Source of the DNA: an uncultured Clostridia bacterium
GTDB lineage: Bacteria; Bacillota; Clostridia; Christensenellales; UBA1242
Direction: 5' to 3'
Assembly: GCA_944341445.1 (NCBI GenBank)
Contig: CALVLZ010000003.1
Location: 156,448-220,447, forward strand
Length of the DNA stretch: 64,000 bases
Under the pieces are notes generated by a model that did no database searches, was not told the origin of the DNA, and was given only the letters and a program-made list of their open reading frames with translations. Shown here piece after piece: positions 1 through 64,000 of this stretch; position 1 is the first letter of the stretch, and each line of letters opens with the position of its first letter. Position numbers and translations under genes: made by a program.

Positions 1-264
1 GTCTAAAAACACAACTACTAAATTTAAGTTATTGCAATTAATTGCTCTAATTTTTAAACCAAATTTTAAAACTTTGTTATTATTTAAATTTATTGCTGGA
101 ACATATTCAATAAACGCAGTTTCACCATCAAAAGTTGTAATACTGCAAGTTTTATTTGAACGCAAATAAAAATCATCTAAAGAAACATTATCCGACTTTT
201 TAAAATTCAAAATTCCTTCTTTGTCCATTTCTTTAAAACTTGAATTTACTAATACATTACTCAT
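1..264 (-). CDS. hypothetical protein, first 88 codons only (gene runs off the left edge of the window)
   Basis: ATG at 264-262 with GGAGG (rev-comp of 273-277) 8 nt upstream. The frame stays open to base 1 (MSNVLVNSSFKEMDKEGILNF...). It is absent from the ORF track because no stop lies inside the window. No family recognised. Confidence 0.45.
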   Translation of the reverse strand, partial: MSNVLVNSSFKEMDKEGILNFKKSDNVSLDDFYLRSNKTCSITTFDGETAFIEYVPAINLNNNKVLKFGLKIRAINCNNLNLVVVFLD

Positions 265-352
265 ATCTCAATCCTCCAATAGAATATATTAAATTAAATC
301 AAAAAAAATTCATAGAATTAAAAAAACAAAAGTTATAAAATTAACTTTTGTT

Positions 353-1297
353 TTATGAAAATGGATAATCATCTAATTTTTTTAATCTTGCCATTAATAA
401 TTTAAAATATTTTTTTCTATTGCAATCTGTTAAAACAACAACGGGGCCACGTCTGTCTGGTTCAAAATATGTTTTACCCGGAGAATACTCTTCATCTATT
501 GTAATATAGCCTCTTTTGCTTTTAAAAATATTTGGATGCATTAGATACATATAAGTTATTGTATCATTTGTTGCAATTATTTTCTCTTTAAAACCAGGTT
601 CCCAGTATTTTGAATACATTGTATATAAAAATTCGCCAATTTTGTTTTGGTTTTTTATTTGATACACTTGTTGTTCACTTAAAAATGCTCTGCATCTACC
701 CATATCACTAGAAACCATAACTGTTGGTATTCCACACTTGTTAACTATATCGAATGCTTCTGGGTCGCTAGAAGCATTAAAACTTACATGGAAAGGCATA
801 CCATCAACATACCCCCAAGGGTTGCCGCCCATATAAATTATTTTTTTAACCATTTTAATAACATCCGGGTGTTTTAATATTAATTGACCCATATTAGTTT
901 GAGGACCAATTAATAAAATATAAATATCCTTTGCATTCTCTTTGATAACTTCATACATTTTTTCAATTGGGTCAACATCCAAAGGTTTTAATATTTTAGC
1001 TTTTTGTGGAATATACCCACCAAGCCCTGTGTTTGAATGGATTTCAGCCGCATGCTTTGCTTCTCTATATAATGGAGTGTACGAACCTTTAACAACCGGT
1101 ATATCATACTTATGCATTTTTTCAAGCAAGTGCAATAAGTTATTAGTAACAACGTTTATATCTAAATTACCACTAACGGTTGATAATAATTTTATATCTA
1201 GCCTTGGATCTGTTAATGCAAAAACTAACATTGCTGTATCATCAACGCCGGGGTCTGTATCTATTATAACTTTATATTTTTTATTAATTAAGCACAT
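353..1297 (-). CDS. inosine-uridine-preferring nucleoside hydrolase family protein
   Basis: The N-terminal DTDPGVDD aspartate cluster is typical of IU-nucleoside hydrolases, and the length is about 314 aa. Start moved from the track start (1318) to the ATG at 1297 (MCLINKK), which has AGGAGA immediately upstream. Confidence 0.85.
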   Translation of the reverse strand: MCLINKKYKVIIDTDPGVDDTAMLVFALTDPRLDIKLLSTVSGNLDINVVTNNLLHLLEKMHKYDIPVVKGSYTPLYREAKHAAEIHSNTGLGGYIPQKAKILKPLDVDPIEKMYEVIKENAKDIYILLIGPQTNMGQLILKHPDVIKMVKKIIYMGGNPWGYVDGMPFHVSFNASSDPEAFDIVNKCGIPTVMVSSDMGRCRAFLSEQQVYQIKNQNKIGEFLYTMYSKYWEPGFKEKIIATNDTITYMYLMHPNIFKSKRGYITIDEEYSPGKTYFEPDRRGPVVVLTDCNRKKYFKLLMARLKKLDDYPFS

Positions 1298-1532
1298 ATT
1301 TCTCCTAAAGGCATACATAATAATTTAACACAAAAATTATAACAAAATATGTTTTTATATGCAAATGCTTTTATTAAAGTATATTTTAAAACAATTAGTA
1401 AAATAATTTATATGAAATATTACAAAAATTAGTTAAACTTAAAAAATCAAAATTTATTTGAATTTTATTAAATATTATGTTATTATATAACTATTAATAT
1501 ACGTTTCTTATATGAGATATAAGGAGTTAGAA

Positions 1533-2198
1533 ATGAGTAAAATAAATACAAAAACAAATTCTGCACAACAAAGAGTTTTGATGTCGACAATAATAACCGG
1601 CATTAAATCCAATAGTATTTTATCAGAAATCAATAACATGATAGATAAATATTCAAACAATTTAAACGCATATTCAAATTTAATGGAATACTTTAGTTGC
1701 ATTCCAAATGTGTTAAATCCTAAAAACCCTTTTAATAGCAATGATTTAATAAAAAAAGATATTGCAAGTGGTATAGAAGTTCCAGGAGCCTTGATTAGTT
1801 TAAAGTTCTATCAAAATAATTACGACACATCAAAACCAATCAACCCAGATGAAGTTTTTACTAACTTTGATGGATATTACGATAGTTTGAAAAAATTTGA
1901 AAAAATTTCAAAAGAAGATGCAAAATCTGCAAAGCAACAATATGTTGAATTAACAAAATCATATAAAGATTTGCTAACAGGAAACGCTTCAAAAGAAGTT
2001 GTTGAAAGTTTTAAAGGTGTAACCGTTAAAACTTTTGCAGATGCTTTATCTGTTTTACAAGGCATTGAAACTTTTAACACATTTGCTAATGAGCAAATTA
2101 AAATGATTAACGCAATGGGAAAAGACGGTTATAAGAAATTCCAAATTCAAAAAATTCAAAAAGCGATGCTTCAAAAGCCACGCAAAAAAGCAAAATAA
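1533..2198 (+). CDS. hypothetical protein (helical, Lys/Asn-rich)
   Basis: ORF with AAGGAG 6 nt upstream of the ATG at 1533 (MSKINTK); the track start at 1512 lacks an SD. No motif recognised. Confidence 0.55.
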   Translation: MSKINTKTNSAQQRVLMSTIITGIKSNSILSEINNMIDKYSNNLNAYSNLMEYFSCIPNVLNPKNPFNSNDLIKKDIASGIEVPGALISLKFYQNNYDTSKPINPDEVFTNFDGYYDSLKKFEKISKEDAKSAKQQYVELTKSYKDLLTGNASKEVVESFKGVTVKTFADALSVLQGIETFNTFANEQIKMINAMGKDGYKKFQIQKIQKAMLQKPRKKAK

Positions 2199-2212
2199 TT
2201 TTATTACAAAGC

Positions 2213-2245
2213 AAAAAGAACCTAAAAATAGGTTCTTTTATTTTT
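2213..2245. terminator. bidirectional intrinsic terminator
   Basis: AAAGAACCT / AGGTTCTTT 9-bp stem with a 6-nt loop, A-run before and T-run after. It lies between convergent genes. Confidence 0.7.
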
Positions 2246-2246
2246 A

Positions 2247-3509
2247 TTATCTTGCTTTATACTTATTATTAACGTTTTCATCTATTGCTTTTTTAGGTTC
2301 TAAAATGGCACCGTTTTCAATTAAAAACTTTATTTTGTCTTTTCCTAAATAATTACAATGTCTTTCAATTGCTTTGTTTAATGCACATACTCCAGAATTA
2401 TCAACAACATTTAAGTCTGCGCCATTTTCTTTTAAAAATTTTAAAACTTCTGCTCCATATACTCCACTTGTTGCTGCGTAAAAAATAGGTGTTCTTCCTT
2501 TGTCATCAACAATGTTAACATCAGCATTATGTTCTAATAACTTACTTGCATATTTTACACTGTTTTTGTCTGCTGCTTCACAAAGTGCAATGTTTTGTTT
2601 GCCTTTTAACGCATTTGGATTTGCAGCCATCTTAATTAATAAATCAAAAATTTCTTCTTTATCATATTTAACAGCATAACACAAAGCTTCTGCCAAACCT
2701 TCTTCGTAAGTCTTGCTTTTTCCGCCTCTCTTCAAAACTCTTAACATCAAATCTTTATTATTTTCTCTTACTACACAATTTAGCGGATTTTCATGATTAT
2801 TTTCATAATAACTATCAGGTCCAGTAGGCCATTCATAAACATCTAATTTATCGTATTCCAACAACAAATTAACAATATTATCTAATCCATTCACCATTGC
2901 ATAATGAAGCGGATTTTCACCAGCAACTGCTCTTATATTTGGATTTGCACCATATCTCATTGCTAATTCTAAAAGCTTTTCACTACGATTAAATACTGCA
3001 ATGTTAACTATTCCACAACCTATAAGTTCAATATCATCTGCATAACTAATATCTTGTCCATTTAAAATATTAGGGTCTGCACCTTTTTTTAATAGTTTCT
3101 CTGCCGCAATATAATCTCCTTTTAAATAAGCAAATATTAGAGGTTTTACATTGCCATACCAACCTATAGCATTTAAATCTTTAACATGTTCAACCAATAA
3201 ACTAAAAATAAAACAACTTTGACAATTTATGGCATAACACAAATCTGATGCTGTCACTTCAGTGTCATTGTCAATTAAAGTTCTCATTGCTTTGTAGCAA
3301 TATTTCTTTATTGCAATTTCCTTTGTTTTTTTTGTTGGCAAAGCTCCCGCATTTAAATATTTTTCAACTAACAATTTTGAATCCATTTCAACTGCTTTAT
3401 CTAATTTTTGGTTTAGTATTTCTTGTTTCTTTTCTATGGTCTGTTTTTCAAAGTATTCCTCTTCTTTCGCTTCTTTATAAGCTTTTCTAAATCTTTCAAT
3501 AAATCCCAT
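2247..3509 (-). CDS. ankyrin-repeat protein with N-terminal coiled-coil-like segment
   Basis: Several 33-aa ankyrin units, e.g. GANPNIRAVAGENPLHYAMVNGLDNIVNLLLEY, HNADVNIVDDKGRTPIFYAA and GADLNVVDNSGVCALNKAIERH. AAGGTG lies upstream of the ATG. Confidence 0.85.
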   Translation of the reverse strand: MGFIERFRKAYKEAKEEEYFEKQTIEKKQEILNQKLDKAVEMDSKLLVEKYLNAGALPTKKTKEIAIKKYCYKAMRTLIDNDTEVTASDLCYAINCQSCFIFSLLVEHVKDLNAIGWYGNVKPLIFAYLKGDYIAAEKLLKKGADPNILNGQDISYADDIELIGCGIVNIAVFNRSEKLLELAMRYGANPNIRAVAGENPLHYAMVNGLDNIVNLLLEYDKLDVYEWPTGPDSYYENNHENPLNCVVRENNKDLMLRVLKRGGKSKTYEEGLAEALCYAVKYDKEEIFDLLIKMAANPNALKGKQNIALCEAADKNSVKYASKLLEHNADVNIVDDKGRTPIFYAATSGVYGAEVLKFLKENGADLNVVDNSGVCALNKAIERHCNYLGKDKIKFLIENGAILEPKKAIDENVNNKYKAR

Positions 3510-3606
3510 ATTAGCACCTTTTTAATATATTTACTTAGTTACAATTATAAAGTAGCAAACCATATTTATCAATATGCAAAAATTTTAAAAATGTATATTA
3601 AACAAC

Positions 3607-3636
3607 ACAAAAAAAAGAACTTTATATAAAGTTCTT
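3607..3636 (-). terminator. intrinsic terminator of the three-gene membrane/SHOCT operon
   Basis: AAGAACTTTA / TAAAGTTCTT palindromic stem followed on the minus strand by a T8 run. Confidence 0.7.
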
Positions 3637-3651
3637 TTTAAATAGACAATT

Positions 3652-4095
3652 TTAATTTTGGTTTAAATCATTAATTAGTTTTTGATATTCTTCTTCCGTT
3701 AACAAACCTTGCTCTTTTAAAAGTTGCAATTTCTTTATTTTTTCATCTTTTGTTTCTTCTTTAACTTCCTCGCTAACCTCTGTTGGTTCTTCTTCAACAA
3801 CGGTTGCATTAATAATATTGCTTTTATTAACCCTAACCAAAACAACAACATTTAAAACAACAGAAACTATGTTTAATGTTAATAAAAACAAAACGGACCA
3901 GATAATAATATTTTTTGTTTGACCTTTTACCAATTCTTTATTTAATTCTATTAAAGAATTAATGTAAAAAGCACCCATTAAAACAGGAATCCCAAGCAAA
4001 GCCCCAATAATTGTAAAACTATAAATAATTCCAAAAATCATGGCTGCTGTTGCTGAAATCTTTAATAAAATTTTGTCTGTGTTACTTAGCCCCAT
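3652..4095 (-). CDS. membrane protein with C-terminal SHOCT domain
   Basis: Three predicted TM helices, an acidic linker, and a C-terminal KLQLLKEQGLLTEEEYQKLINDL that matches the SHOCT (short C-terminal domain) pattern. The start overlaps the upstream gene by 14 nt. Confidence 0.7.
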   Translation of the reverse strand: MGLSNTDKILLKISATAAMIFGIIYSFTIIGALLGIPVLMGAFYINSLIELNKELVKGQTKNIIIWSVLFLLTLNIVSVVLNVVVLVRVNKSNIINATVVEEEPTEVSEEVKEETKDEKIKKLQLLKEQGLLTEEEYQKLINDLNQN

Positions 4096-4651
4096 TATCT
4101 ATTCCTTTACTTGCGTATTTTTCCATAACTTCACTGACGTATTTATTATATTCGTCGTTTGTTATTATGCCTTTTCCTCTTTGAATTTTTAAACTTTCAA
4201 TTTCTCTTGCCAAATTTGAAAGTTCATTGTTTAAATTGTTATATTCTTTTACACTTTCTGTCCCATTTTCCGCTTCTTGCCAATTTGTAACCATTACAAT
4301 AAAAACTAAAAACATTGAAATAAATGATGCTGAAAATAAGTGCAACACCAAAACAATAACAAGAAGAAATCTATATTTCTTAAAATTTTTTGCGTTTAAT
4401 CTTGCAAAAACAAAACAAAACGCACAAATAATTAAATAAACAATTATTATTGATATTAACAACATTTTCAAAAATTCAATTTCATTTTCAACGTTCATTG
4501 ATTCCAAGCTTGGTTTTAAACTTTCCAACATTGAATTAATAAAAGTTTCGTTGCCACTTAAAATTAAGCCAAAACAAAAGCACATTATTATTAACATAAC
4601 AAGATTTAAAGCGCCCGCTATGTTTAAAATAACTTTTCTTGTTTTATCCAT
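4082..4651 (-). CDS. membrane protein with SHOCT-like C-terminal segment
   Basis: Four hydrophobic helices and a C-terminal LKIQRGKGIITNDEYNKYVSEVMEKY (SHOCT-like). The N-terminus MDKTRKVILNIAG resembles that of the upstream paralog. The start overlaps the upstream gene by 8 nt. Confidence 0.6.
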   Translation of the reverse strand: MDKTRKVILNIAGALNLVMLIIMCFCFGLILSGNETFINSMLESLKPSLESMNVENEIEFLKMLLISIIIVYLIICAFCFVFARLNAKNFKKYRFLLVIVLVLHLFSASFISMFLVFIVMVTNWQEAENGTESVKEYNNLNNELSNLAREIESLKIQRGKGIITNDEYNKYVSEVMEKYASKGIDNGAK

Positions 4652-5099
4652 TATTTTCCTCTTTTACAACTTCGGTATTTTTTATTTTACTAACTTTGTT
4701 TTCTTTTTCAAATTTAACAAATGCAATAACAACAAAGAAAATTCCCAATAAAATATTAGCAAAAATTAGTGTTAAAATTGAAACAGTGTTAATTAATAAT
4801 TTTTGGTCTTCAAAAGTTTCTTTTGAAAAAAATGAAACAATTAATGAATAAATTCCAGATGCAATTGAAAGAACACCACGAGATAGCACCAAACCAACCA
4901 AAACTTGTGTTATCATTAACACCGGTTTATATTCTGTGCTTGCGTCTGTTTTACCTAAAAAGTAAAACAATTTTTTTGCAAACTTTTCAATTGTTGTGTA
5001 ATCGTTTAAAGCAATAAAACTTAAAACTGTTACAACAATCCCTGCAACAATTAACAACACACCATTACTAATAAATAAAATTTTTCTTGTTTTTTGCAT
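4644..5099 (-). CDS. membrane protein (paralog-like N-terminus, no SHOCT)
   Basis: MQKTRKILFISNG N-terminus similar to the 4082-4651 product, with four hydrophobic helices. It is the first gene of the overlapping operon. Confidence 0.6.
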   Translation of the reverse strand: MQKTRKILFISNGVLLIVAGIVVTVLSFIALNDYTTIEKFAKKLFYFLGKTDASTEYKPVLMITQVLVGLVLSRGVLSIASGIYSLIVSFFSKETFEDQKLLINTVSILTLIFANILLGIFFVVIAFVKFEKENKVSKIKNTEVVKEENNG

Positions 5100-5293
5100 A
5101 TTGAAACCACTTCTTTAATCATATTATTTCATAGTACATTATAACAAATTAAAGCGAAATATCAAATTAATTATTACAACTTATACATAAATATTATTTG
5201 TATAACACAACTTTTTATGTTGTTATTATAATTGACTAAATTTACCATTTTTTATAAAATTTAAACAATTAATAAATAAAAAAGGTTTCAAAA

Positions 5294-5686
5294 ATGGAAG
5301 AAATAACATTATTAGAAAAATTAAACACTGCAGAAAAAATAACTTTAACAATAGATAATAAAATTGTGTATTTGAATAAAGATGAAATTTTAGATGAATT
5401 TAATAATATGGCTGAAGACTCATACTTTTCTCCAGCACTTGGTGTTAGTTTAGATAATTTAACAAGAGAAGAAAAAAAAGAAGGTGTTTGGTTAGAGTTT
5501 TTTTATAGCGAAGAAACAAAATTTGCAGAACTTCCTTTCACTTCACTTTTAGTTCACATACAACCTAAATTTTACGGATTTAATTTAATTAGATGTTTTA
5601 ATGAAAAATATGAAGGTAGATGCTTATATTTAAATTTATCAAAACTTTCAACTCAATTTTATAATTACTTAATATCAAAAAAATAA
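5294..5686 (+). CDS. hypothetical protein
   Basis: 130-aa ORF followed by a terminator hairpin that includes its stop codon. No motif recognised. Confidence 0.5.
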   Translation: MEEITLLEKLNTAEKITLTIDNKIVYLNKDEILDEFNNMAEDSYFSPALGVSLDNLTREEKKEGVWLEFFYSEETKFAELPFTSLLVHIQPKFYGFNLIRCFNEKYEGRCLYLNLSKLSTQFYNYLISKK

Positions 5687-5710
5687 AGCAGACCTTTGCT
5701 TTATTTTTTT
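5681..5710. terminator. bidirectional intrinsic terminator
   Basis: TAAAGCA / TGCTTTA stem flanked by an A-run and a T7 run, between convergent genes. Confidence 0.6.
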
Positions 5711-6605
5711 AAACTCCTTCTAAATCAAAACTTGGTATATACTCATCACTTGCACTATCCAAACTTTGCATAAAACCATTTTTAAAACCAAGCAAATTAA
5801 AATAATTAACAACCCTTTTATATTCAATTGGTTTAAGTTTTTTATTTATAAAATCATAACCATTTGCTTTAAAGCAAGGAACATATTGCCCCATTATGCT
5901 AATTATTGTGTTATCCCCTAAATTGTTAAAAATCCAATCTAAAATTTTAACACTGTCATTTGTGCAACTTGGCAAAACTAAATGCCTAATAATAACGCCT
6001 TTTTGCATAATTCCGTTATCATCAAAAACATCTTTTGGCTGATTTTTTCTCATTTGAAGTATTGCTTTTGTTGCAACTTCAAAATAGTTTTCTGCTCCGG
6101 ATAACGTTTTAGAAAGTTTTTTATCGTAATACTTCAAATCTGTTAAATAAATATCAACATAATCTTTTAATAATTTTATTATTTCTTCAGATTCATAACC
6201 ACTTGTGTTATAAACAATTGGTATTTTTGGTTTGTAAATTTTTAATGCTTCAATAATCTCAAAAACATGTGGTGTTGGAGTTACTAAATTTATATTGTGT
6301 GCTTTTTTCAATTCCAACTCTTTAAAAATTTCAACAAGTCTTTCAACAGTTATTTCTTTTCCCACCGCACCAAAACTTATTTCACTGTTTTGGCAATACA
6401 CACATTTTAAGTTGCAACCGCTAAAGAAAATTGTTCCACTTCCATTGGTTCCAGATATTGGCGGTTCTTCCCATTTATGCAAATAAACCTTTGCAACTTT
6501 TAATTTTTTAACGCCACAAAACCCATTTTTTTCATTTCTGTTAATTCCACATTTTCTGGGGCAAGATTCACATTTTGTTAACTGAAAAATTTCACTATTT
6601 TTCAT
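5709..6605 (-). CDS. radical SAM protein, PflX-like (putative glycyl-radical-enzyme activase family)
   Basis: CNLKCVYCQN is a CxxxCxxC radical-SAM cluster motif. There is an additional N-terminal Cys cluster (CESCPRKCGINRNEKNGFCG), as in the COG1313/PflX family. About 298 aa. Confidence 0.8.
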   Translation of the reverse strand: MKNSEIFQLTKCESCPRKCGINRNEKNGFCGVKKLKVAKVYLHKWEEPPISGTNGSGTIFFSGCNLKCVYCQNSEISFGAVGKEITVERLVEIFKELELKKAHNINLVTPTPHVFEIIEALKIYKPKIPIVYNTSGYESEEIIKLLKDYVDIYLTDLKYYDKKLSKTLSGAENYFEVATKAILQMRKNQPKDVFDDNGIMQKGVIIRHLVLPSCTNDSVKILDWIFNNLGDNTIISIMGQYVPCFKANGYDFINKKLKPIEYKRVVNYFNLLGFKNGFMQSLDSASDEYIPSFDLEGV

Positions 6606-7761
6606 TATTCTTTTGTTTTTTCCTTTCTTCTTTTTGCAATTTTTTTAATTTTTTCTTTTCTTCTTTTAATTCCTTTTTAGTTTTAGGAACTTTAGCAATT
6701 TCGCTTACTTCTTTTTCTATTTCCGCTTCTTCATTAGTTAAATTTTCGTTTTCAACTTCACTATCATTTGCTTTTGTTTCAACACTTTTTTTAGATTCTT
6801 CTTTAACTTTTTCGGTTTTCTTATTTTTCCAACTCCAAAAACTTTTTTTAGTTAAATTTTTAGTATTATTTTCATCTGTTTTTTCAACAATATTTTCAAC
6901 ACTAATTTCTCTAACCTTTAATGGAGTTTTATTATATGGCAAAACTTCATTCCCGTTATGCATTCTAACTTCTAATTGATTATATGGTATTTCAATTTTA
7001 TTTCTTTTTAGTTCATTAAAAACTGTTTCTGTTATTTCATAATAAACATCCCAATATTCTTCTGACTTGCACCAACAATTTGCAACAAATGTAATGCTTG
7101 AACTATCTAATGATTTTAAAGCAACAAAAGGTGCCGGTTCAATATTAACCTTTTCATTATTTATTATGCAATCATAAATGATTTTTTTAACTGTTGAAAC
7201 ATCTGAAGCATAAGCCACACTAAAATTAAAAACAACTTTGCGAGTTTTTCTTCCGTTGTAGTTAACTATATCATTTTCAACAACAGTTTTATTGGGAATA
7301 CTAACCAACTTGTTGTCTGTGGTTAATAATATTGTGTGCAACATTTTTATTTCTTTAACTGTCCCTTCATTGCCATCAATACTAACATAATCACCTTCCT
7401 TAAAAGGTTTTGTTATAATTATCACAACACCATTTGCCAAATTGCTTAAAGAACCTTGCAAAGCAAGAGAAATTGCTAAACCAGCAGCACTTAAAATTGC
7501 AATAAAACCTGTGATTGGTATTCCAATAATTTGAGCAATAACAACAATTAACAACAAATAAAAAACAAACTTAACAACGTTTAAAATAAATCTTTGTGCA
7601 ACAATATCAATTTTAGTTTTACCCAACAACTTTTTTGATATTTTTAAAAATATTTTAATAACAATAATACCAAGAATAAAAACGCCAATACATTCTAAAA
7701 GTTTTATGCCGCCATCAGTTACAAAATTAATAAACTTTTCTTTTAATTGTTCCCAAGCCAC
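6595..7761 (-). CDS. small-conductance mechanosensitive channel (MscS family) with Lys/Glu-rich C-terminal tail
   Basis: Three N-terminal TM helices, then GDYVSIDGNEGTVKEIKMLHTILLTTDNKLVSIPNKTVVENDIVNY, the conserved MscS beta-domain signature. GTG start with GGAGGAG 6 nt upstream. Confidence 0.85.
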   Translation of the reverse strand: MAWEQLKEKFINFVTDGGIKLLECIGVFILGIIVIKIFLKISKKLLGKTKIDIVAQRFILNVVKFVFYLLLIVVIAQIIGIPITGFIAILSAAGLAISLALQGSLSNLANGVVIIITKPFKEGDYVSIDGNEGTVKEIKMLHTILLTTDNKLVSIPNKTVVENDIVNYNGRKTRKVVFNFSVAYASDVSTVKKIIYDCIINNEKVNIEPAPFVALKSLDSSSITFVANCWCKSEEYWDVYYEITETVFNELKRNKIEIPYNQLEVRMHNGNEVLPYNKTPLKVREISVENIVEKTDENNTKNLTKKSFWSWKNKKTEKVKEESKKSVETKANDSEVENENLTNEEAEIEKEVSEIAKVPKTKKELKEEKKKLKKLQKEERKKQKNNEK

Positions 7762-7884
7762 AACTAACTCCTCCTAACCGTTAACTTTTTTATATTATAC
7801 CCTATAATAATTCAATTTTAAAATAAAAAGCATAAATAACTAACAAAATGTTAATTAAGTAACTTAAATAACACATTGTAAAAT

Positions 7885-7913
7885 TTGATTTAATAAACTT
7901 AATTTAGTATAAT
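7885..7913 (+). promoter_or_regulatory. sigma-70-type promoter for tRNA-Ser(CGA)
   Basis: TTGATT (7885-7890), a 17-nt spacer, then TATAAT (7908-7913), 13 nt upstream of the tRNA 5' end. Confidence 0.7.
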
Positions 7914-7926
7914 AAAAAATGTGAAT

Positions 7927-8015
7927 GGAAAGGTGTCAGAGTGGTTGAATGAGCTGGTCTCGAAAACCGGTGTTCCTTCAAAGAACCGCGGGTTCAAATC
8001 CCGCCCTTTCCGCCA
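7927..8015 (+). tRNA. tRNA-Ser (anticodon CGA), CCA encoded
   Basis: The acceptor stem GGAAAGG pairs with CCTTTCC. The anticodon stem-loop is CTGGT-CTCGAAA-ACCGG. It has a long variable arm, a GGTTCAAATCC T-loop, and a terminal GCCA. Confidence 0.9.
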
Positions 8016-8044
8016 CATATTTAATTTTCAAAAGAGGTTTACTA

Positions 8045-8977
8045 ATGGATAAAAAAATAATTGACCACTTTTTAAAAACAGGAATGTACACAAATGCAGG
8101 ACCTTATGAAGAATTATATAAATCTTTACCAGATGATATTTACGAACTTCGTGAAATTGTTAATAAGCAACATATTCACAAAATGTCATTATATCGTTCA
8201 TTTCTATCTAAAAACAATAACAAAATTAACTTAAAATATAAATGGCAAAATTATAGATGTTTGGACGATGTGCTTTTAACAGCCCCAGCAATGACAGCAG
8301 AATTAATTAGACTAAATGATGGCAAAAATCCTTTTCTTGAAATCAGCCAGGACCCAAACAAAAAACTTGTTATAACCTGCAGATATGTGTCTGTGTTATA
8401 TGCTTCAATCTTGAAAGCTAAAGGGATTCCTTGCAGATGCAGAAGTGGTTTTGCACCATATCTTTATGATGATAAAATTGTTGACCATTGGATAGTGCAA
8501 TATTATGATAAAAACTTTAATAAATGGGTGAATATTGATTCCCAAGCAAACATAAAAAGTAAAAATTTTAATGTTTGCAACTTCCCTAACAATGCGTTTA
8601 TATGGGCCGCTGATGCATGGCTTTTAATGAGAAAAAACAAACTTGAAAACAAGGAAAAATATGTAAACGGCAAAAAGCATTTTGGAGATGCAACTTTTGC
8701 ATGGAGCCTTTTAATGGACTTTCATTCACTTTTCCACGATGAAATAAACTATGTTACTTTGCCTGTATTTTTGTGGGAATGCTATGACGATTTAGGCAAA
8801 CTAAAAAAATCAACTTTAAAAGAACTTGATAATCTTGCAAAGCTTATGCAAAATGTTGATGAAAACTTTGATGAACTTGAAAAAATATGGGAAACTAACA
8901 AAAAATTAAGATGTGTTGCTAGTTCCTTAAATAACACTTTTTTACATTTAGAATTGGATAAAAAAGACTTTAATTAG
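8045..8977 (+). CDS. transglutaminase-like (papain-fold) domain protein
   Basis: A Cys...His...Asp arrangement typical of the transglutaminase core (CRYVSVLYASILKAKGIPCR ... DHWIVQYY ... WVNIDS). The track start at 7949 overlaps the tRNA; the ATG at 8045 has AGAGG upstream. Confidence 0.6.
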   Translation: MDKKIIDHFLKTGMYTNAGPYEELYKSLPDDIYELREIVNKQHIHKMSLYRSFLSKNNNKINLKYKWQNYRCLDDVLLTAPAMTAELIRLNDGKNPFLEISQDPNKKLVITCRYVSVLYASILKAKGIPCRCRSGFAPYLYDDKIVDHWIVQYYDKNFNKWVNIDSQANIKSKNFNVCNFPNNAFIWAADAWLLMRKNKLENKEKYVNGKKHFGDATFAWSLLMDFHSLFHDEINYVTLPVFLWECYDDLGKLKKSTLKELDNLAKLMQNVDENFDELEKIWETNKKLRCVASSLNNTFLHLELDKKDFN

Positions 8978-9151
8978 AATTAAATAACGAACAATAACAA
9001 CTGTTAGAATTTATAATAAATAGTTGAAAAATTTTGCAATAGTGTTTTCCCCACTACCACTTTTTCCACAAAAGCAAAAACACATGCTAAATTATTTATA
9101 ACCGCCTCTTACAATTTATGTAAAACTGTACTTTATTATAAATTCTGTTGT

Positions 9152-9649
9152 TTAGTTTTTATTTAATTCTTTTTTTAGGTTTTCACAAGTCTGTTTAATT
9201 TGTTTTAAGTTTTCCGCAGTTCTCATATTGTTTTTAGCATACTCTTGAATTTGTTTTAAATTAGCAATAACCCTTCCGAATTTTTCTTTCATCCAATCTT
9301 TTCTTGGAAATAGTGAAGTATGAAAATGTATATCACTTCTTTCACCTTGAACTAATATAAATTCTTCAGCCACTCCAATTTTTTTTAACTTTTTTAAAAC
9401 TTTATCAACAAGCATTATAAACTCAATTTTTTCCTCATTTGAAAATTGATTAATTGTACTATAATGTTTTTTTGATGAAATAATAATAAAGCCATTTATT
9501 GGTATTTCAAAATCTTGGCACACATAAAAGTTTTCAGTTTGATGCAAAATTCCACCGAAACAATTTAAGTTTCCATTTAAAATTTCACAAGACATACAAT
9601 CATTGTATTTATGTTCAAGTCCTTCCAAATCTGTTATTGTTTTTAACAT
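9152..9649 (-). CDS. HIT-family-like hydrolase
   Basis: An N-terminal CMSCEI (CxxC as in HIT proteins) and a degenerate histidine triad, HFHTSLFPR. Start chosen at MLKTITDL. Confidence 0.55.
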   Translation of the reverse strand: MLKTITDLEGLEHKYNDCMSCEILNGNLNCFGGILHQTENFYVCQDFEIPINGFIIISSKKHYSTINQFSNEEKIEFIMLVDKVLKKLKKIGVAEEFILVQGERSDIHFHTSLFPRKDWMKEKFGRVIANLKQIQEYAKNNMRTAENLKQIKQTCENLKKELNKN

Positions 9650-9786
9650 ATTCACCAACCAACACATTAATTATATTGATTTATTATATTAAAAACAGAC
9701 AAATAAATCCAAATGTTTGCAATCATTTATTTTTAAATTTCAATTAATTTGACATATTTTTTATAAAATGATATTGTTAAAACACT

Positions 9787-11445
9787 ATGGGAAAAGAGTT
9801 AAGGAAAGAAAAAAGAGGAATATATCAAAGTTTTAAAATTCTTTGGTCCTTTATGGGAGCAAAAGAAAAAGTTTATTTATCTTTAATTTTAATCGGAGTA
9901 TGTTTTGTTCCACTAATCCACATTTTTACATCATTTTTACCTTCGCTTATATTATCTAGAATTATCGACGAAAATGTAAAAATATTGGGCTTTATTGATT
10001 TGTCAATGCTTAACGATGCTTGGTATTTCACAGTTGTAATTATGGCCATTCCTGTTCTTTGGATTTTAGGCATGATTGTTTATAGTTCAATTGATATCTT
10101 TGCAAGAAGAATGATGTGCATTGCAAATGAAAAAGTTCAAAATTTATTAGTTGAAGAAAGAAAAAATTTGAACTTTAAAATGACCAATGGTGAAGTTTAT
10201 TATATTGTTAAGAACGCAGTTGATAATATTTACAACATTATTGAACCAAGTTTATGGTCATTTTTAAAAAGCATATTAAGTTTAATTGTTATTATTATTC
10301 AACTATTCATTTTTAATGCAATTATTGGATTAATGGGTTTAGCGTATTTTTTCATACTTCTAATTTGTGCCTTGTTAAGAACAAAAGTTCAAGCAAAAGT
10401 TATAGATAATATTGAAGAAATAAATGGCAAAATAGGAAATCATTTTTTAATGAGCCTAACTAACCTGCCTTTAATTACCATGTTTTCATCCAAGCTAAAA
10501 GAGCTTAACGTTTTAAAAAATTTAAATGCAGATTTTTATAAAGAAAATAAAAAAAGAGCAATTATTTGCTTTTGGTATTGGATTATAATTATATTTATTG
10601 AATATGCTGGCATGCTTGGAATTATATTTTATTTAATAATTAAAAACGGCCCAAACCTTGCAACAACAATAACCACAACATTAACAATGTTAGACTTTTT
10701 AATGACAACTGTTGAAAATTGGGGCTACTCTTTAAACGACTTGCAAACAGCATCCATAAAACTTTGCAACTTATCAAAAATCTATCCAGAAAGTTCGGAT
10801 ATAATAAAAGTTAATAAACACATAATCAATTTTGATAAAATTAATAGTGTCGAAGTAAAAGATTATTGTGTTAAATTCGAATCCTTTGAAAGAAAATATA
10901 ATCAAACATTTAAGTCTGGTAATATATATTTAATAAAAGGTCAAAGCGGAAGTGGAAAAACAACTTTAATTAACGCAATGTGTGGCTTAAGAGAAATTGA
11001 AAGTGGTTGTTTAATTATTAACAAAAAACACAAAATTAAAAATTTATACAATTATCGAGATAAAATAGTTTATTTATTTCAAGATTCAATTTTGTTTGAC
11101 AGAAGTATAAAAGAAAACATTGCATACCCAGAAGATGAAATAAATGAAAGGGCTTCAAACTTAGTTGAAAAATTTAATATGACAGAACTTGTAACTAGAG
11201 AGATTAACACATCAATAAACAATATTTTATCTGGTGGCGAAAAGAAAAGAGTTAATATTATAAGAACATTAAGTAAGAATAAATCTATTTATTTATTTGA
11301 TGAACCAACAAATGAATTAGATAATGAAAATGTATTAAAAGTTTTAGAAGAAATACAAAAACTTGCTAAAAAAGATAAAATTATAATACTAATTTCACAT
11401 GATGAAAGATGTTTAAATATTGCAAACGAAATTGTGAATTTATAA
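9787..11445 (+). CDS. ABC exporter, fused permease/ATP-binding protein
   Basis: The N-terminal half has about 6 TM helices. Walker A is GQSGSGKTT, the ABC signature is LSGGEKKR, and Walker B is IYLFDEPTNELD. Confidence 0.85.
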   Translation: MGKELRKEKRGIYQSFKILWSFMGAKEKVYLSLILIGVCFVPLIHIFTSFLPSLILSRIIDENVKILGFIDLSMLNDAWYFTVVIMAIPVLWILGMIVYSSIDIFARRMMCIANEKVQNLLVEERKNLNFKMTNGEVYYIVKNAVDNIYNIIEPSLWSFLKSILSLIVIIIQLFIFNAIIGLMGLAYFFILLICALLRTKVQAKVIDNIEEINGKIGNHFLMSLTNLPLITMFSSKLKELNVLKNLNADFYKENKKRAIICFWYWIIIIFIEYAGMLGIIFYLIIKNGPNLATTITTTLTMLDFLMTTVENWGYSLNDLQTASIKLCNLSKIYPESSDIIKVNKHIINFDKINSVEVKDYCVKFESFERKYNQTFKSGNIYLIKGQSGSGKTTLINAMCGLREIESGCLIINKKHKIKNLYNYRDKIVYLFQDSILFDRSIKENIAYPEDEINERASNLVEKFNMTELVTREINTSINNILSGGEKKRVNIIRTLSKNKSIYLFDEPTNELDNENVLKVLEEIQKLAKKDKIIILISHDERCLNIANEIVNL

Positions 11446-11489
11446 AATTAGAATAATTTTTTCAAATAAATTAAATTGTGAGGTATTCC

Positions 11490-12155
11490 ATGGCTAAATT
11501 CAATGAAAAAAATTTTAAACCAAGTGAAATGCACGTAAACAGCATTGATGAATTTATTAATGACGACGAAGAAATTTTATGGAAAGACAAACCTAAAAAA
11601 TCTGCTTTTATTTGGTCTAAAATTTTAAATATGTTACCAATTGTTTTAATTTGGATGGCACTTGATGGATTTATAATATACATGATGATTGCTGGTAACA
11701 TACTCTCTGAAATGCCTGTTGTTTTTTCAATTTTTATAATATTGTTTTTTGTTATACATTTAACACCTGTTTGGATATGGTTAGGAAATGTTTTAACAGC
11801 AGCCGCTCAACATAAAAACACAGAATATATTTTTACAAACGAACGAATTATAATTAAAACAGGTGTTATAATCGACATAGAAAATATTTATTATATGGAC
11901 ATTGTATCTGTAAATTTAAAAGTTGGATTAATTGATAAACTTTTAAAAGTTGGCGATGTTTACATTCTAAGTAAATTTAAATCAACTGTTTTAAATGATT
12001 TAACAGACCCATACAGAGTTGTTAACTTTCTTCAAAAAATTGTTAACGATATTAAAACTGATATGTACTACCCCAACGATCTTAGACCTGAAGAAAACAA
12101 AGGTTATAAAACAAAATATAAATATGAAAATAATAACAATAATAAAAAGCCTTAA
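11490..12155 (+). CDS. membrane-flanked bacterial PH-domain (bPH_2 / YdbS-like) protein
   Basis: Two TM helices followed by YIFTNERIIIKTGVI...VNLKVGLIDKLLKVGDVYI, typical of DUF304/bPH_2. GAGG lies 8 nt upstream of the ATG at 11490. Confidence 0.6.
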   Translation: MAKFNEKNFKPSEMHVNSIDEFINDDEEILWKDKPKKSAFIWSKILNMLPIVLIWMALDGFIIYMMIAGNILSEMPVVFSIFIILFFVIHLTPVWIWLGNVLTAAAQHKNTEYIFTNERIIIKTGVIIDIENIYYMDIVSVNLKVGLIDKLLKVGDVYILSKFKSTVLNDLTDPYRVVNFLQKIVNDIKTDMYYPNDLRPEENKGYKTKYKYENNNNNKKP

Positions 12156-12288
12156 AAAGGGCTTTTTATTTTATTTATCTAAACTCTGTATTTTTATTAA
12201 ATCTAATAAATTTAAAACCTTTTTTAGTTAATTATATTAAATTGATTATTTTTAGTATGTGTGTTAAACTTTTTTTAGCGAGGGTTAT

Positions 12289-12795
12289 ATGGAACTATAT
12301 AAAGAAATATATAAAATGAAAGAATTAATTAGAAAAGGCTGGATAATTAGAAATATTCCTAATAGAAATGAAAGTGATGCCGAACACACCTTTTCTATGA
12401 CAATTTTAGCACTTGACTTATTAAGTAAAAACAACTTAAAACTTGATGAGTTGAAAGTTTTAAAAATGATAGCCTACCACGATTTATGCGAAATAGATCC
12501 TGGTGACACAGTTGTGCTATTTGAAAAAGTTACAGAACAAGAAAAGTTCGATAAAGAATATGCTTGCATTAAAAGATTATCTAAAACATATAAATTACCT
12601 GAAATTGAATCTATATGGCTTGAATTTATGGAACAAAAATCAAAAGAAGCAAAGTTTGTTAAACTTATTGATAAATACGATGCTGTTTGCCAAGCAAAAA
12701 TTTATGCAGAAAAATATAACAGACCAGAGGTTTACGAAGAGTTTAGGTTACACGCAATAGATATTTGCAATGAAATAGAAAAGTTGAAATTTTAA
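12289..12795 (+). CDS. HD-domain phosphohydrolase, YfbR-like 5'-deoxynucleotidase
   Basis: ESDAEHTFSM ... AYHDLCEIDPGD gives the H...HD...D metal-binding pattern. About 168 aa. Confidence 0.75.
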   Translation: MELYKEIYKMKELIRKGWIIRNIPNRNESDAEHTFSMTILALDLLSKNNLKLDELKVLKMIAYHDLCEIDPGDTVVLFEKVTEQEKFDKEYACIKRLSKTYKLPEIESIWLEFMEQKSKEAKFVKLIDKYDAVCQAKIYAEKYNRPEVYEEFRLHAIDICNEIEKLKF

Positions 12796-12819
12796 AAAAC
12801 GTTACGCATAACGTTTTTT
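12794..12819 (+). terminator. intrinsic terminator
   Basis: AACGTTA-cgca-TAACGTT hairpin followed by T6. Confidence 0.75.
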
Positions 12820-12972
12820 ATTTTTATTTGTTTTATTATTCTTTTCCATTCTAATTTTTTATTTATAATTATTTTTCGCAACATAAAAAATGATAATTAA
12901 TTAAAAAGTAAAAATTAATTAATTTTACAACATTTTAATTTTTTGTTATTATGATTAAAAGGTGGTGATTTA

Positions 12973-13440
12973 ATGAAAAAAGATATAAATTACACAATTG
13001 AAAACAATCGTTTTAATTTTAGAGTTGCAGTTTTCTTAAAAAACAACAACAGGGTTTTATTACATAAATCAAAACAATTCAACTTTTGGAACATGCCCGG
13101 CGGAAGAGTTCAACTTGGAGAATCAACTTTAGAAGCGATGCAAAGAGAACTAAAAGAAGAACTTGATTTAGTTGTTGATGATTTAAAACTAATCTGCGTT
13201 TGGGAAGATTTTTTTGAATGGGGCAACAAAAATGTGCAAGAATTATTGTTTGTTTACACTGCAAATATTGATGACAACTTTGAAATAACAAAAAAACAAG
13301 GTTTTGCAACAATTGACAGTGAAGACGAAATTAATTATTGGGTGGATATTAATGAAATTAAAAATTTAGATTGCAAACCTAAAATTATCTATAATTTAAA
13401 TAACTACACTAACACTTTAAATCACAGCATTAATAAATAA
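12973..13440 (+). CDS. NUDIX hydrolase
   Basis: Nudix box GGRVQLGESTLEAMQRELKEELDL (GX5EX7REUXEEXGU). AGGTGG SD upstream. Confidence 0.85.
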   Translation: MKKDINYTIENNRFNFRVAVFLKNNNRVLLHKSKQFNFWNMPGGRVQLGESTLEAMQRELKEELDLVVDDLKLICVWEDFFEWGNKNVQELLFVYTANIDDNFEITKKQGFATIDSEDEINYWVDINEIKNLDCKPKIIYNLNNYTNTLNHSINK

Positions 13441-13457
13441 AATTAAGTTGAAAAAAT

Positions 13458-14030
13458 ATGGATAAAATAACAAAATTAATAAACAATTGCAACAAATGTG
13501 GAAACCTACCAAAGTTAACAAAAAACTCGCTGCAGACTGGAAAAACTCCATTTATAATAATTGGTGAAAGTCCTGCCAAAGATGGTTGGTTAAAATCTTA
13601 TAAGGCTTTTTACAACACAGATGGAAAGTTACAAGCAAGCGGAAGAATTTTAGAAAAATTGTTAAACACAATTAACTTAAACATTTCTGATATTTATTTC
13701 ACAGAAATGTGCAAGTGCTTAATTACAGATAGAAAACAACTTGAAAAATGCAGTAAAAACTGTTTTCCAATTTTAACCGAACAATTAAAAAATATTCCTT
13801 GCAATATTATATTAACTATGGGTCTGCACCCTACCCAAATATTGTTAAATGAAAATATAAAAAAATTCTCCGATTATGTTGGAAAACAATTTAACATAAA
13901 AATTGGTGAAAAAAATTTTATTTTAATACCTATTTATCACCCAAGCCCACTTAACCCTAAAGGTTACAAAGATAACTTACCAATATTTAAAAAAATAAAT
14001 GAAATTATAAAGGAAAATTATGAAGTTTGA
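13458..14030 (+). CDS. uracil-DNA glycosylase superfamily protein (family 4/5-like)
   Basis: Motif A-like IIGESPAKDGW and motif B YHPSPLNP. N-terminal CNKC and further Cys residues are compatible with an Fe-S cluster. TGA stop overlaps the next gene. Confidence 0.7.
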   Translation: MDKITKLINNCNKCGNLPKLTKNSLQTGKTPFIIIGESPAKDGWLKSYKAFYNTDGKLQASGRILEKLLNTINLNISDIYFTEMCKCLITDRKQLEKCSKNCFPILTEQLKNIPCNIILTMGLHPTQILLNENIKKFSDYVGKQFNIKIGEKNFILIPIYHPSPLNPKGYKDNLPIFKKINEIIKENYEV

Positions 14031-14514
14031 ATTAATTAAAATAACCAACGAAAATTTATATATATTAAAAAATCTTTTTCAACTATACATTCACGATATA
14101 TCTAAAGAACTACCTTGGGATGTTAATAGCGATGGCTTATTCGAAGCATATTCTTTAGATGATTGGTTGAATAACAAAAACAATTTTGGCTATATTATCT
14201 ATGTTGAAAACATTGTTGCTGGTTTTGTTATGGTTGATAAAGAATTTAAAGTTTTGGAAAACACTAACAATAATCTAAATTTATCTGAAATATTTATTCT
14301 TAATAACTACAAAGGAAAAGGTTTGGCAAAAGCAGTTGCCTTAAAAATCTTCAGCAGTCATTCTGCTAATTGGGAAGTAAGACCTGTTCCTAAAAGTGAA
14401 TCTGCTTATAAGTTTTGGGAAAATGTTTTATTTAAAAATTTTCCATATAAAACAACAAAGCACGAATGGAAAGAAAATAGATTTGCCTTCACTTTTTCAA
14501 CAAAGAATAAATAA
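14020..14514 (+). CDS. GNAT family N-acetyltransferase
   Basis: ILNNYKGKGLAKAVALKIF is a GNAT motif A (xxGxG/A) acetyl-CoA-binding loop. It overlaps the UDG stop by 11 nt. Confidence 0.7.
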   Translation: MKFELIKITNENLYILKNLFQLYIHDISKELPWDVNSDGLFEAYSLDDWLNNKNNFGYIIYVENIVAGFVMVDKEFKVLENTNNNLNLSEIFILNNYKGKGLAKAVALKIFSSHSANWEVRPVPKSESAYKFWENVLFKNFPYKTTKHEWKENRFAFTFSTKNK

Positions 14515-14542
14515 AAAAAGAACTATTTCTAGTTCTTTTTTT
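14513..14542. terminator. bidirectional intrinsic terminator
   Basis: AAAGAACTA-tttc-TAGTTCTTT hairpin flanked by A7 and T7, between convergent genes. Confidence 0.8.
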
Positions 14543-15236
14543 ATTTATTTTTTCTCTTTTTTCTCCAAATATTAAAATAATCAAAAACACACATGGCAAT
14601 GTAAGAAACTATAATCACAATAAGTCCCAATACCCACCAAGTTAAAAATGTTCCTTCTAGTATTGGTTGTTTTATAATCATTGCATCATTAAAACCAAGT
14701 GCTGTTATTAAGAACACTCCATAAGTTATTGTGCAACATAGTCCAATTGGTAGAGCATACCATTTTTTAATTGTTGGAACATACCATTTTGTTATAGCCA
14801 TTAATAAAGACAAGTAAAACAAGAATGTATGATGTAATAATCCAGAAATTGTTGCAGGATAAAAAAATGATTCATTTTGACCAATAAAGTCTGGATAAAT
14901 TAATGTTACTAAACCACCAATAAATGCAACATAACAAATAAAATGAAAAAATTTGCAATCTCTTTTACCTATTAAAACACTAATTGATAGCAAAAAACTG
15001 CTTAACCCACAGAACGAATTGGGAATTAATTGTAAAGCATTATTATCTTTAATTGCAATGCTTATTCTATTCCACATAACAGATAGCAACAACAAAACTG
15101 CAACCACTTTTAAAACAATATTTAGTGTTTTTTCTGTTTTTGCATATTTTAAAATTAAAAAATATGAAACAATTGTTAAAATAGTAACTATTGCTAAATA
15201 TGTTAAATGTTGCCAGCCAAAAATTTCAGGATTCAT
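14541..15236 (-). CDS. polytopic membrane protein, YwaF/TIGR02206-like
   Basis: About 7 TM helices. The start at MNPEIFGWQHL has GAGGTGG upstream; the track start at 15305 has none. It resembles the product of 41034-41819. Confidence 0.5.
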   Translation of the reverse strand: MNPEIFGWQHLTYLAIVTILTIVSYFLILKYAKTEKTLNIVLKVVAVLLLLSVMWNRISIAIKDNNALQLIPNSFCGLSSFLLSISVLIGKRDCKFFHFICYVAFIGGLVTLIYPDFIGQNESFFYPATISGLLHHTFLFYLSLLMAITKWYVPTIKKWYALPIGLCCTITYGVFLITALGFNDAMIIKQPILEGTFLTWWVLGLIVIIVSYIAMCVFDYFNIWRKKRKNK

Positions 15237-15343
15237 ATTCCACCTCTTTTTAAAGATTATTATTATCAACGAAACTTTTATATTTACTAATATTTGAACA
15301 TCCAAAGCAAAAGCTTGACCAAAACTTCACAAAATTAAAATTA

Positions 15344-16111
15344 TTAATTATTCGAATTCTTTATTGCTTTTTCATATTCTTCACACAATTCCTTTGTTGC
15401 AAAAACTGCGTGAACTTCCATTTTTTTAATTTTTGCACTTAACACAAAGCCACCCGCTTGTTTACAAATGAATTCTCCTGGTAAATAATCCCACATATTG
15501 TTTGAAAAAATCATTTCTCCATCACATTTTCCGCAAGCAACATAAGAATATTCAATTCCTGAACTTCCATAATTTCGAAGTTTCATAACTTTATCAGACA
15601 TATGCCTTAAAACTTCAACAACTTCAGGTTTTATTTTCAAATATGATTTAGAAACTTGACCGTGAGCAACTATTGATTTATCTATATCCACATTGCTGTT
15701 AACTTTAATTGGTTTGTTATTACACCAAGCCCCGTTTAATGAAGCAAAAAACAATTCGTTTCTGCTAGGCACGTAAATAGCAGAAGTTTTAACTTCTCCA
15801 TCACAAACAAAAGCCATTTGAATGCACCAATCATTAGTTCTTCTTGTGAAATTAACCGTTCCATCAATAGGGTCTATAACCCAACACCTATCTTTCAATT
15901 CTGCCAAACTATTAAATTCTTCACTAACAACATAATCTTGCGGAAAGTTCTTTTTAATATTACTAATAATAAAATTTTCTGTTGCTAAATCTAGGTTTGT
16001 TACTAAATCCTTTTCTCCCTTATCAGAAACTTCCATATTATGATTTTTTATGATTTTACTATAAGCTTTTTTTACAATATTTTTAATAAAACATTCTTCT
16101 CTCTCAAACAT
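15344..16111 (-). CDS. inositol monophosphatase family protein
   Basis: The WVIDPIDGTVNF motif and a downstream WDYLPG-like motif are characteristic of the IMPase/SuhB family. Confidence 0.85.
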   Translation of the reverse strand: MFEREECFIKNIVKKAYSKIIKNHNMEVSDKGEKDLVTNLDLATENFIISNIKKNFPQDYVVSEEFNSLAELKDRCWVIDPIDGTVNFTRRTNDWCIQMAFVCDGEVKTSAIYVPSRNELFFASLNGAWCNNKPIKVNSNVDIDKSIVAHGQVSKSYLKIKPEVVEVLRHMSDKVMKLRNYGSSGIEYSYVACGKCDGEMIFSNNMWDYLPGEFICKQAGGFVLSAKIKKMEVHAVFATKELCEEYEKAIKNSNN

Positions 16112-16286
16112 AATTAAACTCCTTTATATTAAATTAGCACAACTCACTGTTAATACAAAGTGTTTTAATCAAATAATCAAAACAACAGCCATATTCTAAT
16201 AAAATCATTTGCAAATAAACAAACTTTGAATATATAATTAAACAAATATAAATAATAAAATTAAACATAAAGAAAAGAGGTTTTAA

Positions 16287-17981
16287 ATGTCAAAAAGAAA
16301 AATAATTTTTATTTGCGTTATTGTTATTTTAATTATCGCAATATCTTTAGGGCTTGGTTTATATTTCACTAAAGGTGCATCACAAAATAATAATAATAAT
16401 AATAATGAAAATGAAAACGACGAAGGCACAACAACAAATAATGATTTATCTTTAGAAGAAGTTAAAACAGCACTAGAGGTAGTTTCTAACGCTTTTAAAC
16501 CATATGCAAAAGAAGTGAATACTTCAAATGTAGTCTTAGCTAACCAATTAAGTTCTGTTAATACACCTAGCATTTATAATTCCTTATTTGTAGATAGTTC
16601 AAAATACAAAATTAACAAAACAATATTTAATAATTTTGAACCAGAAAATATAGCTGAAATACAAAATATTTTTGCATATTATTCAATTATTCACGCTTTA
16701 AGCAAAACAGCAACTAGCACAAATGGTGTATTCAACTTTATTAATAACGAATTAACCAAATATCCTACACCTATTAAATTAATAACAAAAAATAATGAAA
16801 TAATGTTTAGTTTTAATGGAGTACTATATAATAACAACGAAATAATAACAACAAAAATAACTTTTGATAAACAAACAAACGCTTTTAATTTAAAAATTTT
16901 TTACAAAACAAAAACTAATGAAACAAGTTCAGCAGAAATTACTGCAATATTTGAATATAATTATAATCAAAAATTTTTAAACTACACAAAAATTGTTTAC
17001 ATTCCAAACGATTTAACAGCTTTAATAACAATATCTCACGACGATATTGAAAACAATAAAATGGCAACAATAACAAACGAAACAGAACTTACCTCTAGCG
17101 AAAAATACAACATTGAAAAAGTTGTTAAACAAATTTCAAGCACTTTTGAATTGCCAACATCAGATTTAAATAAATACAACCTAGATGCAACAATATTCAA
17201 TGAACATTTTGCAGATTACATTAATTCTAACTTAACTATTAATGAAGTTAAAAATGCAATTAACAACGTGTCAAGCGTTTTTAAAGCATATTTAACTGAT
17301 GAAAAGTTATTAAATTCTGAAAACGAAGAAAATGATGAAACTGTTAAATTGGGAAGTATTTACGATGGAATATTTACAGATGACTCTAAATACAAAACCA
17401 GCAAGACAAATTCAAATGACCTTGAAATAACAACCAAACAAACAATTAAAGATTTAATTGAACATTTTGCTATTATTTATGCAACAGGCCAAACAATAAC
17501 AAGCAACAATGCATTATATAATTTTATATTAAGCGATGGAAATGCTTCAACCACATCAATGGAAGTTTTAACAAATGGAAACACCATAAAAATAAAAATA
17601 AACGATGGCACAAATACAACTTTTTATAAAATAATTTATGATAAAAATTCAAACGCTTTTAATTTATTAATATACTTCAAAGCCGAAACATTGGAAGTGG
17701 CTTATGAATTTTGTTATGACGAAAAAATGTTGTCACACACAGAAATAAATGTAGATAAAGAACAAAAACCATTTACTGTTAATTTGTTGCGTGACGATGT
17801 TGAAAATGGAACAATAACAAAATTGTCTGGTCTACTTGCAGAATCTGAAGAATGCATAAATACAAACGCAAAATTAACCGAAATCGGAGAATCGTTTGTA
17901 TTCCCAAAAGAAAATATTAGAAAATTAACTTTAGATGAATCTGAATTTGAAAATTTTGGCTATGAATTTATGTCCAATTAA
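16287..17981 (+). CDS. membrane-anchored extracellular protein made of two tandem ~250-aa homologous domains
   Basis: N-terminal TM/signal anchor (IIFICVIVILIIAISLGLGLYF), then a poly-Asn/acidic linker encoded by (AAT)7 at 16386-16406. Residues ~54-300 and ~316-564 align with each other. Confidence 0.7.
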   Translation: MSKRKIIFICVIVILIIAISLGLGLYFTKGASQNNNNNNNENENDEGTTTNNDLSLEEVKTALEVVSNAFKPYAKEVNTSNVVLANQLSSVNTPSIYNSLFVDSSKYKINKTIFNNFEPENIAEIQNIFAYYSIIHALSKTATSTNGVFNFINNELTKYPTPIKLITKNNEIMFSFNGVLYNNNEIITTKITFDKQTNAFNLKIFYKTKTNETSSAEITAIFEYNYNQKFLNYTKIVYIPNDLTALITISHDDIENNKMATITNETELTSSEKYNIEKVVKQISSTFELPTSDLNKYNLDATIFNEHFADYINSNLTINEVKNAINNVSSVFKAYLTDEKLLNSENEENDETVKLGSIYDGIFTDDSKYKTSKTNSNDLEITTKQTIKDLIEHFAIIYATGQTITSNNALYNFILSDGNASTTSMEVLTNGNTIKIKINDGTNTTFYKIIYDKNSNAFNLLIYFKAETLEVAYEFCYDEKMLSHTEINVDKEQKPFTVNLLRDDVENGTITKLSGLLAESEECINTNAKLTEIGESFVFPKENIRKLTLDESEFENFGYEFMSN

Positions 17982-18011
17982 AACAGAAATAAATTAATCA
18001 AAAATTAAAAT

Positions 18012-18041
18012 AAAAAAAGGAACAATATTGTTCCTTTTTTA
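18012..18041. terminator. bidirectional intrinsic terminator
   Basis: AGGAACAA / TTGTTCCT stem flanked by A7 and T6. Confidence 0.75.
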
Positions 18042-18075
18042 TTTGCTGTAATTAAATTTAATCTCTTATATTTTT

Positions 18076-19221
18076 TTAAATTCGCCTTGTTAAATTAACA
18101 CCTTCACTAAAATTGCACTTATTGTTGCAAACGTAATCTGGAAAAGTGCAACGAGCGCCTTTTGAATATTGCAATAAATATTCTTTAAGTTTTGAATTTT
18201 TAACATTTTGTATATATTTGTTAAGTGTGTTTTTTGTTTGTTCCATAATTTCTAATTGTGCATGTGTGCAAAGTCTTTCTTTTGCTTTTAAAATAAAATC
18301 TTCAGGGATTCCCCTTTCAGATATATTAACAATTTCTGCTTGTGGAAATAAGTCTTTAACTTCTTGCATATCTTTTAACCATTCATTTTTTAATGCTTCA
18401 TCTTTTTCGATAATTCTTGGAACGTAAAACTCTTTTTCCTTTTGCATTGAAATACTATAATTAATTGTTCTATGCCTTTGTGCTTGAGCAAAACTTGCCA
18501 AACTCCCTTTATAATTTGTTGAATACACGTCGCCAAAATATTCATCATGCGAAATATCAGAAAACATTGAGAAATTTCTACCCTTTCCATCAACTAACTT
18601 TTCATCAATCAAATTGCTTTCTTTTAGCTGTTTGCAAAACTCCATTGCATAAGGATATAATTTTTGTGTTATTTTGCTATTATAATTTTCTTCATTTTGT
18701 AACCAATTATAAATATAATTTAACTGTCTATACGAAACTGTGTAAACCATTGAAGTTGGCATAAAAACAGACAAATAATATCTTGCATTTTCTTGAGCAA
18801 GTTTTTCTATTTTTTGTTCAGTCATACATGGATATTTTCCATATTCATCTTTTATTTTGATTTTTAAAATATCTAACCACTTTTCATAATAAAATTTTTC
18901 AACTCCTTCCATTTGCATTTGTGTATATCTTGCAGACTTTTCTGATGTTGTGTACACTTTTTCATTGTTTAACAACATTGCAAAAAACTTAGGAACATTT
19001 TCTAAATACAATGAAATATACTCATGGTCAAACACACTATGGTGCCCATCGTTTTTAGTTCTTTCTGCTCTTTTAAAAATTGTTGTTTCTGGTTGATTTT
19101 CTAAATCTTCAAAAGTGTTTTTCATATAACAAACACCCGCAACAATTCCACTGAATTTATCAAACTCATTCTTATCCATAAAATTTTTTGTATTTGTTGT
19201 TGCAATAACTCTAATTTTCAT
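18076..19221 (-). CDS. ThyX-like (Thy1 fold) protein, apparently two fused ThyX-like halves
   Basis: GHHSVFDHEY, SEKSARY and ARYYLS...TVSYRQL in the N-half; FAQAQRHRTINYS and RLCTHAQLEI in the C-half. The start at MKIRVIATT has GGAGG upstream. Confidence 0.6.
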   Translation of the reverse strand: MKIRVIATTNTKNFMDKNEFDKFSGIVAGVCYMKNTFEDLENQPETTIFKRAERTKNDGHHSVFDHEYISLYLENVPKFFAMLLNNEKVYTTSEKSARYTQMQMEGVEKFYYEKWLDILKIKIKDEYGKYPCMTEQKIEKLAQENARYYLSVFMPTSMVYTVSYRQLNYIYNWLQNEENYNSKITQKLYPYAMEFCKQLKESNLIDEKLVDGKGRNFSMFSDISHDEYFGDVYSTNYKGSLASFAQAQRHRTINYSISMQKEKEFYVPRIIEKDEALKNEWLKDMQEVKDLFPQAEIVNISERGIPEDFILKAKERLCTHAQLEIMEQTKNTLNKYIQNVKNSKLKEYLLQYSKGARCTFPDYVCNNKCNFSEGVNLTRRI

Positions 19222-19320
19222 AATTTTTTTCCTCCATATATTGAATTTCACTAGATATTTTAGAATACGTTTGTTATAATGTAAAATACAAATATTTTAT
19301 GATAGGTATAAAAAATTTTT

Positions 19321-20202
19321 ATGACTAACTTTAATTTATATAAAATATTTATGGTTGTTGCAGAACAAAAAAATATAACTAAAGCAAGTGAAGTGTTGCA
19401 CATTTCACAACCAGCTTTATCTTTTAATATTAAACAACTAGAAGAAGATTTGAATTGCGAGTTGTTTATTAGAAAAAATAAAGGAGTTGAATTATCAGCT
19501 CTTGGAAAACTTTTATATGAAAAGGTATCACCTATAATAAACAAATTGGAAGAACTTGAAAATTTTTCCTTAGACCAAAAACTTTTAAAAGAAGGTTTAA
19601 TAAAAATTGGCGTTAACTCCGCAAACTCTAATCAAATAATAGGAACTTCAATTAACGCTTTTGCTAGAAAATTTCCTAATGTTTATATTAAGATAGTTAG
19701 ATTATCTCAAAAAGAATTGTTAGAAAAGTTATCTAATAACGAATTAGATTTAATATTTATTGATTATTGCAATCTTGAAAACAATTTAGAGATTATTAAG
19801 GAATACTCTGCTAATTATCAATTACTTGGTAATAAAGATTATTATGATAAATATAAAAATCTTAATATTTTATCAAAAGATTTTCCAATTAACGATATAA
19901 TATTACCCACTCCAAACAACAAATCTAGAGAATATATTGATAAGTTTCTTAATGACAATAACATATTGGTTAATGTCAAATACGAACTAGATAACTACAG
20001 TTTGTTATATGACTTTGTTAAAGATGGTTTGGGAATAGCATTTTTTAATTCAGACTATTATATAAAAGAACTTAAAAATGGAAAAGTTTTTATATTATCA
20101 AAAAACCTAAAAATAGACGCAAGAAAATTTATTTGTGTTCATAATAAAAATCTCTATAATCCATCTAAAACAGAACTTATTAAAATAATAAAAAACAATT
20201 AA
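19321..20202 (+). CDS. LysR-family transcriptional regulator
   Basis: N-terminal wHTH FMVVAEQKNITKASEVLHISQPALSFNIKQLEEDLNCELFIR plus a substrate-binding domain of typical length. It is divergent from the ThyX-like gene. Confidence 0.9.
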   Translation: MTNFNLYKIFMVVAEQKNITKASEVLHISQPALSFNIKQLEEDLNCELFIRKNKGVELSALGKLLYEKVSPIINKLEELENFSLDQKLLKEGLIKIGVNSANSNQIIGTSINAFARKFPNVYIKIVRLSQKELLEKLSNNELDLIFIDYCNLENNLEIIKEYSANYQLLGNKDYYDKYKNLNILSKDFPINDIILPTPNNKSREYIDKFLNDNNILVNVKYELDNYSLLYDFVKDGLGIAFFNSDYYIKELKNGKVFILSKNLKIDARKFICVHNKNLYNPSKTELIKIIKNN

Positions 20203-20217
20203 AAAGGAATTCTTAGA

Positions 20218-20763
20218 ATGTATATAACTTCACAAATTTTAGTATGTATAGCAGATATATTTTATGTATTATCAATGCTTTCAAAAAAGAAAATTAACTT
20301 ATTAATGCTTTTAATAATATCAGATGTTTTATTTGCGGCACATTATTTCCTACTTGCCGGAGGTTTAGCAGGCGGAGCAACAATTTTGTTAGATGCAGTA
20401 TTTTTAGTTGTTATTTATATTTTAGAAAAGAAAGAAAAAATGCAATACAACAAAATTGCAACAATCATAGCTTCTTGTTTAACAATTATGTTAAGTTTAA
20501 TAACATGGGAAGGTGCGCTTTCTTTATTACCAATGTTTGCAATGCTTAGTTATTTTGCAACAATATGTTTTAAAAATATGGTTATTGTTAAAATTGGTGC
20601 AATTCTAAGAAACTTATTTAACACAATATATCTATTTTTAATTGCATCTTATTTTGGCGGAGGGTTAGGAATAATGTTAATTATTAGTGCAATAGTTGGT
20701 GCAATTTTAAGTTACAAAACAAATAAAAAAGAAAATAACCAAGAAGAAAGCAGTCAAATTTAA
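20218..20763 (+). CDS. small polytopic membrane protein (YgjV-like?)
   Basis: 5-6 TM helices, about 180 aa. The family assignment comes from general resemblance only. Confidence 0.45.
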   Translation: MYITSQILVCIADIFYVLSMLSKKKINLLMLLIISDVLFAAHYFLLAGGLAGGATILLDAVFLVVIYILEKKEKMQYNKIATIIASCLTIMLSLITWEGALSLLPMFAMLSYFATICFKNMVIVKIGAILRNLFNTIYLFLIASYFGGGLGIMLIISAIVGAILSYKTNKKENNQEESSQI

Positions 20764-20825
20764 AGTTAAATTAATTAATTATTTTTAATAATTAAAATAA
20801 AAAAATGTTTAGTTATATTAAAGGC

Positions 20826-20858
20826 AAAAAAAGAACGTTTAAAAACGTTCTTTTTTTT
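20826..20858. terminator. bidirectional intrinsic terminator
   Basis: AAGAACGTTT / AAACGTTCTT stem flanked by A7 and T8. Confidence 0.8.
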
Positions 20859-20870
20859 ATTATATCCAAT

Positions 20871-21434
20871 TTATTTTAATGGTTTAAAATCATTTGCCAT
20901 TCTTGCGGTATAACCAGCTTCTATATTTTTTGCACTGTTTTCGTCTATTTTGTGATATTTATATAATCCATCAAAATCTCTTAAAACTTCCTCATTTAAT
21001 TTAACGATTGAATTTTGCAAATTAGAAATTGCTTTATTGCAAGCACATTTATGTTTTAGTCCTTGAATTTCTTGTTTATTCTGAGAACTTAACTCCCATT
21101 CAGCAAAATCAGCAACAGCACTTACAGCTTCTCTATAGCATTTTGTTAAGTTATACTTTCCCCACATTCTTCTAAAATATGCAATTTCTATATTTGCATT
21201 TGTTGCATAATTAAAGGTACCCAATTTTTTAAAAAAAACTTTTGTGTTTTCCGCAACCATCTTTTCCAACTCATTTAAGTTTTGAACAAAGCTTTTTAAA
21301 TCTTCTGAAGCTGTTGGTTTATCTTCAGGAAATCTCATTTTTGCATTACACTTAATTTGATAAAAAATGCCTGTTGCAGCATTAAAATCAACTTTTGCTC
21401 TTTCCATTAATTCTTCAAATTTTTTATTTCTCAT
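20871..21434 (-). CDS. hypothetical protein (helical)
   Basis: 187-aa ORF preceded by an SD-like AAGGAAAGGTG. No motif recognised. Confidence 0.5.
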   Translation of the reverse strand: MRNKKFEELMERAKVDFNAATGIFYQIKCNAKMRFPEDKPTASEDLKSFVQNLNELEKMVAENTKVFFKKLGTFNYATNANIEIAYFRRMWGKYNLTKCYREAVSAVADFAEWELSSQNKQEIQGLKHKCACNKAISNLQNSIVKLNEEVLRDFDGLYKYHKIDENSAKNIEAGYTARMANDFKPLK

Positions 21435-21597
21435 ATAACACCTTTCCTTGTAACTATAATATACAATAAAAATTACCCACTGTCAATATGTGTTATCTAC
21501 TAATTTGTTAACAATAAGTTATCTCTATCAACACTACTTTGAACTCAATTTAAAAAATATGCATATTATAAAATAATAATATTAAAAGGAGAAATTT

Positions 21598-22887
21598 ATG
21601 TGCTGTTCTAATAATAATTGTAACAATTGCTGCAATGATAAAATTAAAAGAACCATTGTTAATAATACTTACTTTGATGCAGGCACTGGCCCTACTGGTC
21701 CAACTGGTCCTACTGGTCCATCCGGAACAGGCCCCACTGGTCCTACTGGTCCAACTGGTCCTACTGGCACCACAGGTTTAACAGGCGCACGTGGTTTAAC
21801 AGGTTCAACAGGTCCTACCGGACCTACCGGTCCTCAAGGCAACACCGGAGCAACTGGTGCAATGGGTGCAACAGGTCCAACCGGTCCTACTGGCCCTCAA
21901 GGTGACGCAGGCCCACAAGGTGCAACAGGTCCTACTGGTCCATCTGGAACTGGCCCTACTGGCCCTACTGGTCCTACCGGGCCTCAGGGTGCACAGGGAG
22001 AAACTGGACCTACCGGGCCTTCTGGAACTGGGCCAACTGGGCCTATTGGCCCTACTGGCCCACAGGGTGCAGAAGGTGCAACAGGACCTACCGGGCCTAC
22101 CGGTCCTACTGGGCCTCAAGGTGATGCAGGCCCACAGGGTGCAGAAGGTGCAACCGGTCCTACTGGTCCAACCGGTCCTACAGGACCTCAAGGTATAACA
22201 GGATTACAAGGTGCTGAAGGAGCAACCGGTCCTACTGGTCCTGAAGGTCCAACAGGCCCACAGGGAGAAATAGGTCCAACCGGACCAACTGGAGATACAG
22301 GTGCAACTGGTGCTGAGGGGGCAACCGGACCTACCGGTCCTACCGGACCGCAAGGAACCGAGGGAGCAACCGGACCTACTGGCCCTACTGGTCCAACTGG
22401 TCCTGAGGGTCCTACCGGTCCAACAGCTATTGCAGGTCTTGCTGCGTTTGGCGGAGCATATAATCCAACAACTCAAACACAATTACTCGCAAGAACCAAC
22501 AACTATGTTCCTTTGCAACTTTCAACTTCACTTCCGCTAAACAACGTAACACATTGTGATGATACTATAAATATTACAAAGAGCGGTAATTATGAAATAT
22601 ACTATTCTGTGTTTGTTGGTTCTCAAACTGAAGACACTGTTAGCGCAACTGTTAGAAGCAATGGAAATGAAATACCACAACTAACAACAACACAGAAACT
22701 TTCAGTTACTAATCAAAGTGCATCAGAATATGGTTCTTCTTTCACAGGAAATGCTTTGGCATACTTGAATGCTGGCGATAGAGTTGATTTAGCAATAAAA
22801 AGTTTAACAGGCAACAATCCAAGTTTATTAATTGGTTCTAATAATGATTGCATTTTACTTGTTAAACTTTTAGATGCTCAACTTTAA
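21598..22887 (+). CDS. collagen-like triple-helix repeat protein with BclA/C1q-like C-terminal domain
   Basis: Residues 29-276 are almost pure Gly-X-Y ([12 protein letters not shown]). The N-terminus is [12 protein letters not shown], and the C-terminal ~150 aa are a beta-rich globular domain resembling BclA_C. AAGGAG SD upstream. Confidence 0.9.
21682..22425 (+). repeat. GC-rich triplet-periodic (GGN-CCN-ACN) coding repeat of the collagen-like region
   Basis: About 248 codons of GXY. Locally much more GC-rich than the surrounding sequence, with long near-identical 9-27 nt units. Confidence 0.9.
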
Positions 22888-22912
22888 TAGCAACATTTCA
22901 ATAATGTAAAAT

Positions 22913-22940
22913 AAAAGAGGCTTTAAGCCTCTTTTATTTT
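22913..22940 (+). terminator. intrinsic terminator
   Basis: AGAGGC-ttta-GCCTCT hairpin followed by a T-run. Confidence 0.75.
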
Positions 22941-23049
22941 AATTTAACAACAAAGTTTTAAACTTATAAATAAAATATTGACATTGATTTAATTTGCTTT
23001 ATTTTTTTAAATTAAATATAATTAAAATAATGCTAAAGGAGAAAAGATT

Positions 23050-23268
23050 ATGGCAAAAAGAAAAAGATATTTTGGATTAAGCTTTATTTGGAGTTTAATA
23101 ATTGCAATAATCCCTGTTACAAGTTGGATTTGTGGCGCAGTTGAAAGAATATGCAGAGGTCATGTTATAGCAGGCATTTTACAACTTATTCCGCCAATCA
23201 CTGTTGTATTCTGGGTTGCAGATATTATAACCATGATAGTCTTTAGAGATTTAACAATATTTGCATAA
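23050..23268 (+). CDS. small two-TM membrane protein
   Basis: 72-aa ORF with AAGGAG SD and two hydrophobic helices. Confidence 0.55.
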   Translation: MAKRKRYFGLSFIWSLIIAIIPVTSWICGAVERICRGHVIAGILQLIPPITVVFWVADIITMIVFRDLTIFA

Positions 23269-23270
23269 AG

Positions 23271-23297
23271 AAAGAGCAATAAACTTGCTCTTTTTTT
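23271..23297 (+). terminator. intrinsic terminator
   Basis: AAAGAGCAA-taaac-TTGCTCTTT hairpin followed by T-run. Confidence 0.75.
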
Positions 23298-23378
23298 ATT
23301 TAATTAACAACATCACTATTGAAATTATTTTTAATTTATGCTAATCTTATCTTATAATAATTTTTAAAGGGTTAACAT

Positions 23379-23984
23379 ATGAAAAGTTATAAAATTTCCA
23401 CAGATGAATTAAAAAATGTTAGAAGATATTACGGTGCGAACTATGTTAATATTGCAGAAGTTGATGAAAATGCTTATGTTTTTATAAGAAATTCAGAATT
23501 TATTCTTAGAGTTTCAAGCAAGTTATCTTTTTATTTACGCCATTATTATGAGGATTATCTTAAAGATATAGAACAACAAAAAAAATGTTTGTTAGAAGAA
23601 AGAGCAAAGGAAACTGACACTCGCAAAAAACAAGAAATAACTAACTCTATACGAAAATATAATGACTTAATATCAAGATGCAACTCTGGTTACTCAGATT
23701 ATTCCTATATTGCTTATCCTATAAAAATAAAAGATTATTTTTATTTGCTATCAATAGACAAAAAACTTGAAGAAAAATTCGGCAGATATCCTATTGCTAA
23801 AATTTTAGAAAACAATGTTAGAGATAAAGAGAACACAATTATTAGTGTTCAATACCCAAAGGAAACAGTTCTTACACTCGATTTTAATTTTAGAGTTGAA
23901 GACTTTGAAAAATTTGAAGAAGTTGGCACTAACGAAGAAGTTAAAGATAATAAAACTTCACAAAACTTAACTAAAAAAAGATAA
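23379..23984 (+). CDS. hypothetical protein
   Basis: 201-aa ORF with no motif recognised. Confidence 0.5.
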   Translation: MKSYKISTDELKNVRRYYGANYVNIAEVDENAYVFIRNSEFILRVSSKLSFYLRHYYEDYLKDIEQQKKCLLEERAKETDTRKKQEITNSIRKYNDLISRCNSGYSDYSYIAYPIKIKDYFYLLSIDKKLEEKFGRYPIAKILENNVRDKENTIISVQYPKETVLTLDFNFRVEDFEKFEEVGTNEEVKDNKTSQNLTKKR

Positions 23985-24015
23985 AAATGCAGTTAAATTT
24001 AACTGCATTTTTTAT
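23984..24015. terminator. bidirectional intrinsic terminator
   Basis: AAATGCAGTT(aaattt)AACTGCATTT long hairpin flanked by A- and T-runs, between convergent genes. Confidence 0.8.
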
Positions 24016-24016
24016 T

Positions 24017-25405
24017 TTAAAATTGCAAGTTGCCAACAGTTCTTGGGAACAATTCAACATCTCTAATATTTCCCATTCCTGTTACATACATAATTAATCT
24101 TTCAAAGCCTAAGCCATATCCAGAATGTTTGCAACCACCATATCTTCTTAAATTAATATAGAATTCGTAATCTTCTTCTTTTAGTCCAAGTTCTTTAATT
24201 CTATTAGTTAAAACATCCACACGTTCTTCACGTTGACTTCCACCAATTAATTCTCCAACACCTGGCACAAGCAAATCAACAGCTGCAACGGTTTTGTTAT
24301 CATCGTTTAATCTCATATAGAATGCTTTAATATCTTTTGGATAATCTGTTAAGAAAACAGGTTTTTTATAAACTTGTTCTGTTAAATATCTTTCGTGTTC
24401 GCTTTGCAAATCAATACCCCAAGAAACAGGATATTCAAATTTGTCTTTAACTTTTTCTAAGATTTCAATTGCTTTTGTGTAAGGAAGTCTAACAAAGTCT
24501 TCATCAACAATATTTTTTAATCTTTCTAATAATCCATTATCAACAAACTTATTTAAAAATTCAAGTTCATCTGCACATTTTTCCATCAAACCAGATATAA
24601 CGTATTTAATCATTTCTTCTTCATTATCCATTAAACCGTTAATATCTGTAAAGCACATTTCTGGTTCCATCATCCAAAATTCAGCAGCGTGTCTTGAAGT
24701 GTTGCTGTTTTCTGCTCTAAAAGTTGGGCCAAAAGTGTATGTGTTTTTAAATGCGTGCGTGAAGCACTCTTCATTTAATTGTCCAGAAACTGTTAAGCTT
24801 GCTTTTTTACCAAAGAAATCTTGTTTATAATCAACTTGTCCATCTTCAGTTTTAGGAACGTTGTTCAAATCAAGCGTTGTAACTTGAAACATTTCTCCTG
24901 CTCCTTCGCAGTCACTTGAAGTGATAATTGGAGTGTTAACATAAACGAAATCTTTTTCATTAAAAAATTTGTGAATTAAAAATGCTGCAACACTACGAAT
25001 TCTGAACACTGCGTTGAATGTGTTTGTTCTTGCTCTTAAATATGCAATTTCTCTTAAAAATTCAAGTGAGTGACGTTTCTTTTGTAAAGGATAATCTAAA
25101 GCACATTCTCCTTCGACTTCAACTTTTGTTGCTTGAATTTCAAATGGTTGTTTGTTTTCTGGTGTTAAAACCACAACACCTGTTATGTTAAATGAAGCTC
25201 CGCTATTTTGCTTAACAACTTCCGCATAATTTTGTAAATCATCTGAGTTTAAAACAATTTGAACCCCTTTAAAGAAACCATCGTTTAATTCTATAAAAGC
25301 AATTGTTTTACTATCTCTAATAGTTCTTGCCCAGCCAGAAATTTCAACAGTTTTGTTTGCGTAATCATTGAAATTTTTGTTAAGCATTTTAGTAGTAACT
25401 TTCAT
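24017..25405 (-). CDS. asnS: asparagine--tRNA ligase
   Basis: [21 protein letters not shown] (class IIb motif 2 region specific to AsnRS) and GGSQREER ... GYGLGFERL (motif 3). 462 aa. Confidence 0.95.
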
Positions 25406-25504
25406 AATATCTCCTTATAAATTTAATTTCTACTAAGTTTAATACAAATATAATAAAAAATCAATAATATTTAAGCACTAAAATCCGTAATAATAAACAA
25501 AAGA

Positions 25505-25536
25505 AAGCAAAAAACGCAAAAAATTAATCTTGCGTT
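25505..25536 (-). terminator. possible intrinsic terminator of the upstream glycosyltransferase gene
   Basis: ACGCAA / TTGCGT 6-bp stem with the stop codon in the loop, followed on the minus strand by T6. Confidence 0.45.
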
Positions 25537-26756
25537 TTTAAAGTTTTCTTTTTATTAATTTCATCCATAATAATATCTGCAATTTGAGAAGAGCCGTTTT
25601 GTGATTTATCCAAATTTAATTTAATGTTTTCTTTATAAACATTTAATAGTTCTGGGTTTTTAATCCACTCTTCAACTTGCAAGCGTGCCTTTTTCTTTTT
25701 ATAAATTGCAACGCCACAGCCCATAACATTAACAAACAAGTTTATTGCAGCCTTTTCCATATTTTGTGCATAGAAATTTGCTAAAACCGGTGTGCCCATA
25801 TATAAACTATCTAAAATTGCATTTGGACCACCCTTTGTAATAAACACATCGCAAGCGCCATATAGTTCATAAGCAGTTTCAGTGAAGCCCATTGGAATTA
25901 ATGTTATGTTTGGTTTTGTTTTTCCAACTTTCTTTTTAAAATACTCTAAAACTTTTTCATTTTTGCCAGCAAGCATAACGATTGTTAAAGGTAAATCTGT
26001 TTTTAACAATTCGTCAGTATATTTTTTAGCATTTGCACCAGCGTATGCACCATCTGCAACAATAACTGCAAATTTATCTAGTGGAATACCGTATTTTTTA
26101 CGATATTCTTCTTTTGTTCCGTTTGCTTTAACAACAGCTTCTCTTGCTGTGAAGAAAACACGTTTTAAAGCCTCTGGTTTAAATTTACGTTTTTCAATTG
26201 CTTCTTTAACAGCAACATCATTGTTGGTAATAAATATTTCACTTCTGTTATCCCACCAGCAATGAACATTGTTATCTGGGTCATAAGTAATAACGGTTAA
26301 ATTTGGCATATATCTGCGTTTTAATTCTATTGCACAAAGTGTTATAAAATGGTGTGTTGAAATAACAACATCTGGGTTACGTTTTCTCATTGCTTCAATA
26401 GTTGCGTCTGTTGCTTTTTTGAAAAGTGTTTTATGCACTAATTCTAAAAATCTTTGTTTGCCTAATGCTTCAATTAGCCAAAACATAAAAGCACCATAGC
26501 CTTTTATTTTGTTTGTTATTTTAACTTGATTGCATAAAAATTTTTCAAACTTAATTTGTGTTTTATCATTATCACACTTCATTATTTCTTCTTCAACAAT
26601 ATCAAGTTCTTTGCCGTATTTTTCTTTTAATTTATTAGCAATGGCTTGAGCGCTCATAATGTGGCCCATACCACTTTCAATATAAGTTATTAAAACTCTT
26701 GGTTTCTTATTTTCTGTTGTTGTAATTTCTTTTGTATTATTAGTTTCCTTTTCCAT
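25524..26756 (-). CDS. diacylglycerol glycosyltransferase, MGDG-synthase-like (GT28 family)
   Basis: N-terminal ITYIESGMGHIMSAQAI and the C-terminal ITKGGPNAILDSLYMGTP nucleotide-sugar-binding region are typical of UgtP/MGDG-synthase-like enzymes. It is a paralog of 28869-30059. Confidence 0.75.
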   Translation of the reverse strand: MEKETNNTKEITTTENKKPRVLITYIESGMGHIMSAQAIANKLKEKYGKELDIVEEEIMKCDNDKTQIKFEKFLCNQVKITNKIKGYGAFMFWLIEALGKQRFLELVHKTLFKKATDATIEAMRKRNPDVVISTHHFITLCAIELKRRYMPNLTVITYDPDNNVHCWWDNRSEIFITNNDVAVKEAIEKRKFKPEALKRVFFTAREAVVKANGTKEEYRKKYGIPLDKFAVIVADGAYAGANAKKYTDELLKTDLPLTIVMLAGKNEKVLEYFKKKVGKTKPNITLIPMGFTETAYELYGACDVFITKGGPNAILDSLYMGTPVLANFYAQNMEKAAINLFVNVMGCGVAIYKKKKARLQVEEWIKNPELLNVYKENIKLNLDKSQNGSSQIADIIMDEINKKKTLKTQD

Positions 26757-27337
26757 TCAAATCCTCATAAACTAAAATTTTTGTATAATGTATACAAATA
26801 TTTTATAATAAATAACAATTAAAAACAAATAAATAAAACAACTAATAAAATTATTTACATTTTTACAAAATTATTAACTTTTTCTGTAACACAATTGTTG
26901 AAAAAAACATAATAATAAGTAAGGGGTAAGGTGCTGATTGTTTATTTAATGCAATATGTAATTTATTAGTTATATAATTATAAATCAATAATTTATTGTG
27001 TATTTTAAAATAATTGAAAAGTACTTTTTGTGCATTAAATAATTATAATTTGAATATATAAAATTGAATTTTGGTAACACTTTAAAAGCAAAATTTAAAA
27101 AAAGTTTATATAAAAATAGTGTAACATTTTTTAATATGTTATTAGGAAATAAATTTAATTTCGGTTAAGTTGTTATTGCAATATTTTATTAACCACCATA
27201 AAACACTTTTGATGTTTTGAAATTAAAAAAACAACCTTTTCCCCTAGGCAACTATTTTATTGTTAGTTTAAGAATATTTAGAAAATTAATAAAACAAAAA
27301 ATAGCCCTAACTTAGCACATTTTATTTAATAGTGCCA

Positions 27338-27369
27338 TAAAAAAACACCACATAAAAGTGGTGTTTTTG
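27338..27369 (-). terminator. intrinsic terminator of aspS
   Basis: ACACCAC-ataaaa-GTGGTGT hairpin followed on the minus strand by T7. Confidence 0.75.
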
Positions 27370-27378
27370 TTTTTATAA

Positions 27379-28668
27379 TTATGGTTTAATTCTATTTGGT
27401 CCACGGAAAATGTAGCAAACTTCTTTAATTGTTTGCAAGTTTAAAAGTTTAACAAAGAATCTTGCAAGACCCAAACCTAAACCACCATGTGGAGGGCAAC
27501 CATACTTGAAAAATTCTAAATAATCTTTCATATTTTCACTGTTGATGCCTTTTTCTTCAATTTGGCTTTTTAAAACATTATATCTGTGTTCACGTTGTGC
27601 CCCACTTGTTATTTCTTGACCATTCCAAATAAGGTCAAAACTTTTTGTATATTTAGGGTCTTCTTCACATTTCATTGAATAAAATGCTCTTGCCTCAAAA
27701 GGATAATCTGTTACAAAAACAAATTCAGAATTATATTTATCTAAAACATATTTTCCAATTAATTTTTCACTTTCTTGGTCTAAATCGTTTTTAATGCTTT
27801 TATATCCGTATTCTTTTTCTAAAATTTCAACAACATCTTTAAACTTTAATCTTGGAATGTTTGTTGGAACAACAACTTTAGTGTTAAACACATTTTCAAG
27901 AACATCGCCATAATTTTGGCTAACACGTTCTAGAACATATTTAATTAAGCCTTCTTCTAAATCCATAACATCATGATGACTTTCAATGTAGCTCATTTCC
28001 ACGTCGAAGCCCATAAATTCAGTTGCGTGACGGTTTGTGAAAGAACTTTCTGCTCTGTAATATGGCCCAATTTCAAACACTTTTTCAAAACCAGCACTCA
28101 TTGCCATTTGCTTATATAATTGTGGGCTTTGAGTTAAAAATGCAGGTTGTCCAAAATAATCAACTTTAAAAACTTCACTTCCCCCTTCACTGCTTTGAAC
28201 TGAAATTTTAGGAGTGTGAATTTCAATTGCATCACAATTAATCATATAATCACGCATACATTTTTCAATAAATGTTGAAATTTTAAAAATTGCAATATTT
28301 TTTGGATCTCTTAAATCAATCCATCTATAATCCATTTTTTGATCAATTGAACTATCTTTAGCAATTGGCAAGGCTTCTGAATAACTTTCAACTTCTAAAC
28401 TTGTTGGAATAAGTTCCATTCCGTTTAATTTAACAAACTCACTTTTGAAAACTTCGCCTGTTATTGTAACAACAGAATCAACTAATAATCCACTAACCTT
28501 TTCTGCTATTTCTGGAAGTTTTTCTTTTTCAATTGTTACTTGAATGCTTCCTGTAATATCTCTAACAACCAAAAATTGCATACTTTTTTTATCACGTAAA
28601 TGTTCAACAAAACCTTGAATTTTAACACTTTTGCAAGGTTCCACTTTTCCTATCATTGTTCTTTGCAT
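27379..28668 (-). CDS. aspS: aspartate--tRNA ligase, archaeal/eukaryotic type (short form without GAD insertion)
   Basis: 429 aa with FEIGPYYRAESSFTNRHATEFMGFDVEMS (motif 2), GAQREHR and GGLGLGLARF (motif 3). It lacks the ~150-aa insertion of bacterial-type AspRS. Confidence 0.88.
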   Translation of the reverse strand: MQRTMIGKVEPCKSVKIQGFVEHLRDKKSMQFLVVRDITGSIQVTIEKEKLPEIAEKVSGLLVDSVVTITGEVFKSEFVKLNGMELIPTSLEVESYSEALPIAKDSSIDQKMDYRWIDLRDPKNIAIFKISTFIEKCMRDYMINCDAIEIHTPKISVQSSEGGSEVFKVDYFGQPAFLTQSPQLYKQMAMSAGFEKVFEIGPYYRAESSFTNRHATEFMGFDVEMSYIESHHDVMDLEEGLIKYVLERVSQNYGDVLENVFNTKVVVPTNIPRLKFKDVVEILEKEYGYKSIKNDLDQESEKLIGKYVLDKYNSEFVFVTDYPFEARAFYSMKCEEDPKYTKSFDLIWNGQEITSGAQREHRYNVLKSQIEEKGINSENMKDYLEFFKYGCPPHGGLGLGLARFFVKLLNLQTIKEVCYIFRGPNRIKP

Positions 28669-28800
28669 AATAATTTAACCTTTATATTCTAATTTTATGA
28701 TAATATAATATCACACTTTTTTTATTTTTTAAATTGTTTTTTTTAATATTTAATAATATTTAACATTATTGCTTAAATTTAAATAAAACAATTTATAAAT

Positions 28801-28829
28801 TTGACCTAGTTTATTATTTATTATAAAAT
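28801..28829 (+). promoter_or_regulatory. candidate sigma-70 promoter of the glycosyltransferase operon
   Basis: TTGACC (28801-28806), a 17-nt spacer, then TAAAAT (28824-28829), about 40 nt upstream of the ATG at 28869. Confidence 0.4.
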
Positions 28830-28868
28830 TAATTATTAAAAACATAAAAGTGAAACGATGTTATTATT

Positions 28869-30059
28869 ATGAAAAAAATTAAAATTTTAATACCTTATGT
28901 TGAAGCAGGAATGGGACATATTGTTACATCTCAAGCAATTAGCGAAAGTTTGAAAAAACTTAATAACGAAAACTTTGAAATAATATGTTGCAAAGCTTTT
29001 CAAGATAGCAAAGACCCAGATTTAATTAAATATGAAAAAGGCATTGTTGAACAAGTTAAAATGGCAAACAAACTTGCAGGCTACGGCAATTTTCAGTTTG
29101 CAATGATGCAACTTTTTGGTCCACAAACAAGTTTAAAATTTGTTCATTCAACAGTGTTTTCAAAAATAAAGAAAAAAACAATGGAGTATTTTGCTAGTTT
29201 TAAACCCGATGTTATTATTAGCACGCACTACGTTACAACACATTTTGCAATAGAATTAAAAAACAAATTTCTACCTAAGTTAAGTGTTATAACTTACGAC
29301 CCAGACCCAAACGTGCATGGCTGGTGGGACACTAGAACAGATTTGTTTATTACAAACAACGAACAAGCAACAATTGAAGCAATTCAAACACGTGGCTTTA
29401 CCCCAAGCCAAATTCGTCAAGTTTTTTTTGTAACACGAAATAGTGTTATTAACTGCAATTTAACAAAGGATGAGGCAAGAGAAAAATTAAATATTCCTGT
29501 TAATAAATTCACAGTTATTTTAGCAGACGGTGCTTATGCAAGCAGTAAGTTAAAAGAATACACAAACGAATTATTAAAAACAGATTTACCAATAACAATT
29601 TTAGTTATTGCTGGTAAAAACCAAAAGGTTTATGAATATTTCACAAAAAAGATTGGAAAAAATAAAATACCAAATAACATAACTTTAAAAGTTTACGGCT
29701 TTGTTAATAATATTGCCGAAATGTATAAAGCAAGCGATATTTTTATTACAAAAGCAGGCCCTAACGCAATTTTAGATAGTTTGTTTATGCACACACCAAT
29801 CATGGTTAACTTTTACGCTTCTCCTGTTGAAAAAGCAACTTGCAAATTGTTTGTTAACCATTTTAAATGTGGCGTTAAATGCTTAAACAAAGTTAAAGCT
29901 AGAGAAATGATTGAAGATTGGATAAACGATAAAACAAGAAAAGAATTGCAAACATATTCTCATAACAGCCTATATTTTGATAAATCCAAAAATGGCGCAG
30001 ATGAAATTGCTAAAATTGTTTTAAACTACATTTTGGAGGAAAATAATGAAAAAAATTAA
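28869..30059 (+). CDS. diacylglycerol glycosyltransferase, MGDG-synthase-like (GT28 family), paralog 2
   Basis: IPYVEAGMGHIVTSQAI, VITYDPDPNVHGWWD and ITKAGPNAILDSLFMHTP. By eye, roughly 40-45% identical to the 25524-26756 product. Confidence 0.75.
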   Translation: MKKIKILIPYVEAGMGHIVTSQAISESLKKLNNENFEIICCKAFQDSKDPDLIKYEKGIVEQVKMANKLAGYGNFQFAMMQLFGPQTSLKFVHSTVFSKIKKKTMEYFASFKPDVIISTHYVTTHFAIELKNKFLPKLSVITYDPDPNVHGWWDTRTDLFITNNEQATIEAIQTRGFTPSQIRQVFFVTRNSVINCNLTKDEAREKLNIPVNKFTVILADGAYASSKLKEYTNELLKTDLPITILVIAGKNQKVYEYFTKKIGKNKIPNNITLKVYGFVNNIAEMYKASDIFITKAGPNAILDSLFMHTPIMVNFYASPVEKATCKLFVNHFKCGVKCLNKVKAREMIEDWINDKTRKELQTYSHNSLYFDKSKNGADEIAKIVLNYILEENNEKN

Positions 30060-31215
30060 ATGTGCAATGTTTTCAGATTCATTTTTTCCATATTGGAGCG
30101 GAAGAGAGCAAGTTGTTCATAATTTAATGAAAGAACACATTAAAAGAATTGATGCACAACTTTTCTGCCCAAAAATTAAAGGCAAAATGGAAGGGTTTGA
30201 AGACGAAAATTTGCCATATAAAGTTTTTAGATGCAATAGTATAAGTTTTGGTAATACGGGTTATTTAAGTTTGCCTAACAAAAAGTTTAAACAACAAGTT
30301 AAAAGTTTCGCACCAAACATAATTCATGTTCAAACAAAATATGGTTTAATGAATTATGCTTTAAAATATAAGAAAAAATATAATGTGCCAGTTATAACAA
30401 CAATGCACACAAACTACCCTTTAATTTATAAAAACATTAAACCAAAATTTATTGGGAATTATGCTTTAAAAAGAATTGTTAAAGTTTTAAACAAATGCGA
30501 TGGTATTATTTCTGTTTCTGAAATGCGAAAACAAGAAATGATTAACTTAGGCGTTAAAACACCAATAACCGTTATTAAAAACGGAATTAACTTTCACAAC
30601 ATAACAACAGATTTGGAAGAACAAAAAAGCATTGCATTTAGAGTTGGCGGAATTTATAAAAGCAACTTTAACTTAATTTTTGCTGGAAGATTGGAAGAAT
30701 TAAAAAATGTTTTATTCTCATTAAAAGTTGTAAAAAAATTAGTTGAAAATAAGATACCTATTCATTTCACACTTATTGGAAATGGAAAAGATGAAAATTT
30801 GTATAAAGATTTTGTTGAAAAAAACAATTTGCAAAACAACATTACATTCACAGGAAAAATTGATAACAGAGAAATTTTGAACATTCTTTTTAAGTTTTCA
30901 GATTTATTTTTATTCACTTCATTAACAGAATCAGATGGTTTAGTAGTTTCTGAATGTGCTTATCAGAAAACACCAAGTATTATAATGGAAAATACACCAG
31001 CATGCGAAAGAATTAAAAATAACTTTAACGGTTTTATTTGTGAAAATGATATTAATGAATTTGTTAATAAATTAACAGAAATTTATAACAACAAAGAATT
31101 ATTAAAAGAAGTTTCTGAAAACGCAAAAAACACAATACCTAAAAGTTGGGAAGATGTTGCTAAAGAATATGAAAAATACTATGAGAGTGTTATAAAACAC
31201 AACGAAAAGGACTAA
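30046..31215 (+). CDS. glycosyltransferase family 4 (GT-B, retaining type)
   Basis: C-terminal E-x7-E-like region FTSLTESDGLVVSECAYQKTP and the GT4 domain layout. It overlaps the upstream gene by 14 nt. Confidence 0.75.
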   Translation: MKKIKCAMFSDSFFPYWSGREQVVHNLMKEHIKRIDAQLFCPKIKGKMEGFEDENLPYKVFRCNSISFGNTGYLSLPNKKFKQQVKSFAPNIIHVQTKYGLMNYALKYKKKYNVPVITTMHTNYPLIYKNIKPKFIGNYALKRIVKVLNKCDGIISVSEMRKQEMINLGVKTPITVIKNGINFHNITTDLEEQKSIAFRVGGIYKSNFNLIFAGRLEELKNVLFSLKVVKKLVENKIPIHFTLIGNGKDENLYKDFVEKNNLQNNITFTGKIDNREILNILFKFSDLFLFTSLTESDGLVVSECAYQKTPSIIMENTPACERIKNNFNGFICENDINEFVNKLTEIYNNKELLKEVSENAKNTIPKSWEDVAKEYEKYYESVIKHNEKD

Positions 31216-31218
31216 TAT

Positions 31219-32160
31219 ATGGAAAATTTGGTTAGCATACTTGTTCCTTGTTATAATTGTGAAAAGTTTTTAGAAAACTGTTTGAATAGTTTAATAAATC
31301 AATCATATAAAAATTTAGAAATTGTTTGCGTTAATGATGGAAGCATTGATAAAACTTTAGAAATATTAAATAACTTTGCATTAAAAGATAAACGTATTAA
31401 AGTGTTCAATAAAGAAAACGAAAAAAGCATATCAAAAACAAGAAACTTTTTGCTAGAAAAAGCAAACGGAAAATACTTAACTTGGGTTGATAGTGATGAT
31501 TGGGTTGAAAAAAACTATATTTTAGATATGGTTAATGCAATGGAAAATAAAAATGTTGATTTGGTTATTTGCGGATATCAAAAAGATAAAAAAATCAATG
31601 CCAAACAAAAAAAAATAAAACGCTATTATGAAATTGATAACAACATTGAAACATTAAAAAAAATGATTGCAATGAAGCCATACTTGGGATATTGTTGGGC
31701 GAAACTTTACAAAACTAATATTGCAAAAAGCATATTATTCGACACAGATGTAAATTTTTCTGAAGATATGTTGTTTAATTGCAAATACCTATTAGTAAGT
31801 AAAAGTTCATATTATTTTAATACTTCTAATTATCACTATATACAACACAAATCATCAATAATGCATTCTAAAATAGATGAAAACAAATTAACTATTTTAA
31901 AAAGCAGTGAAAAAATTATAGAACTAACAGAAAATGTTGACAAACAACTTTATAACAATGCAGTTGTTGCACACTCATTAAACTGCCTAAACATGTATTA
32001 TCAATTAACAATTTCTAAAATTAAAAACAAGCAATTAAATAAATATTTATTAGAAAATATGTTGATAGGAAGGCCTTTAATAAAAAATAACAAATATTTT
32101 ATGAAAATATTAAGGTTTGCATTGCCTTTTGGAATTCTTATTGCAAAATTAAAAAAATAA
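31219..32160 (+). CDS. glycosyltransferase family 2
   Basis: VSILVPCYNCEKFLENCLNSLINQSYKNLEIVCVNDGSIDKT plus a DSDD (DxD) motif. Confidence 0.85.
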   Translation: MENLVSILVPCYNCEKFLENCLNSLINQSYKNLEIVCVNDGSIDKTLEILNNFALKDKRIKVFNKENEKSISKTRNFLLEKANGKYLTWVDSDDWVEKNYILDMVNAMENKNVDLVICGYQKDKKINAKQKKIKRYYEIDNNIETLKKMIAMKPYLGYCWAKLYKTNIAKSILFDTDVNFSEDMLFNCKYLLVSKSSYYFNTSNYHYIQHKSSIMHSKIDENKLTILKSSEKIIELTENVDKQLYNNAVVAHSLNCLNMYYQLTISKIKNKQLNKYLLENMLIGRPLIKNNKYFMKILRFALPFGILIAKLKK

Positions 32161-32182
32161 AGAGAATTTCTCTTTATTTTTT
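32155..32182. terminator. bidirectional intrinsic terminator
   Basis: ATAAAGAGAA / TTCTCTTTAT stem flanked by A7 and T7. Confidence 0.7.
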
Positions 32183-33553
32183 TGTGTTATCAACTTTGAA
32201 AACTTCTTTTTTCTTTGGTTTTTCTTTAAAGAAACCTGCCTTAATTAATGCTTCGTTTTTTCTATTGCCCCAAATAGTGTCGTACCCTAAAACCATAGCA
32301 CCAAACACAATATAACTATAGTACGATACTAATCTCCACATAACTAAAGCCCAAACTAAAAAGTTACTTGGGAAATATTTTGCAAACACTGTTGCAAAAG
32401 ATAATTCTGCTGCGCCTGAGCCACCAGGCAATGGAAATAAACTTGCCGCCATATCACAAATAAGTAAGTTTGTTATAATTTCCATTGGTCCAATTAACCC
32501 AAACGGATTGAATGCTTTATATATAAAAAATGGAATTAGTGCATTTAAAAAAATTGTTAAAATGCTCGTTAAAATTTGAGTTGCCATTGTTGGAAAATGT
32601 TTTATGTAACTTTTCATACTAACTTGATATTCACGAACAAATCGCAAAACTCTTCTAAAAGTTGCTTTATAGTTTTTAACTAATTTTATTTTTTGACCAA
32701 ATTTTAAAATGCTCATAACAAACTTTGGCATCACTTTTTTGCTAAGTGATAGCAACAACACACTTAAAACAATAAACAACATTCCTGCCAAATTTACCCA
32801 AGCAAGTGTTACAACTATCCAGTTCTTATCAACATAAAAATGTCTTTGAACTATTAATACAATAACGCAAATAAAAGCATTAACAAATTGCCAAACAATA
32901 AACTTTGCAAGTGGAATGGTTGTTGCAATATCACTTCTAACACCCCTGCTTTTTAAATAAAAAATTTGAAAAGGTTGCCCGCCTGTGCTCATGGGTGTTA
33001 AACAATCATAATATCTACCTAATAAGTGCGTTTTAAAAGAAGTCCAAAACCTAAACCTACCTGTTCCTTTGTGTATTAATTGTGCAAATTTTAACGAATC
33101 TATAATTAAAAGCAACACATAAATTCCAATACCAACAAACAAATATCGCCAATAAGTTTCACCTGTGAACAAATCTCTAATATCGGAAACACCACCGGTT
33201 AGTGCGTTATATGTGAAAATGCAGGCAATAACAACAATGTTTGCAATAAAAAACCAAATACTAAAATTACGTTTTTTGTTTTGTTTTTTAATTTCTTCTT
33301 TTTGTTCTTTTAACAAATCTTCTGTGGTTACTGTTGTTTTTTTATCTTTTGCAATAACCATATATTCTGGAAATTTAACAGTTTGAAACCTTGGAGCATT
33401 AACATTTTTGCAAGGTTTTATTAATTTTTTTAAATTCTTTATTTTTAAAACTTTTTTAACATTTTTAACGCAAAAAAAAGTAGCAAAACTAGTTTTAGAA
33501 TTTTTGCTTTTTCTAAAAATATTTAACCTATTTTTTAAAAAATTCTTTTGCAT
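32174..33553 (-). CDS. flippase-like membrane protein (lysylphosphatidylglycerol synthase TM-region / UPF0104 family)
   Basis: About 8 TM helices, with the TPMSTGGQPFQIFYLKSRGV motif typical of the LPG_synthase_TM/YbhN family. A basic N-terminal extension precedes them. AAGGTG lies upstream of the first ATG. Confidence 0.7.
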   Translation of the reverse strand: MQKNFLKNRLNIFRKSKNSKTSFATFFCVKNVKKVLKIKNLKKLIKPCKNVNAPRFQTVKFPEYMVIAKDKKTTVTTEDLLKEQKEEIKKQNKKRNFSIWFFIANIVVIACIFTYNALTGGVSDIRDLFTGETYWRYLFVGIGIYVLLLIIDSLKFAQLIHKGTGRFRFWTSFKTHLLGRYYDCLTPMSTGGQPFQIFYLKSRGVRSDIATTIPLAKFIVWQFVNAFICVIVLIVQRHFYVDKNWIVVTLAWVNLAGMLFIVLSVLLLSLSKKVMPKFVMSILKFGQKIKLVKNYKATFRRVLRFVREYQVSMKSYIKHFPTMATQILTSILTIFLNALIPFFIYKAFNPFGLIGPMEIITNLLICDMAASLFPLPGGSGAAELSFATVFAKYFPSNFLVWALVMWRLVSYYSYIVFGAMVLGYDTIWGNRKNEALIKAGFFKEKPKKKEVFKVDNTKK

Positions 33554-33642
33554 TAAAACACCTTAAAAGAAGAGTACTAAATTTTAATTAAAAAGTCAAA
33601 TATAATAAAAGATATGAATTATGTTAATATTTAGTTAAATAT

Positions 33643-33673
33643 TTGACTTTGCTTCAAGTTAAATTATATAATT
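33643..33673 (+). promoter_or_regulatory. rubrerythrin promoter with overlapping AT palindrome (possible Fur/PerR-type operator)
   Basis: TTGACT (33643-33648), an 18-nt spacer, then TATAAT (33667-33672). A perfect 12-bp palindrome AATTATATAATT (33662-33673) covers the -10. Confidence 0.45.
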
Positions 33674-33708
33674 AATCGTAATTAGAAAATTACACATGGA
33701 GGTTATAT

Positions 33709-34248
33709 ATGAATTTAAAAGGTTCTAAAACAGAAAAGAATTTAATGGAAGCTTTCGCTGGCGAAAGTCAAGCTCGTAATAAATACACTTATTATGCTTC
33801 TCAAGCAAAAAAAGAAGGATATGAGCAAGTTGCTGCAATCTTTTTAGAAACTGCAGAAAATGAAAAAGAACATGCAAAACTATGGTTTAAAGCATTACAC
33901 GAAGGTGCTGTTCCAAGCACATTAGTTAACTTGTTAGATGCTGCTGCTGGAGAAAATGGCGAGTGGACTGATATGTACAAAAGAATGGCAGAAGAAGCAC
34001 GTGAAGAGGGTTTTGTTGGCCTTGCTATGCAATTTGAAGGCGTTGCAAAAATTGAAGAAGAACACGAAAAAAGATATCGTGCACTTGCTGAAAACATTAA
34101 AAACAACAAAGTGTTCAAACGTGATAATGTTGTTGTTTGGAAATGCCGCAATTGTGGACATATTCACATTGGAGAAGCTGCTCCTATGGTTTGCCCTGTT
34201 TGTGCTCATCCTCAAGCATTCTTTGAACTACAAGGAACAAATTATTAA
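33709..34248 (+). CDS. rbr: rubrerythrin
   Basis: N-terminal diiron four-helix-bundle motifs ([26 protein letters not shown]) and a C-terminal rubredoxin-like CRNCG...CPVCAHP. Confidence 0.92.
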
Positions 34249-34270
34249 TATTTAATAATAAAATTAAAAC

Positions 34271-34303
34271 AAAAAACTAATGCAAAACTGCATTAGTTTT
34301 TTT
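34271..34303. terminator. bidirectional intrinsic terminator
   Basis: AAACTAATGCA-aaac-TGCATTAGTTT 11-bp stem flanked by A6 and T7. Confidence 0.8.
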
Positions 34304-34613
34304 AATTTTTATGAGCAGAAATTTTTAAAATTTCCTCATAATTATCATCTTCCGCCATCTTGTTTCTTATAATTGCGCCACATTTTAAGCACTTATAAAC
34401 AATAATGCAACCTTTTTTTGAATCTTGCATAATTTCAATTGGTTTTAAAACGCCTTTGCATTCGTTTAATCTATCCCCCGGCATAATATCAACATGCAAG
34501 CCATATAAACAAAAGTTGCAATGGTCACGGCTGGAATAATTTAATTTTTCAACATTGCAACCACAATTAACGCATTTAAAACTTTGGTCATTTTTTTTAA
34601 AGTTCATATTCAC
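34302..34613 (-). CDS. RNHCP-domain zinc-ribbon protein
   Basis: FKCVNCG ... SRDHCNFCLYGLHVD ... YKCLKCG matches the RNHCP domain pattern. It overlaps the radC stop by 4 nt. Confidence 0.65.
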   Translation of the reverse strand: MNMNFKKNDQSFKCVNCGCNVEKLNYSSRDHCNFCLYGLHVDIMPGDRLNECKGVLKPIEIMQDSKKGCIIVYKCLKCGAIIRNKMAEDDNYEEILKISAHKN

Positions 34614-35389
34614 TCCTTGTTATATTCGCAAGGCTCTGCGCAAACCTGCAAACTATCTCTAACAAACATTTCGTTTAATTCTTCAACATACTTTTCAATT
34701 AATCCGTTTCTTGCAAAACTAAAACTTGCGTCTTCAGCAATAATAATATGGTCCAAAACATTAACACCATTTAAGTGCAAACTAATAACCATTGCACGTG
34801 TGCTTATTTTATCATTTTGAGAAGGATTGTTTGTTCCGTTTGGATGATTATGGCATAAAATAACGTTAGCACTATTAAACTTAAAAGCACACTCTGTTAT
34901 TTTCTTTATGTTAACTTGGCTTGCGTTCACAGTGCCAGAAGAAATTTTCTCATAATGAATTACTGAACTATTATTATTTAAGAAAACTGCATAAAACTCT
35001 TCTTCAGTTTTATCCGACAAAAGTTCTCCACAATATTCAATTGCTTGTGCTGTGTTTTTAATGCTAACTTTTTTGTTTAACTTACTTAACTTATAATAAC
35101 AAAAGAATTCTTTAATAAAAGTTATAAAACTTGCAGCATATTCTCCAACGCCTTCAACTTTTAATAAATCTTCTTCGTTTGCTTGCAACACTTGGGCAAA
35201 ACTGCCAAACTTATTAATTAAATCGTGTGCAATGGGGTTTGTATCTTTTCTTGGAATAACATAAGATAGCAATAACTCCAACACTTGATGTTCTTGCATA
35301 TTGCAAAGCCCAACATTGTTTGCACTTTCTCTTAATCTTTTTCTATGCCCAACATGTTTATTTTTATCTATTTCTTTCATATCTTCCAC
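34610..35389 (-). CDS. radC: RadC-family JAB-domain protein
   Basis: N-terminal GHRKRLRE and HhH region, with the C-terminal JAMM-like motif HNHPNG...PS..D. Confidence 0.85.
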   Translation of the reverse strand: MEDMKEIDKNKHVGHRKRLRESANNVGLCNMQEHQVLELLLSYVIPRKDTNPIAHDLINKFGSFAQVLQANEEDLLKVEGVGEYAASFITFIKEFFCYYKLSKLNKKVSIKNTAQAIEYCGELLSDKTEEEFYAVFLNNNSSVIHYEKISSGTVNASQVNIKKITECAFKFNSANVILCHNHPNGTNNPSQNDKISTRAMVISLHLNGVNVLDHIIIAEDASFSFARNGLIEKYVEELNEMFVRDSLQVCAEPCEYNKE

Positions 35390-35468
35390 TAATTATTTTT
35401 TTAAGATTATAACAAAAAATTCTTTTATTCCACAAGTTTTTATTATGAAATAAAAGAATTTATTATTT

Positions 35469-37664
35469 TTATTTTGCCCCAATTGCTTGTTCTTTTTCTT
35501 CTTCTGTAACGCCTTTAATTGTTAAACTAATACGCTTTTTGTTAACATCAACGCTTAAAACTTTAACAACAACTTCGTCGCCAACTTTTAAAACTTCGCT
35601 TGGATGTTTAATGTAATCCTTGCAAATTTCACTTATGTGAACAAGTCCGTCTTGGTGAACAGAAATATCAACAAACACACCAAAGTCTATAACATTTCTA
35701 ACAACACCTGTTATAACTTGACCAACTTTTAAATCGCTAATATCAAGCAACTCGCTTTTTAAAACAGGTTTTGGCAAGTCGTCTCTCATATCTCTGCCCG
35801 GTTTTAAAAGTTCATTAACAATATCTGTTAATGTTGGAACACCAATTCCCAATTCTTCTGCAACTTTTTCTGCACCTTTTTCATCAATTAAATTTGGCAA
35901 ATGCTTAATGTTTCCGTTTTTAACATCTTCATCTGTTAAACCAAACATTTTTAAAAGTTTTTCTGTTGCTTTATATGCTTCTGGGTGAACCCCTGTGTTA
36001 TCTAAAATGTTATCACCGTTAACAATACGCAAGAAACCTGCACATTGTTCAAATGCTTTATCTCCTAATTTTGGAACTTTCTTTAATTCCAAACGATTTT
36101 TAAACATACCATTTTCGTTTTTATATTTTTCAATGTTGCTTGCAATTCCGCTGTTTAATCCAGAAACAAAAGATAACAAACTTGGACTTGCAGTGTTAAC
36201 ATCAACACCAACACTGTTAACACAATTTTCAACAACACCATTTAACACTTCGCCAAGTCTTGCTTGTGGCATATCGTGTTGATATTGCCCAACACCAATG
36301 CTTTTAACATCAATTTTAATTAATTCTGCAAGTGGGTCTTGCAATCTTCTTGCAATTGAAACAGCACTTCTTAACGCAACATCAAAATTAGGAAATTCTT
36401 TTGCACCCAATTTGCTTGCAGAATAAACACTGGCACCTGCTTCATTAACAACAGCATATGTTATTTTTCTTTTTAATTTTTTAATTAAGTTTGCAACAAA
36501 AATTTCACTTTCTTTTGTTGCTGTTCCGTTACCAATTGAAATAACATCAACTTTGTGTTTTTCAATTAATCTTGTTAATATTAATTCGCTTTCTTCCACC
36601 TTGTTTTGTGGAGGTGTTGGATATATAACTGAAGTATCTAACACACTTCCGTTTTCATTAATAACAGCAATTTTGCAACCTGTTCTGTATGCTGGGTCCA
36701 AACCTAAAATAACTTTACCTTTTAATGGTGGTTGCATTAAAAGTGGTTTTAAGTTAAATTCAAACATTTTTATTGCTTGTTCGTTTGCACTATCTGTTAA
36801 TTCACTTCTTATTTCTCTTTCAATGCTATCAAACAACAATCTTTTATAAGCATCTAAACAAACTTCTTCTAAAAGTTCTTTATAGCAAGATTTTTTTGTT
36901 ATGAACATTGATGTTATAATTTCTAGTGCTTTATCTTGATCAACTGTTAAATTAACTTTTAAAACTTTTTCCTTTTCTCCACGGTTTAGTGCAAGCACTC
37001 TGTGGCTACTCATATTTTTAATTGGGCTAGAAAAATTGAAATAGTTTTCATAAACATAACTTCCTTCAACTTCTTCGCCTTCTTTTAAAGCACACTTACT
37101 TTCAATTTTTGCAAATTTTTCAAAAAATTCTCTTAATTTCTTTCTTAAGTTTGCATTATCTGAAATCATTTCTGCAATTATATCTTTTGCACCAGCAATA
37201 ACTTCTTCAACAGAATTAACTTCTTTTTCTGCATTAACAAAATCTTTTGCAAACTCTTCTAAATTTGGGTTATTTTGTTTTAAAATGAAATCTGCAACAG
37301 GTTGCAAGCCTTTTGCAATTGCAACGCTTGCACGTGTTTTTCTTTTTGGTTTAAATGGTCTATATATATCTTCAACTCCAGTTAGGGTTAAAGCAGAATC
37401 TAATGCTTTTTTAATTTCATCAGTCATATTCCCTTGCTCTGAAATTAAATTTTCAACTTCTTCTTTTCTTTTATTCAAATTTCTTAAATAGTTTAATCTA
37501 TCATAGAAAGAACGCAAAGTTTGGTCATCGCAAGAACCTGTTAACTCTTTTCTATACCTTGCAATAAAAGGTATTGTGCATCCTTCATCTATTAAATTTA
37601 TAATGTTTTTTGTGTGTGTTGGGCTAATTCCAAATTCTTGCCCAAGTATAATTTCAATATTCAT
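35469..37664 (-). CDS. tex: Tex-like transcription accessory protein (S1 RNA-binding domain protein)
   Basis: N-terminal IARYRKE motif, YqgF/RuvX-like and HhH regions, and a C-terminal S1 domain (GQVITGVVRNVIDFGVFVDI...). 731 aa. Confidence 0.9.
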   Translation of the reverse strand: MNIEIILGQEFGISPTHTKNIINLIDEGCTIPFIARYRKELTGSCDDQTLRSFYDRLNYLRNLNKRKEEVENLISEQGNMTDEIKKALDSALTLTGVEDIYRPFKPKRKTRASVAIAKGLQPVADFILKQNNPNLEEFAKDFVNAEKEVNSVEEVIAGAKDIIAEMISDNANLRKKLREFFEKFAKIESKCALKEGEEVEGSYVYENYFNFSSPIKNMSSHRVLALNRGEKEKVLKVNLTVDQDKALEIITSMFITKKSCYKELLEEVCLDAYKRLLFDSIEREIRSELTDSANEQAIKMFEFNLKPLLMQPPLKGKVILGLDPAYRTGCKIAVINENGSVLDTSVIYPTPPQNKVEESELILTRLIEKHKVDVISIGNGTATKESEIFVANLIKKLKRKITYAVVNEAGASVYSASKLGAKEFPNFDVALRSAVSIARRLQDPLAELIKIDVKSIGVGQYQHDMPQARLGEVLNGVVENCVNSVGVDVNTASPSLLSFVSGLNSGIASNIEKYKNENGMFKNRLELKKVPKLGDKAFEQCAGFLRIVNGDNILDNTGVHPEAYKATEKLLKMFGLTDEDVKNGNIKHLPNLIDEKGAEKVAEELGIGVPTLTDIVNELLKPGRDMRDDLPKPVLKSELLDISDLKVGQVITGVVRNVIDFGVFVDISVHQDGLVHISEICKDYIKHPSEVLKVGDEVVVKVLSVDVNKKRISLTIKGVTEEEKEQAIGAK

Positions 37665-37861
37665 TTTTATTCCTTTTTTGTTGTTTTTTTGTAATTGAAT
37701 TACTTATTAAAAGTATATCAAATTAATTAAAAATTTCAAATTGAATATAAACTATTTTAATTTGTTATTGCTTAAATTTATTTTAAAAAAATAAGTTAGT
37801 TATAATTTTTTAATTGGTTTATGGATATACTATTTTATATATAAAATTTAAAGGGTTAATT

Positions 37862-38842
37862 ATGAAAAACAACATAAACTCAACTAAAAAAACAATTCAA
37901 AAAGTTAACACAAGCAAAAACGAACTTCAAGTTGAATACAACAAAAATTTAAAAGAAAAACAAGAAGACCAAATTATAAAACAACAAAAAGCAGAAAACA
38001 AAATTAAAAAGCACGAAAGAAATATTAAAATTTTAAAAGCAACGTTAACAGTGCTAACAATTGTTGCTTTTATTTTGGCGTTGTATTTACCTTTTAAATT
38101 AAGCGGAGCATTAGAAAAAATTGATTCCGTTGAAGAACTAAAAGAATTAATTTTATCTGGTGGTGGTTGGAGCAGTTTTGTTTTTAGTGCCATACAGTTT
38201 TTGCAAGTTACAGTTCTTCCAATTCCAAGCATTATAACAACGCTTGCAGGAGCTTTAATTTTTGGGCCGTGGGAAGCGTTTATTTTAAGTTTTATTGCAA
38301 TAATGTTAGGTAGCATTTTTGCATTTTGGTTGGGCAAAAAAGTTGGAAAAAACATTGTTTGTTGGATAGTTGGCAAAGAAGATGCAGAAAAATGGAGCAA
38401 AAAACTTGAACGTGGAAAATATGCTTTTTTTCTTATGATGCTATTCCCCATTTTTCCAGATGATGTTTTGTGTTTGATTGCTGGTATTACAAATATGACA
38501 TATAAATTTTTTATTTTAACAAACTTAATAACAAGGCCATTAGCAATTGCAAGCACCTGTTTTTTAGGCAGCGGAAGTTTAATTCCTTTTAGCGGATGGG
38601 GTATTTATGTATGGGCTGTTTTAATTATTGCTGGAATTGTTTGTTTTTATATTGCAATAAAGTACCAACAAAAAATAGAGAATTTTATAAATAAACTTGC
38701 TATTAAAAATTTAAGAAAAAAACAACATAAAGAAAGATTAAAAATGGCTGAAAGCGCAAAAGAAACAAGCATTAAAAAACAAAATATAGCAACCCAAAAC
38801 ACATATATAATAACCACCAACAAAACAAATAAAAAAGAGTAG
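37862..38842 (+). CDS. TVP38/TMEM64 (SNARE-associated, DedA-related) membrane protein
   Basis: VLPIPSIITTLAGALIFGPWEAFILSFIAIMLGSIFAFWLGKKVG and FPIFPDDVLCLIAGIT motifs. Start taken at MKNNINS (ATG 37862). Confidence 0.8.
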   Translation: MKNNINSTKKTIQKVNTSKNELQVEYNKNLKEKQEDQIIKQQKAENKIKKHERNIKILKATLTVLTIVAFILALYLPFKLSGALEKIDSVEELKELILSGGGWSSFVFSAIQFLQVTVLPIPSIITTLAGALIFGPWEAFILSFIAIMLGSIFAFWLGKKVGKNIVCWIVGKEDAEKWSKKLERGKYAFFLMMLFPIFPDDVLCLIAGITNMTYKFFILTNLITRPLAIASTCFLGSGSLIPFSGWGIYVWAVLIIAGIVCFYIAIKYQQKIENFINKLAIKNLRKKQHKERLKMAESAKETSIKKQNIATQNTYIITTNKTNKKE

Positions 38843-38849
38843 AAATTTT

Positions 38850-39548
38850 CTACTCTGCGTTTAATATGCTGCAAGAATAACCTTTAAACATTTCGTTAAA
38901 ACCATTTAGTTTATATAACGATAGTTCTTCTGTTCTGTTGCATAAACAATAAACATTTTTATAGTTATGTTTAAAACATAATTTTGCAACTGATTTTAAC
39001 AAAACACTTTTAATTTCATCAACATATTCAACTTTTTCACTTATTGCAAAATTATAAATAAAGGCATATTTTCCATCAAAAATAATTTCTGCAAAACCAA
39101 CAATATCTTCACCAGATTTTAAAGTGATGGACATTATTTTGTGTTCTAGTTCAATATGAGATTGTCTTAAAATTTTATAATATTTTTTTGCATCTTTTAG
39201 TTTGTAATAATTAAACACTAAATTATTTATTTCTTCAGTGTATGGTGCATTAACTTCTTTAATCAAATTTTCAGGCATATAAAAACTTGCGTGTTCCTTA
39301 GTTTCACATTTTAACCAACTATCACAACCATTCAAAATTAAATGGCCAGATTTAATTGGTTTAAAAACATAATAATTGCCTTCTTCCTTAATTTTGTTAG
39401 AAAAGTTGATTGTGAAGTTATTTCTGTTTCCAGAAATATATGCGTTATATCTATACCCCTTTTTTGTTTTTAAAAGTTTAAAACCAAAAATTGCGGCAGA
39501 ATTTTCAAAGTATTTTAAAACTAATTTTTTGTTAACTCTATTATTCAT
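38850..39548 (-). CDS. hypothetical protein with possible C-terminal GNAT-like fold
   Basis: 232-aa ORF. The C-terminal half (VGFAEIIF...FAISEKVEYVDEIKSVLLKSVAKLC) loosely resembles an acetyltransferase core. Confidence 0.4.
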   Translation of the reverse strand: MNNRVNKKLVLKYFENSAAIFGFKLLKTKKGYRYNAYISGNRNNFTINFSNKIKEEGNYYVFKPIKSGHLILNGCDSWLKCETKEHASFYMPENLIKEVNAPYTEEINNLVFNYYKLKDAKKYYKILRQSHIELEHKIMSITLKSGEDIVGFAEIIFDGKYAFIYNFAISEKVEYVDEIKSVLLKSVAKLCFKHNYKNVYCLCNRTEELSLYKLNGFNEMFKGYSCSILNAE

Positions 39549-39559
39549 CTTTTCCCCTT

Positions 39560-40042
39560 TTAAAGATTATTAACATTATCAATAACAGTATTCAAATCTC
39601 CAATAACATTAAAATAATCTTCATCTTTTTTAAAGCCTAAATCTCTGTACCAATTATATGGCATTCCATTTTTATCTTCATAAGTAGAACCCATAACAAA
39701 CATAGCATTATATTTCTCTTTTGCTGTTACTAATATGTTCTTTAATAAAACAATTTGAATTTCAAAGTTGTTATAACTTTTATCAATAACAACTTCTTCT
39801 AGCATTAAATAATTACCATTTCCCCATGGTTTAACATATCCAAATGCAAAACCAACCAATTTATTATCTGCATAAGCAACATAAAACAAGTTTTTGCATT
39901 TCTTATAGTTGAATCTAATATACTCTTCACTAGAAACATAGCTCCAGCTTTGATTTGGCAAATATTCGTTATAAATATCTGCATACAATTTTGCTATGCT
40001 TTTTAGTTCTCTAAAACTTGCTTTTTTAATTTTTATTTCCAT
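39560..40042 (-). CDS. GNAT family N-acetyltransferase
   Basis: Acetyltransferase-like beta4-alpha3 region (LMLEEVVIDKSYNNFEIQIVLLKNIL). The start is ambiguous, either GTG at 40054 or ATG at 40042. Confidence 0.6.
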   Translation of the reverse strand: MEIKIKKASFRELKSIAKLYADIYNEYLPNQSWSYVSSEEYIRFNYKKCKNLFYVAYADNKLVGFAFGYVKPWGNGNYLMLEEVVIDKSYNNFEIQIVLLKNILVTAKEKYNAMFVMGSTYEDKNGMPYNWYRDLGFKKDEDYFNVIGDLNTVIDNVNNL

Positions 40043-40116
40043 ACCTTTCCCCACTTTTAGTTTTAAACTATTAATTATATTAATTTTTGTTAATTAAAAA
40101 CTTTGTAAACTTTATT

Positions 40117-40682
40117 TTATTCAATCCTGCTTCTTAAATTTAACAACCTTGGTCTCATAAACCTTTGCACCAGCACAGGCATAATGTGTATTATAAAGTT
40201 CATAATTGCAATTGGCACACTAATTGTTATTGATATTTGTGGAATTATAAATATGATTGCAATAAAACCCCAAAAAGCAGAAATTAAGTGCAAAACCTCT
40301 GCAATGCAATTTTCTTGTAAAAATTTAGTTAAATAATCTTTATCATATGGATCATATATTTTATCTTTTTTAAAGCCAGATAAAAAACCGGCTTCCGGAA
40401 TCTTTTCTTTCCACTTTTTAACGCCTAAAAAACTATAAATTTTTAATTCAAACTTATGCACCTTAAAAATTCTCTTTTTGCATTAAACATTCGTTTTGGC
40501 AACTTATGAACAAGGATTGAAATTAAGATAGCAGGAAAACAACAAACTAGAACAGAAATTGAAATATCAACTAACACACTAACATTAAAGTTAACATATA
40601 AGTTGACTGCAAGTGTCGTTAAAAATATACCTAATATAATTTTTACGTATAATTTCATATTTTCTCCTTTGTATTTTGCCAA
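40117..40682 (-). pseudogene. CrtO-family (glycosyl-4,4'-diaponeurosporenoate acyltransferase-like) membrane acyltransferase split by a +1 frameshift
   Basis: Two abutting ORFs (40443-40682 and 40117-40461) together reproduce the family layout. Two N-terminal TM helices are followed by FELKIYSFLGVKKWKEKIPE and then ...VQRFMRPRL. The frames switch within the A5 (40465-40469) and T5 (40475-40479) plus-strand runs. Confidence 0.6.
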
Positions 40683-40810
40683 AATCTTATATTATTATTT
40701 TAGTTATTTTAACAAAATTTATAAAACTTTAAAAGCAAAAAAATAAATTCAATCATAAAATAGCGGATTTTTTAATAATTAAAATTAAAATAGTTATTTA
40801 ATTTAACTAA

Positions 40811-40839
40811 TTGTTAAAAAAAATTATTTATGTTAAAAT
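40811..40839 (+). promoter_or_regulatory. sigma-70-type promoter for tRNA-Ser(GGA)
   Basis: TTGTTA (40811-40816), a 17-nt spacer, then TAAAAT (40834-40839), 12 nt upstream of the tRNA. Confidence 0.6.
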
Positions 40840-40851
40840 TAATCAACACTT

Positions 40852-40939
40852 GGAAGGGTGGTCGAGTGGTTTAAGGCACACGCTTGGAAAGCGTGCGAAG
40901 TGAGAGCTTCCGCAGGTTCAAATCCTGTCCCTTCCGCCA
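40852..40939 (+). tRNA. tRNA-Ser (anticodon GGA), CCA encoded
   Basis: The acceptor stem GGAAGGG pairs with CCCTTCC. The anticodon stem-loop is CACGC-TTGGAAA-GCGTG. It has a long variable arm, a GGTTCAAATCC T-loop, and a terminal GCCA. Confidence 0.9.
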
Positions 40940-41033
40940 ACTTTAATTAAATTTAATAATTTATGCTTTTAATAAATGCGTTATTTTTTTATTTTTGCTT
41001 ATACTAATTTATAAATTACTAAAGAGGTGTATT

Positions 41034-41819
41034 ATGCAATTTGAAATGTGGTCTTTTTGGCATTTTTTACTTATGCTTTCCCCTGCAATAGTTATGGTTC
41101 CACTATATTTTATTTTAAGAAACAGAAGTTTTAAAACAAAATATATTGTAGGCATAGTTATTGGGGTTATATCCTTACTTATTCTATTAATTAGAAATAT
41201 TGATATTTATTTAAGAAATGGTTTTGACCCTGAAATAATACCAATACAAGTTTGCCATTTTGGAAATATAATGGTGTTTATAGCTTTGGTTTTCAGAAGC
41301 AAAGTTGCAACTTCAATTTTATGGTCATTAAATATGCTTGCAGCATTTTCTTCATTAGTTTTTGCCGATAGTTTAGCAAATTATAGTAACGTTTTATCAA
41401 TTAGAGCACAAGCTTATATTTGGGGACATTTGTTTATTGTTGTGGGCGCTTTATATGCCGTTTGTTTAAAAATTGTTAGAATAGATTTTAAATCTTTTAT
41501 GATTGGCCTTGGTGTTTTATTTATTCTTTTAATACCAGCAATTATTCTAAATTCTTATTTTAGAGATGTTTTAGGTAAAGGTATAAACTACTTTTATATT
41601 TACGATTCCAAGGGTGTTCCTTTTGAATTTTTATATATTGGTGAAAGAGCTAAATATGGCTGGTTCACAATTAATTGGATATACACAATATCGCTAATTT
41701 CTATTTTTGGAATTGTTATGTATGGAATATATAACTTGCAAAAATTAATATATTTAAAAAATAAAGATTACAAAACATACAACATTTTTCAATCAAGAAA
41801 ATTAAAAAAGATTAACTAA
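41034..41819 (+). CDS. polytopic membrane protein, YwaF/TIGR02206-like
   Basis: About 7 TM helices. The start at MQFEMWSFWHF has AGAGGTG upstream. It is similar in layout to 14541-15236. Confidence 0.5.
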   Translation: MQFEMWSFWHFLLMLSPAIVMVPLYFILRNRSFKTKYIVGIVIGVISLLILLIRNIDIYLRNGFDPEIIPIQVCHFGNIMVFIALVFRSKVATSILWSLNMLAAFSSLVFADSLANYSNVLSIRAQAYIWGHLFIVVGALYAVCLKIVRIDFKSFMIGLGVLFILLIPAIILNSYFRDVLGKGINYFYIYDSKGVPFEFLYIGERAKYGWFTINWIYTISLISIFGIVMYGIYNLQKLIYLKNKDYKTYNIFQSRKLKKIN

Positions 41820-41873
41820 TATAAAAAAATTTTAATACGACAATTTAAAACTTTATTTTATATTGAGGTTTTT

Positions 41874-42677
41874 ATGTTAAATATAACGTTTAAAATAGAT
41901 AAAAATATTATAGCAAGGTTTGTTATTTCAAAAAATATAATGAAAAGAGAATATGCTAACTATTTGTGGAGCAAATATCAATTTTCTTATATGAAATTAC
42001 AACATAAAGTGCTTGATAACACTATTGACAATAATATTATTTTAGAATTACAACAACAAGATTTTTTTAATGATTATTTAAAAGATGCAGAAGAAAATCT
42101 TAAAAGAATCGAAAATTATTGGCAAGCAAACAAAGATAAAATAAACACATATCTTGAAAAAATTTTTAAAAAAAATTTTGATTTAACCACTACAGCAATT
42201 ATTGTTCCATGTTATTTTAATTCTGGTATGAACATAGGAAGCAATGAGTTTATATGGGGTCACAACAAAGGATTAAAAAATGCAAATTATGATTTAATTT
42301 ATATTGTGCATGAATCATTACACTCTTATTTTAAAGATAATATGATAACTCACGCAATTATAGAAAATATCGCAGATATTGAACTTTCAAAATTTTTAAA
42401 AAGTACAGATATAGCAAACGATGCACACGATTATTTAAAAGATACTCATATTAAAGTTCTTCCATTTTGGAACATATATTTAAACAAATCTAAAGAAACA
42501 ATTGAAAAAGAAAATGAAGAAAATAACATAAGTTATAATTTTAATGAATTTAAAACTTATGAAAAAGAAATAAGCAAAATGAATATTGATGATTTTGTTA
42601 ATTTTTTGGAAAGTTTAAACCTAAATCAAACAATAAACTACACTAACAAAATTATTATTAAAACAAATAACAAATAA
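41874..42677 (+). CDS. hypothetical protein with HExxH motif (possible zinc-dependent hydrolase)
   Basis: 267-aa ORF whose only recognisable feature is YIVHESLHSYF (HExxH). Confidence 0.45.
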   Translation: MLNITFKIDKNIIARFVISKNIMKREYANYLWSKYQFSYMKLQHKVLDNTIDNNIILELQQQDFFNDYLKDAEENLKRIENYWQANKDKINTYLEKIFKKNFDLTTTAIIVPCYFNSGMNIGSNEFIWGHNKGLKNANYDLIYIVHESLHSYFKDNMITHAIIENIADIELSKFLKSTDIANDAHDYLKDTHIKVLPFWNIYLNKSKETIEKENEENNISYNFNEFKTYEKEISKMNIDDFVNFLESLNLNQTINYTNKIIIKTNNK

Positions 42678-42690
42678 AAAAGGAGTTTTT

Positions 42691-43011
42691 ATGGTTGGAA
42701 AATATAAGGTTATAACTTTGTGTGGTAGCACAAAATTTAAAGATGATTTTATTAAAGAACAAAAAAGACTAACACTTGAAGGCAATATTGTTATATCTGT
42801 TGGTTTGTTTGGTCACTCTGGCGATGATTTTTTAATAAACGACGAAATTAAAACAATGCTAGATGATATTCATAAACGCAAAATTGATATGGCTGACGAG
42901 ATTTTTGTTATTAACAAAGATGGATATATTGGTTCAAGTACAAAATCTGAAATTGAATATGCAATTAAAACTAACAAAAAAGTTAATTATATGGAACCAA
43001 TTAAACAATAA
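42691..43011 (+). CDS. small Rossmann-like protein, nucleoside 2-deoxyribosyltransferase-like fold (uncertain)
   Basis: 106 aa. VITLCGSTKFKD ... IFVINKDGYIGSSTKSEIEYA resembles small NDT-like/DUF proteins common in phages and Firmicutes. AAGGAG SD upstream. Confidence 0.4.
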   Translation: MVGKYKVITLCGSTKFKDDFIKEQKRLTLEGNIVISVGLFGHSGDDFLINDEIKTMLDDIHKRKIDMADEIFVINKDGYIGSSTKSEIEYAIKTNKKVNYMEPIKQ

Positions 43012-43069
43012 TTAATATTACTAAAAAAACAAAACTTAAAAAATTTACAAATTATAAAATTAATCATCA

Positions 43070-43100
43070 AAAAAATGTTCATTTTTATGAACATTTTTTT
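43070..43100 (+). terminator. intrinsic terminator
   Basis: AAAATGTTCAT-tttt-ATGAACATTTT hairpin followed by T-run. Confidence 0.8.
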
Positions 43101-43126
43101 ATAAGTCAGCATAAACATAATAAATT

Positions 43127-43176
43127 AAAAATAATTTTTAACTATTAATTGAAAAATAATTTTTAACTATTAATTG
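43127..43176. repeat. perfect 25-bp tandem direct duplication (2 copies)
   Basis: AAAAATAATTTTTAACTATTAATTG at 43127-43151 is repeated exactly at 43152-43176, in the intergenic region about 50 nt upstream of the ATG at 43229. Confidence 0.95.
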
Positions 43177-43228
43177 TTTGACTTTAATGTTATTTTTTTT
43201 TATTATAAGAAAAAAGGAGTAAACGCAT

Positions 43229-43738
43229 ATGAAAACAAAAGGAATGATTAAAAGAATTTTTTGCATAATTTTTTCTGCTTTAGTTTATGTTGGAATGGCT
43301 TTTAACTTTGTTGGATTATTAACATCTTCTTCCGTTGCCAATAAATCAGAAGTTACTGGCATTTCTTTTTCTGACTGGTGGAAAGGCGTAAGCGAAGCAA
43401 CTGCAGACAGTTTCACTTGGTGGAAAATTGCACAAGTTCTTTATGTCATCATGTTTATAACTGCAGGCATTTTAATTATTGGTACAGTAATTCAATTTTT
43501 TGTGAAAAATAAATATTTGAACTTAATAGTTAAAATTGCAGGTATTGTAACATTAGTTCTTGCCATTGTTTCAGTAGTGTTTAACATTATGGGTGAAATA
43601 GCGCTAACAAACGATTTACCAAGTAGCAACTTATTAAACATGTCTTATATTCCTCATATTGGAACAGTTGTTATTGCTATTGCTGGTATCGTTGCAGGTT
43701 CTGTTGGAATTGCATGTGGCAAAAAAATAAAGAAATAA
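43229..43738 (+). CDS. polytopic membrane protein, unknown function
   Basis: 169-aa ORF with AAGGAG SD and four hydrophobic helices. Confidence 0.6.
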   Translation: MKTKGMIKRIFCIIFSALVYVGMAFNFVGLLTSSSVANKSEVTGISFSDWWKGVSEATADSFTWWKIAQVLYVIMFITAGILIIGTVIQFFVKNKYLNLIVKIAGIVTLVLAIVSVVFNIMGEIALTNDLPSSNLLNMSYIPHIGTVVIAIAGIVAGSVGIACGKKIKK

Positions 43739-43751
43739 TAATGATAAACTT

Positions 43752-43788
43752 AAAAAAAATATCTAACAGTTTTGTTAGATATTTTTTT
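43752..43788. terminator. bidirectional intrinsic terminator
   Basis: AAATATCTAACA-gttt-TGTTAGATATTT 12-bp stem flanked by A8 and T7. Confidence 0.8.
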
Positions 43789-43801
43789 ATTAAATATTTT
43801 A

Positions 43802-45280
43802 TTAATTAAACAAATCTGCACTGTTATAAACAGGTTCGCTTGTTATTGATATTTTTAATTTTTTCAAAGTGTTCTCCTCTGCTTGAGGTAAAATATATGT
43901 GCAATGAGCATCGCAACCTTTTAACTCTTTTAATTTGTCAAAAGCTTTTCTTGCATTTTCTTCCATACTAGCACAAATTGATAATGCTACTAAAATATCA
44001 TCTAAACAAATAACACTTGTTTTTGTTTTTAAAGCTTCTTTTCTTAATTTTAATATTGGTTTTAAAATATTAGCACTAATAATTTCAACATTATCTGGAA
44101 TTCCAGCCAATTCTTTTAATGCATTAAGCATAACCGCTGCGCTTGCAGAAATTAAAGTTTTTGTTTTTCCTGTTACAATTTTTCCGTTTGGCAATTCTAG
44201 TGCAATTGTTGGATATCCACTTTCTCTGCTAACATCTTTTGCCACTGTAACAACCTTTCTGTAATTAACGTTTATTTCCATTTCGTTTAAAAGCATTTCT
44301 ATTCTTTCAATAGTTTCAGCATCGCCTAAACCTTTTTTGAAATCACACCTTGCAGCATAATATCTTCTAACAATTTCTTTGAAACAAGCATCTTTAACAA
44401 CATCTTCATCTGTGATTGCAAAGCCAGCCATATTAACACCCATATCTGTTGGAGAATTATAAACAGACTCACCTGTTATTTTCTTTAATATATTTTTTAA
44501 AATTGGGAAAACTTCCACATCTCTATTATAGTTAACAGCTAGTTTGTTGTAAGCGTTAAAATGGAATGGGTCAATTAAATTAACATCTTTTAAATCTGCA
44601 GTGGCTGCCTCATACGCAACATTCACAGGATGTTTTAATGGTAAATTCCAAACAGGAAAAGTTTCAAACTTTGCATAACCCGCTTTAACCCCACGTTTGT
44701 ATTCATGGTATAATTGGCTTAAGCAAGTTGCAAGTTTGCCACTGCAAGGACCTGGTGCTGTTATAACAACTAATGGTTTAGTTGTTTCAATAAAAGGGTT
44801 TGCCCCATACCCTTCTTCTGAAACAATGGTTTCAACATCGCCTGGGTATCCTTTTGTGTATTTATGAATATAAACTTTTTCCCCACGTCTTTCTAACTTA
44901 TTTGCAAATTTAACCGCACTTGGTTGATTTTTAAATAAAGTTATAACTATTGAAGAAACATAAATATCCAAACTTCTTAAGTTATCAATTAATCTTAAAA
45001 CTTCCATATCATATGAGAGCCCTAAATCTCCACGAATTTTGTTTCGTTCAATATCTGTGGCACTAATACAGAAAACTATTTCTGCTTTATCTTTTAATGT
45101 TTCAAGCAATTTAACTTTAACATTTGGGTCAAAACCAGGAAGAACTCTTGATGCGTGATAATCATCAAATAGTTTACCACCAAACTCCAAATATAATTTA
45201 TTATTAAATTTTTCTATTCTATTTAAAATGCTCTCTTTTTGCAATTTTAAATATTTTTCATTATCAAAACCAATATTCAT
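43802..45280 (-). CDS. UPF0371/DUF1846 family protein
   Basis: FDNEKYLKLQKESILNRIEKFNNKLYLEFGGKLFDDYHASRVLPGF closely follows the conserved N-terminus of UPF0371 proteins. About 492 aa. The ATG at 45280 has GGGGG upstream. Confidence 0.88.
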   Translation of the reverse strand: MNIGFDNEKYLKLQKESILNRIEKFNNKLYLEFGGKLFDDYHASRVLPGFDPNVKVKLLETLKDKAEIVFCISATDIERNKIRGDLGLSYDMEVLRLIDNLRSLDIYVSSIVITLFKNQPSAVKFANKLERRGEKVYIHKYTKGYPGDVETIVSEEGYGANPFIETTKPLVVITAPGPCSGKLATCLSQLYHEYKRGVKAGYAKFETFPVWNLPLKHPVNVAYEAATADLKDVNLIDPFHFNAYNKLAVNYNRDVEVFPILKNILKKITGESVYNSPTDMGVNMAGFAITDEDVVKDACFKEIVRRYYAARCDFKKGLGDAETIERIEMLLNEMEINVNYRKVVTVAKDVSRESGYPTIALELPNGKIVTGKTKTLISASAAVMLNALKELAGIPDNVEIISANILKPILKLRKEALKTKTSVICLDDILVALSICASMEENARKAFDKLKELKGCDAHCTYILPQAEENTLKKLKISITSEPVYNSADLFN

Positions 45281-45419
45281 AAAAGCCCCCAATTAATTTA
45301 ACTATAATGATTATATCATTTTTATTTATAATAAAAAAACAATATAAACAACAAAATTAAAAAGGTGTATTGAAATTAATTTATATATATATTATAATTA
45401 AGTTTATCGAGGGATTTTT

Positions 45420-46592
45420 ATGGAAAATTTGAAAAAATATGAACAAAAATATTTAGATATTTACAACAAATGCAGCAATGATTTAAAAAGTGCAACCACT
45501 TTGGAAATTATGATTGCTTCCGATTTTTGTTATCAAAATTGTGATTTTTATGTTAATTTGGCACAAAATTTAAGCAATGTTTTTTTGTCATTTAGATTTG
45601 AAAATGAAGAAATTAACAAAGACTTAACAAAATTTATAAATGACACTTTGGCTTTAGCATACCAATATGCATGTGATACTTTTAAGTTTTATGAAGAAAT
45701 AAATAAACGCAAAGTTTCCGCACTTGATAATTTAAAATTTAAGTTTATTTCTAATAGACATTATAAAGAGGCTTTAGATTCCTTGAAAAATGCAACATAT
45801 AATGACATATGGGAAATTTGTGAAAATTTAAATATTGGTTATGAGAGAAAATCTCAAAATTCTGTGAAATCAAACCCAATGTATGATATGTTAGAAATAA
45901 AAAATAAATATTATTGGATTGACATTGGTCCATTTTTTAATTTGCTAATTAACCAAAGATATATTAAAAACAATATGGATTTTGAATTTAGTGAGCAAAT
46001 AATTGACCCTCTAACAACTGATTTTGAAAACTTACCATCTGTTAGAATGAACATATTTTTTGATATGTTAAAAAGATCTATTGATGAAGATGAAAAAATA
46101 ATAAATCAATCGAAACCTAAATTTAATACTAATGAGTATAACTATGAAAATGCCGTTTTCCCATATGAAATGGAATATATGAAAAGAGCCTATAACAGCA
46201 TATTAAATATTAATTACACTATGGAAACTGCTAAAATTTTACTTGATGCAACAGAACATTTTAAAAATTGTTCAAAAGCTAAAAAGTGCGAGTTTGAAGA
46301 ATTTTTAAAACAAAGGGAAAAAAATGGTTTTAAAACAACAGTAGATTTTGACCATTATTTGGAACTTTACACAATGGAAAACAATTATAACAAAGATTCA
46401 CTACTTTATAAGGAAACATTTTTTGATTATATGCGTTTTAATAATGAAGTTTTTGCAACAATGTGCGCAAAGCTTGAACCTAACGAATTTGGAGATTTAG
46501 AAAAAACTCAAAAAATAATACAAGAAATATTAATAAAAAATGCACAAAATTCCAGCATTTTAAGAAATAATCTAACAAAAAAGAGCAAATAA
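45420..46592 (+). CDS. hypothetical protein
   Basis: 390-aa ORF, helical and Asn/Lys/Glu-rich, with GAGGG upstream. No motif recognised. Confidence 0.5.
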   Translation: MENLKKYEQKYLDIYNKCSNDLKSATTLEIMIASDFCYQNCDFYVNLAQNLSNVFLSFRFENEEINKDLTKFINDTLALAYQYACDTFKFYEEINKRKVSALDNLKFKFISNRHYKEALDSLKNATYNDIWEICENLNIGYERKSQNSVKSNPMYDMLEIKNKYYWIDIGPFFNLLINQRYIKNNMDFEFSEQIIDPLTTDFENLPSVRMNIFFDMLKRSIDEDEKIINQSKPKFNTNEYNYENAVFPYEMEYMKRAYNSILNINYTMETAKILLDATEHFKNCSKAKKCEFEEFLKQREKNGFKTTVDFDHYLELYTMENNYNKDSLLYKETFFDYMRFNNEVFATMCAKLEPNEFGDLEKTQKIIQEILIKNAQNSSILRNNLTKKSK

Positions 46593-46606
46593 ATTTGCTC
46601 TTTTTT
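46577..46606. terminator. bidirectional intrinsic terminator (includes stop codon of upstream gene)
   Basis: AAGAGCAAAT / ATTTGCTCTT stem followed by T-run, between convergent genes. Confidence 0.7.
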
Positions 46607-47348
46607 ATTGCACAATAACATTTTGTAAATTTGCTTTTAGAATGTTTTTTAGTTTTTTTAACTCTTCAATTTTTAAATCTTTTGTGTTAAGTAGTGGGTT
46701 TTCAATACCCAATTTTTCATATTTTGAAAAGCCCATTGTGTGAAATGCTAACAAATCATATTTTTTAACGCACTTAAAATTTTTAACAATTTCTACAAAT
46801 TTTATAACATCTTCTTTTGTATTATTAATGTTTGGAATCATAACTGTTCTTATCCAAACATCTTTATTTTTTTCTTCACAAACACTTAGGAATTTTAAGG
46901 TTTGTTCCAAACTTCCACGTGCATATTTTTTATATTTTTCTTCTGTGTTTTGTTTCATATCCAACAAAATTAAATCACACATTTCAATAACTTTTAAAAC
47001 ATCATGATTTATCACACATCCAGAAGTGTCTAACGCAACACTTATTCCATTTTGCTTTAACAATGGAATAAAGTTTAATAGAAAAGATGTTTGCATTAAA
47101 GGTTCTCCACCACTTAATGTTACGCCGCCTTTATTTTTAAAATATGGCTTATACCTTAAAACCTTTTTTAATAAATCTTCGGCACTTATCTCTTCACCTT
47201 TTCTTTCCCAAGTTTCTGGATTATGGCAACAAACACATCTTAATGGGCAACCTGCAAAAAATATTTCAAATCTTATTCCTGTTCCATCCAAAGTTGCAAA
47301 ACTTTCGTACGAACTAATTATTGCAGTGCTTTTGTTAACATTATTCAT
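46605..47348 (-). CDS. pflA: pyruvate formate-lyase activating enzyme
   Basis: GTGIRFEIFFAGCPLRCVCCHNPETW (radical-SAM CxxxCxxC in the PFL-AE context) and GGVTLSGGEPL. It lies directly downstream of pflB. Confidence 0.92.
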   Translation of the reverse strand: MNNVNKSTAIISSYESFATLDGTGIRFEIFFAGCPLRCVCCHNPETWERKGEEISAEDLLKKVLRYKPYFKNKGGVTLSGGEPLMQTSFLLNFIPLLKQNGISVALDTSGCVINHDVLKVIEMCDLILLDMKQNTEEKYKKYARGSLEQTLKFLSVCEEKNKDVWIRTVMIPNINNTKEDVIKFVEIVKNFKCVKKYDLLAFHTMGFSKYEKLGIENPLLNTKDLKIEELKKLKNILKANLQNVIVQ

Positions 47349-47366
47349 AGTTTACCTTTAAATTTA

Positions 47367-49589
47367 CTAAATTTTTTCGTGGAAAGTTCTTGAAATAACT
47401 TCTTGTTGTTGTTCTTTTGTTAATTTATTAAAGTTAACAGCGTATCCACTAACTCTTATTGTTAAGTTTGGATATTTGTTTGGGTTTTCCATTGCATCAA
47501 TCAACATTTCACGGTTTAAAACGTTAACGTTTAAGTGATGAGCATTTTGAACAAAATATCCATCTAACAAATCAACAAGTGTTGTTATTTGTTTATCTTT
47601 TGAATCTCCTAAAATGTTTGGAATAACACTGAATGTGTTAGAAATACCATCTTGGCAACAATCGTAGCAAATTTTTGCAACACTGTTTAAACTTGCTAAT
47701 GCACCAGAACAATCTCTTCCGTGCATTGGGTTAGCACCTGGAGCAAAAGGTTCGCCTTTCTTTCTTCCATCTGGTGTTGAACCTGTTTTCTTACCATACA
47801 TAACATTACTTGTTATTGTTAACAAAGATAATGTGTGTTTTGCATTTCTATAAGTTTTTGTTTTGCACAAATTTTTATAAAAATCTTCAACAAGTTCTTT
47901 AACTAAATTATCGACACGGTCATCATCGTTTCCGTATTTTGGATAATCGCCTGTTACTTTAAATTCAGTAATTAATCCACGTTCATCTTTTATTGCTTCA
48001 ACTTTTGCATATTTAATTGCACTTAATGAATCTGCTAAAACGCTTATTCCAGAAACACCAAAAGCCATTAATCTTTGAACATTAGTGTCATGCAAAGCCA
48101 TTGTTAATCTTTCGTAAGCATATTTATCGTGCATATAGTGAATTAAATTTAAAGTGTTAACATATAATTTTGCCATCCAAGCACTATATTTTTTATAAGC
48201 TTCATAAACTTCTTCAAAGTTTAAAACACCCTCGTTGAACACTTTTCCTTTTGGTGCAATTTGTGTTCCATAAATTTCATCTTTACCGCCATTTAAACTC
48301 ATTAATAAAACTTTTGGCAAGTTGCAACGTGCACCAAAATATTGCATTTGTTTGCCTTCTTTCATTGCACTTACACAGCAAGCAATTGCATAATCATCAC
48401 CAAATTTTGGTCTCATAACGTCATCATTTTCATATTGAATGCTATCAGTATCAATACTAACTTGTGCACAGAATCTTTTAAAGTTTTCTGGAAGTTTTTG
48501 ACTCCATAAAACTGTTATGTTAGGTTCGCTGCATGGTCCTAAGTTATATAGAGTGTTAAGAACACGATAAGCATTTTTTGTAACCATATGTTGACCACTT
48601 TCGCTTACGCCACCTTCACTCATAGTTACCCAAGTTGGGTCACCAGCAAATAATGAATTATATTCTGGAGTTCTTAAATGTCTAACTAATCTTAATTTAA
48701 TAATTAAATCATCAATTAATTCTTGTGCTTCAGATTCAGTTATTATTCCCTTTTCCAAATCGTGATTAATATAAATATCTAAGAATGTGCTAATTCTGCC
48801 AATGCTATTTGCTGCACCGTTTTGTTCTTTAACACTTCCTAAATATCCAAAATACAACCATTGAACTGCTTCTTTAGCATTTTGTGCAGGTTTAGAAATA
48901 TCTAAGCCATAAAGTCCTGCCATTTCTTTTAACTGTTTTAAAAAGTCAATTTGTTTAAATAATTCTTCAGATAGTCTAATATTTTCCTCAGACATATCTT
49001 TTTTGCCAATTTTTGCTTTATCTTTTTGTTTTTGTTCAATTAAGAAGTCAACACCATATAAAGCAACACGTCTATAATCACCAATTAATCTACCCCTGCC
49101 ATAAGCATCTGGAAGACCTGTTAAAATACCAGCGTGTCTTGCGTGCAACATATCTTCAGAATATGCTCTGAAAACTCCATCATTATGAGTTGTTTTATAT
49201 TTAAATTGTTCTTTGATGTTTGCACCTAATTCATAACCATATGCTTTGCATGCTTGTTCTGCCATTCTAATTCCACCAAATGGGTTAACAGCACGTCTTA
49301 GCGGAGCGTCTGTTTGCAAACCAACAATAATTTCGTGCTTTTTATCAATATATCCAGCAGGGAATGTTAACAAACTTGCAACTCTGTTTGTGTCAACATC
49401 CAAAACGCCGCCGTTTGCCATTTCTTTTGCAAACAAATCTTGAACTTTGTTATTTAATTCTTTTGTTCTTTCTGTTGGTCCTTGCAAGAAAGAACTATCC
49501 CCATCGTATGGAACAAAGTTGTTTTGAATAAAGTCTCTTACATCAATTTTTTTCTTCCAATTTTTACCTTTAAAATCATTCCAAATCAT
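47367..49589 (-). CDS. pflB: pyruvate formate-lyase (formate C-acetyltransferase)
   Basis: 740 aa with the glycyl-radical motif RVSGYAVNF near the C-terminus and the active-site CC in AIACCVSAM. Confidence 0.95.
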
Positions 49590-49851
49590 AATTTACTCCA
49601 TTTAATTATTACAAATTTTGCCTTTTGCATACATAGAATATCAAATAATATTTTTATAGTAAAGCGATTTCGCAAAATATAAAAATTTTCTATATGTTGT
49701 TAATTTCTTGTGTTTAAACATAACAACAAACACAATATATTGTGTTCCAAAAATAGTTAATATTGCCACAATTTTACAAAAATGTTTATATTTACAAAAT
49801 GTAATTTTTTATGTTATAATTAAATAATAACTATTAGGTAGGTAACAAACT

Positions 49852-50382
49852 ATGAAAACAAACATATTACCAATTAGACTATGTGACGAAATTGAACAAG
49901 ACGTTAATAAATTAATAAGTTATTTTAAAAATAAAATAAAAAAAATAGAATTAACAGATAGAACTAAAAAAGAATTGTACTATGGAATAAATCCTAAACT
50001 TTTGTTAATTAATGTTGAAAAAATTTTGGAAAAAGTTGAAAATGAAGGTTTAAATATAGTAAAAGCAGAAAATGCTGTTAAATTAAAAACAGAAGCTTTT
50101 GAAACAAAATGTAAAAGAAAAAACATTGCAAAAAACAACGAAGAATTTATTTCCAAAGTTTTAGAAGCAAGCAAAAATTCCAATTCAGAAAAAGCACAAA
50201 CTTTTAGCAGACAAGCAGAACTTGACGAATGCAAAAAGATTATGCTTGGAATAATTGATGAAGTTAAACTAGCGCTTGATATGTATATTATATGGCCACT
50301 ATTTAACAAAAATGTTAAAGAAGAACTCGCTCAAGGCAAATTGCAATACAAAAATAATTCAAACAAAACAAACAAAAGATAA
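49852..50382 (+). CDS. hypothetical protein (helical)
   Basis: 176-aa ORF with no motif recognised. Confidence 0.5.
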   Translation: MKTNILPIRLCDEIEQDVNKLISYFKNKIKKIELTDRTKKELYYGINPKLLLINVEKILEKVENEGLNIVKAENAVKLKTEAFETKCKRKNIAKNNEEFISKVLEASKNSNSEKAQTFSRQAELDECKKIMLGIIDEVKLALDMYIIWPLFNKNVKEELAQGKLQYKNNSNKTNKR

Positions 50383-50387
50383 TTGTT

Positions 50388-50420
50388 AAAAAAATACCAC
50401 TACTTGGTGGTATTTTTTTT
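50388..50420. terminator. bidirectional intrinsic terminator overlapping the ATPase stop codon
   Basis: ATACCAC-tacttg-GTGGTAT hairpin flanked by A6 and T8. Confidence 0.75.
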
Positions 50421-53099
50421 CTTTTTTAAATACTTCCTAATAAAAATTTTTGTTATTTCCATAATTGGAACAATTAAGAAAGCAAAACCTAAACATATTA
50501 ACCATTGAACAGCGTTTAAGTCTGTTATTCCAAACGCTTCATGTAGAACTGTGATTGGCAATAACACAATAATTGAAGTTAATATAAAGTCAACAATAAA
50601 TGCAAAGTTCACCCACTTGTTACTAAATACTCCAATTTTAAAAATACTTTTATCTTCGCTTCTCATATTGTATGTATGGAATAGTTGAATAGTTACTAAT
50701 GTTACAAAACACATTGTTACAACAACATCATATGAAAATTTAAACGAATACAAACCTAAGAAGTAAACAGCAAAAACTAATAACGATTGCATTATGCCAT
50801 TAAAAATAATATTAAAACCAACGGTTCCTCTGAACAAGTGCCCACGGTTATCGTTCGGTGGTCGTTTTAAAACATCCTTTTCTGCTTTTTCACATCCTAA
50901 TGCCAAAGCAGTGAATGTGTCGGAAACAAAGTTTACCCATAATATTAGTGCAGCATTAAAAAATGGTCTTCCCATTATTGCCATAATTGTTGTTAGCAAA
51001 ATAAGCTCTGAAACTGCAGTACCTAACAAATATTGCACAATTTTTAAAACGTTAGAATAAATTCTTCTTCCTTCTTTAACCGCAGTTACAATTGTTGCAA
51101 AATTATCATCTGTTAAAACAACGTCTGCAACGCTTTTAGTAACATCTGTTCCTGTTATTCCCATTCCAACGCCAATATCAGCACTTTTAATGCTTGGAGC
51201 GTCATTAACACCATCACCTGTCATGGCAACAACTTTATTTTGTGCCTTAAAAGCTTTAACAATTTTAACCTTGTGTTCTGGGTTAACTCTTGCATAAACT
51301 CTATATTCACTAACTTTTGTTGCAAAATCTTCATCACTAATTTCATCAAGTTCTGCACCGGTTATAACTTGAAACTCATCTTCAGCAATACCCAACTCTT
51401 TGGCAATAGCAAAAGCTGTGTCTCTGTGGTCTCCTGTTATCATAATAGGAGTTATACCTGCTTCTTTACAAGTTTTAATTGCACTAATAACTTCTTTTCT
51501 TGGTGGGTCAATCATACCTGTTAAACCAACAAAAATTAAATCATTTTCTGTGCTTTTTACATCAATATTTTTAGGGTCTTTAACAACCTTATATGCATAA
51601 CCCAAAACTCTTAATGCGCTTAGTGCCATTTCGTGGTTAACATCTTCAATTAACTTTCTATCTTTTATTTCAAGTTCTCGCACTTTTCCATTATCTAAAA
51701 TATGAGTGCATTTATATAATAATTTATCAACAGCACCTTTAACAAATGCTACATTCTTTTTATCGATATTGTTAACAGTTGTCATAACCTTTCTTTCAGA
51801 ATCAAAAGGAATTTCGTTAACTCTTTTAAATTTTTTATCAAAGTCTATTTTGCTAAAACCAATTTCATTTCCATAATAAACAAGTGCTGTTTCTGTTGGG
51901 TCTCCAACACATTCTAATTTGCCATTATTTATTTTTGAAACTGTATCGTTGCAAAGCAACATTGCTTGCATTAATTTTTCAAAACTTTTGTTTTTTGTTA
52001 ATTCAGTTTTTAATTTCTCGTGGCTTAAGTTTTCTTGTTTTGAAATATCCATTCCTAAAGTGAAAACTTTTTTAACAACCATTTTATTTAATGTTAATGT
52101 TCCTGTTTTATCTGAACAAATAATTTGAGTGCTACCCAAAGTTTCCACTGCTGGCAACTTTCTAACAATTGCCTTTTCTTGGCTCATCTTTTTAACACCA
52201 ATAGACATTGTTATAGTAACCGCAGTTGGCAACCCTTCAGGAATTGCACAAACTGCAATTGCAATGGCTGTCATAAAACTTTCAACAACAGGTGTTCCGT
52301 TAACAATATCAATTATAAATATCATTATACAGATTGCAATAACTAAAACACTTATGATTTTGCTAGTTTTATTCAATCTTTTTGTTATTGGTGTTTGCTC
52401 TTCTTTTTCAGATTCCAAAGCACCTGCAATTTTTCCCATTTCTGTGTTCATACCAATTCTAACAACAACACCATGTGCTCTGCCATATGTTACAGTGCTA
52501 CCCATAAACGCCATATTTAATTGGTCACCAAGTGGCACAACATTTTCTGTTATTAAATTGATATTTTTTTCAACAGGCACACTTTCGCCTGTTAGCATGC
52601 TTTCTTCAATTTTTAAACTTGCACATTCAAAAAGTCTTAAGTCTGCAGGAACTATATCTCCCGCCTCTAAAATAACAACATCACCAACAACCAAATCTTC
52701 TGTTTTAATTTTTTGAATTTTTCCATCTCTTAAAACTTTGGCATATGGTTTTGTTATCTTTTTTAGGTTCTCCATTGTTTTTTCAGCATTATTTTCCTGC
52801 ACTAATCCGATTATTGCATTCAACAACACAACAAACATTATAATTCCAGCATCCAATAATTCGCTTGCGCTTTTTTCAACAATTGCAATAACAACGCTTA
52901 TTAAACAAGAAACCAACAAAATTAAAATTAAAACATCTTTAAATTGTTCTAAAAATTTAACAAATAAACTTTTTTTCTTTTTTTCTTGCAAAACATTTTT
53001 GCCTTGCTGTTGTTGGCGAATTAATGCTTCTTGCTCACTTAAACCATTTTCACTTGATTTAACACTTAAAAACACATCTTCAATTGTTTTGTTAAACAT
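50400..53099 (-). CDS. P-type ATPase, Ca2+-transporting (type IIA/PacL-like)
   Basis: TGES, the phosphorylation site CSDKTGTLT, the TGDGVNDAPS hinge, and PEGLP in M4. About 10 TM helices, 899 aa. Confidence 0.92.
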   Translation of the reverse strand: MFNKTIEDVFLSVKSSENGLSEQEALIRQQQQGKNVLQEKKKKSLFVKFLEQFKDVLILILLVSCLISVVIAIVEKSASELLDAGIIMFVVLLNAIIGLVQENNAEKTMENLKKITKPYAKVLRDGKIQKIKTEDLVVGDVVILEAGDIVPADLRLFECASLKIEESMLTGESVPVEKNINLITENVVPLGDQLNMAFMGSTVTYGRAHGVVVRIGMNTEMGKIAGALESEKEEQTPITKRLNKTSKIISVLVIAICIMIFIIDIVNGTPVVESFMTAIAIAVCAIPEGLPTAVTITMSIGVKKMSQEKAIVRKLPAVETLGSTQIICSDKTGTLTLNKMVVKKVFTLGMDISKQENLSHEKLKTELTKNKSFEKLMQAMLLCNDTVSKINNGKLECVGDPTETALVYYGNEIGFSKIDFDKKFKRVNEIPFDSERKVMTTVNNIDKKNVAFVKGAVDKLLYKCTHILDNGKVRELEIKDRKLIEDVNHEMALSALRVLGYAYKVVKDPKNIDVKSTENDLIFVGLTGMIDPPRKEVISAIKTCKEAGITPIMITGDHRDTAFAIAKELGIAEDEFQVITGAELDEISDEDFATKVSEYRVYARVNPEHKVKIVKAFKAQNKVVAMTGDGVNDAPSIKSADIGVGMGITGTDVTKSVADVVLTDDNFATIVTAVKEGRRIYSNVLKIVQYLLGTAVSELILLTTIMAIMGRPFFNAALILWVNFVSDTFTALALGCEKAEKDVLKRPPNDNRGHLFRGTVGFNIIFNGIMQSLLVFAVYFLGLYSFKFSYDVVVTMCFVTLVTIQLFHTYNMRSEDKSIFKIGVFSNKWVNFAFIVDFILTSIIVLLPITVLHEAFGITDLNAVQWLICLGFAFLIVPIMEITKIFIRKYLKKKKNTTK

Positions 53100-53146
53100 A
53101 AAATCTACCTTTTCCCTTATTAAAAATTAAAGCCCTTTAAAAGGGT

Positions 53147-54130
53147 TTAATCTTGTTTTTTAGAACGACGTTTATTTATTTGAGCTTTTGTTTCTGCCTT
53201 CATTTCTTTAACATTTATTTTTAATTGTTTCTTTTCTTGCTTTATCATTAATTTATCTTTTTTGTTATCATCCATTATAGCAGCGTTACCATCATTAAAG
53301 TAAATAATACCTATTGTGTTTTGTCCACAATGTGATGTAACAGTTGCACCAGCAGTTGCTTCAATTATATTTTCAAAATTTGCATTTTCTTTTATAACTT
53401 TATAAGCTGCTTCAATCATTTCTGGAGTTGCTGTTGAATATGTTAAAAAGCAATATTTTAAATCTGGTGTGCTAAATTCTGCAAAAGTATCTTTAACATA
53501 ACTTTTAACAACATCTTCCATTTTGCCACGATATTTTTTATGCATACCCATTTTGCCATTGCTTAAAATTATGCTTGGTCTTATTTTTAATAAATTTGCA
53601 CCTAATAATTGCAAGCTTGAGCATCTGCCACCTTTATGCAAATAATCTAATTTTTCAATAACAAAACTTGTTTGAACAGCACTTCTTCTTGCGTTAACTT
53701 TTTCAACAATTGTTTTAACATCTTCACCTTTTTGAATAAGTTCACTTGCATAAAGCAATAATAAACCAATTCCTGTTGTTAAATTTAATGTGTCAATAAC
53801 ATAAACATTATCAAAATTTTTAGATGCATTAACAGCATTATTATATGTTGAAGAAATTTCACTTGAAATGCACATATGAATAACAGCATCTGCATTTTCC
53901 AACATTTTTTTAAAAAACTCTGTGTAATCATATTCATTTATTGCATTTGTTTTTGGCAAAATTTTATTTTCTTTAACATATTCAAAAATCAATTTTGGAG
54001 TTATATCAATTCCATCAAATTTTAATTCATCCCCAAGAGTTATTCCAAAAGGAATTACTGTTATGTTATTTTTTATTAACAACTCTTTTGGTAAATCACA
54101 AACACTATCACTAGTTAAAACAATTTTCAT
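53147..54130 (-). CDS. DegV family fatty-acid-binding protein with Lys-rich C-terminal tail
   Basis: MKIVLTSDSVCDLP start and typical DegV length and pattern, plus a basic extension of about 45 aa. Confidence 0.85.
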   Translation of the reverse strand: MKIVLTSDSVCDLPKELLIKNNITVIPFGITLGDELKFDGIDITPKLIFEYVKENKILPKTNAINEYDYTEFFKKMLENADAVIHMCISSEISSTYNNAVNASKNFDNVYVIDTLNLTTGIGLLLLYASELIQKGEDVKTIVEKVNARRSAVQTSFVIEKLDYLHKGGRCSSLQLLGANLLKIRPSIILSNGKMGMHKKYRGKMEDVVKSYVKDTFAEFSTPDLKYCFLTYSTATPEMIEAAYKVIKENANFENIIEATAGATVTSHCGQNTIGIIYFNDGNAAIMDDNKKDKLMIKQEKKQLKINVKEMKAETKAQINKRRSKKQD

Positions 54131-54233
54131 ATTTCACCTTTAAAATTTTTATTTGCTTAAAAATAATATAATTATTAAGCCTAATAAAGTATATTATATT
54201 CAAAATATATAGTCAAATTTTAAGTTTAACATT

Positions 54234-54707
54234 TTAAATATTATTAACTTTATTTAAAAAATCAACAATAAATTTTCTGTCGAAAAGCTTAACATTATTT
54301 TTTTCTGCCAAACTTATTGCGCTTTTTGAAAAGTGCCAATTGGTTATAACACAAGCATCTTTAATTTTATAATATTTTCTAGCTGCAACAATTTCTTGAA
54401 CTGCAGAATTCCCAACTAAATGGTTATAATACAACTTTGTTTGAACAATCATTTTTCTAAACCATTTTTTTGCAATAATATCCGCACCATAATCGTGGCT
54501 CTTTGGAGTTTTTTTAGTTTTCCAACCATAATATTGTAAAATTAAACAAACAATTTCTTCAAATTCTTCTCCATTTATTGCATCGATATTATCAATAGAA
54601 ACTTCAAAAAAAGCACTCTTTATTTTGCCTTTTTTATAGTTTGTATATTTTATAACAAACAACACAATAAGTATTATAAAAATAACACTAAAGATAAAAT
54701 ACCACAT
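54234..54707 (-). CDS. membrane-anchored restriction-endonuclease-fold (Mrr_cat-like) protein
   Basis: One N-terminal TM helix, then FEEIVCLILQYYGW...DYGADIIAKK...IVQTKLY, a D-(x)n-(Q/E)xK PD-(D/E)xK-type core as in Mrr N-terminal-less nucleases. Confidence 0.65.
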   Translation of the reverse strand: MWYFIFSVIFIILIVLFVIKYTNYKKGKIKSAFFEVSIDNIDAINGEEFEEIVCLILQYYGWKTKKTPKSHDYGADIIAKKWFRKMIVQTKLYYNHLVGNSAVQEIVAARKYYKIKDACVITNWHFSKSAISLAEKNNVKLFDRKFIVDFLNKVNNI

Positions 54708-54798
54708 AATTCACCTTTCTTTTTATTATAATTATTATACATAAAATCAAAAATTTAACAAAGAATTAACATTGTAAAAAAATAAAAAGTAAGTTGTC

Positions 54799-57183
54799 TT
54801 ACTTTTTATTTTCTTCAGGAGTATGCCATTTCCAAGAAGTAACTTCCGGCATATCTTCGCCATACTCTGCAATATAGTTTTTATGTTTAACAAGCAAATT
54901 CTTCATTTTTTGAATTAAATGGTCATCTTTTGTTTCGTAATGCAATTTGTATAGTGCAGAAATAACCAAATTAAATCTATCAACTTTGTTTTGAACTCTC
55001 ATATCAAAAGGAGTTGTTATTGTTCCTTCTTCCATATATCCAAAAACATTAAAGTTTTTATTATTTCTATCACGAATAAGTTCGTAAATCAATTTTGGAT
55101 AACCGTGGAAAACAAATATAACAGGTTTGTTTTTTGTGAAAATGTTATCAAATTCTTCTTGAGATAATCCGTGAGGATGTTCTTCTTTGTTTTCTAGTTT
55201 AAATAAATCAACAACATTAACAAATCTAATTTTTATATCTTTTAATTCATCTCTTAAAATTGTTGTTGTTGCAAGTGCTTCTAGTGTTGCAGTGTCACCA
55301 CAACTTGCAATTACTATATCCGGGTCTTGACCTTGGTCATTGCTTGCAAAATCCCAAATCCCAATTCCCTGAGTGCAATGTTTAACGGCTTGTTCCATTG
55401 TTAACCATTGATAACTTGGATGTTTTGAAGCCACAATAACATTAATATAATTTTTAGTTTTAACAATATGGTCAAAACAAGATATTAAACAGTTTGCATC
55501 TGCTGGCAAATAAATTCTTGCAACATCTGATTTTTTGTTTGCAACGTGGTCTAAGAAACCAGGGTCTTGATGAGTGTATCCGTTATGGTCTTGTTGCCAA
55601 ACGTTAGAAGTTAACAATAAATTTAAAGAAGAAATTGGTCTTCTCCAAGGCAATTCGTTGCAAACTTTTAACCATTTTGCATGTTGTGAAACCATTGAAT
55701 CAACAACTCTAATAAACGCTTCATAGCTTGCAAAAGCACCATGTCTGCCTGTTAAAATATACCCTTCAAGCATACCTTCACATAAGTGTTCAGATAAATA
55801 AGAGTCCATAATTCTTCCATCTTTGCTTAAAGAAACATCTGTGCTTAAAATTTCTGCATTAAAATCTCTGTTAATACCTTCAAACATATGATAAAGCCTA
55901 TTACTCATAGCTTCATCTGGACACCATAATCTAAAGTTTTTATTATCCCAATTTAGCTTATAAACATCACGAATATATCCGCTTAGTTCAAGCATGTCTT
56001 GCGCTTTAACAGAACCAGGGCTTGGAACATCAACTGCGTAATTTTTGAAATTTGGCAAACGCAATTCTTGAAGCATATTTCCGCCATTAGTATTAGGGTT
56101 TGCACTTATTCTTTTGTTACCTGTTGGACAAATTTGAGCAAATCTTTTCTTTAGTTTATAGTTTTCATCAAATAATTCGTCTGGATTATAACTTAGTAAC
56201 CATTCTTTTAACAAATCCATATGTTCAGGCTTATCCATTGTGATTGGAATTTGATGAGCTCTAAAACTGCCTTCAATTGTTTGACCATCAACAACCTTTG
56301 GTCCTGTCCAACCTTTTGGAGTCCTTAAAACAATCATAGGATAAAATGGTCTGGCCATATTTTTATTTTTCTTTGCTTGTGTTTTAATTTTTTCAATATC
56401 TTCAATGCACGCATCCATTGCTTTGGCCATAATTTTGTGCATTTTCATAACGTCATTGCCTTCAACAAAATATGGTTTCCAGCCACAACCGTGAAAGAAA
56501 TTTTCAACTTCTTTTTTGCTAATTCTTGAAAAAATTGTTGGATTTGAAATTTTATATCCGTTCAAATGTAAAATTGGCAAAACAACACCATCTGTTGCAG
56601 GGTTCAAAAATTTGTTTCCGTGCCAAGATGTTGCAAGAGGCCCTGTTTCTGCCTCCCCATCGCCAACAATAACTGTTGCAATCAAACTTGGATTATCTAA
56701 AACAGCACCAAAAGCATGCGCTAAAGAATAACCCAATTCCCCACCTTCGTGAATAGAACCAGGAGTTTCTGGAGCAACGTGGCTAGATACTCCACAAGGG
56801 AATGAAAATTGTTTGCATAACTTTGTCATTCCGTCTTTATCTAATCCAACGTTTGGATAAACTTCACTATATCTTCCTTCTAAGTAACTATTGCTTAAAA
56901 AGAAATTACCACCATGCCCTGGACCAGAAATTAAAAGCATATTTGTGTTATATTTGTTTATAACCCTATCTAAATGAGCATAAACGAAGTTTTGCCCAGG
57001 AACGGTTCCCCAATGACCAACTATTTTTTTCTTAATATGCTCTGGTTTTAGCGGGTCCCTTAATAATGGGTTGCCTTTTAAATATAATTGAGCAACGCTT
57101 AAATAATTAGCGGCCCTAAAATAACCATTTAAGTTATAAAAATATTCTTCACTTGAAAATTCATCAACTTTTTTGTTAAACAT
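54799..57183 (-). CDS. xfp: xylulose-5-phosphate/fructose-6-phosphate phosphoketolase
   Basis: GHWGTVPGQNF and the EGGELGY signature, about 794 aa. Start moved to MFNKKVDEF (ATG 57183), which has GAGAGGA upstream. Confidence 0.93.
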   Translation of the reverse strand: MFNKKVDEFSSEEYFYNLNGYFRAANYLSVAQLYLKGNPLLRDPLKPEHIKKKIVGHWGTVPGQNFVYAHLDRVINKYNTNMLLISGPGHGGNFFLSNSYLEGRYSEVYPNVGLDKDGMTKLCKQFSFPCGVSSHVAPETPGSIHEGGELGYSLAHAFGAVLDNPSLIATVIVGDGEAETGPLATSWHGNKFLNPATDGVVLPILHLNGYKISNPTIFSRISKKEVENFFHGCGWKPYFVEGNDVMKMHKIMAKAMDACIEDIEKIKTQAKKNKNMARPFYPMIVLRTPKGWTGPKVVDGQTIEGSFRAHQIPITMDKPEHMDLLKEWLLSYNPDELFDENYKLKKRFAQICPTGNKRISANPNTNGGNMLQELRLPNFKNYAVDVPSPGSVKAQDMLELSGYIRDVYKLNWDNKNFRLWCPDEAMSNRLYHMFEGINRDFNAEILSTDVSLSKDGRIMDSYLSEHLCEGMLEGYILTGRHGAFASYEAFIRVVDSMVSQHAKWLKVCNELPWRRPISSLNLLLTSNVWQQDHNGYTHQDPGFLDHVANKKSDVARIYLPADANCLISCFDHIVKTKNYINVIVASKHPSYQWLTMEQAVKHCTQGIGIWDFASNDQGQDPDIVIASCGDTATLEALATTTILRDELKDIKIRFVNVVDLFKLENKEEHPHGLSQEEFDNIFTKNKPVIFVFHGYPKLIYELIRDRNNKNFNVFGYMEEGTITTPFDMRVQNKVDRFNLVISALYKLHYETKDDHLIQKMKNLLVKHKNYIAEYGEDMPEVTSWKWHTPEENKK

Positions 57184-57268
57184 TTTTTCCTCTCTATTTT
57201 GCAATTATTTCTTATTTTAATACATTTTATAAATTTTTCCTAAAAATTTTTAACACTTTAAGTAAAGT

Positions 57269-58108
57269 TTAACTTGTTTTTTTGTTTATTAGCTTTTTTA
57301 AAACAAATATTGTAAAACTGCAAGTTATATTTAATTCGTTAACACTTTCCAATTTGTCTTTTTGAACATTGCTTGATGTGTAAAAATACGGTGTCATTTT
57401 AAACAAATTTTGCAAATCTTCTTTGTTCGAAATTTGTATTGTATATTTTAAATTTAACTTATCCACAATTTTAAATTTGTTAAGCATATAATTAACAAAA
57501 TCTTTTTCTTCTAAATTAATAACTTTTTCATATAAAACATTTTTTAATTCTTTTAAATGTTCGCTACCTGCACACACAACAATAACAAGTCCATCATCTT
57601 TTAAAACCCTTTCGAACTCTGTTGTGTTAAAAGGTGCAAAAACGTTAGTTATAAAGTCCACAGACTTACTCCCAATTGGCAACGAATTAACACTTGAAAC
57701 AACATATTGAATTTTATTGTTTTTAACCGCCTTATGAATTGCAACCTTTGAAATATCCACTCCAAAAATTTTTGCATTTAAGTTTTCAACTTTTGCAAGA
57801 TTATTTGTATAATACCCCTCTCCACAGCCAGCATCCAAAACAACAATTTCATTATTTGTGTTAGAGATATTTTTAATAACAATTTTGTTTAATTCTTCGC
57901 TTAAAGGTTTGTAATAATCTTTTTCTAAAAACAATTTCCTTGCATTAATCATAATTTCGTTATCGCCAGGGTTTAAACTGTTTTTTTGGTTTGCAAGCAT
58001 TAAATTAACGTAACCTTTTTTAGCAATATCAAAAGTGTGTTTATTCGAACACACAAATTGATTATTGCTTTTAATTAATAAATTTTTACATTTAGGACAA
58101 ATCAACAT
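57269..58108 (-). CDS. rlmA: 23S rRNA (guanine-N1)-methyltransferase, RlmA-like
   Basis: N-terminal zinc ribbon CPKC...CSNKHTFDIAKKGYVNLM and the SAM motif VLDAGCGEGYY. Confidence 0.75.
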   Translation of the reverse strand: MLICPKCKNLLIKSNNQFVCSNKHTFDIAKKGYVNLMLANQKNSLNPGDNEIMINARKLFLEKDYYKPLSEELNKIVIKNISNTNNEIVVLDAGCGEGYYTNNLAKVENLNAKIFGVDISKVAIHKAVKNNKIQYVVSSVNSLPIGSKSVDFITNVFAPFNTTEFERVLKDDGLVIVVCAGSEHLKELKNVLYEKVINLEEKDFVNYMLNKFKIVDKLNLKYTIQISNKEDLQNLFKMTPYFYTSSNVQKDKLESVNELNITCSFTIFVLKKLINKKTS

Positions 58109-58284
58109 ATTAACACCATAAAAAAATTAATCATAAATATAACTAAAACAATTTATATTTTAATATAATTTATTTTACAAAATTTTAAAACAGTTGTAAA
58201 ATTATAACAATAAAGTTTGTTAGTATTTACTTGTCATATGGCAAATATTATGCTAAACTTTCAATAATAAAAAAGGAGTTAATT

Positions 58285-58611
58285 ATGGCAACAAATCAAA
58301 ACAAAAAAACAACTACAAAAACAACTACTACAACAAGAAAATCAAGCACTTTTTGGGGGTTGAACAAAATTTCAATGTACACAATAGTTGCTGTTGCAAT
58401 TTTGTATGTAATTTCACTATTGCTAGCTTGTGTTAATGTTAACCTAAAAGTTGTTAGTGCTTTGCAAGGTGTTGCAACTGCAATTATGATTTCTATTGTT
58501 GCAGTTTTAGCTTGGCGTTATGTTAAAGCAAAACCTGCGGTTTGGAAAGTTTTATATGTTATTTGTTTATTACTTGTTATAGTTGGAATTATTGTTCCAC
58601 TAGTTATTTAA
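58285..58611 (+). CDS. small three-TM membrane protein with Thr/Lys-rich N-terminus
   Basis: AAGGAG lies 7 nt upstream of the ATG at 58285 (MATNQNKKTTTK). Three hydrophobic helices. Confidence 0.55.
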   Translation: MATNQNKKTTTKTTTTTRKSSTFWGLNKISMYTIVAVAILYVISLLLACVNVNLKVVSALQGVATAIMISIVAVLAWRYVKAKPAVWKVLYVICLLLVIVGIIVPLVI

Positions 58612-58616
58612 TGCGT

Positions 58617-58641
58617 AAAATGGGCCCACTGCCCATTTTTT
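58617..58641 (+). terminator. intrinsic terminator
   Basis: AAAATGGGC-ccact-GCCCATTTT hairpin with T-run. Confidence 0.8.
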
Positions 58642-58770
58642 GCTTTTTATAACTAAATAAAAATATCATTGTTTTTTAATTTATATAGTACATATATTCT
58701 TAAAAATTTTGATATGTCAAAGTATAGTTAAAACTATATTTGCATATAAATTTTAAAAGGAGGTTGCAAA

Positions 58771-58923
58771 ATGAAATCTTACTTTAATTGGTGGGATGAT
58801 GGTTCTGATGAAATTATAGACGAAACCACTACAACATATCCACTTGGCGATGACGATATCGACGAGGAAATAAGCTTTCCTACCTCAATTTATGATTCTG
58901 GCATTTACATAGATGAAGATTAA
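58771..58923 (+). CDS. hyper-acidic mini-protein, divergent member of the tandem family (50 aa)
   Basis: AAGGAGG lies 7 nt upstream of the ATG. Product MKSYFNWWDDGSDEIIDETTTTYPLGDDDIDEEISFPTSIYDSGIYIDED. It shares YP-x-(D/G)DD-x-D...GIY...acidic tail with the three downstream copies. Below the ORF-track size cut-off. Confidence 0.5.
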   Translation: MKSYFNWWDDGSDEIIDETTTTYPLGDDDIDEEISFPTSIYDSGIYIDED

Positions 58924-59265
58924 TAAAGTTTAATAAATCGTTAATAAATACTTCACAAAATTAAATAAGAGTTGAAATTATTGTATACATTACGAATTTG
59001 AAAATGTAAACCAATACCTAAAAGATAAAGACACTAATACTCTTATAAATTCTTCTAATACAAATTGTGAAGGTTTTTGTAACAATTAAACTACTTATTA
59101 TTCTTGCAAATACAAAATAATTTAAAAATACGCAACTTATAAAAATAATTATTAATTAAACAACTAAGTTGACATAATATAAAATTTAATATAATTATAA
59201 TTAAAAAACTTTTATCCACAGAATTATTTAACAATAAAAAAATTAATATATAAGGAGGTATCATT

Positions 59266-59415
59266 ATGGCAGACGATTACGACGATCAAGACGACAGAAG
59301 CTATCCTATGGATGATGACGCTGATGTTCATGAAGAATACGATGAAGGCCGTTTAGATTTTGGGATGCATATTGAATACGAATCAGACAATAGTTATGAT
59401 GATGACAATGACTAA
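59266..59415 (+). CDS. hyper-acidic mini-protein, family member 2 (49 aa)
   Basis: AAGGAGG lies 7 nt upstream of the ATG. Product MADDYDDQDDRSYPMDDDADVHEEYDEGRLDFGMHIEYESDNSYDDDND. 43 nt are identical to copy 3. Not in the ORF track. Confidence 0.6.
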   Translation: MADDYDDQDDRSYPMDDDADVHEEYDEGRLDFGMHIEYESDNSYDDDND

Positions 59416-59494
59416 TTAAAATAGTTAAACATTAATATTTTTTAATTATAAAAAAATTGTATAAATTTATATAATATAGAAAGGAGATTCTATT

Positions 59495-59635
59495 ATGGCA
59501 CACTATTACGACGATCAAGACGACAGAAGCTATCCTATGGATGATGATGTTGATATTCTTGAAATTATCGAGGATGACAGACCTGATTTTGGCATATATG
59601 ATGACGATGATAGCGATGGCAGTGATGATGAATAA
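59495..59635 (+). CDS. hyper-acidic mini-protein, family member 3 (46 aa)
   Basis: AAGGAG lies 8 nt upstream of the ATG. Product MAHYYDDQDDRSYPMDDDVDILEIIEDDRPDFGIYDDDDSDGSDDE. Not in the ORF track; the track instead lists an antisense ORF at 59432-59656. Confidence 0.6.
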   Translation: MAHYYDDQDDRSYPMDDDVDILEIIEDDRPDFGIYDDDDSDGSDDE

Positions 59636-59707
59636 TTGAAACAAAAATATTTTCACTTTGTTAAAAATTCTGTAAATTTAGATAAAAATTTAAAAAGGGG
59701 GTATCAT

Positions 59708-59857
59708 ATGACACACAAATACGACGATCAAGACGACAGAAGCTATCCTACAGACGGCGACGTAGATATTCAAGAAATATATGATAATGGCGAAACTGAT
59801 TTTGGTATATATAATGACTACGACAGCGATGATAGCGACAGCAGTGACGATGAATAA
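59708..59857 (+). CDS. hyper-acidic mini-protein, family member 4 (49 aa)
   Basis: AAGGGGG lies 6 nt upstream of the ATG at 59708. Product MTHKYDDQDDRSYPTDGDVDIQEIYDNGETDFGIYNDYDSDDSDSSDDE. The track ORF 59636-59857 carries a spurious N-terminal extension. Confidence 0.65.
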   Translation: MTHKYDDQDDRSYPTDGDVDIQEIYDNGETDFGIYNDYDSDDSDSSDDE

Positions 59858-59870
59858 TTAAAAGAAAAAG

Positions 59871-59900
59871 AGAAAGCACCTTAAGATTGCTTTCTTTTTT
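59871..59900 (+). terminator. intrinsic terminator closing the mini-gene array
   Basis: AGAAAGCA-ccttaagat-TGCTTTCT hairpin followed by T6. Confidence 0.7.
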
Positions 59901-59942
59901 ATTTAATTTTATAATAATGATTAATATGTGCTTTAAAATTTA

Positions 59943-59971
59943 TTGACAAATTTTTATTTTTACTATATAAT
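59943..59971 (+). promoter_or_regulatory. consensus sigma-70 promoter for tRNA-Arg
   Basis: Perfect TTGACA (59943-59948), a 17-nt spacer, then a perfect TATAAT (59966-59971), 13 nt upstream of the tRNA 5' end. Confidence 0.8.
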
Positions 59972-59984
59972 AAAATTACTTTTT

Positions 59985-60061
59985 GCGCTATTAGCTCAGC
60001 TGGATAGAGCGTTGGTCTACGGAACCAAAGGTCGAGCGTTCGAATCGCCCATGGCGCACCA
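59985..60061 (+). tRNA. tRNA-Arg (anticodon ACG), CCA encoded
   Basis: The acceptor stem GCGCTAT pairs with ATGGCGC. D-loop AGCTCAGCTGGATAGAGC, anticodon stem-loop TTGGT-CTACGGA-ACCAA, T-loop GTTCGAATC, and a terminal ACCA. Confidence 0.9.
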
Positions 60062-60074
60062 AATATTTATAATA

Positions 60075-60104
60075 AAAAATCTAGCAACAATGCTAGATTT
60101 TTTG
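60075..60104 (+). terminator. intrinsic terminator after tRNA-Arg
   Basis: AAATCTAGCA-acaa-TGCTAGATTT hairpin followed by T-run. Confidence 0.8.
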
Positions 60105-60204
60105 TTTTCAATGTGAAAATATTTTTGCAATAACTCTGTTTTACTAGTTATTTCACAAATTTAGTTTCAAACCTTTTATTATTTATGGTTTACAATTTAT
60201 TTTA

Positions 60205-60675
60205 TTAAACATTATCCTCTTTTAAAATATCATAGCACAAATCTTCATAAAAGTCATTAGCGCCATTTTCATTATCTAATTTTTCAACTAATTTTTGGAT
60301 AACTTCTTTATCTTGATTTTCAACATTAACTGCATTTTCAATTTGTTTTAAGTTTTCAATAAATTCATTAAAAGAATTGGCAACTTTCATAATACTATCC
60401 CAATCATCATGCATCATAAAATATATAGGAAAACCCTTTGTTCCAGCATCTGCAATGATAACATCGCCAAGGCTTGTTTCAAAACCAACAACATAAAAAT
60501 TTTCACCTATTAGTTCATTCCATTCTTTAATGGGTTTGTTTTTAATAGGATTAAATCTAAAGCCATCTTGTGCTTGTACAAAATTGTCAGAATCAATAAT
60601 TTCTAATATTGCAACATCTTTTATTTTAAAAACCTTATAGTTGTTTTCTTTTAATTTTCTAATTAATATCTCCAT
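60205..60675 (-). CDS. SUKH-superfamily (SMI1/KNR4-like) protein, putative immunity-type protein
   Basis: 156 aa. The C-terminal half GDVIIADAGTKGFPIYFMMHDDWDSIMKVANSFNEFIENL follows the SMI1/KNR4 pattern (..Gd.i..d.....piy...hd......vA.SF.eFi..l). GGAAGGA SD upstream. Confidence 0.5.
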   Translation of the reverse strand: MEILIRKLKENNYKVFKIKDVAILEIIDSDNFVQAQDGFRFNPIKNKPIKEWNELIGENFYVVGFETSLGDVIIADAGTKGFPIYFMMHDDWDSIMKVANSFNEFIENLKQIENAVNVENQDKEVIQKLVEKLDNENGANDFYEDLCYDILKEDNV

Positions 60676-60776
60676 CTATTCCTTCCTACAACATACACAT
60701 TATATCATGTAACAAATTAATTCGTTAGTTAAATTTTTATTTAACAATTCCTAATATTTAATCATTATAGCTTTCT

Positions 60777-62231
60777 TTATTTCTTTAATTTATCTAAATT
60801 TCTTTTATAATTATTTTCAACATTTGATAAATTAGACCATTGTCCAACAACGATTTCATCACCTTCTCTAAATTTTTGAATGTCATTATGTGCTTTTAAA
60901 ACGCTTTCAGTTGGTTTAATTTTGTCCCAATCAATTTCTCCCACTTTTTCCAACAATGCTGTTAACTCATTATTAATTTTAACTGTTTCTTCATAATTTT
61001 CATTTTCGAAAGATTTTGAAACTATTGTTCCTAAATTTTCCTTTAAAGAAACAAATAATGAAACACAATATTCTCTAACATCTTTAAACACATCTTTTTG
61101 AATATCTGTTAACTCTTCATATTCTTTGCTTTTTTGGAACTTTTCATCCAAAATTATATATTTACCAAATCTACTTAATTCTTTAATAATATCATTTTTT
61201 ATTTTATAATTTTCTTTTTGCAAAGTATAATTAGAAATTTTTTCTTTTGATGCAACATATTTTTGTGGCAAAGGCCTTGCTATTTGCACATGTTTTAATG
61301 TTTCTTTCATTTCTTGTTCAGAAACTATACCATCGTTAAGCAATTTATTAAAATATGGCATCATTTCTTTATTGAAAACAAAACTTAATTCAGACATATC
61401 TTTTCCGCTTAAAGTTTCACCACTCATTGAATGTTGAATCATATTTGATAATATTATGTTAGATACAACTGACATAACTTGACCTTGTGCAGTTTTATCA
61501 CCTTTTAAGTCGAAATATTCTTTATATGTGTGGTCTTTATCTTCTCCATTGTTTAACTGCTCAACAATAATTGAAACTTCGTGCCCATTGTCTAAAACAT
61601 TAATTCCATTTTTCCTCATTGCTATCATTAAAGGAAACATAAGCTCTGAATCCGCTTTTGAAAACATATGAATTGTTGTAAATTTTGCCCTACCCAAAGG
61701 AATGCGACTTGTAACATCAATCACACAAACTTGCGCCATTAATTCTTCAACTTCCTTATCAGAATATTTTCCGCTATCTATTAAATCCTTTTCCATTAAT
61801 TCTGATATATTTTGAATTTTTTTCGTTGCAGCACAATAGCCTGCTATGTTAATTTTACGCAAATCTTTTTTTAAGCATTCAACGGTTTTATAACTTCCGT
61901 CACTATTAAATAAAATTGGTCTAAAATATTTTTCATAAATCTCTTGCGGTTTGCCTACCGATGCTGAAAGAAACTGTATCCCACAACTCTCAATATCTTC
62001 CCAAGAATATGCATCAACTAATTCAACCATATTTTCAGGTTTGGAAACAAATCCAACTGCTTTTCCTGCTGCATTAATTGCACCATTAATGTCTTTTTCA
62101 GTACCATCTACTGGAACAAAAGATATTAATGTTGGTCCACTTGTTAAAGAAAAATCTGCAGAAACTTCCTTGATTCCATATGGATGCTCCTCTGATGCTC
62201 TGCATTTAATATAAAAAATATTTTTTTGCAT
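60777..62231 (-). CDS. hypothetical 484-aa protein: N-terminal alpha/beta domain plus helical Lys/Glu-rich C-terminal half
   Basis: Strong SD (AAGGTG). No signal peptide or TM helix and no family recognised. There is a possible nucleophile-elbow-like INIAGYCAAT. Confidence 0.6.
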   Translation of the reverse strand: MQKNIFYIKCRASEEHPYGIKEVSADFSLTSGPTLISFVPVDGTEKDINGAINAAGKAVGFVSKPENMVELVDAYSWEDIESCGIQFLSASVGKPQEIYEKYFRPILFNSDGSYKTVECLKKDLRKINIAGYCAATKKIQNISELMEKDLIDSGKYSDKEVEELMAQVCVIDVTSRIPLGRAKFTTIHMFSKADSELMFPLMIAMRKNGINVLDNGHEVSIIVEQLNNGEDKDHTYKEYFDLKGDKTAQGQVMSVVSNIILSNMIQHSMSGETLSGKDMSELSFVFNKEMMPYFNKLLNDGIVSEQEMKETLKHVQIARPLPQKYVASKEKISNYTLQKENYKIKNDIIKELSRFGKYIILDEKFQKSKEYEELTDIQKDVFKDVREYCVSLFVSLKENLGTIVSKSFENENYEETVKINNELTALLEKVGEIDWDKIKPTESVLKAHNDIQKFREGDEIVVGQWSNLSNVENNYKRNLDKLKK

Positions 62232-62458
62232 TAATTTTCACCTTTTATAATTATACTTTAGTATATAAAAATTATCATTCAAGGTCAATATGTTTTGAAT
62301 TTTTAACCTAGTTTTAAAATATTTAGTAAGTATAATTTTATAACCAAATAATATAGTTTGTTTACTTTAATTGTTTTAAATTATAATTAATGCTAAAATC
62401 TATAAATGAATTATTTTAACTTATAATTAATTCTAATAAATTTATAAAGGAGAATTTT

Positions 62459-62794
62459 ATGAGTAGAGAATATCTTAATAAAACTGTTGTTGTTAAAATG
62501 GATAGACCAATGGGTAGCACCCACCCTAAACATGGTTTTATTTACCCTGTAAACTATGGTTATATTCCAAACACTATTTCTGGTGATGGTGAGGAATTAG
62601 ATGCATATGTTTTAGGAGTTTTTGAACCACTTAAAACTTTTGAAGGAAAAGTTATTGCAATAATTCATAGGGTAAGTGACAATGATGATAAATTGGTTGT
62701 TGTTCCTGAAAACAAAACTTACAGTGATGAACAAATAAGAGCATTAACAGAATTTCAAGAACAATGGTTTAAGTCTGAAATTTGGAGAAATTAA
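62459..62794 (+). CDS. short inorganic-pyrophosphatase-like protein (family I PPase core fragment)
   Basis: YPVNYGYIPNTISGDGEELDAYVLG matches the family I PPase YP.NYG.IP.T...DGDP.D..VL region, but the protein is only 111 aa. AAGGAG SD upstream. Confidence 0.6.
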   Translation: MSREYLNKTVVVKMDRPMGSTHPKHGFIYPVNYGYIPNTISGDGEELDAYVLGVFEPLKTFEGKVIAIIHRVSDNDDKLVVVPENKTYSDEQIRALTEFQEQWFKSEIWRN

Positions 62795-62910
62795 TAGATA
62801 ATTAATAAAATATTAAATATCCTTAAAAAAATCAATAGAACCTTTTAATTTTTTTAATTTAAAATAACATTATTAAAATTTAATTCAACCTTGCGTTAGA
62901 CTACAAAAAC

Positions 62911-62946
62911 AAAAAGAACTCTATAATTTAGAGTTCTTTTATTTTT
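62911..62946. terminator. bidirectional intrinsic terminator
   Basis: AGAACTCTA-taatt-TAGAGTTCT hairpin flanked by A- and T-runs, between convergent genes. Confidence 0.75.
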
Positions 62947-62992
62947 TAAAAATTTTTGCAAAAAATTTATTAGTTTTTAATATCTAATGATA

Positions 62993-63904
62993 TCATTTAA
63001 CATCTTCTTGAAAACCATTAGAATAAACAAAACTAAAACCATCTGCAAGTTCTTGAACTATAATAAAATCAGTAACATTTCCATTTTTATATTCCACAGA
63101 AAATTTATCTGCAACATTTGTTTGTTTAATTTTGTATTCCACTTTTCCTAATTTAGCATCAGCGAATTCCATTTCAACAAAAGTTTTGTTGTTTTCTTTT
63201 TCTATTTCAAATTCAGTTTCAGAGATTTTTATGCCGTTTTCGTAAACTTCATATTCATATTCAACTTCATCATTTTCCACTTCTTGTTTAATAACAACAT
63301 AATTATTAGGGTTTTCTAAACTTATGGTTTTAAACTCAATTGAAGATTCTTTTTCGTTTCCTTCAACTTCGAACTCTCTTTTGCCTTGCACTTTAAATTC
63401 CAAACCGTCAACAAGCATAATTCCAACAAGATTAGTTGAAACTTCCACCTCAACATTTTCGTCTTCAATTTCTTTATTTGTTTTTGTTTCTGTTTCGTTA
63501 TAATACATTTTATATTCACTTGTTGTTCCGCCATAGTTTGGCAAACTAATTTTCATAACAAAATTATATGTTCCAAAATATTCATCATTATCTAAAACCT
63601 TTGTTGTTGTTTGACTTATTCCATTATTAATCATAATTTGGTCAAACATTTGAATACCACATTTAATATTGCTAACATCACTGTTTGAAATATGGGTTGG
63701 GCGTGTTTGTGAACTTGTTAACAAATTTTTAGCAACATTCCCTTCTAAATCTTTTAAGTAATTTGCACCAGACACTGCACTCATAGCATAAACATCTTTT
63801 GCAACAATGTTAATGTTGTTGTTCTTTTTACATCCACCAAGACCTAAAGATAAAGTGGCAAAAACAGCGCCAACAACCGCAACTGTTATAAAACCCTTCT
63901 TCAT
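62993..63904 (-). CDS. lipoprotein, Glu-rich beta-type extracellular domain
   Basis: Signal peptide MKKGFITVAVVGAVFATLSLGLGGC with a lipobox (LGGC). AGGAGGG SD upstream. No functional motif. Confidence 0.8.
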   Translation of the reverse strand: MKKGFITVAVVGAVFATLSLGLGGCKKNNNINIVAKDVYAMSAVSGANYLKDLEGNVAKNLLTSSQTRPTHISNSDVSNIKCGIQMFDQIMINNGISQTTTKVLDNDEYFGTYNFVMKISLPNYGGTTSEYKMYYNETETKTNKEIEDENVEVEVSTNLVGIMLVDGLEFKVQGKREFEVEGNEKESSIEFKTISLENPNNYVVIKQEVENDEVEYEYEVYENGIKISETEFEIEKENNKTFVEMEFADAKLGKVEYKIKQTNVADKFSVEYKNGNVTDFIIVQELADGFSFVYSNGFQEDVK

Positions 63905-64000
63905 AGCACAGCCCTCCTATTTATATTTATTATTAATATGTTACCATTTTTTATTATTTTATCAAATAAAAATTCATTATTTTTTATTTTTATGCAAATA

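Follow-up and report, generated by a model that had tools for sequence, protein, structure and literature searches.

What is encoded by four mini-ORFs lying on the same strand between a small membrane-protein gene and a tRNA-Arg gene, and what might their products do? We addressed this in the window, meaning the whole 64-kb stretch of DNA that was analysed. The earlier note had described four ORFs of 46-50 aa, each with a strong SD 6-8 nt ahead of its ATG; our analysis exactly reproduced their coordinates and translations and verified all four SD sequences. The array, with its copies designated P1 to P4, is laid out as follows.

58700..58728, + strand: promoter-like site 5' of P1, TTAAAA-17-TATAGT (putative; consensus scan, 9/12 matches)
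SD AAGGAGG 58757-58763 and CDS 58771-58923, + strand: P1, 50 aa, the most divergent copy
58924..59265, + strand: P1-P2 spacer, 342 nt, AT-rich, 17.5% GC
59169-59198, + strand: promoter-like site in the P1-P2 spacer, TTGACA-18-AATTAT
SD AAGGAGG 59252-59258 and CDS 59266-59415, + strand: P2, 49 aa
59276..59318, + strand: identical block of P2, 43 nt, with its P3 counterpart at 59505-59547
59278-59308 = 59507-59537 = 59720-59750, + strand: inner 31 nt of the block, in P2, P3 and P4
SD AAGGAG 59481-59486 and CDS 59495-59635, + strand: P3, 46 aa
SD AAGGGGG 59695-59701 and CDS 59708-59857, + strand: P4, 49 aa
59866..59900, + strand: intrinsic terminator ending the array, 13-bp stem, 9-nt loop, T-run
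59985-60061: tRNA-Arg(ACG), downstream of the array terminator, with its own perfect TTGACA-17-TATAAT promoter

The SD-to-ATG spacing was 7 nt in P1 and P2, 8 nt in P3 and 6 nt in P4. Across the 64-kb window, all 19 sites combining a strong SD with an ATG opened an ORF no shorter than 46 aa; P1-P4 account for four of the 19. The hairpin that had been proposed to close the array was borne out by RNA folding (-12.8 kcal/mol, z = -3.2), and 0 of 200 shuffled sequences was equally stable. It was missed by the simple terminator scan, probably because its 9-nt loop exceeds the limit of 8 nt in that scan; between P1 and P4 the terminator scan detected no terminator-like site. The promoter-like site ahead of P1 is located 3' of the terminator (58617-58639) of the upstream membrane-protein gene, which is predicted by inspection to encode 108 aa with three hydrophobic segments. 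No decayed fifth copy was found in the P1-P2 spacer by tblastn and blastn, and no further family copy was found elsewhere in the window. The locus is chromosomal, not phage or plasmid. On the downstream side, the SUKH pair that had been suggested proved to be absent: the ORF at 60205-60675 gave a weak, below-threshold SMI1/KNR4 match (E 1.5e-3), and its 484-aa neighbour had no match in family searches.

The recomputed composition agreed with the hyper-acidic, Cys-free character first reported, with Asp and Glu making up 32, 45, 46 and 39% of P1, P2, P3 and P4, respectively, and at most two Lys and Arg residues in each. The net charge is -15 to -20, GRAVY is -0.8 to -1.8, and neither a signal peptide nor a TM segment was found. 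The conserved family core reads [DT][DT][RT][ST]YP-x-D-x-D-x-D-[VI]-x-E-x-[YI]-x4-D[FS]G[IM][YH] and is followed by a variable tail of Asp, Ser, Asn and Tyr; P1 retains YP-x-(G)DDD-x-D ... D-x-GIY, and D-x-D-x-D is invariant across all family members. AF2 with an 8-sequence alignment returned a mean pLDDT of 58 and a pTM of 0.21, with a 6-residue helix (residues 21-26) as the sole helix. No confident fold resulted; the peptides are predicted to be disordered in isolation and may fold on binding.

We then asked how widely the family occurs. Exhaustive searching of 1.84e9 representative proteins with HMMER yielded the locus's own peptides, an 80-aa protein (P0006) and a 3945-aa protein (P0005), and a search of 5.8e9 proteins added a 42-aa protein (P0007). 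P0005 was rejected, since 13 weak repeats in this repetitive, eukaryote-like protein add up to a spurious score. Over these 1.8-5.8 billion proteins, together with DNA motif and pattern scans of GTDB, JGI and IMG/VR, the family is confined to three lineages: the species of the window, with 4-copy and 3-copy alleles; the contig L061, carrying P0007 as a stand-alone gene; and the contig L056, carrying the chimera P0006, the only longer relative. Family-profile scans of two GTDB species-representative sets, JGI metagenomes and IMG/VR gave no confirmed relative; a looser DNA pattern, YPxDxDxD-10aa-DFG, gave 17 matches, all of which were due to chance. No homologue was found near the RlmA orthologues of 51 other genomes. 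The earlier note's view that the family is not a recognised one holds, since Pfam, NCBIfam, PHROGs, PADLOC and PDB contained no match. In L061, the P0007 ORF has a promoter (TTGACG-17-TATAAT), an SD (GGAGG) and a terminator, all within a 699-bp unit in which it stands alone, showing that the acidic module is self-contained and can exist as a lone gene with its own signals.

Several comparisons indicate that these ORFs are protein-coding. Among P2-P4, dN/dS outside the identical block was 0.13-0.37, an estimate that had been suggested as a check, and the plus frame was free of stops with the lowest pN/pS among the six frames. In both other lineages the homologues keep the peptide sequence and not the nucleotide sequence: the P2 core and P0007, which comes from another organism, are 78% identical at pS 0.91 and pN 0.15, and across lineages pN/pS is 0.16-0.36 with synonymous sites saturated. 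Within the array, pS reaches 0.6-0.7, yet all four copies keep SD, ATG and an open frame. These results uphold the earlier view of real tandem paralogous genes, and P1-P4 are very probably genuine members of a new family. Gene callers had recorded most copies, with no name or family assignment on any; the family is thus almost absent from annotation although it is under clear purifying selection and consists of about 45% Asp/Glu. A strong SD combined with cross-copy dN/dS can recover genes that are passed over by length-filtered ORF lists and family annotation. Coding on the antisense strand was considered and rejected: the minus-strand ORFs are I/V-rich, lack an SD, have inconsistent starts and stops and show pN/pS no better than the plus frame.

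Conservation at the protein level across lineages also argues against a non-coding, CRISPR-like or DGR-like repeat; the repeats are spaced 213-229 nt apart, and their differences are not confined to A positions. A related proposal, that the ORFs act in cis as Asp-codon attenuators or as a non-coding repeat or RNA element controlling tRNA-Arg, would explain why a terminator sits directly 5' of the tRNA gene. It could also draw on Rfam, where Thr_leader weakly matches the P4 3' end together with the terminator (24 bits against a gathering threshold of 55, E 0.11). However, the tRNA-Arg gene has its promoter past the terminator, the conserved positions are residues other than Asp (Y, P, F, G, R), the antisense ORFs have neither consistent ends nor an SD, and the peptide is kept in other lineages with different DNA and a different downstream sequence. 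No Rfam family passed its threshold, and a known RNA element was discarded, the tRNA and the sub-threshold Thr_leader match being all that Rfam detected. Because protein-level conservation spans lineages, we regard this cis-acting role as effectively refuted and extremely improbable.

The identity among copies was confirmed: 43 nt are identical between P2 and P3 and 31 nt among all of P2-P4, and the window contains the 31-mer three times, where 0 occurrences are expected. The earlier note had taken this block as a sign of selection on the peptide. However, codons 5-14, which it covers, contain 0 synonymous differences, compared with pS of 0.58-0.71 elsewhere, and a block of 31-43 nt without synonymous differences, where pS is 0.6-0.7 in the remainder, therefore points to gene conversion. 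Strain variation agrees with active recombination. One allele (L002) equals the window sequence minus a clean 229-bp deletion whose crossover falls inside the identical block; and a P2/P3 recombinant (P0003) was found in other samples. A strain variant of P1 (P0004) differs by one non-synonymous and two synonymous SNPs, and the P4 protein was called identically on 5 contigs from other samples. We read the identical block as the probable tract of gene conversion and as the likely crossover site of the 3-copy allele. Together, these results show an array shaped by duplication, by gene conversion of the 5' block and by unequal crossing-over, which yields 4-copy and 3-copy alleles; a defined recombination hot-spot drives this polymorphism in copy number.

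Such dynamics could suggest that the array is functionless, that is, neutral or selfish repeated DNA that was recently amplified and is held open by chance or by gene conversion. The active gene conversion, the copy-number variation from strain to strain and the extremely narrow distribution, with three lineages among billions of proteins, are all in line with this. We nevertheless consider it very unlikely, given the low pN/pS between lineages at saturated synonymous sites, the retention of translation signals and frame in four diverged copies, and the L061 relative with its complete promoter, SD and terminator.

The one longer relative, P0006, links the module to peptide maturation. Family homology covers P0006 residues 4-44 (E 3e-5 and 2e-12), so that the acidic module occupies the N terminus, the leader position, ahead of a Cys-rich (CGCD)n tail. 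Its gene is 6 nt upstream of a maturase gene, L056 2162-3502, whose radical-SAM/SPASM product acts on peptides by family and has sub-threshold matches to CefB, TIGR04463, FlmE/OhkG, Clo7bot and PapB. L061 matches L056 at 80% identity over 1880-1987, which takes in the 5' UTR plus codons 1-25, and L067, which encodes a related maturase, is homologous to L056 from position 2067 onward only. A common MK[IV]LKK-type leader of ~20 aa, reading MKVFKIG... in L067, is found in the precursors accompanying related maturases (L067, L068, L069) and also in the second L056 precursor. Judged from these alignments, P0006 evidently arose when a P0007-like 5' UTR and its first ~35 codons were fused in frame onto a Cys-rich RiPP core, replacing the leader. 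Because the relatives of the maturase (54-70% identity) use a different leader, the acidic leader is best seen as a one-off chimera. We considered whether the RRE of the P0006 maturase had been re-adapted to the acidic leader, for which there was no support, as divergence of its N-terminal (RRE-like) domain is ordinary and no greater than in the relatives. A pattern scan of GTDB representatives detected no close relative of this maturase. P0006 is a natural leader swap and is relevant to leader-swap engineering of radical-SAM maturases.

This chimera raises the possibility that the whole family is RiPP-related, with the acidic module as leader or recognition domain and P1-P4 as precursors for an unlinked maturase or as trans-acting leader-only peptides. 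The earlier note had listed peptide precursors among several roles; P0006 provides one concrete link for that role, and the link is itself ambiguous. The module lies in P0006 exactly where a leader is expected, beside the maturase, and it is still under purifying selection there compared with P0007 (pN/pS 0.16). The array looks like a classic precursor array: the N-terminal part is conserved, down to identical DNA, the C-terminal tails vary, and the size of 42-50 aa fits. Moreover, recruitment of small-protein families as leaders has precedent in Nif11 and NHLP, stand-alone families that also serve as leaders of RiPP precursors (Haft et al. 2010, PMC2887384). As in those cases, a stand-alone family recurs here at the N-terminal leader position and forms multi-copy arrays with conserved N-terminal and variable C-terminal parts. 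However, neither family shares sequence similarity with the acidic module, which is ~35 aa long, hyper-acidic and predicted to be disordered; there is one fused example, demonstrably a recent chimera; and the window copies have neither a modifiable Cys core nor a nearby maturase.

The details of the peptides and their surroundings weigh against precursor function. The conserved part covers residues 5-35 of about 46, leaving 'cores' of 4-14 low-complexity residues, that of P1 being merely IDED. P1-P4 and P0007 have zero Cys, P1-P4 lack the MK[IV]LKK-type leader, and the CGCD motif does not occur in the window in any frame. Neither the window nor the ~10 kb beyond it contained a SPASM maturase, YcaO, Lan enzyme, ATP-grasp, leader protease or dedicated exporter, and, in a family scan covering ORFs of at least about 225 aa, no maturase, protease or dedicated exporter was found within 58 kb upstream. 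By tblastn, the L056 maturase gave no match in the window better than E = 1.1. The sole ORFs with CxxxCxxC in the window are the PFL activase at 46605-47348 and a 298-aa rSAM at 5709-6605, the latter without a SPASM region and 52 kb from the array. P0007 likewise stands alone in its unit, and the P0006 cluster keeps its second precursor with a canonical leader beside a maturase whose RRE-like domain is not unusually diverged and whose relatives have another leader. PapB is a maturase making Cys-Asp thioethers (PMC9413430), and the (CGCD)n tail and adjoining radical-SAM/SPASM maturase of P0006 recall ranthipeptide/SCIFF-type systems, but the window peptides have none of the Cys, leader or maturase of such systems, and the homology is confined to an acidic N-terminal module foreign to that precursor family.

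Taking both sides together, a RiPP-related role of P1-P4 appears unlikely; if true, it would extend the idea of protein-derived leaders. A more specific version has the module as a portable, autonomous docking domain that can be used as a RiPP leader, the free copies (P1-P4, P0007) being leader-only peptides that work in trans to activate or titrate a radical-SAM/SPASM maturase, or substrates whose Asp/Ser/Tyr tails receive a novel modification from an unlinked source. We find this version somewhat harder still to credit; it would imply a new RiPP logic, in which an uncultured low-GC Clostridia lineage encodes precursor arrays at a distance from the enzymes.

The acidity of the peptides could also serve divalent cations, the D-x-D-x-D motif and poly-Asp tail binding or buffering Ca2+, Mg2+ or another metal. 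An acidic content of 32-46% and the invariance of D-x-D-x-D suit such a role, and a gene for a P-type Ca2+-ATPase (50400-53099) is located 6 kb upstream, which is proximity only. However, EF-hand, dockerin, Excalibur and other Ca-binding families were not detected in Pfam at E <= 0.1, and by inspection the spacing misfits the 12-residue loop D-x-[DNS]-x-[DNS]-G-x-[ILV]-x-x-x-E, position 6 being V/I instead of G and the Glu spacing being off. In addition, the conservation of aromatic, Pro and Gly positions points to recognition of a protein more than to simple chelation, and no conserved linkage to transport genes was seen in the other lineages. Metal binding is therefore an improbable explanation in our estimate.

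Our tentative preference, held with low confidence, is that each peptide is a disordered cytoplasmic polyanion that may act as a ligand or decoy by docking onto a basic partner. Lacking both a signal peptide and a TM segment, the free peptides would stay in the cytoplasm, where they would be disordered when alone and act stoichiometrically. The aromatic and hydrophobic anchors (Y5, SYP, a strand or helix of D-x-D-x-D-[VI]-x-E, and DFG[IM][YH]) could dock onto a basic surface of the partner, for which a nucleic-acid-binding or some other cationic protein is the most plausible candidate; further charge would come from the acidic tail, with the dose set by copy number. The basis of this polyanion reading is confined to physico-chemistry and analogy, and the RiPP-related role is its main rival. 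Of the module's genomic associations just one is informative, that with a RiPP maturase, and it favours that rival over the polyanion. Should the peptides turn out to be decoys for basic proteins, few known inhibitors of this kind would be as small or as disordered, and these ones would be encoded on the chromosome.

Small acidic proteins that mimic DNA include ArdA, phi29 p56 and Ugi. Further examples are T7 Ocr (PMC3439906) and Neisseria DMP12 (PMC3643605). The peptides described here resemble these mimics in small size and very negative charge density, and their proposed action would likewise occupy a basic, nucleic-acid-binding surface of the partner. They differ in showing no sequence or profile similarity, and Pfam, PHROGs, PADLOC and PDB sequences contained no homologue among DNA-mimic or anti-defence proteins. 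The mimics are folded, with charges arrayed like the DNA backbone, whereas the 42-50-aa peptides are predicted to be disordered, and the array is chromosomal instead of lying in a phage or a plasmid leading region. Literature on CefB, TIGR04463 and hyperacidic small proteins yielded nothing specific, and no homology to RpoE-type acidic tails was detected. In Firmicutes, the delta subunit of RNA polymerase (RpoE) has a hyper-acidic, disordered C-terminal domain that competes with nucleic acids. The likeness lies in a disordered polyanion, of low complexity and rich in Asp/Glu, from a low-GC Gram-positive organism; that polyanion, however, is the tail of a larger folded protein, while each copy in the array encodes a free mini-protein with conserved aromatic anchors.

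On re-reading, the region of four tandem same-strand genes for hyper-acidic mini-proteins (P1-P4) matched the earlier description exactly, in coordinates as well as in SD sites. The array and its flanks are laid out as follows.

58285-58611, upstream gene for a 108-aa protein with three hydrophobic segments
58617-58639, terminator of the upstream 108-aa gene
58700-58728, promoter-like site before P1
58771-58923 (+), P1 CDS, 50 aa; SD AAGGAGG, 7 nt to ATG
59169-59198, promoter-like site before P2
59266-59415 (+), P2 CDS, 49 aa; SD AAGGAGG, 7 nt to ATG
59495-59635 (+), P3 CDS, 46 aa; SD AAGGAG, 8 nt to ATG
59708-59857 (+), P4 CDS, 49 aa; SD AAGGGGG, 6 nt to ATG
59866-59900, terminator hairpin closing the array, -12.8 kcal/mol, z = -3.2
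59985-60061, tRNA-Arg(ACG), 3' of the array terminator

A strong SD located 3-10 nt before an ATG occurs 19 times in the 64-kb window, P1-P4 accounting for four of these sites, and since each of the 19 starts an ORF of 46 aa or longer, the SD sites of P1-P4 are not background noise. A scan of the array found no terminator-like site between P1 and P4, and the tRNA-Arg gene is preceded by a perfect promoter (TTGACA-17-TATAAT). The simplest transcription model, an inferred one, has P2-P3-P4 as one unit and P1 transcribed either by itself or with read-through. The products contain 32-46% D+E, at most two K+R and no Cys, and carry a net charge of -15 to -20. Their Asp codons are 40% GAC, compared with 22% in eight long genes of the window, and their genes have a GC of 0.36-0.40 compared with 0.27 for the genome, which may reflect a foreign origin or a tRNA-Asp decoding demand.

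P1-P4 had no match in Pfam, NCBIfam, PHROGs, PADLOC or PDB sequences. A profile search through all 1.84 billion cluster representatives yielded nothing beyond the peptides themselves, an 80-aa homologue from another lineage (P0006) and one spurious repetitive protein, and a search of 5.8 billion proteins added solely P0007, a 42-aa stand-alone homologue. No relative was found in 185,579 GTDB species genomes, JGI metagenomes or IMG/VR, even with a loose DNA pattern. The earlier note had not recognised the family, and these profile searches likewise led to no described one; the acidic mini-protein family is real and new at the sequence level. The host appears to belong to an uncultured lineage of Clostridia with low GC (27%); its AsnRS is 71-73% identical to those of Christensenellales-like MAGs including Ca. 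Onthoplasma, and its RlmA is less than 50% identical to anything among GTDB representatives.

P1-P4 very probably encode proteins. When the 31-43 nt block of identity among the copies was left out, pairwise comparison of P2-P4 gave a pS of 0.58-0.71 and a dN/dS of 0.13-0.37, the latter being a check that the earlier note had proposed. In the six-frame comparison, the annotated frame alone was free of stops and also had the lowest pN/pS. The strongest coding evidence is given by homologues outside this genome: P0007, on a contig of 39% GC, is 78% identical to P2 across a 27-residue core with a pN of 0.15, while synonymous sites are saturated (pS 0.91), and the acidic module of P0006, its conserved N-terminal segment, follows the same pattern. 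The P0007 gene also has its own terminator and a GGAGG SD, and its promoter is of textbook type (TTGACG-17-TATAAT, with an upstream TG). Open frame, dN/dS and cross-lineage conservation thus bear out the claim that these are real tandem mini-genes.

The 31-nt sequence TACGACGATCAAGACGACAGAAGCTATCCTA stands unchanged in P2, P3 and P4, and the identity extends to 43 nt between P2 and P3. The earlier note took these blocks, together with the in-frame divergence of the rest, as fitting duplication plus selection on the peptide. However, codons 5-14 show no synonymous change, against a difference at about 0.6-0.7 of the synonymous sites in the remainder, a pattern that peptide-level selection is unable to give, indicating that the block is a product of gene conversion. 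In line with this, a contig from another sample (L002) equals the window sequence minus a clean 229-bp deletion, with the crossover inside the block, leaving a P2/P3 hybrid gene (P0003) and a three-copy array. The four-copy form was seen again in other samples (L004 and L063). In core identity, P2 groups with P0007 and P0006 (63-78%) and not with P3 and P4 (59%), which argues that the paralogues are old and that their 5' ends were homogenised secondarily. The block lacks DNA-level conservation in the other lineages and is not a nucleotide-level functional element.

Two further contigs have unusual structures. L001 (239-1511) carries the P2/P3 hybrid gene but from about nt 294 turns into sequence unrelated to the array, where an ORF shows a weak Germane-domain match; the contig is an assembly chimera or else a rearranged array allele. 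The two ends of the P0007 contig (L061, 1-798) match exactly over 99 bp (1-99 = 700-798), so its 699-bp unit is either circular or tandemly repeated in its genome; tandem repetition would make it a second instance of amplification of a gene of this family.

P0006 carries a (CGCDY)n tail behind the acidic module. Its gene lies on nine contigs, and at all five loci read, a gene for a 446-aa radical-SAM/SPASM protein starts 6 nt 3' of it. The best NCBIfam matches of this protein, all sub-threshold, are the peptide maturases CefB, TIGR04463, FlmE/OhkG, Clo7bot and PapB. A second CGCD peptide of 51 aa follows the maturase. Related maturases (54-70% identical) on three contigs, L067-L069, accompany 2-4 precursors each, all with another leader of about 20 aa (MK[IV]LKK type) ahead of CGCD cores, and the core of the L067 precursor differs very little from P0006 in its C-terminal half. 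Because L067 aligns with the P0006 locus L056 at the DNA level only from codon 52 of P0006 onward, and L061 from 35 nt 5' of the ATG to codon 25 (80% identity), P0006 is a chimera in which a P0007-like gene, including its 5' UTR, replaced the normal leader. The acidic module is thus an independent unit able to occupy a leader position. The N-terminal (RRE-like) domain of the P0006 maturase shows no extra divergence from its relatives, and the cluster retains a precursor with a canonical leader. This natural leader-swap chimera and the mechanics of gene conversion and crossover are solid new observations.

The RiPP-like clusters themselves (L056 1914-3635; L057-L060; L067 262-1880; L068 5001-6471; L069 4837-7854) each combine a radical-SAM/SPASM maturase below the CefB, TIGR04463 and PapB cut-offs with 2-4 precursors of 'MK[IV]LKK...' leader plus (CGCD)n cores. 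They look like an undescribed ranthipeptide-like class, and with genes for PcfJ/PcfK, serine recombinase, Rep and RT as neighbours they may sit on elements that are conjugative or otherwise mobile.

The nearest functional analogues of P1-P4 are protein-derived RiPP leaders of the Nif11/NHLP type (PMC2887384), small acidic DNA mimics (PMC3439906, PMC3643605) and ranthipeptide precursors with PapB chemistry (PMC9413430); the peptides were tested against all three groups, and belonging to any of them was not established. P1-P4 could be precursors or trans-acting leaders for an unlinked RiPP enzyme, the main rival of the reading favoured below. However, they have no Cys, and nothing resembling a RiPP maturase, leader protease or dedicated exporter was seen in the 58 kb 5' of the array or in the roughly 10 kb past the window end, where upstream of 46.6 kb the family scan covered only ORFs of at least about 225 aa; we consider this role rather unlikely. 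AF2 predicted disorder (pLDDT 58) with one short helix. The variable tails comprise 4-14 D/S/N/Y/E residues. Conservation falls on aromatic residues, Pro, Gly and an alternating D-x-D-x-D-[VI]-x-E pattern, which together resemble a docking motif embedded in a polyanion and folding once bound. Our best guess, a tentative one, is that P1-P4 would act as cytoplasmic stoichiometric ligands or decoys of a basic partner, with copy number setting the dose. Cation binding by the acidic peptides is improbable, a complete lack of function in these conserved frames more so, and a role as cis-regulatory leader peptides is very remote; the remaining probability goes to something else.

Downstream of the array, the 'SUKH pair' of the earlier note was reduced to one ORF with a sub-threshold SMI1/KNR4 match. 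This 156-aa ORF and an adjoining gene for a 484-aa protein together span 60205-62231 (-), a 303-aa protein lies further along (62993-63904, -), and neither of the latter two matched Pfam, NCBIfam, PHROGs or PADLOC. The 156-aa and 484-aa genes may form a toxin/immunity-like pair. A free-standing Mrr-like nuclease domain of 157 aa (54234-54707, -) sits between phosphoketolase and DegV genes; its match to the C-terminal nuclease of PADLOC ZorD has an E-value of 2e-19, and Pfam Mrr_cat was found in the identical L062 gene. A collagen triple-helix-repeat protein in a GC-richer patch (21598-22887, +; 0.35 vs 0.27) and an ankyrin-repeat protein (2247-3509, -) are both uncommon finds in small, low-GC genomes of gut Clostridia. 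Genes for MGDG-synthase-like glycosyltransferases adjoin two paralogous class-II aminoacyl-tRNA synthetases of Asp/Asn/Lys type (24017-25405, -, and 27379-28668, -), which lie 2 kb apart. Finally, the Thy1 (ThyX) match of a 391-aa ORF (18076-19251, -) is limited to residues 32-179, with about 210 residues lying outside it.
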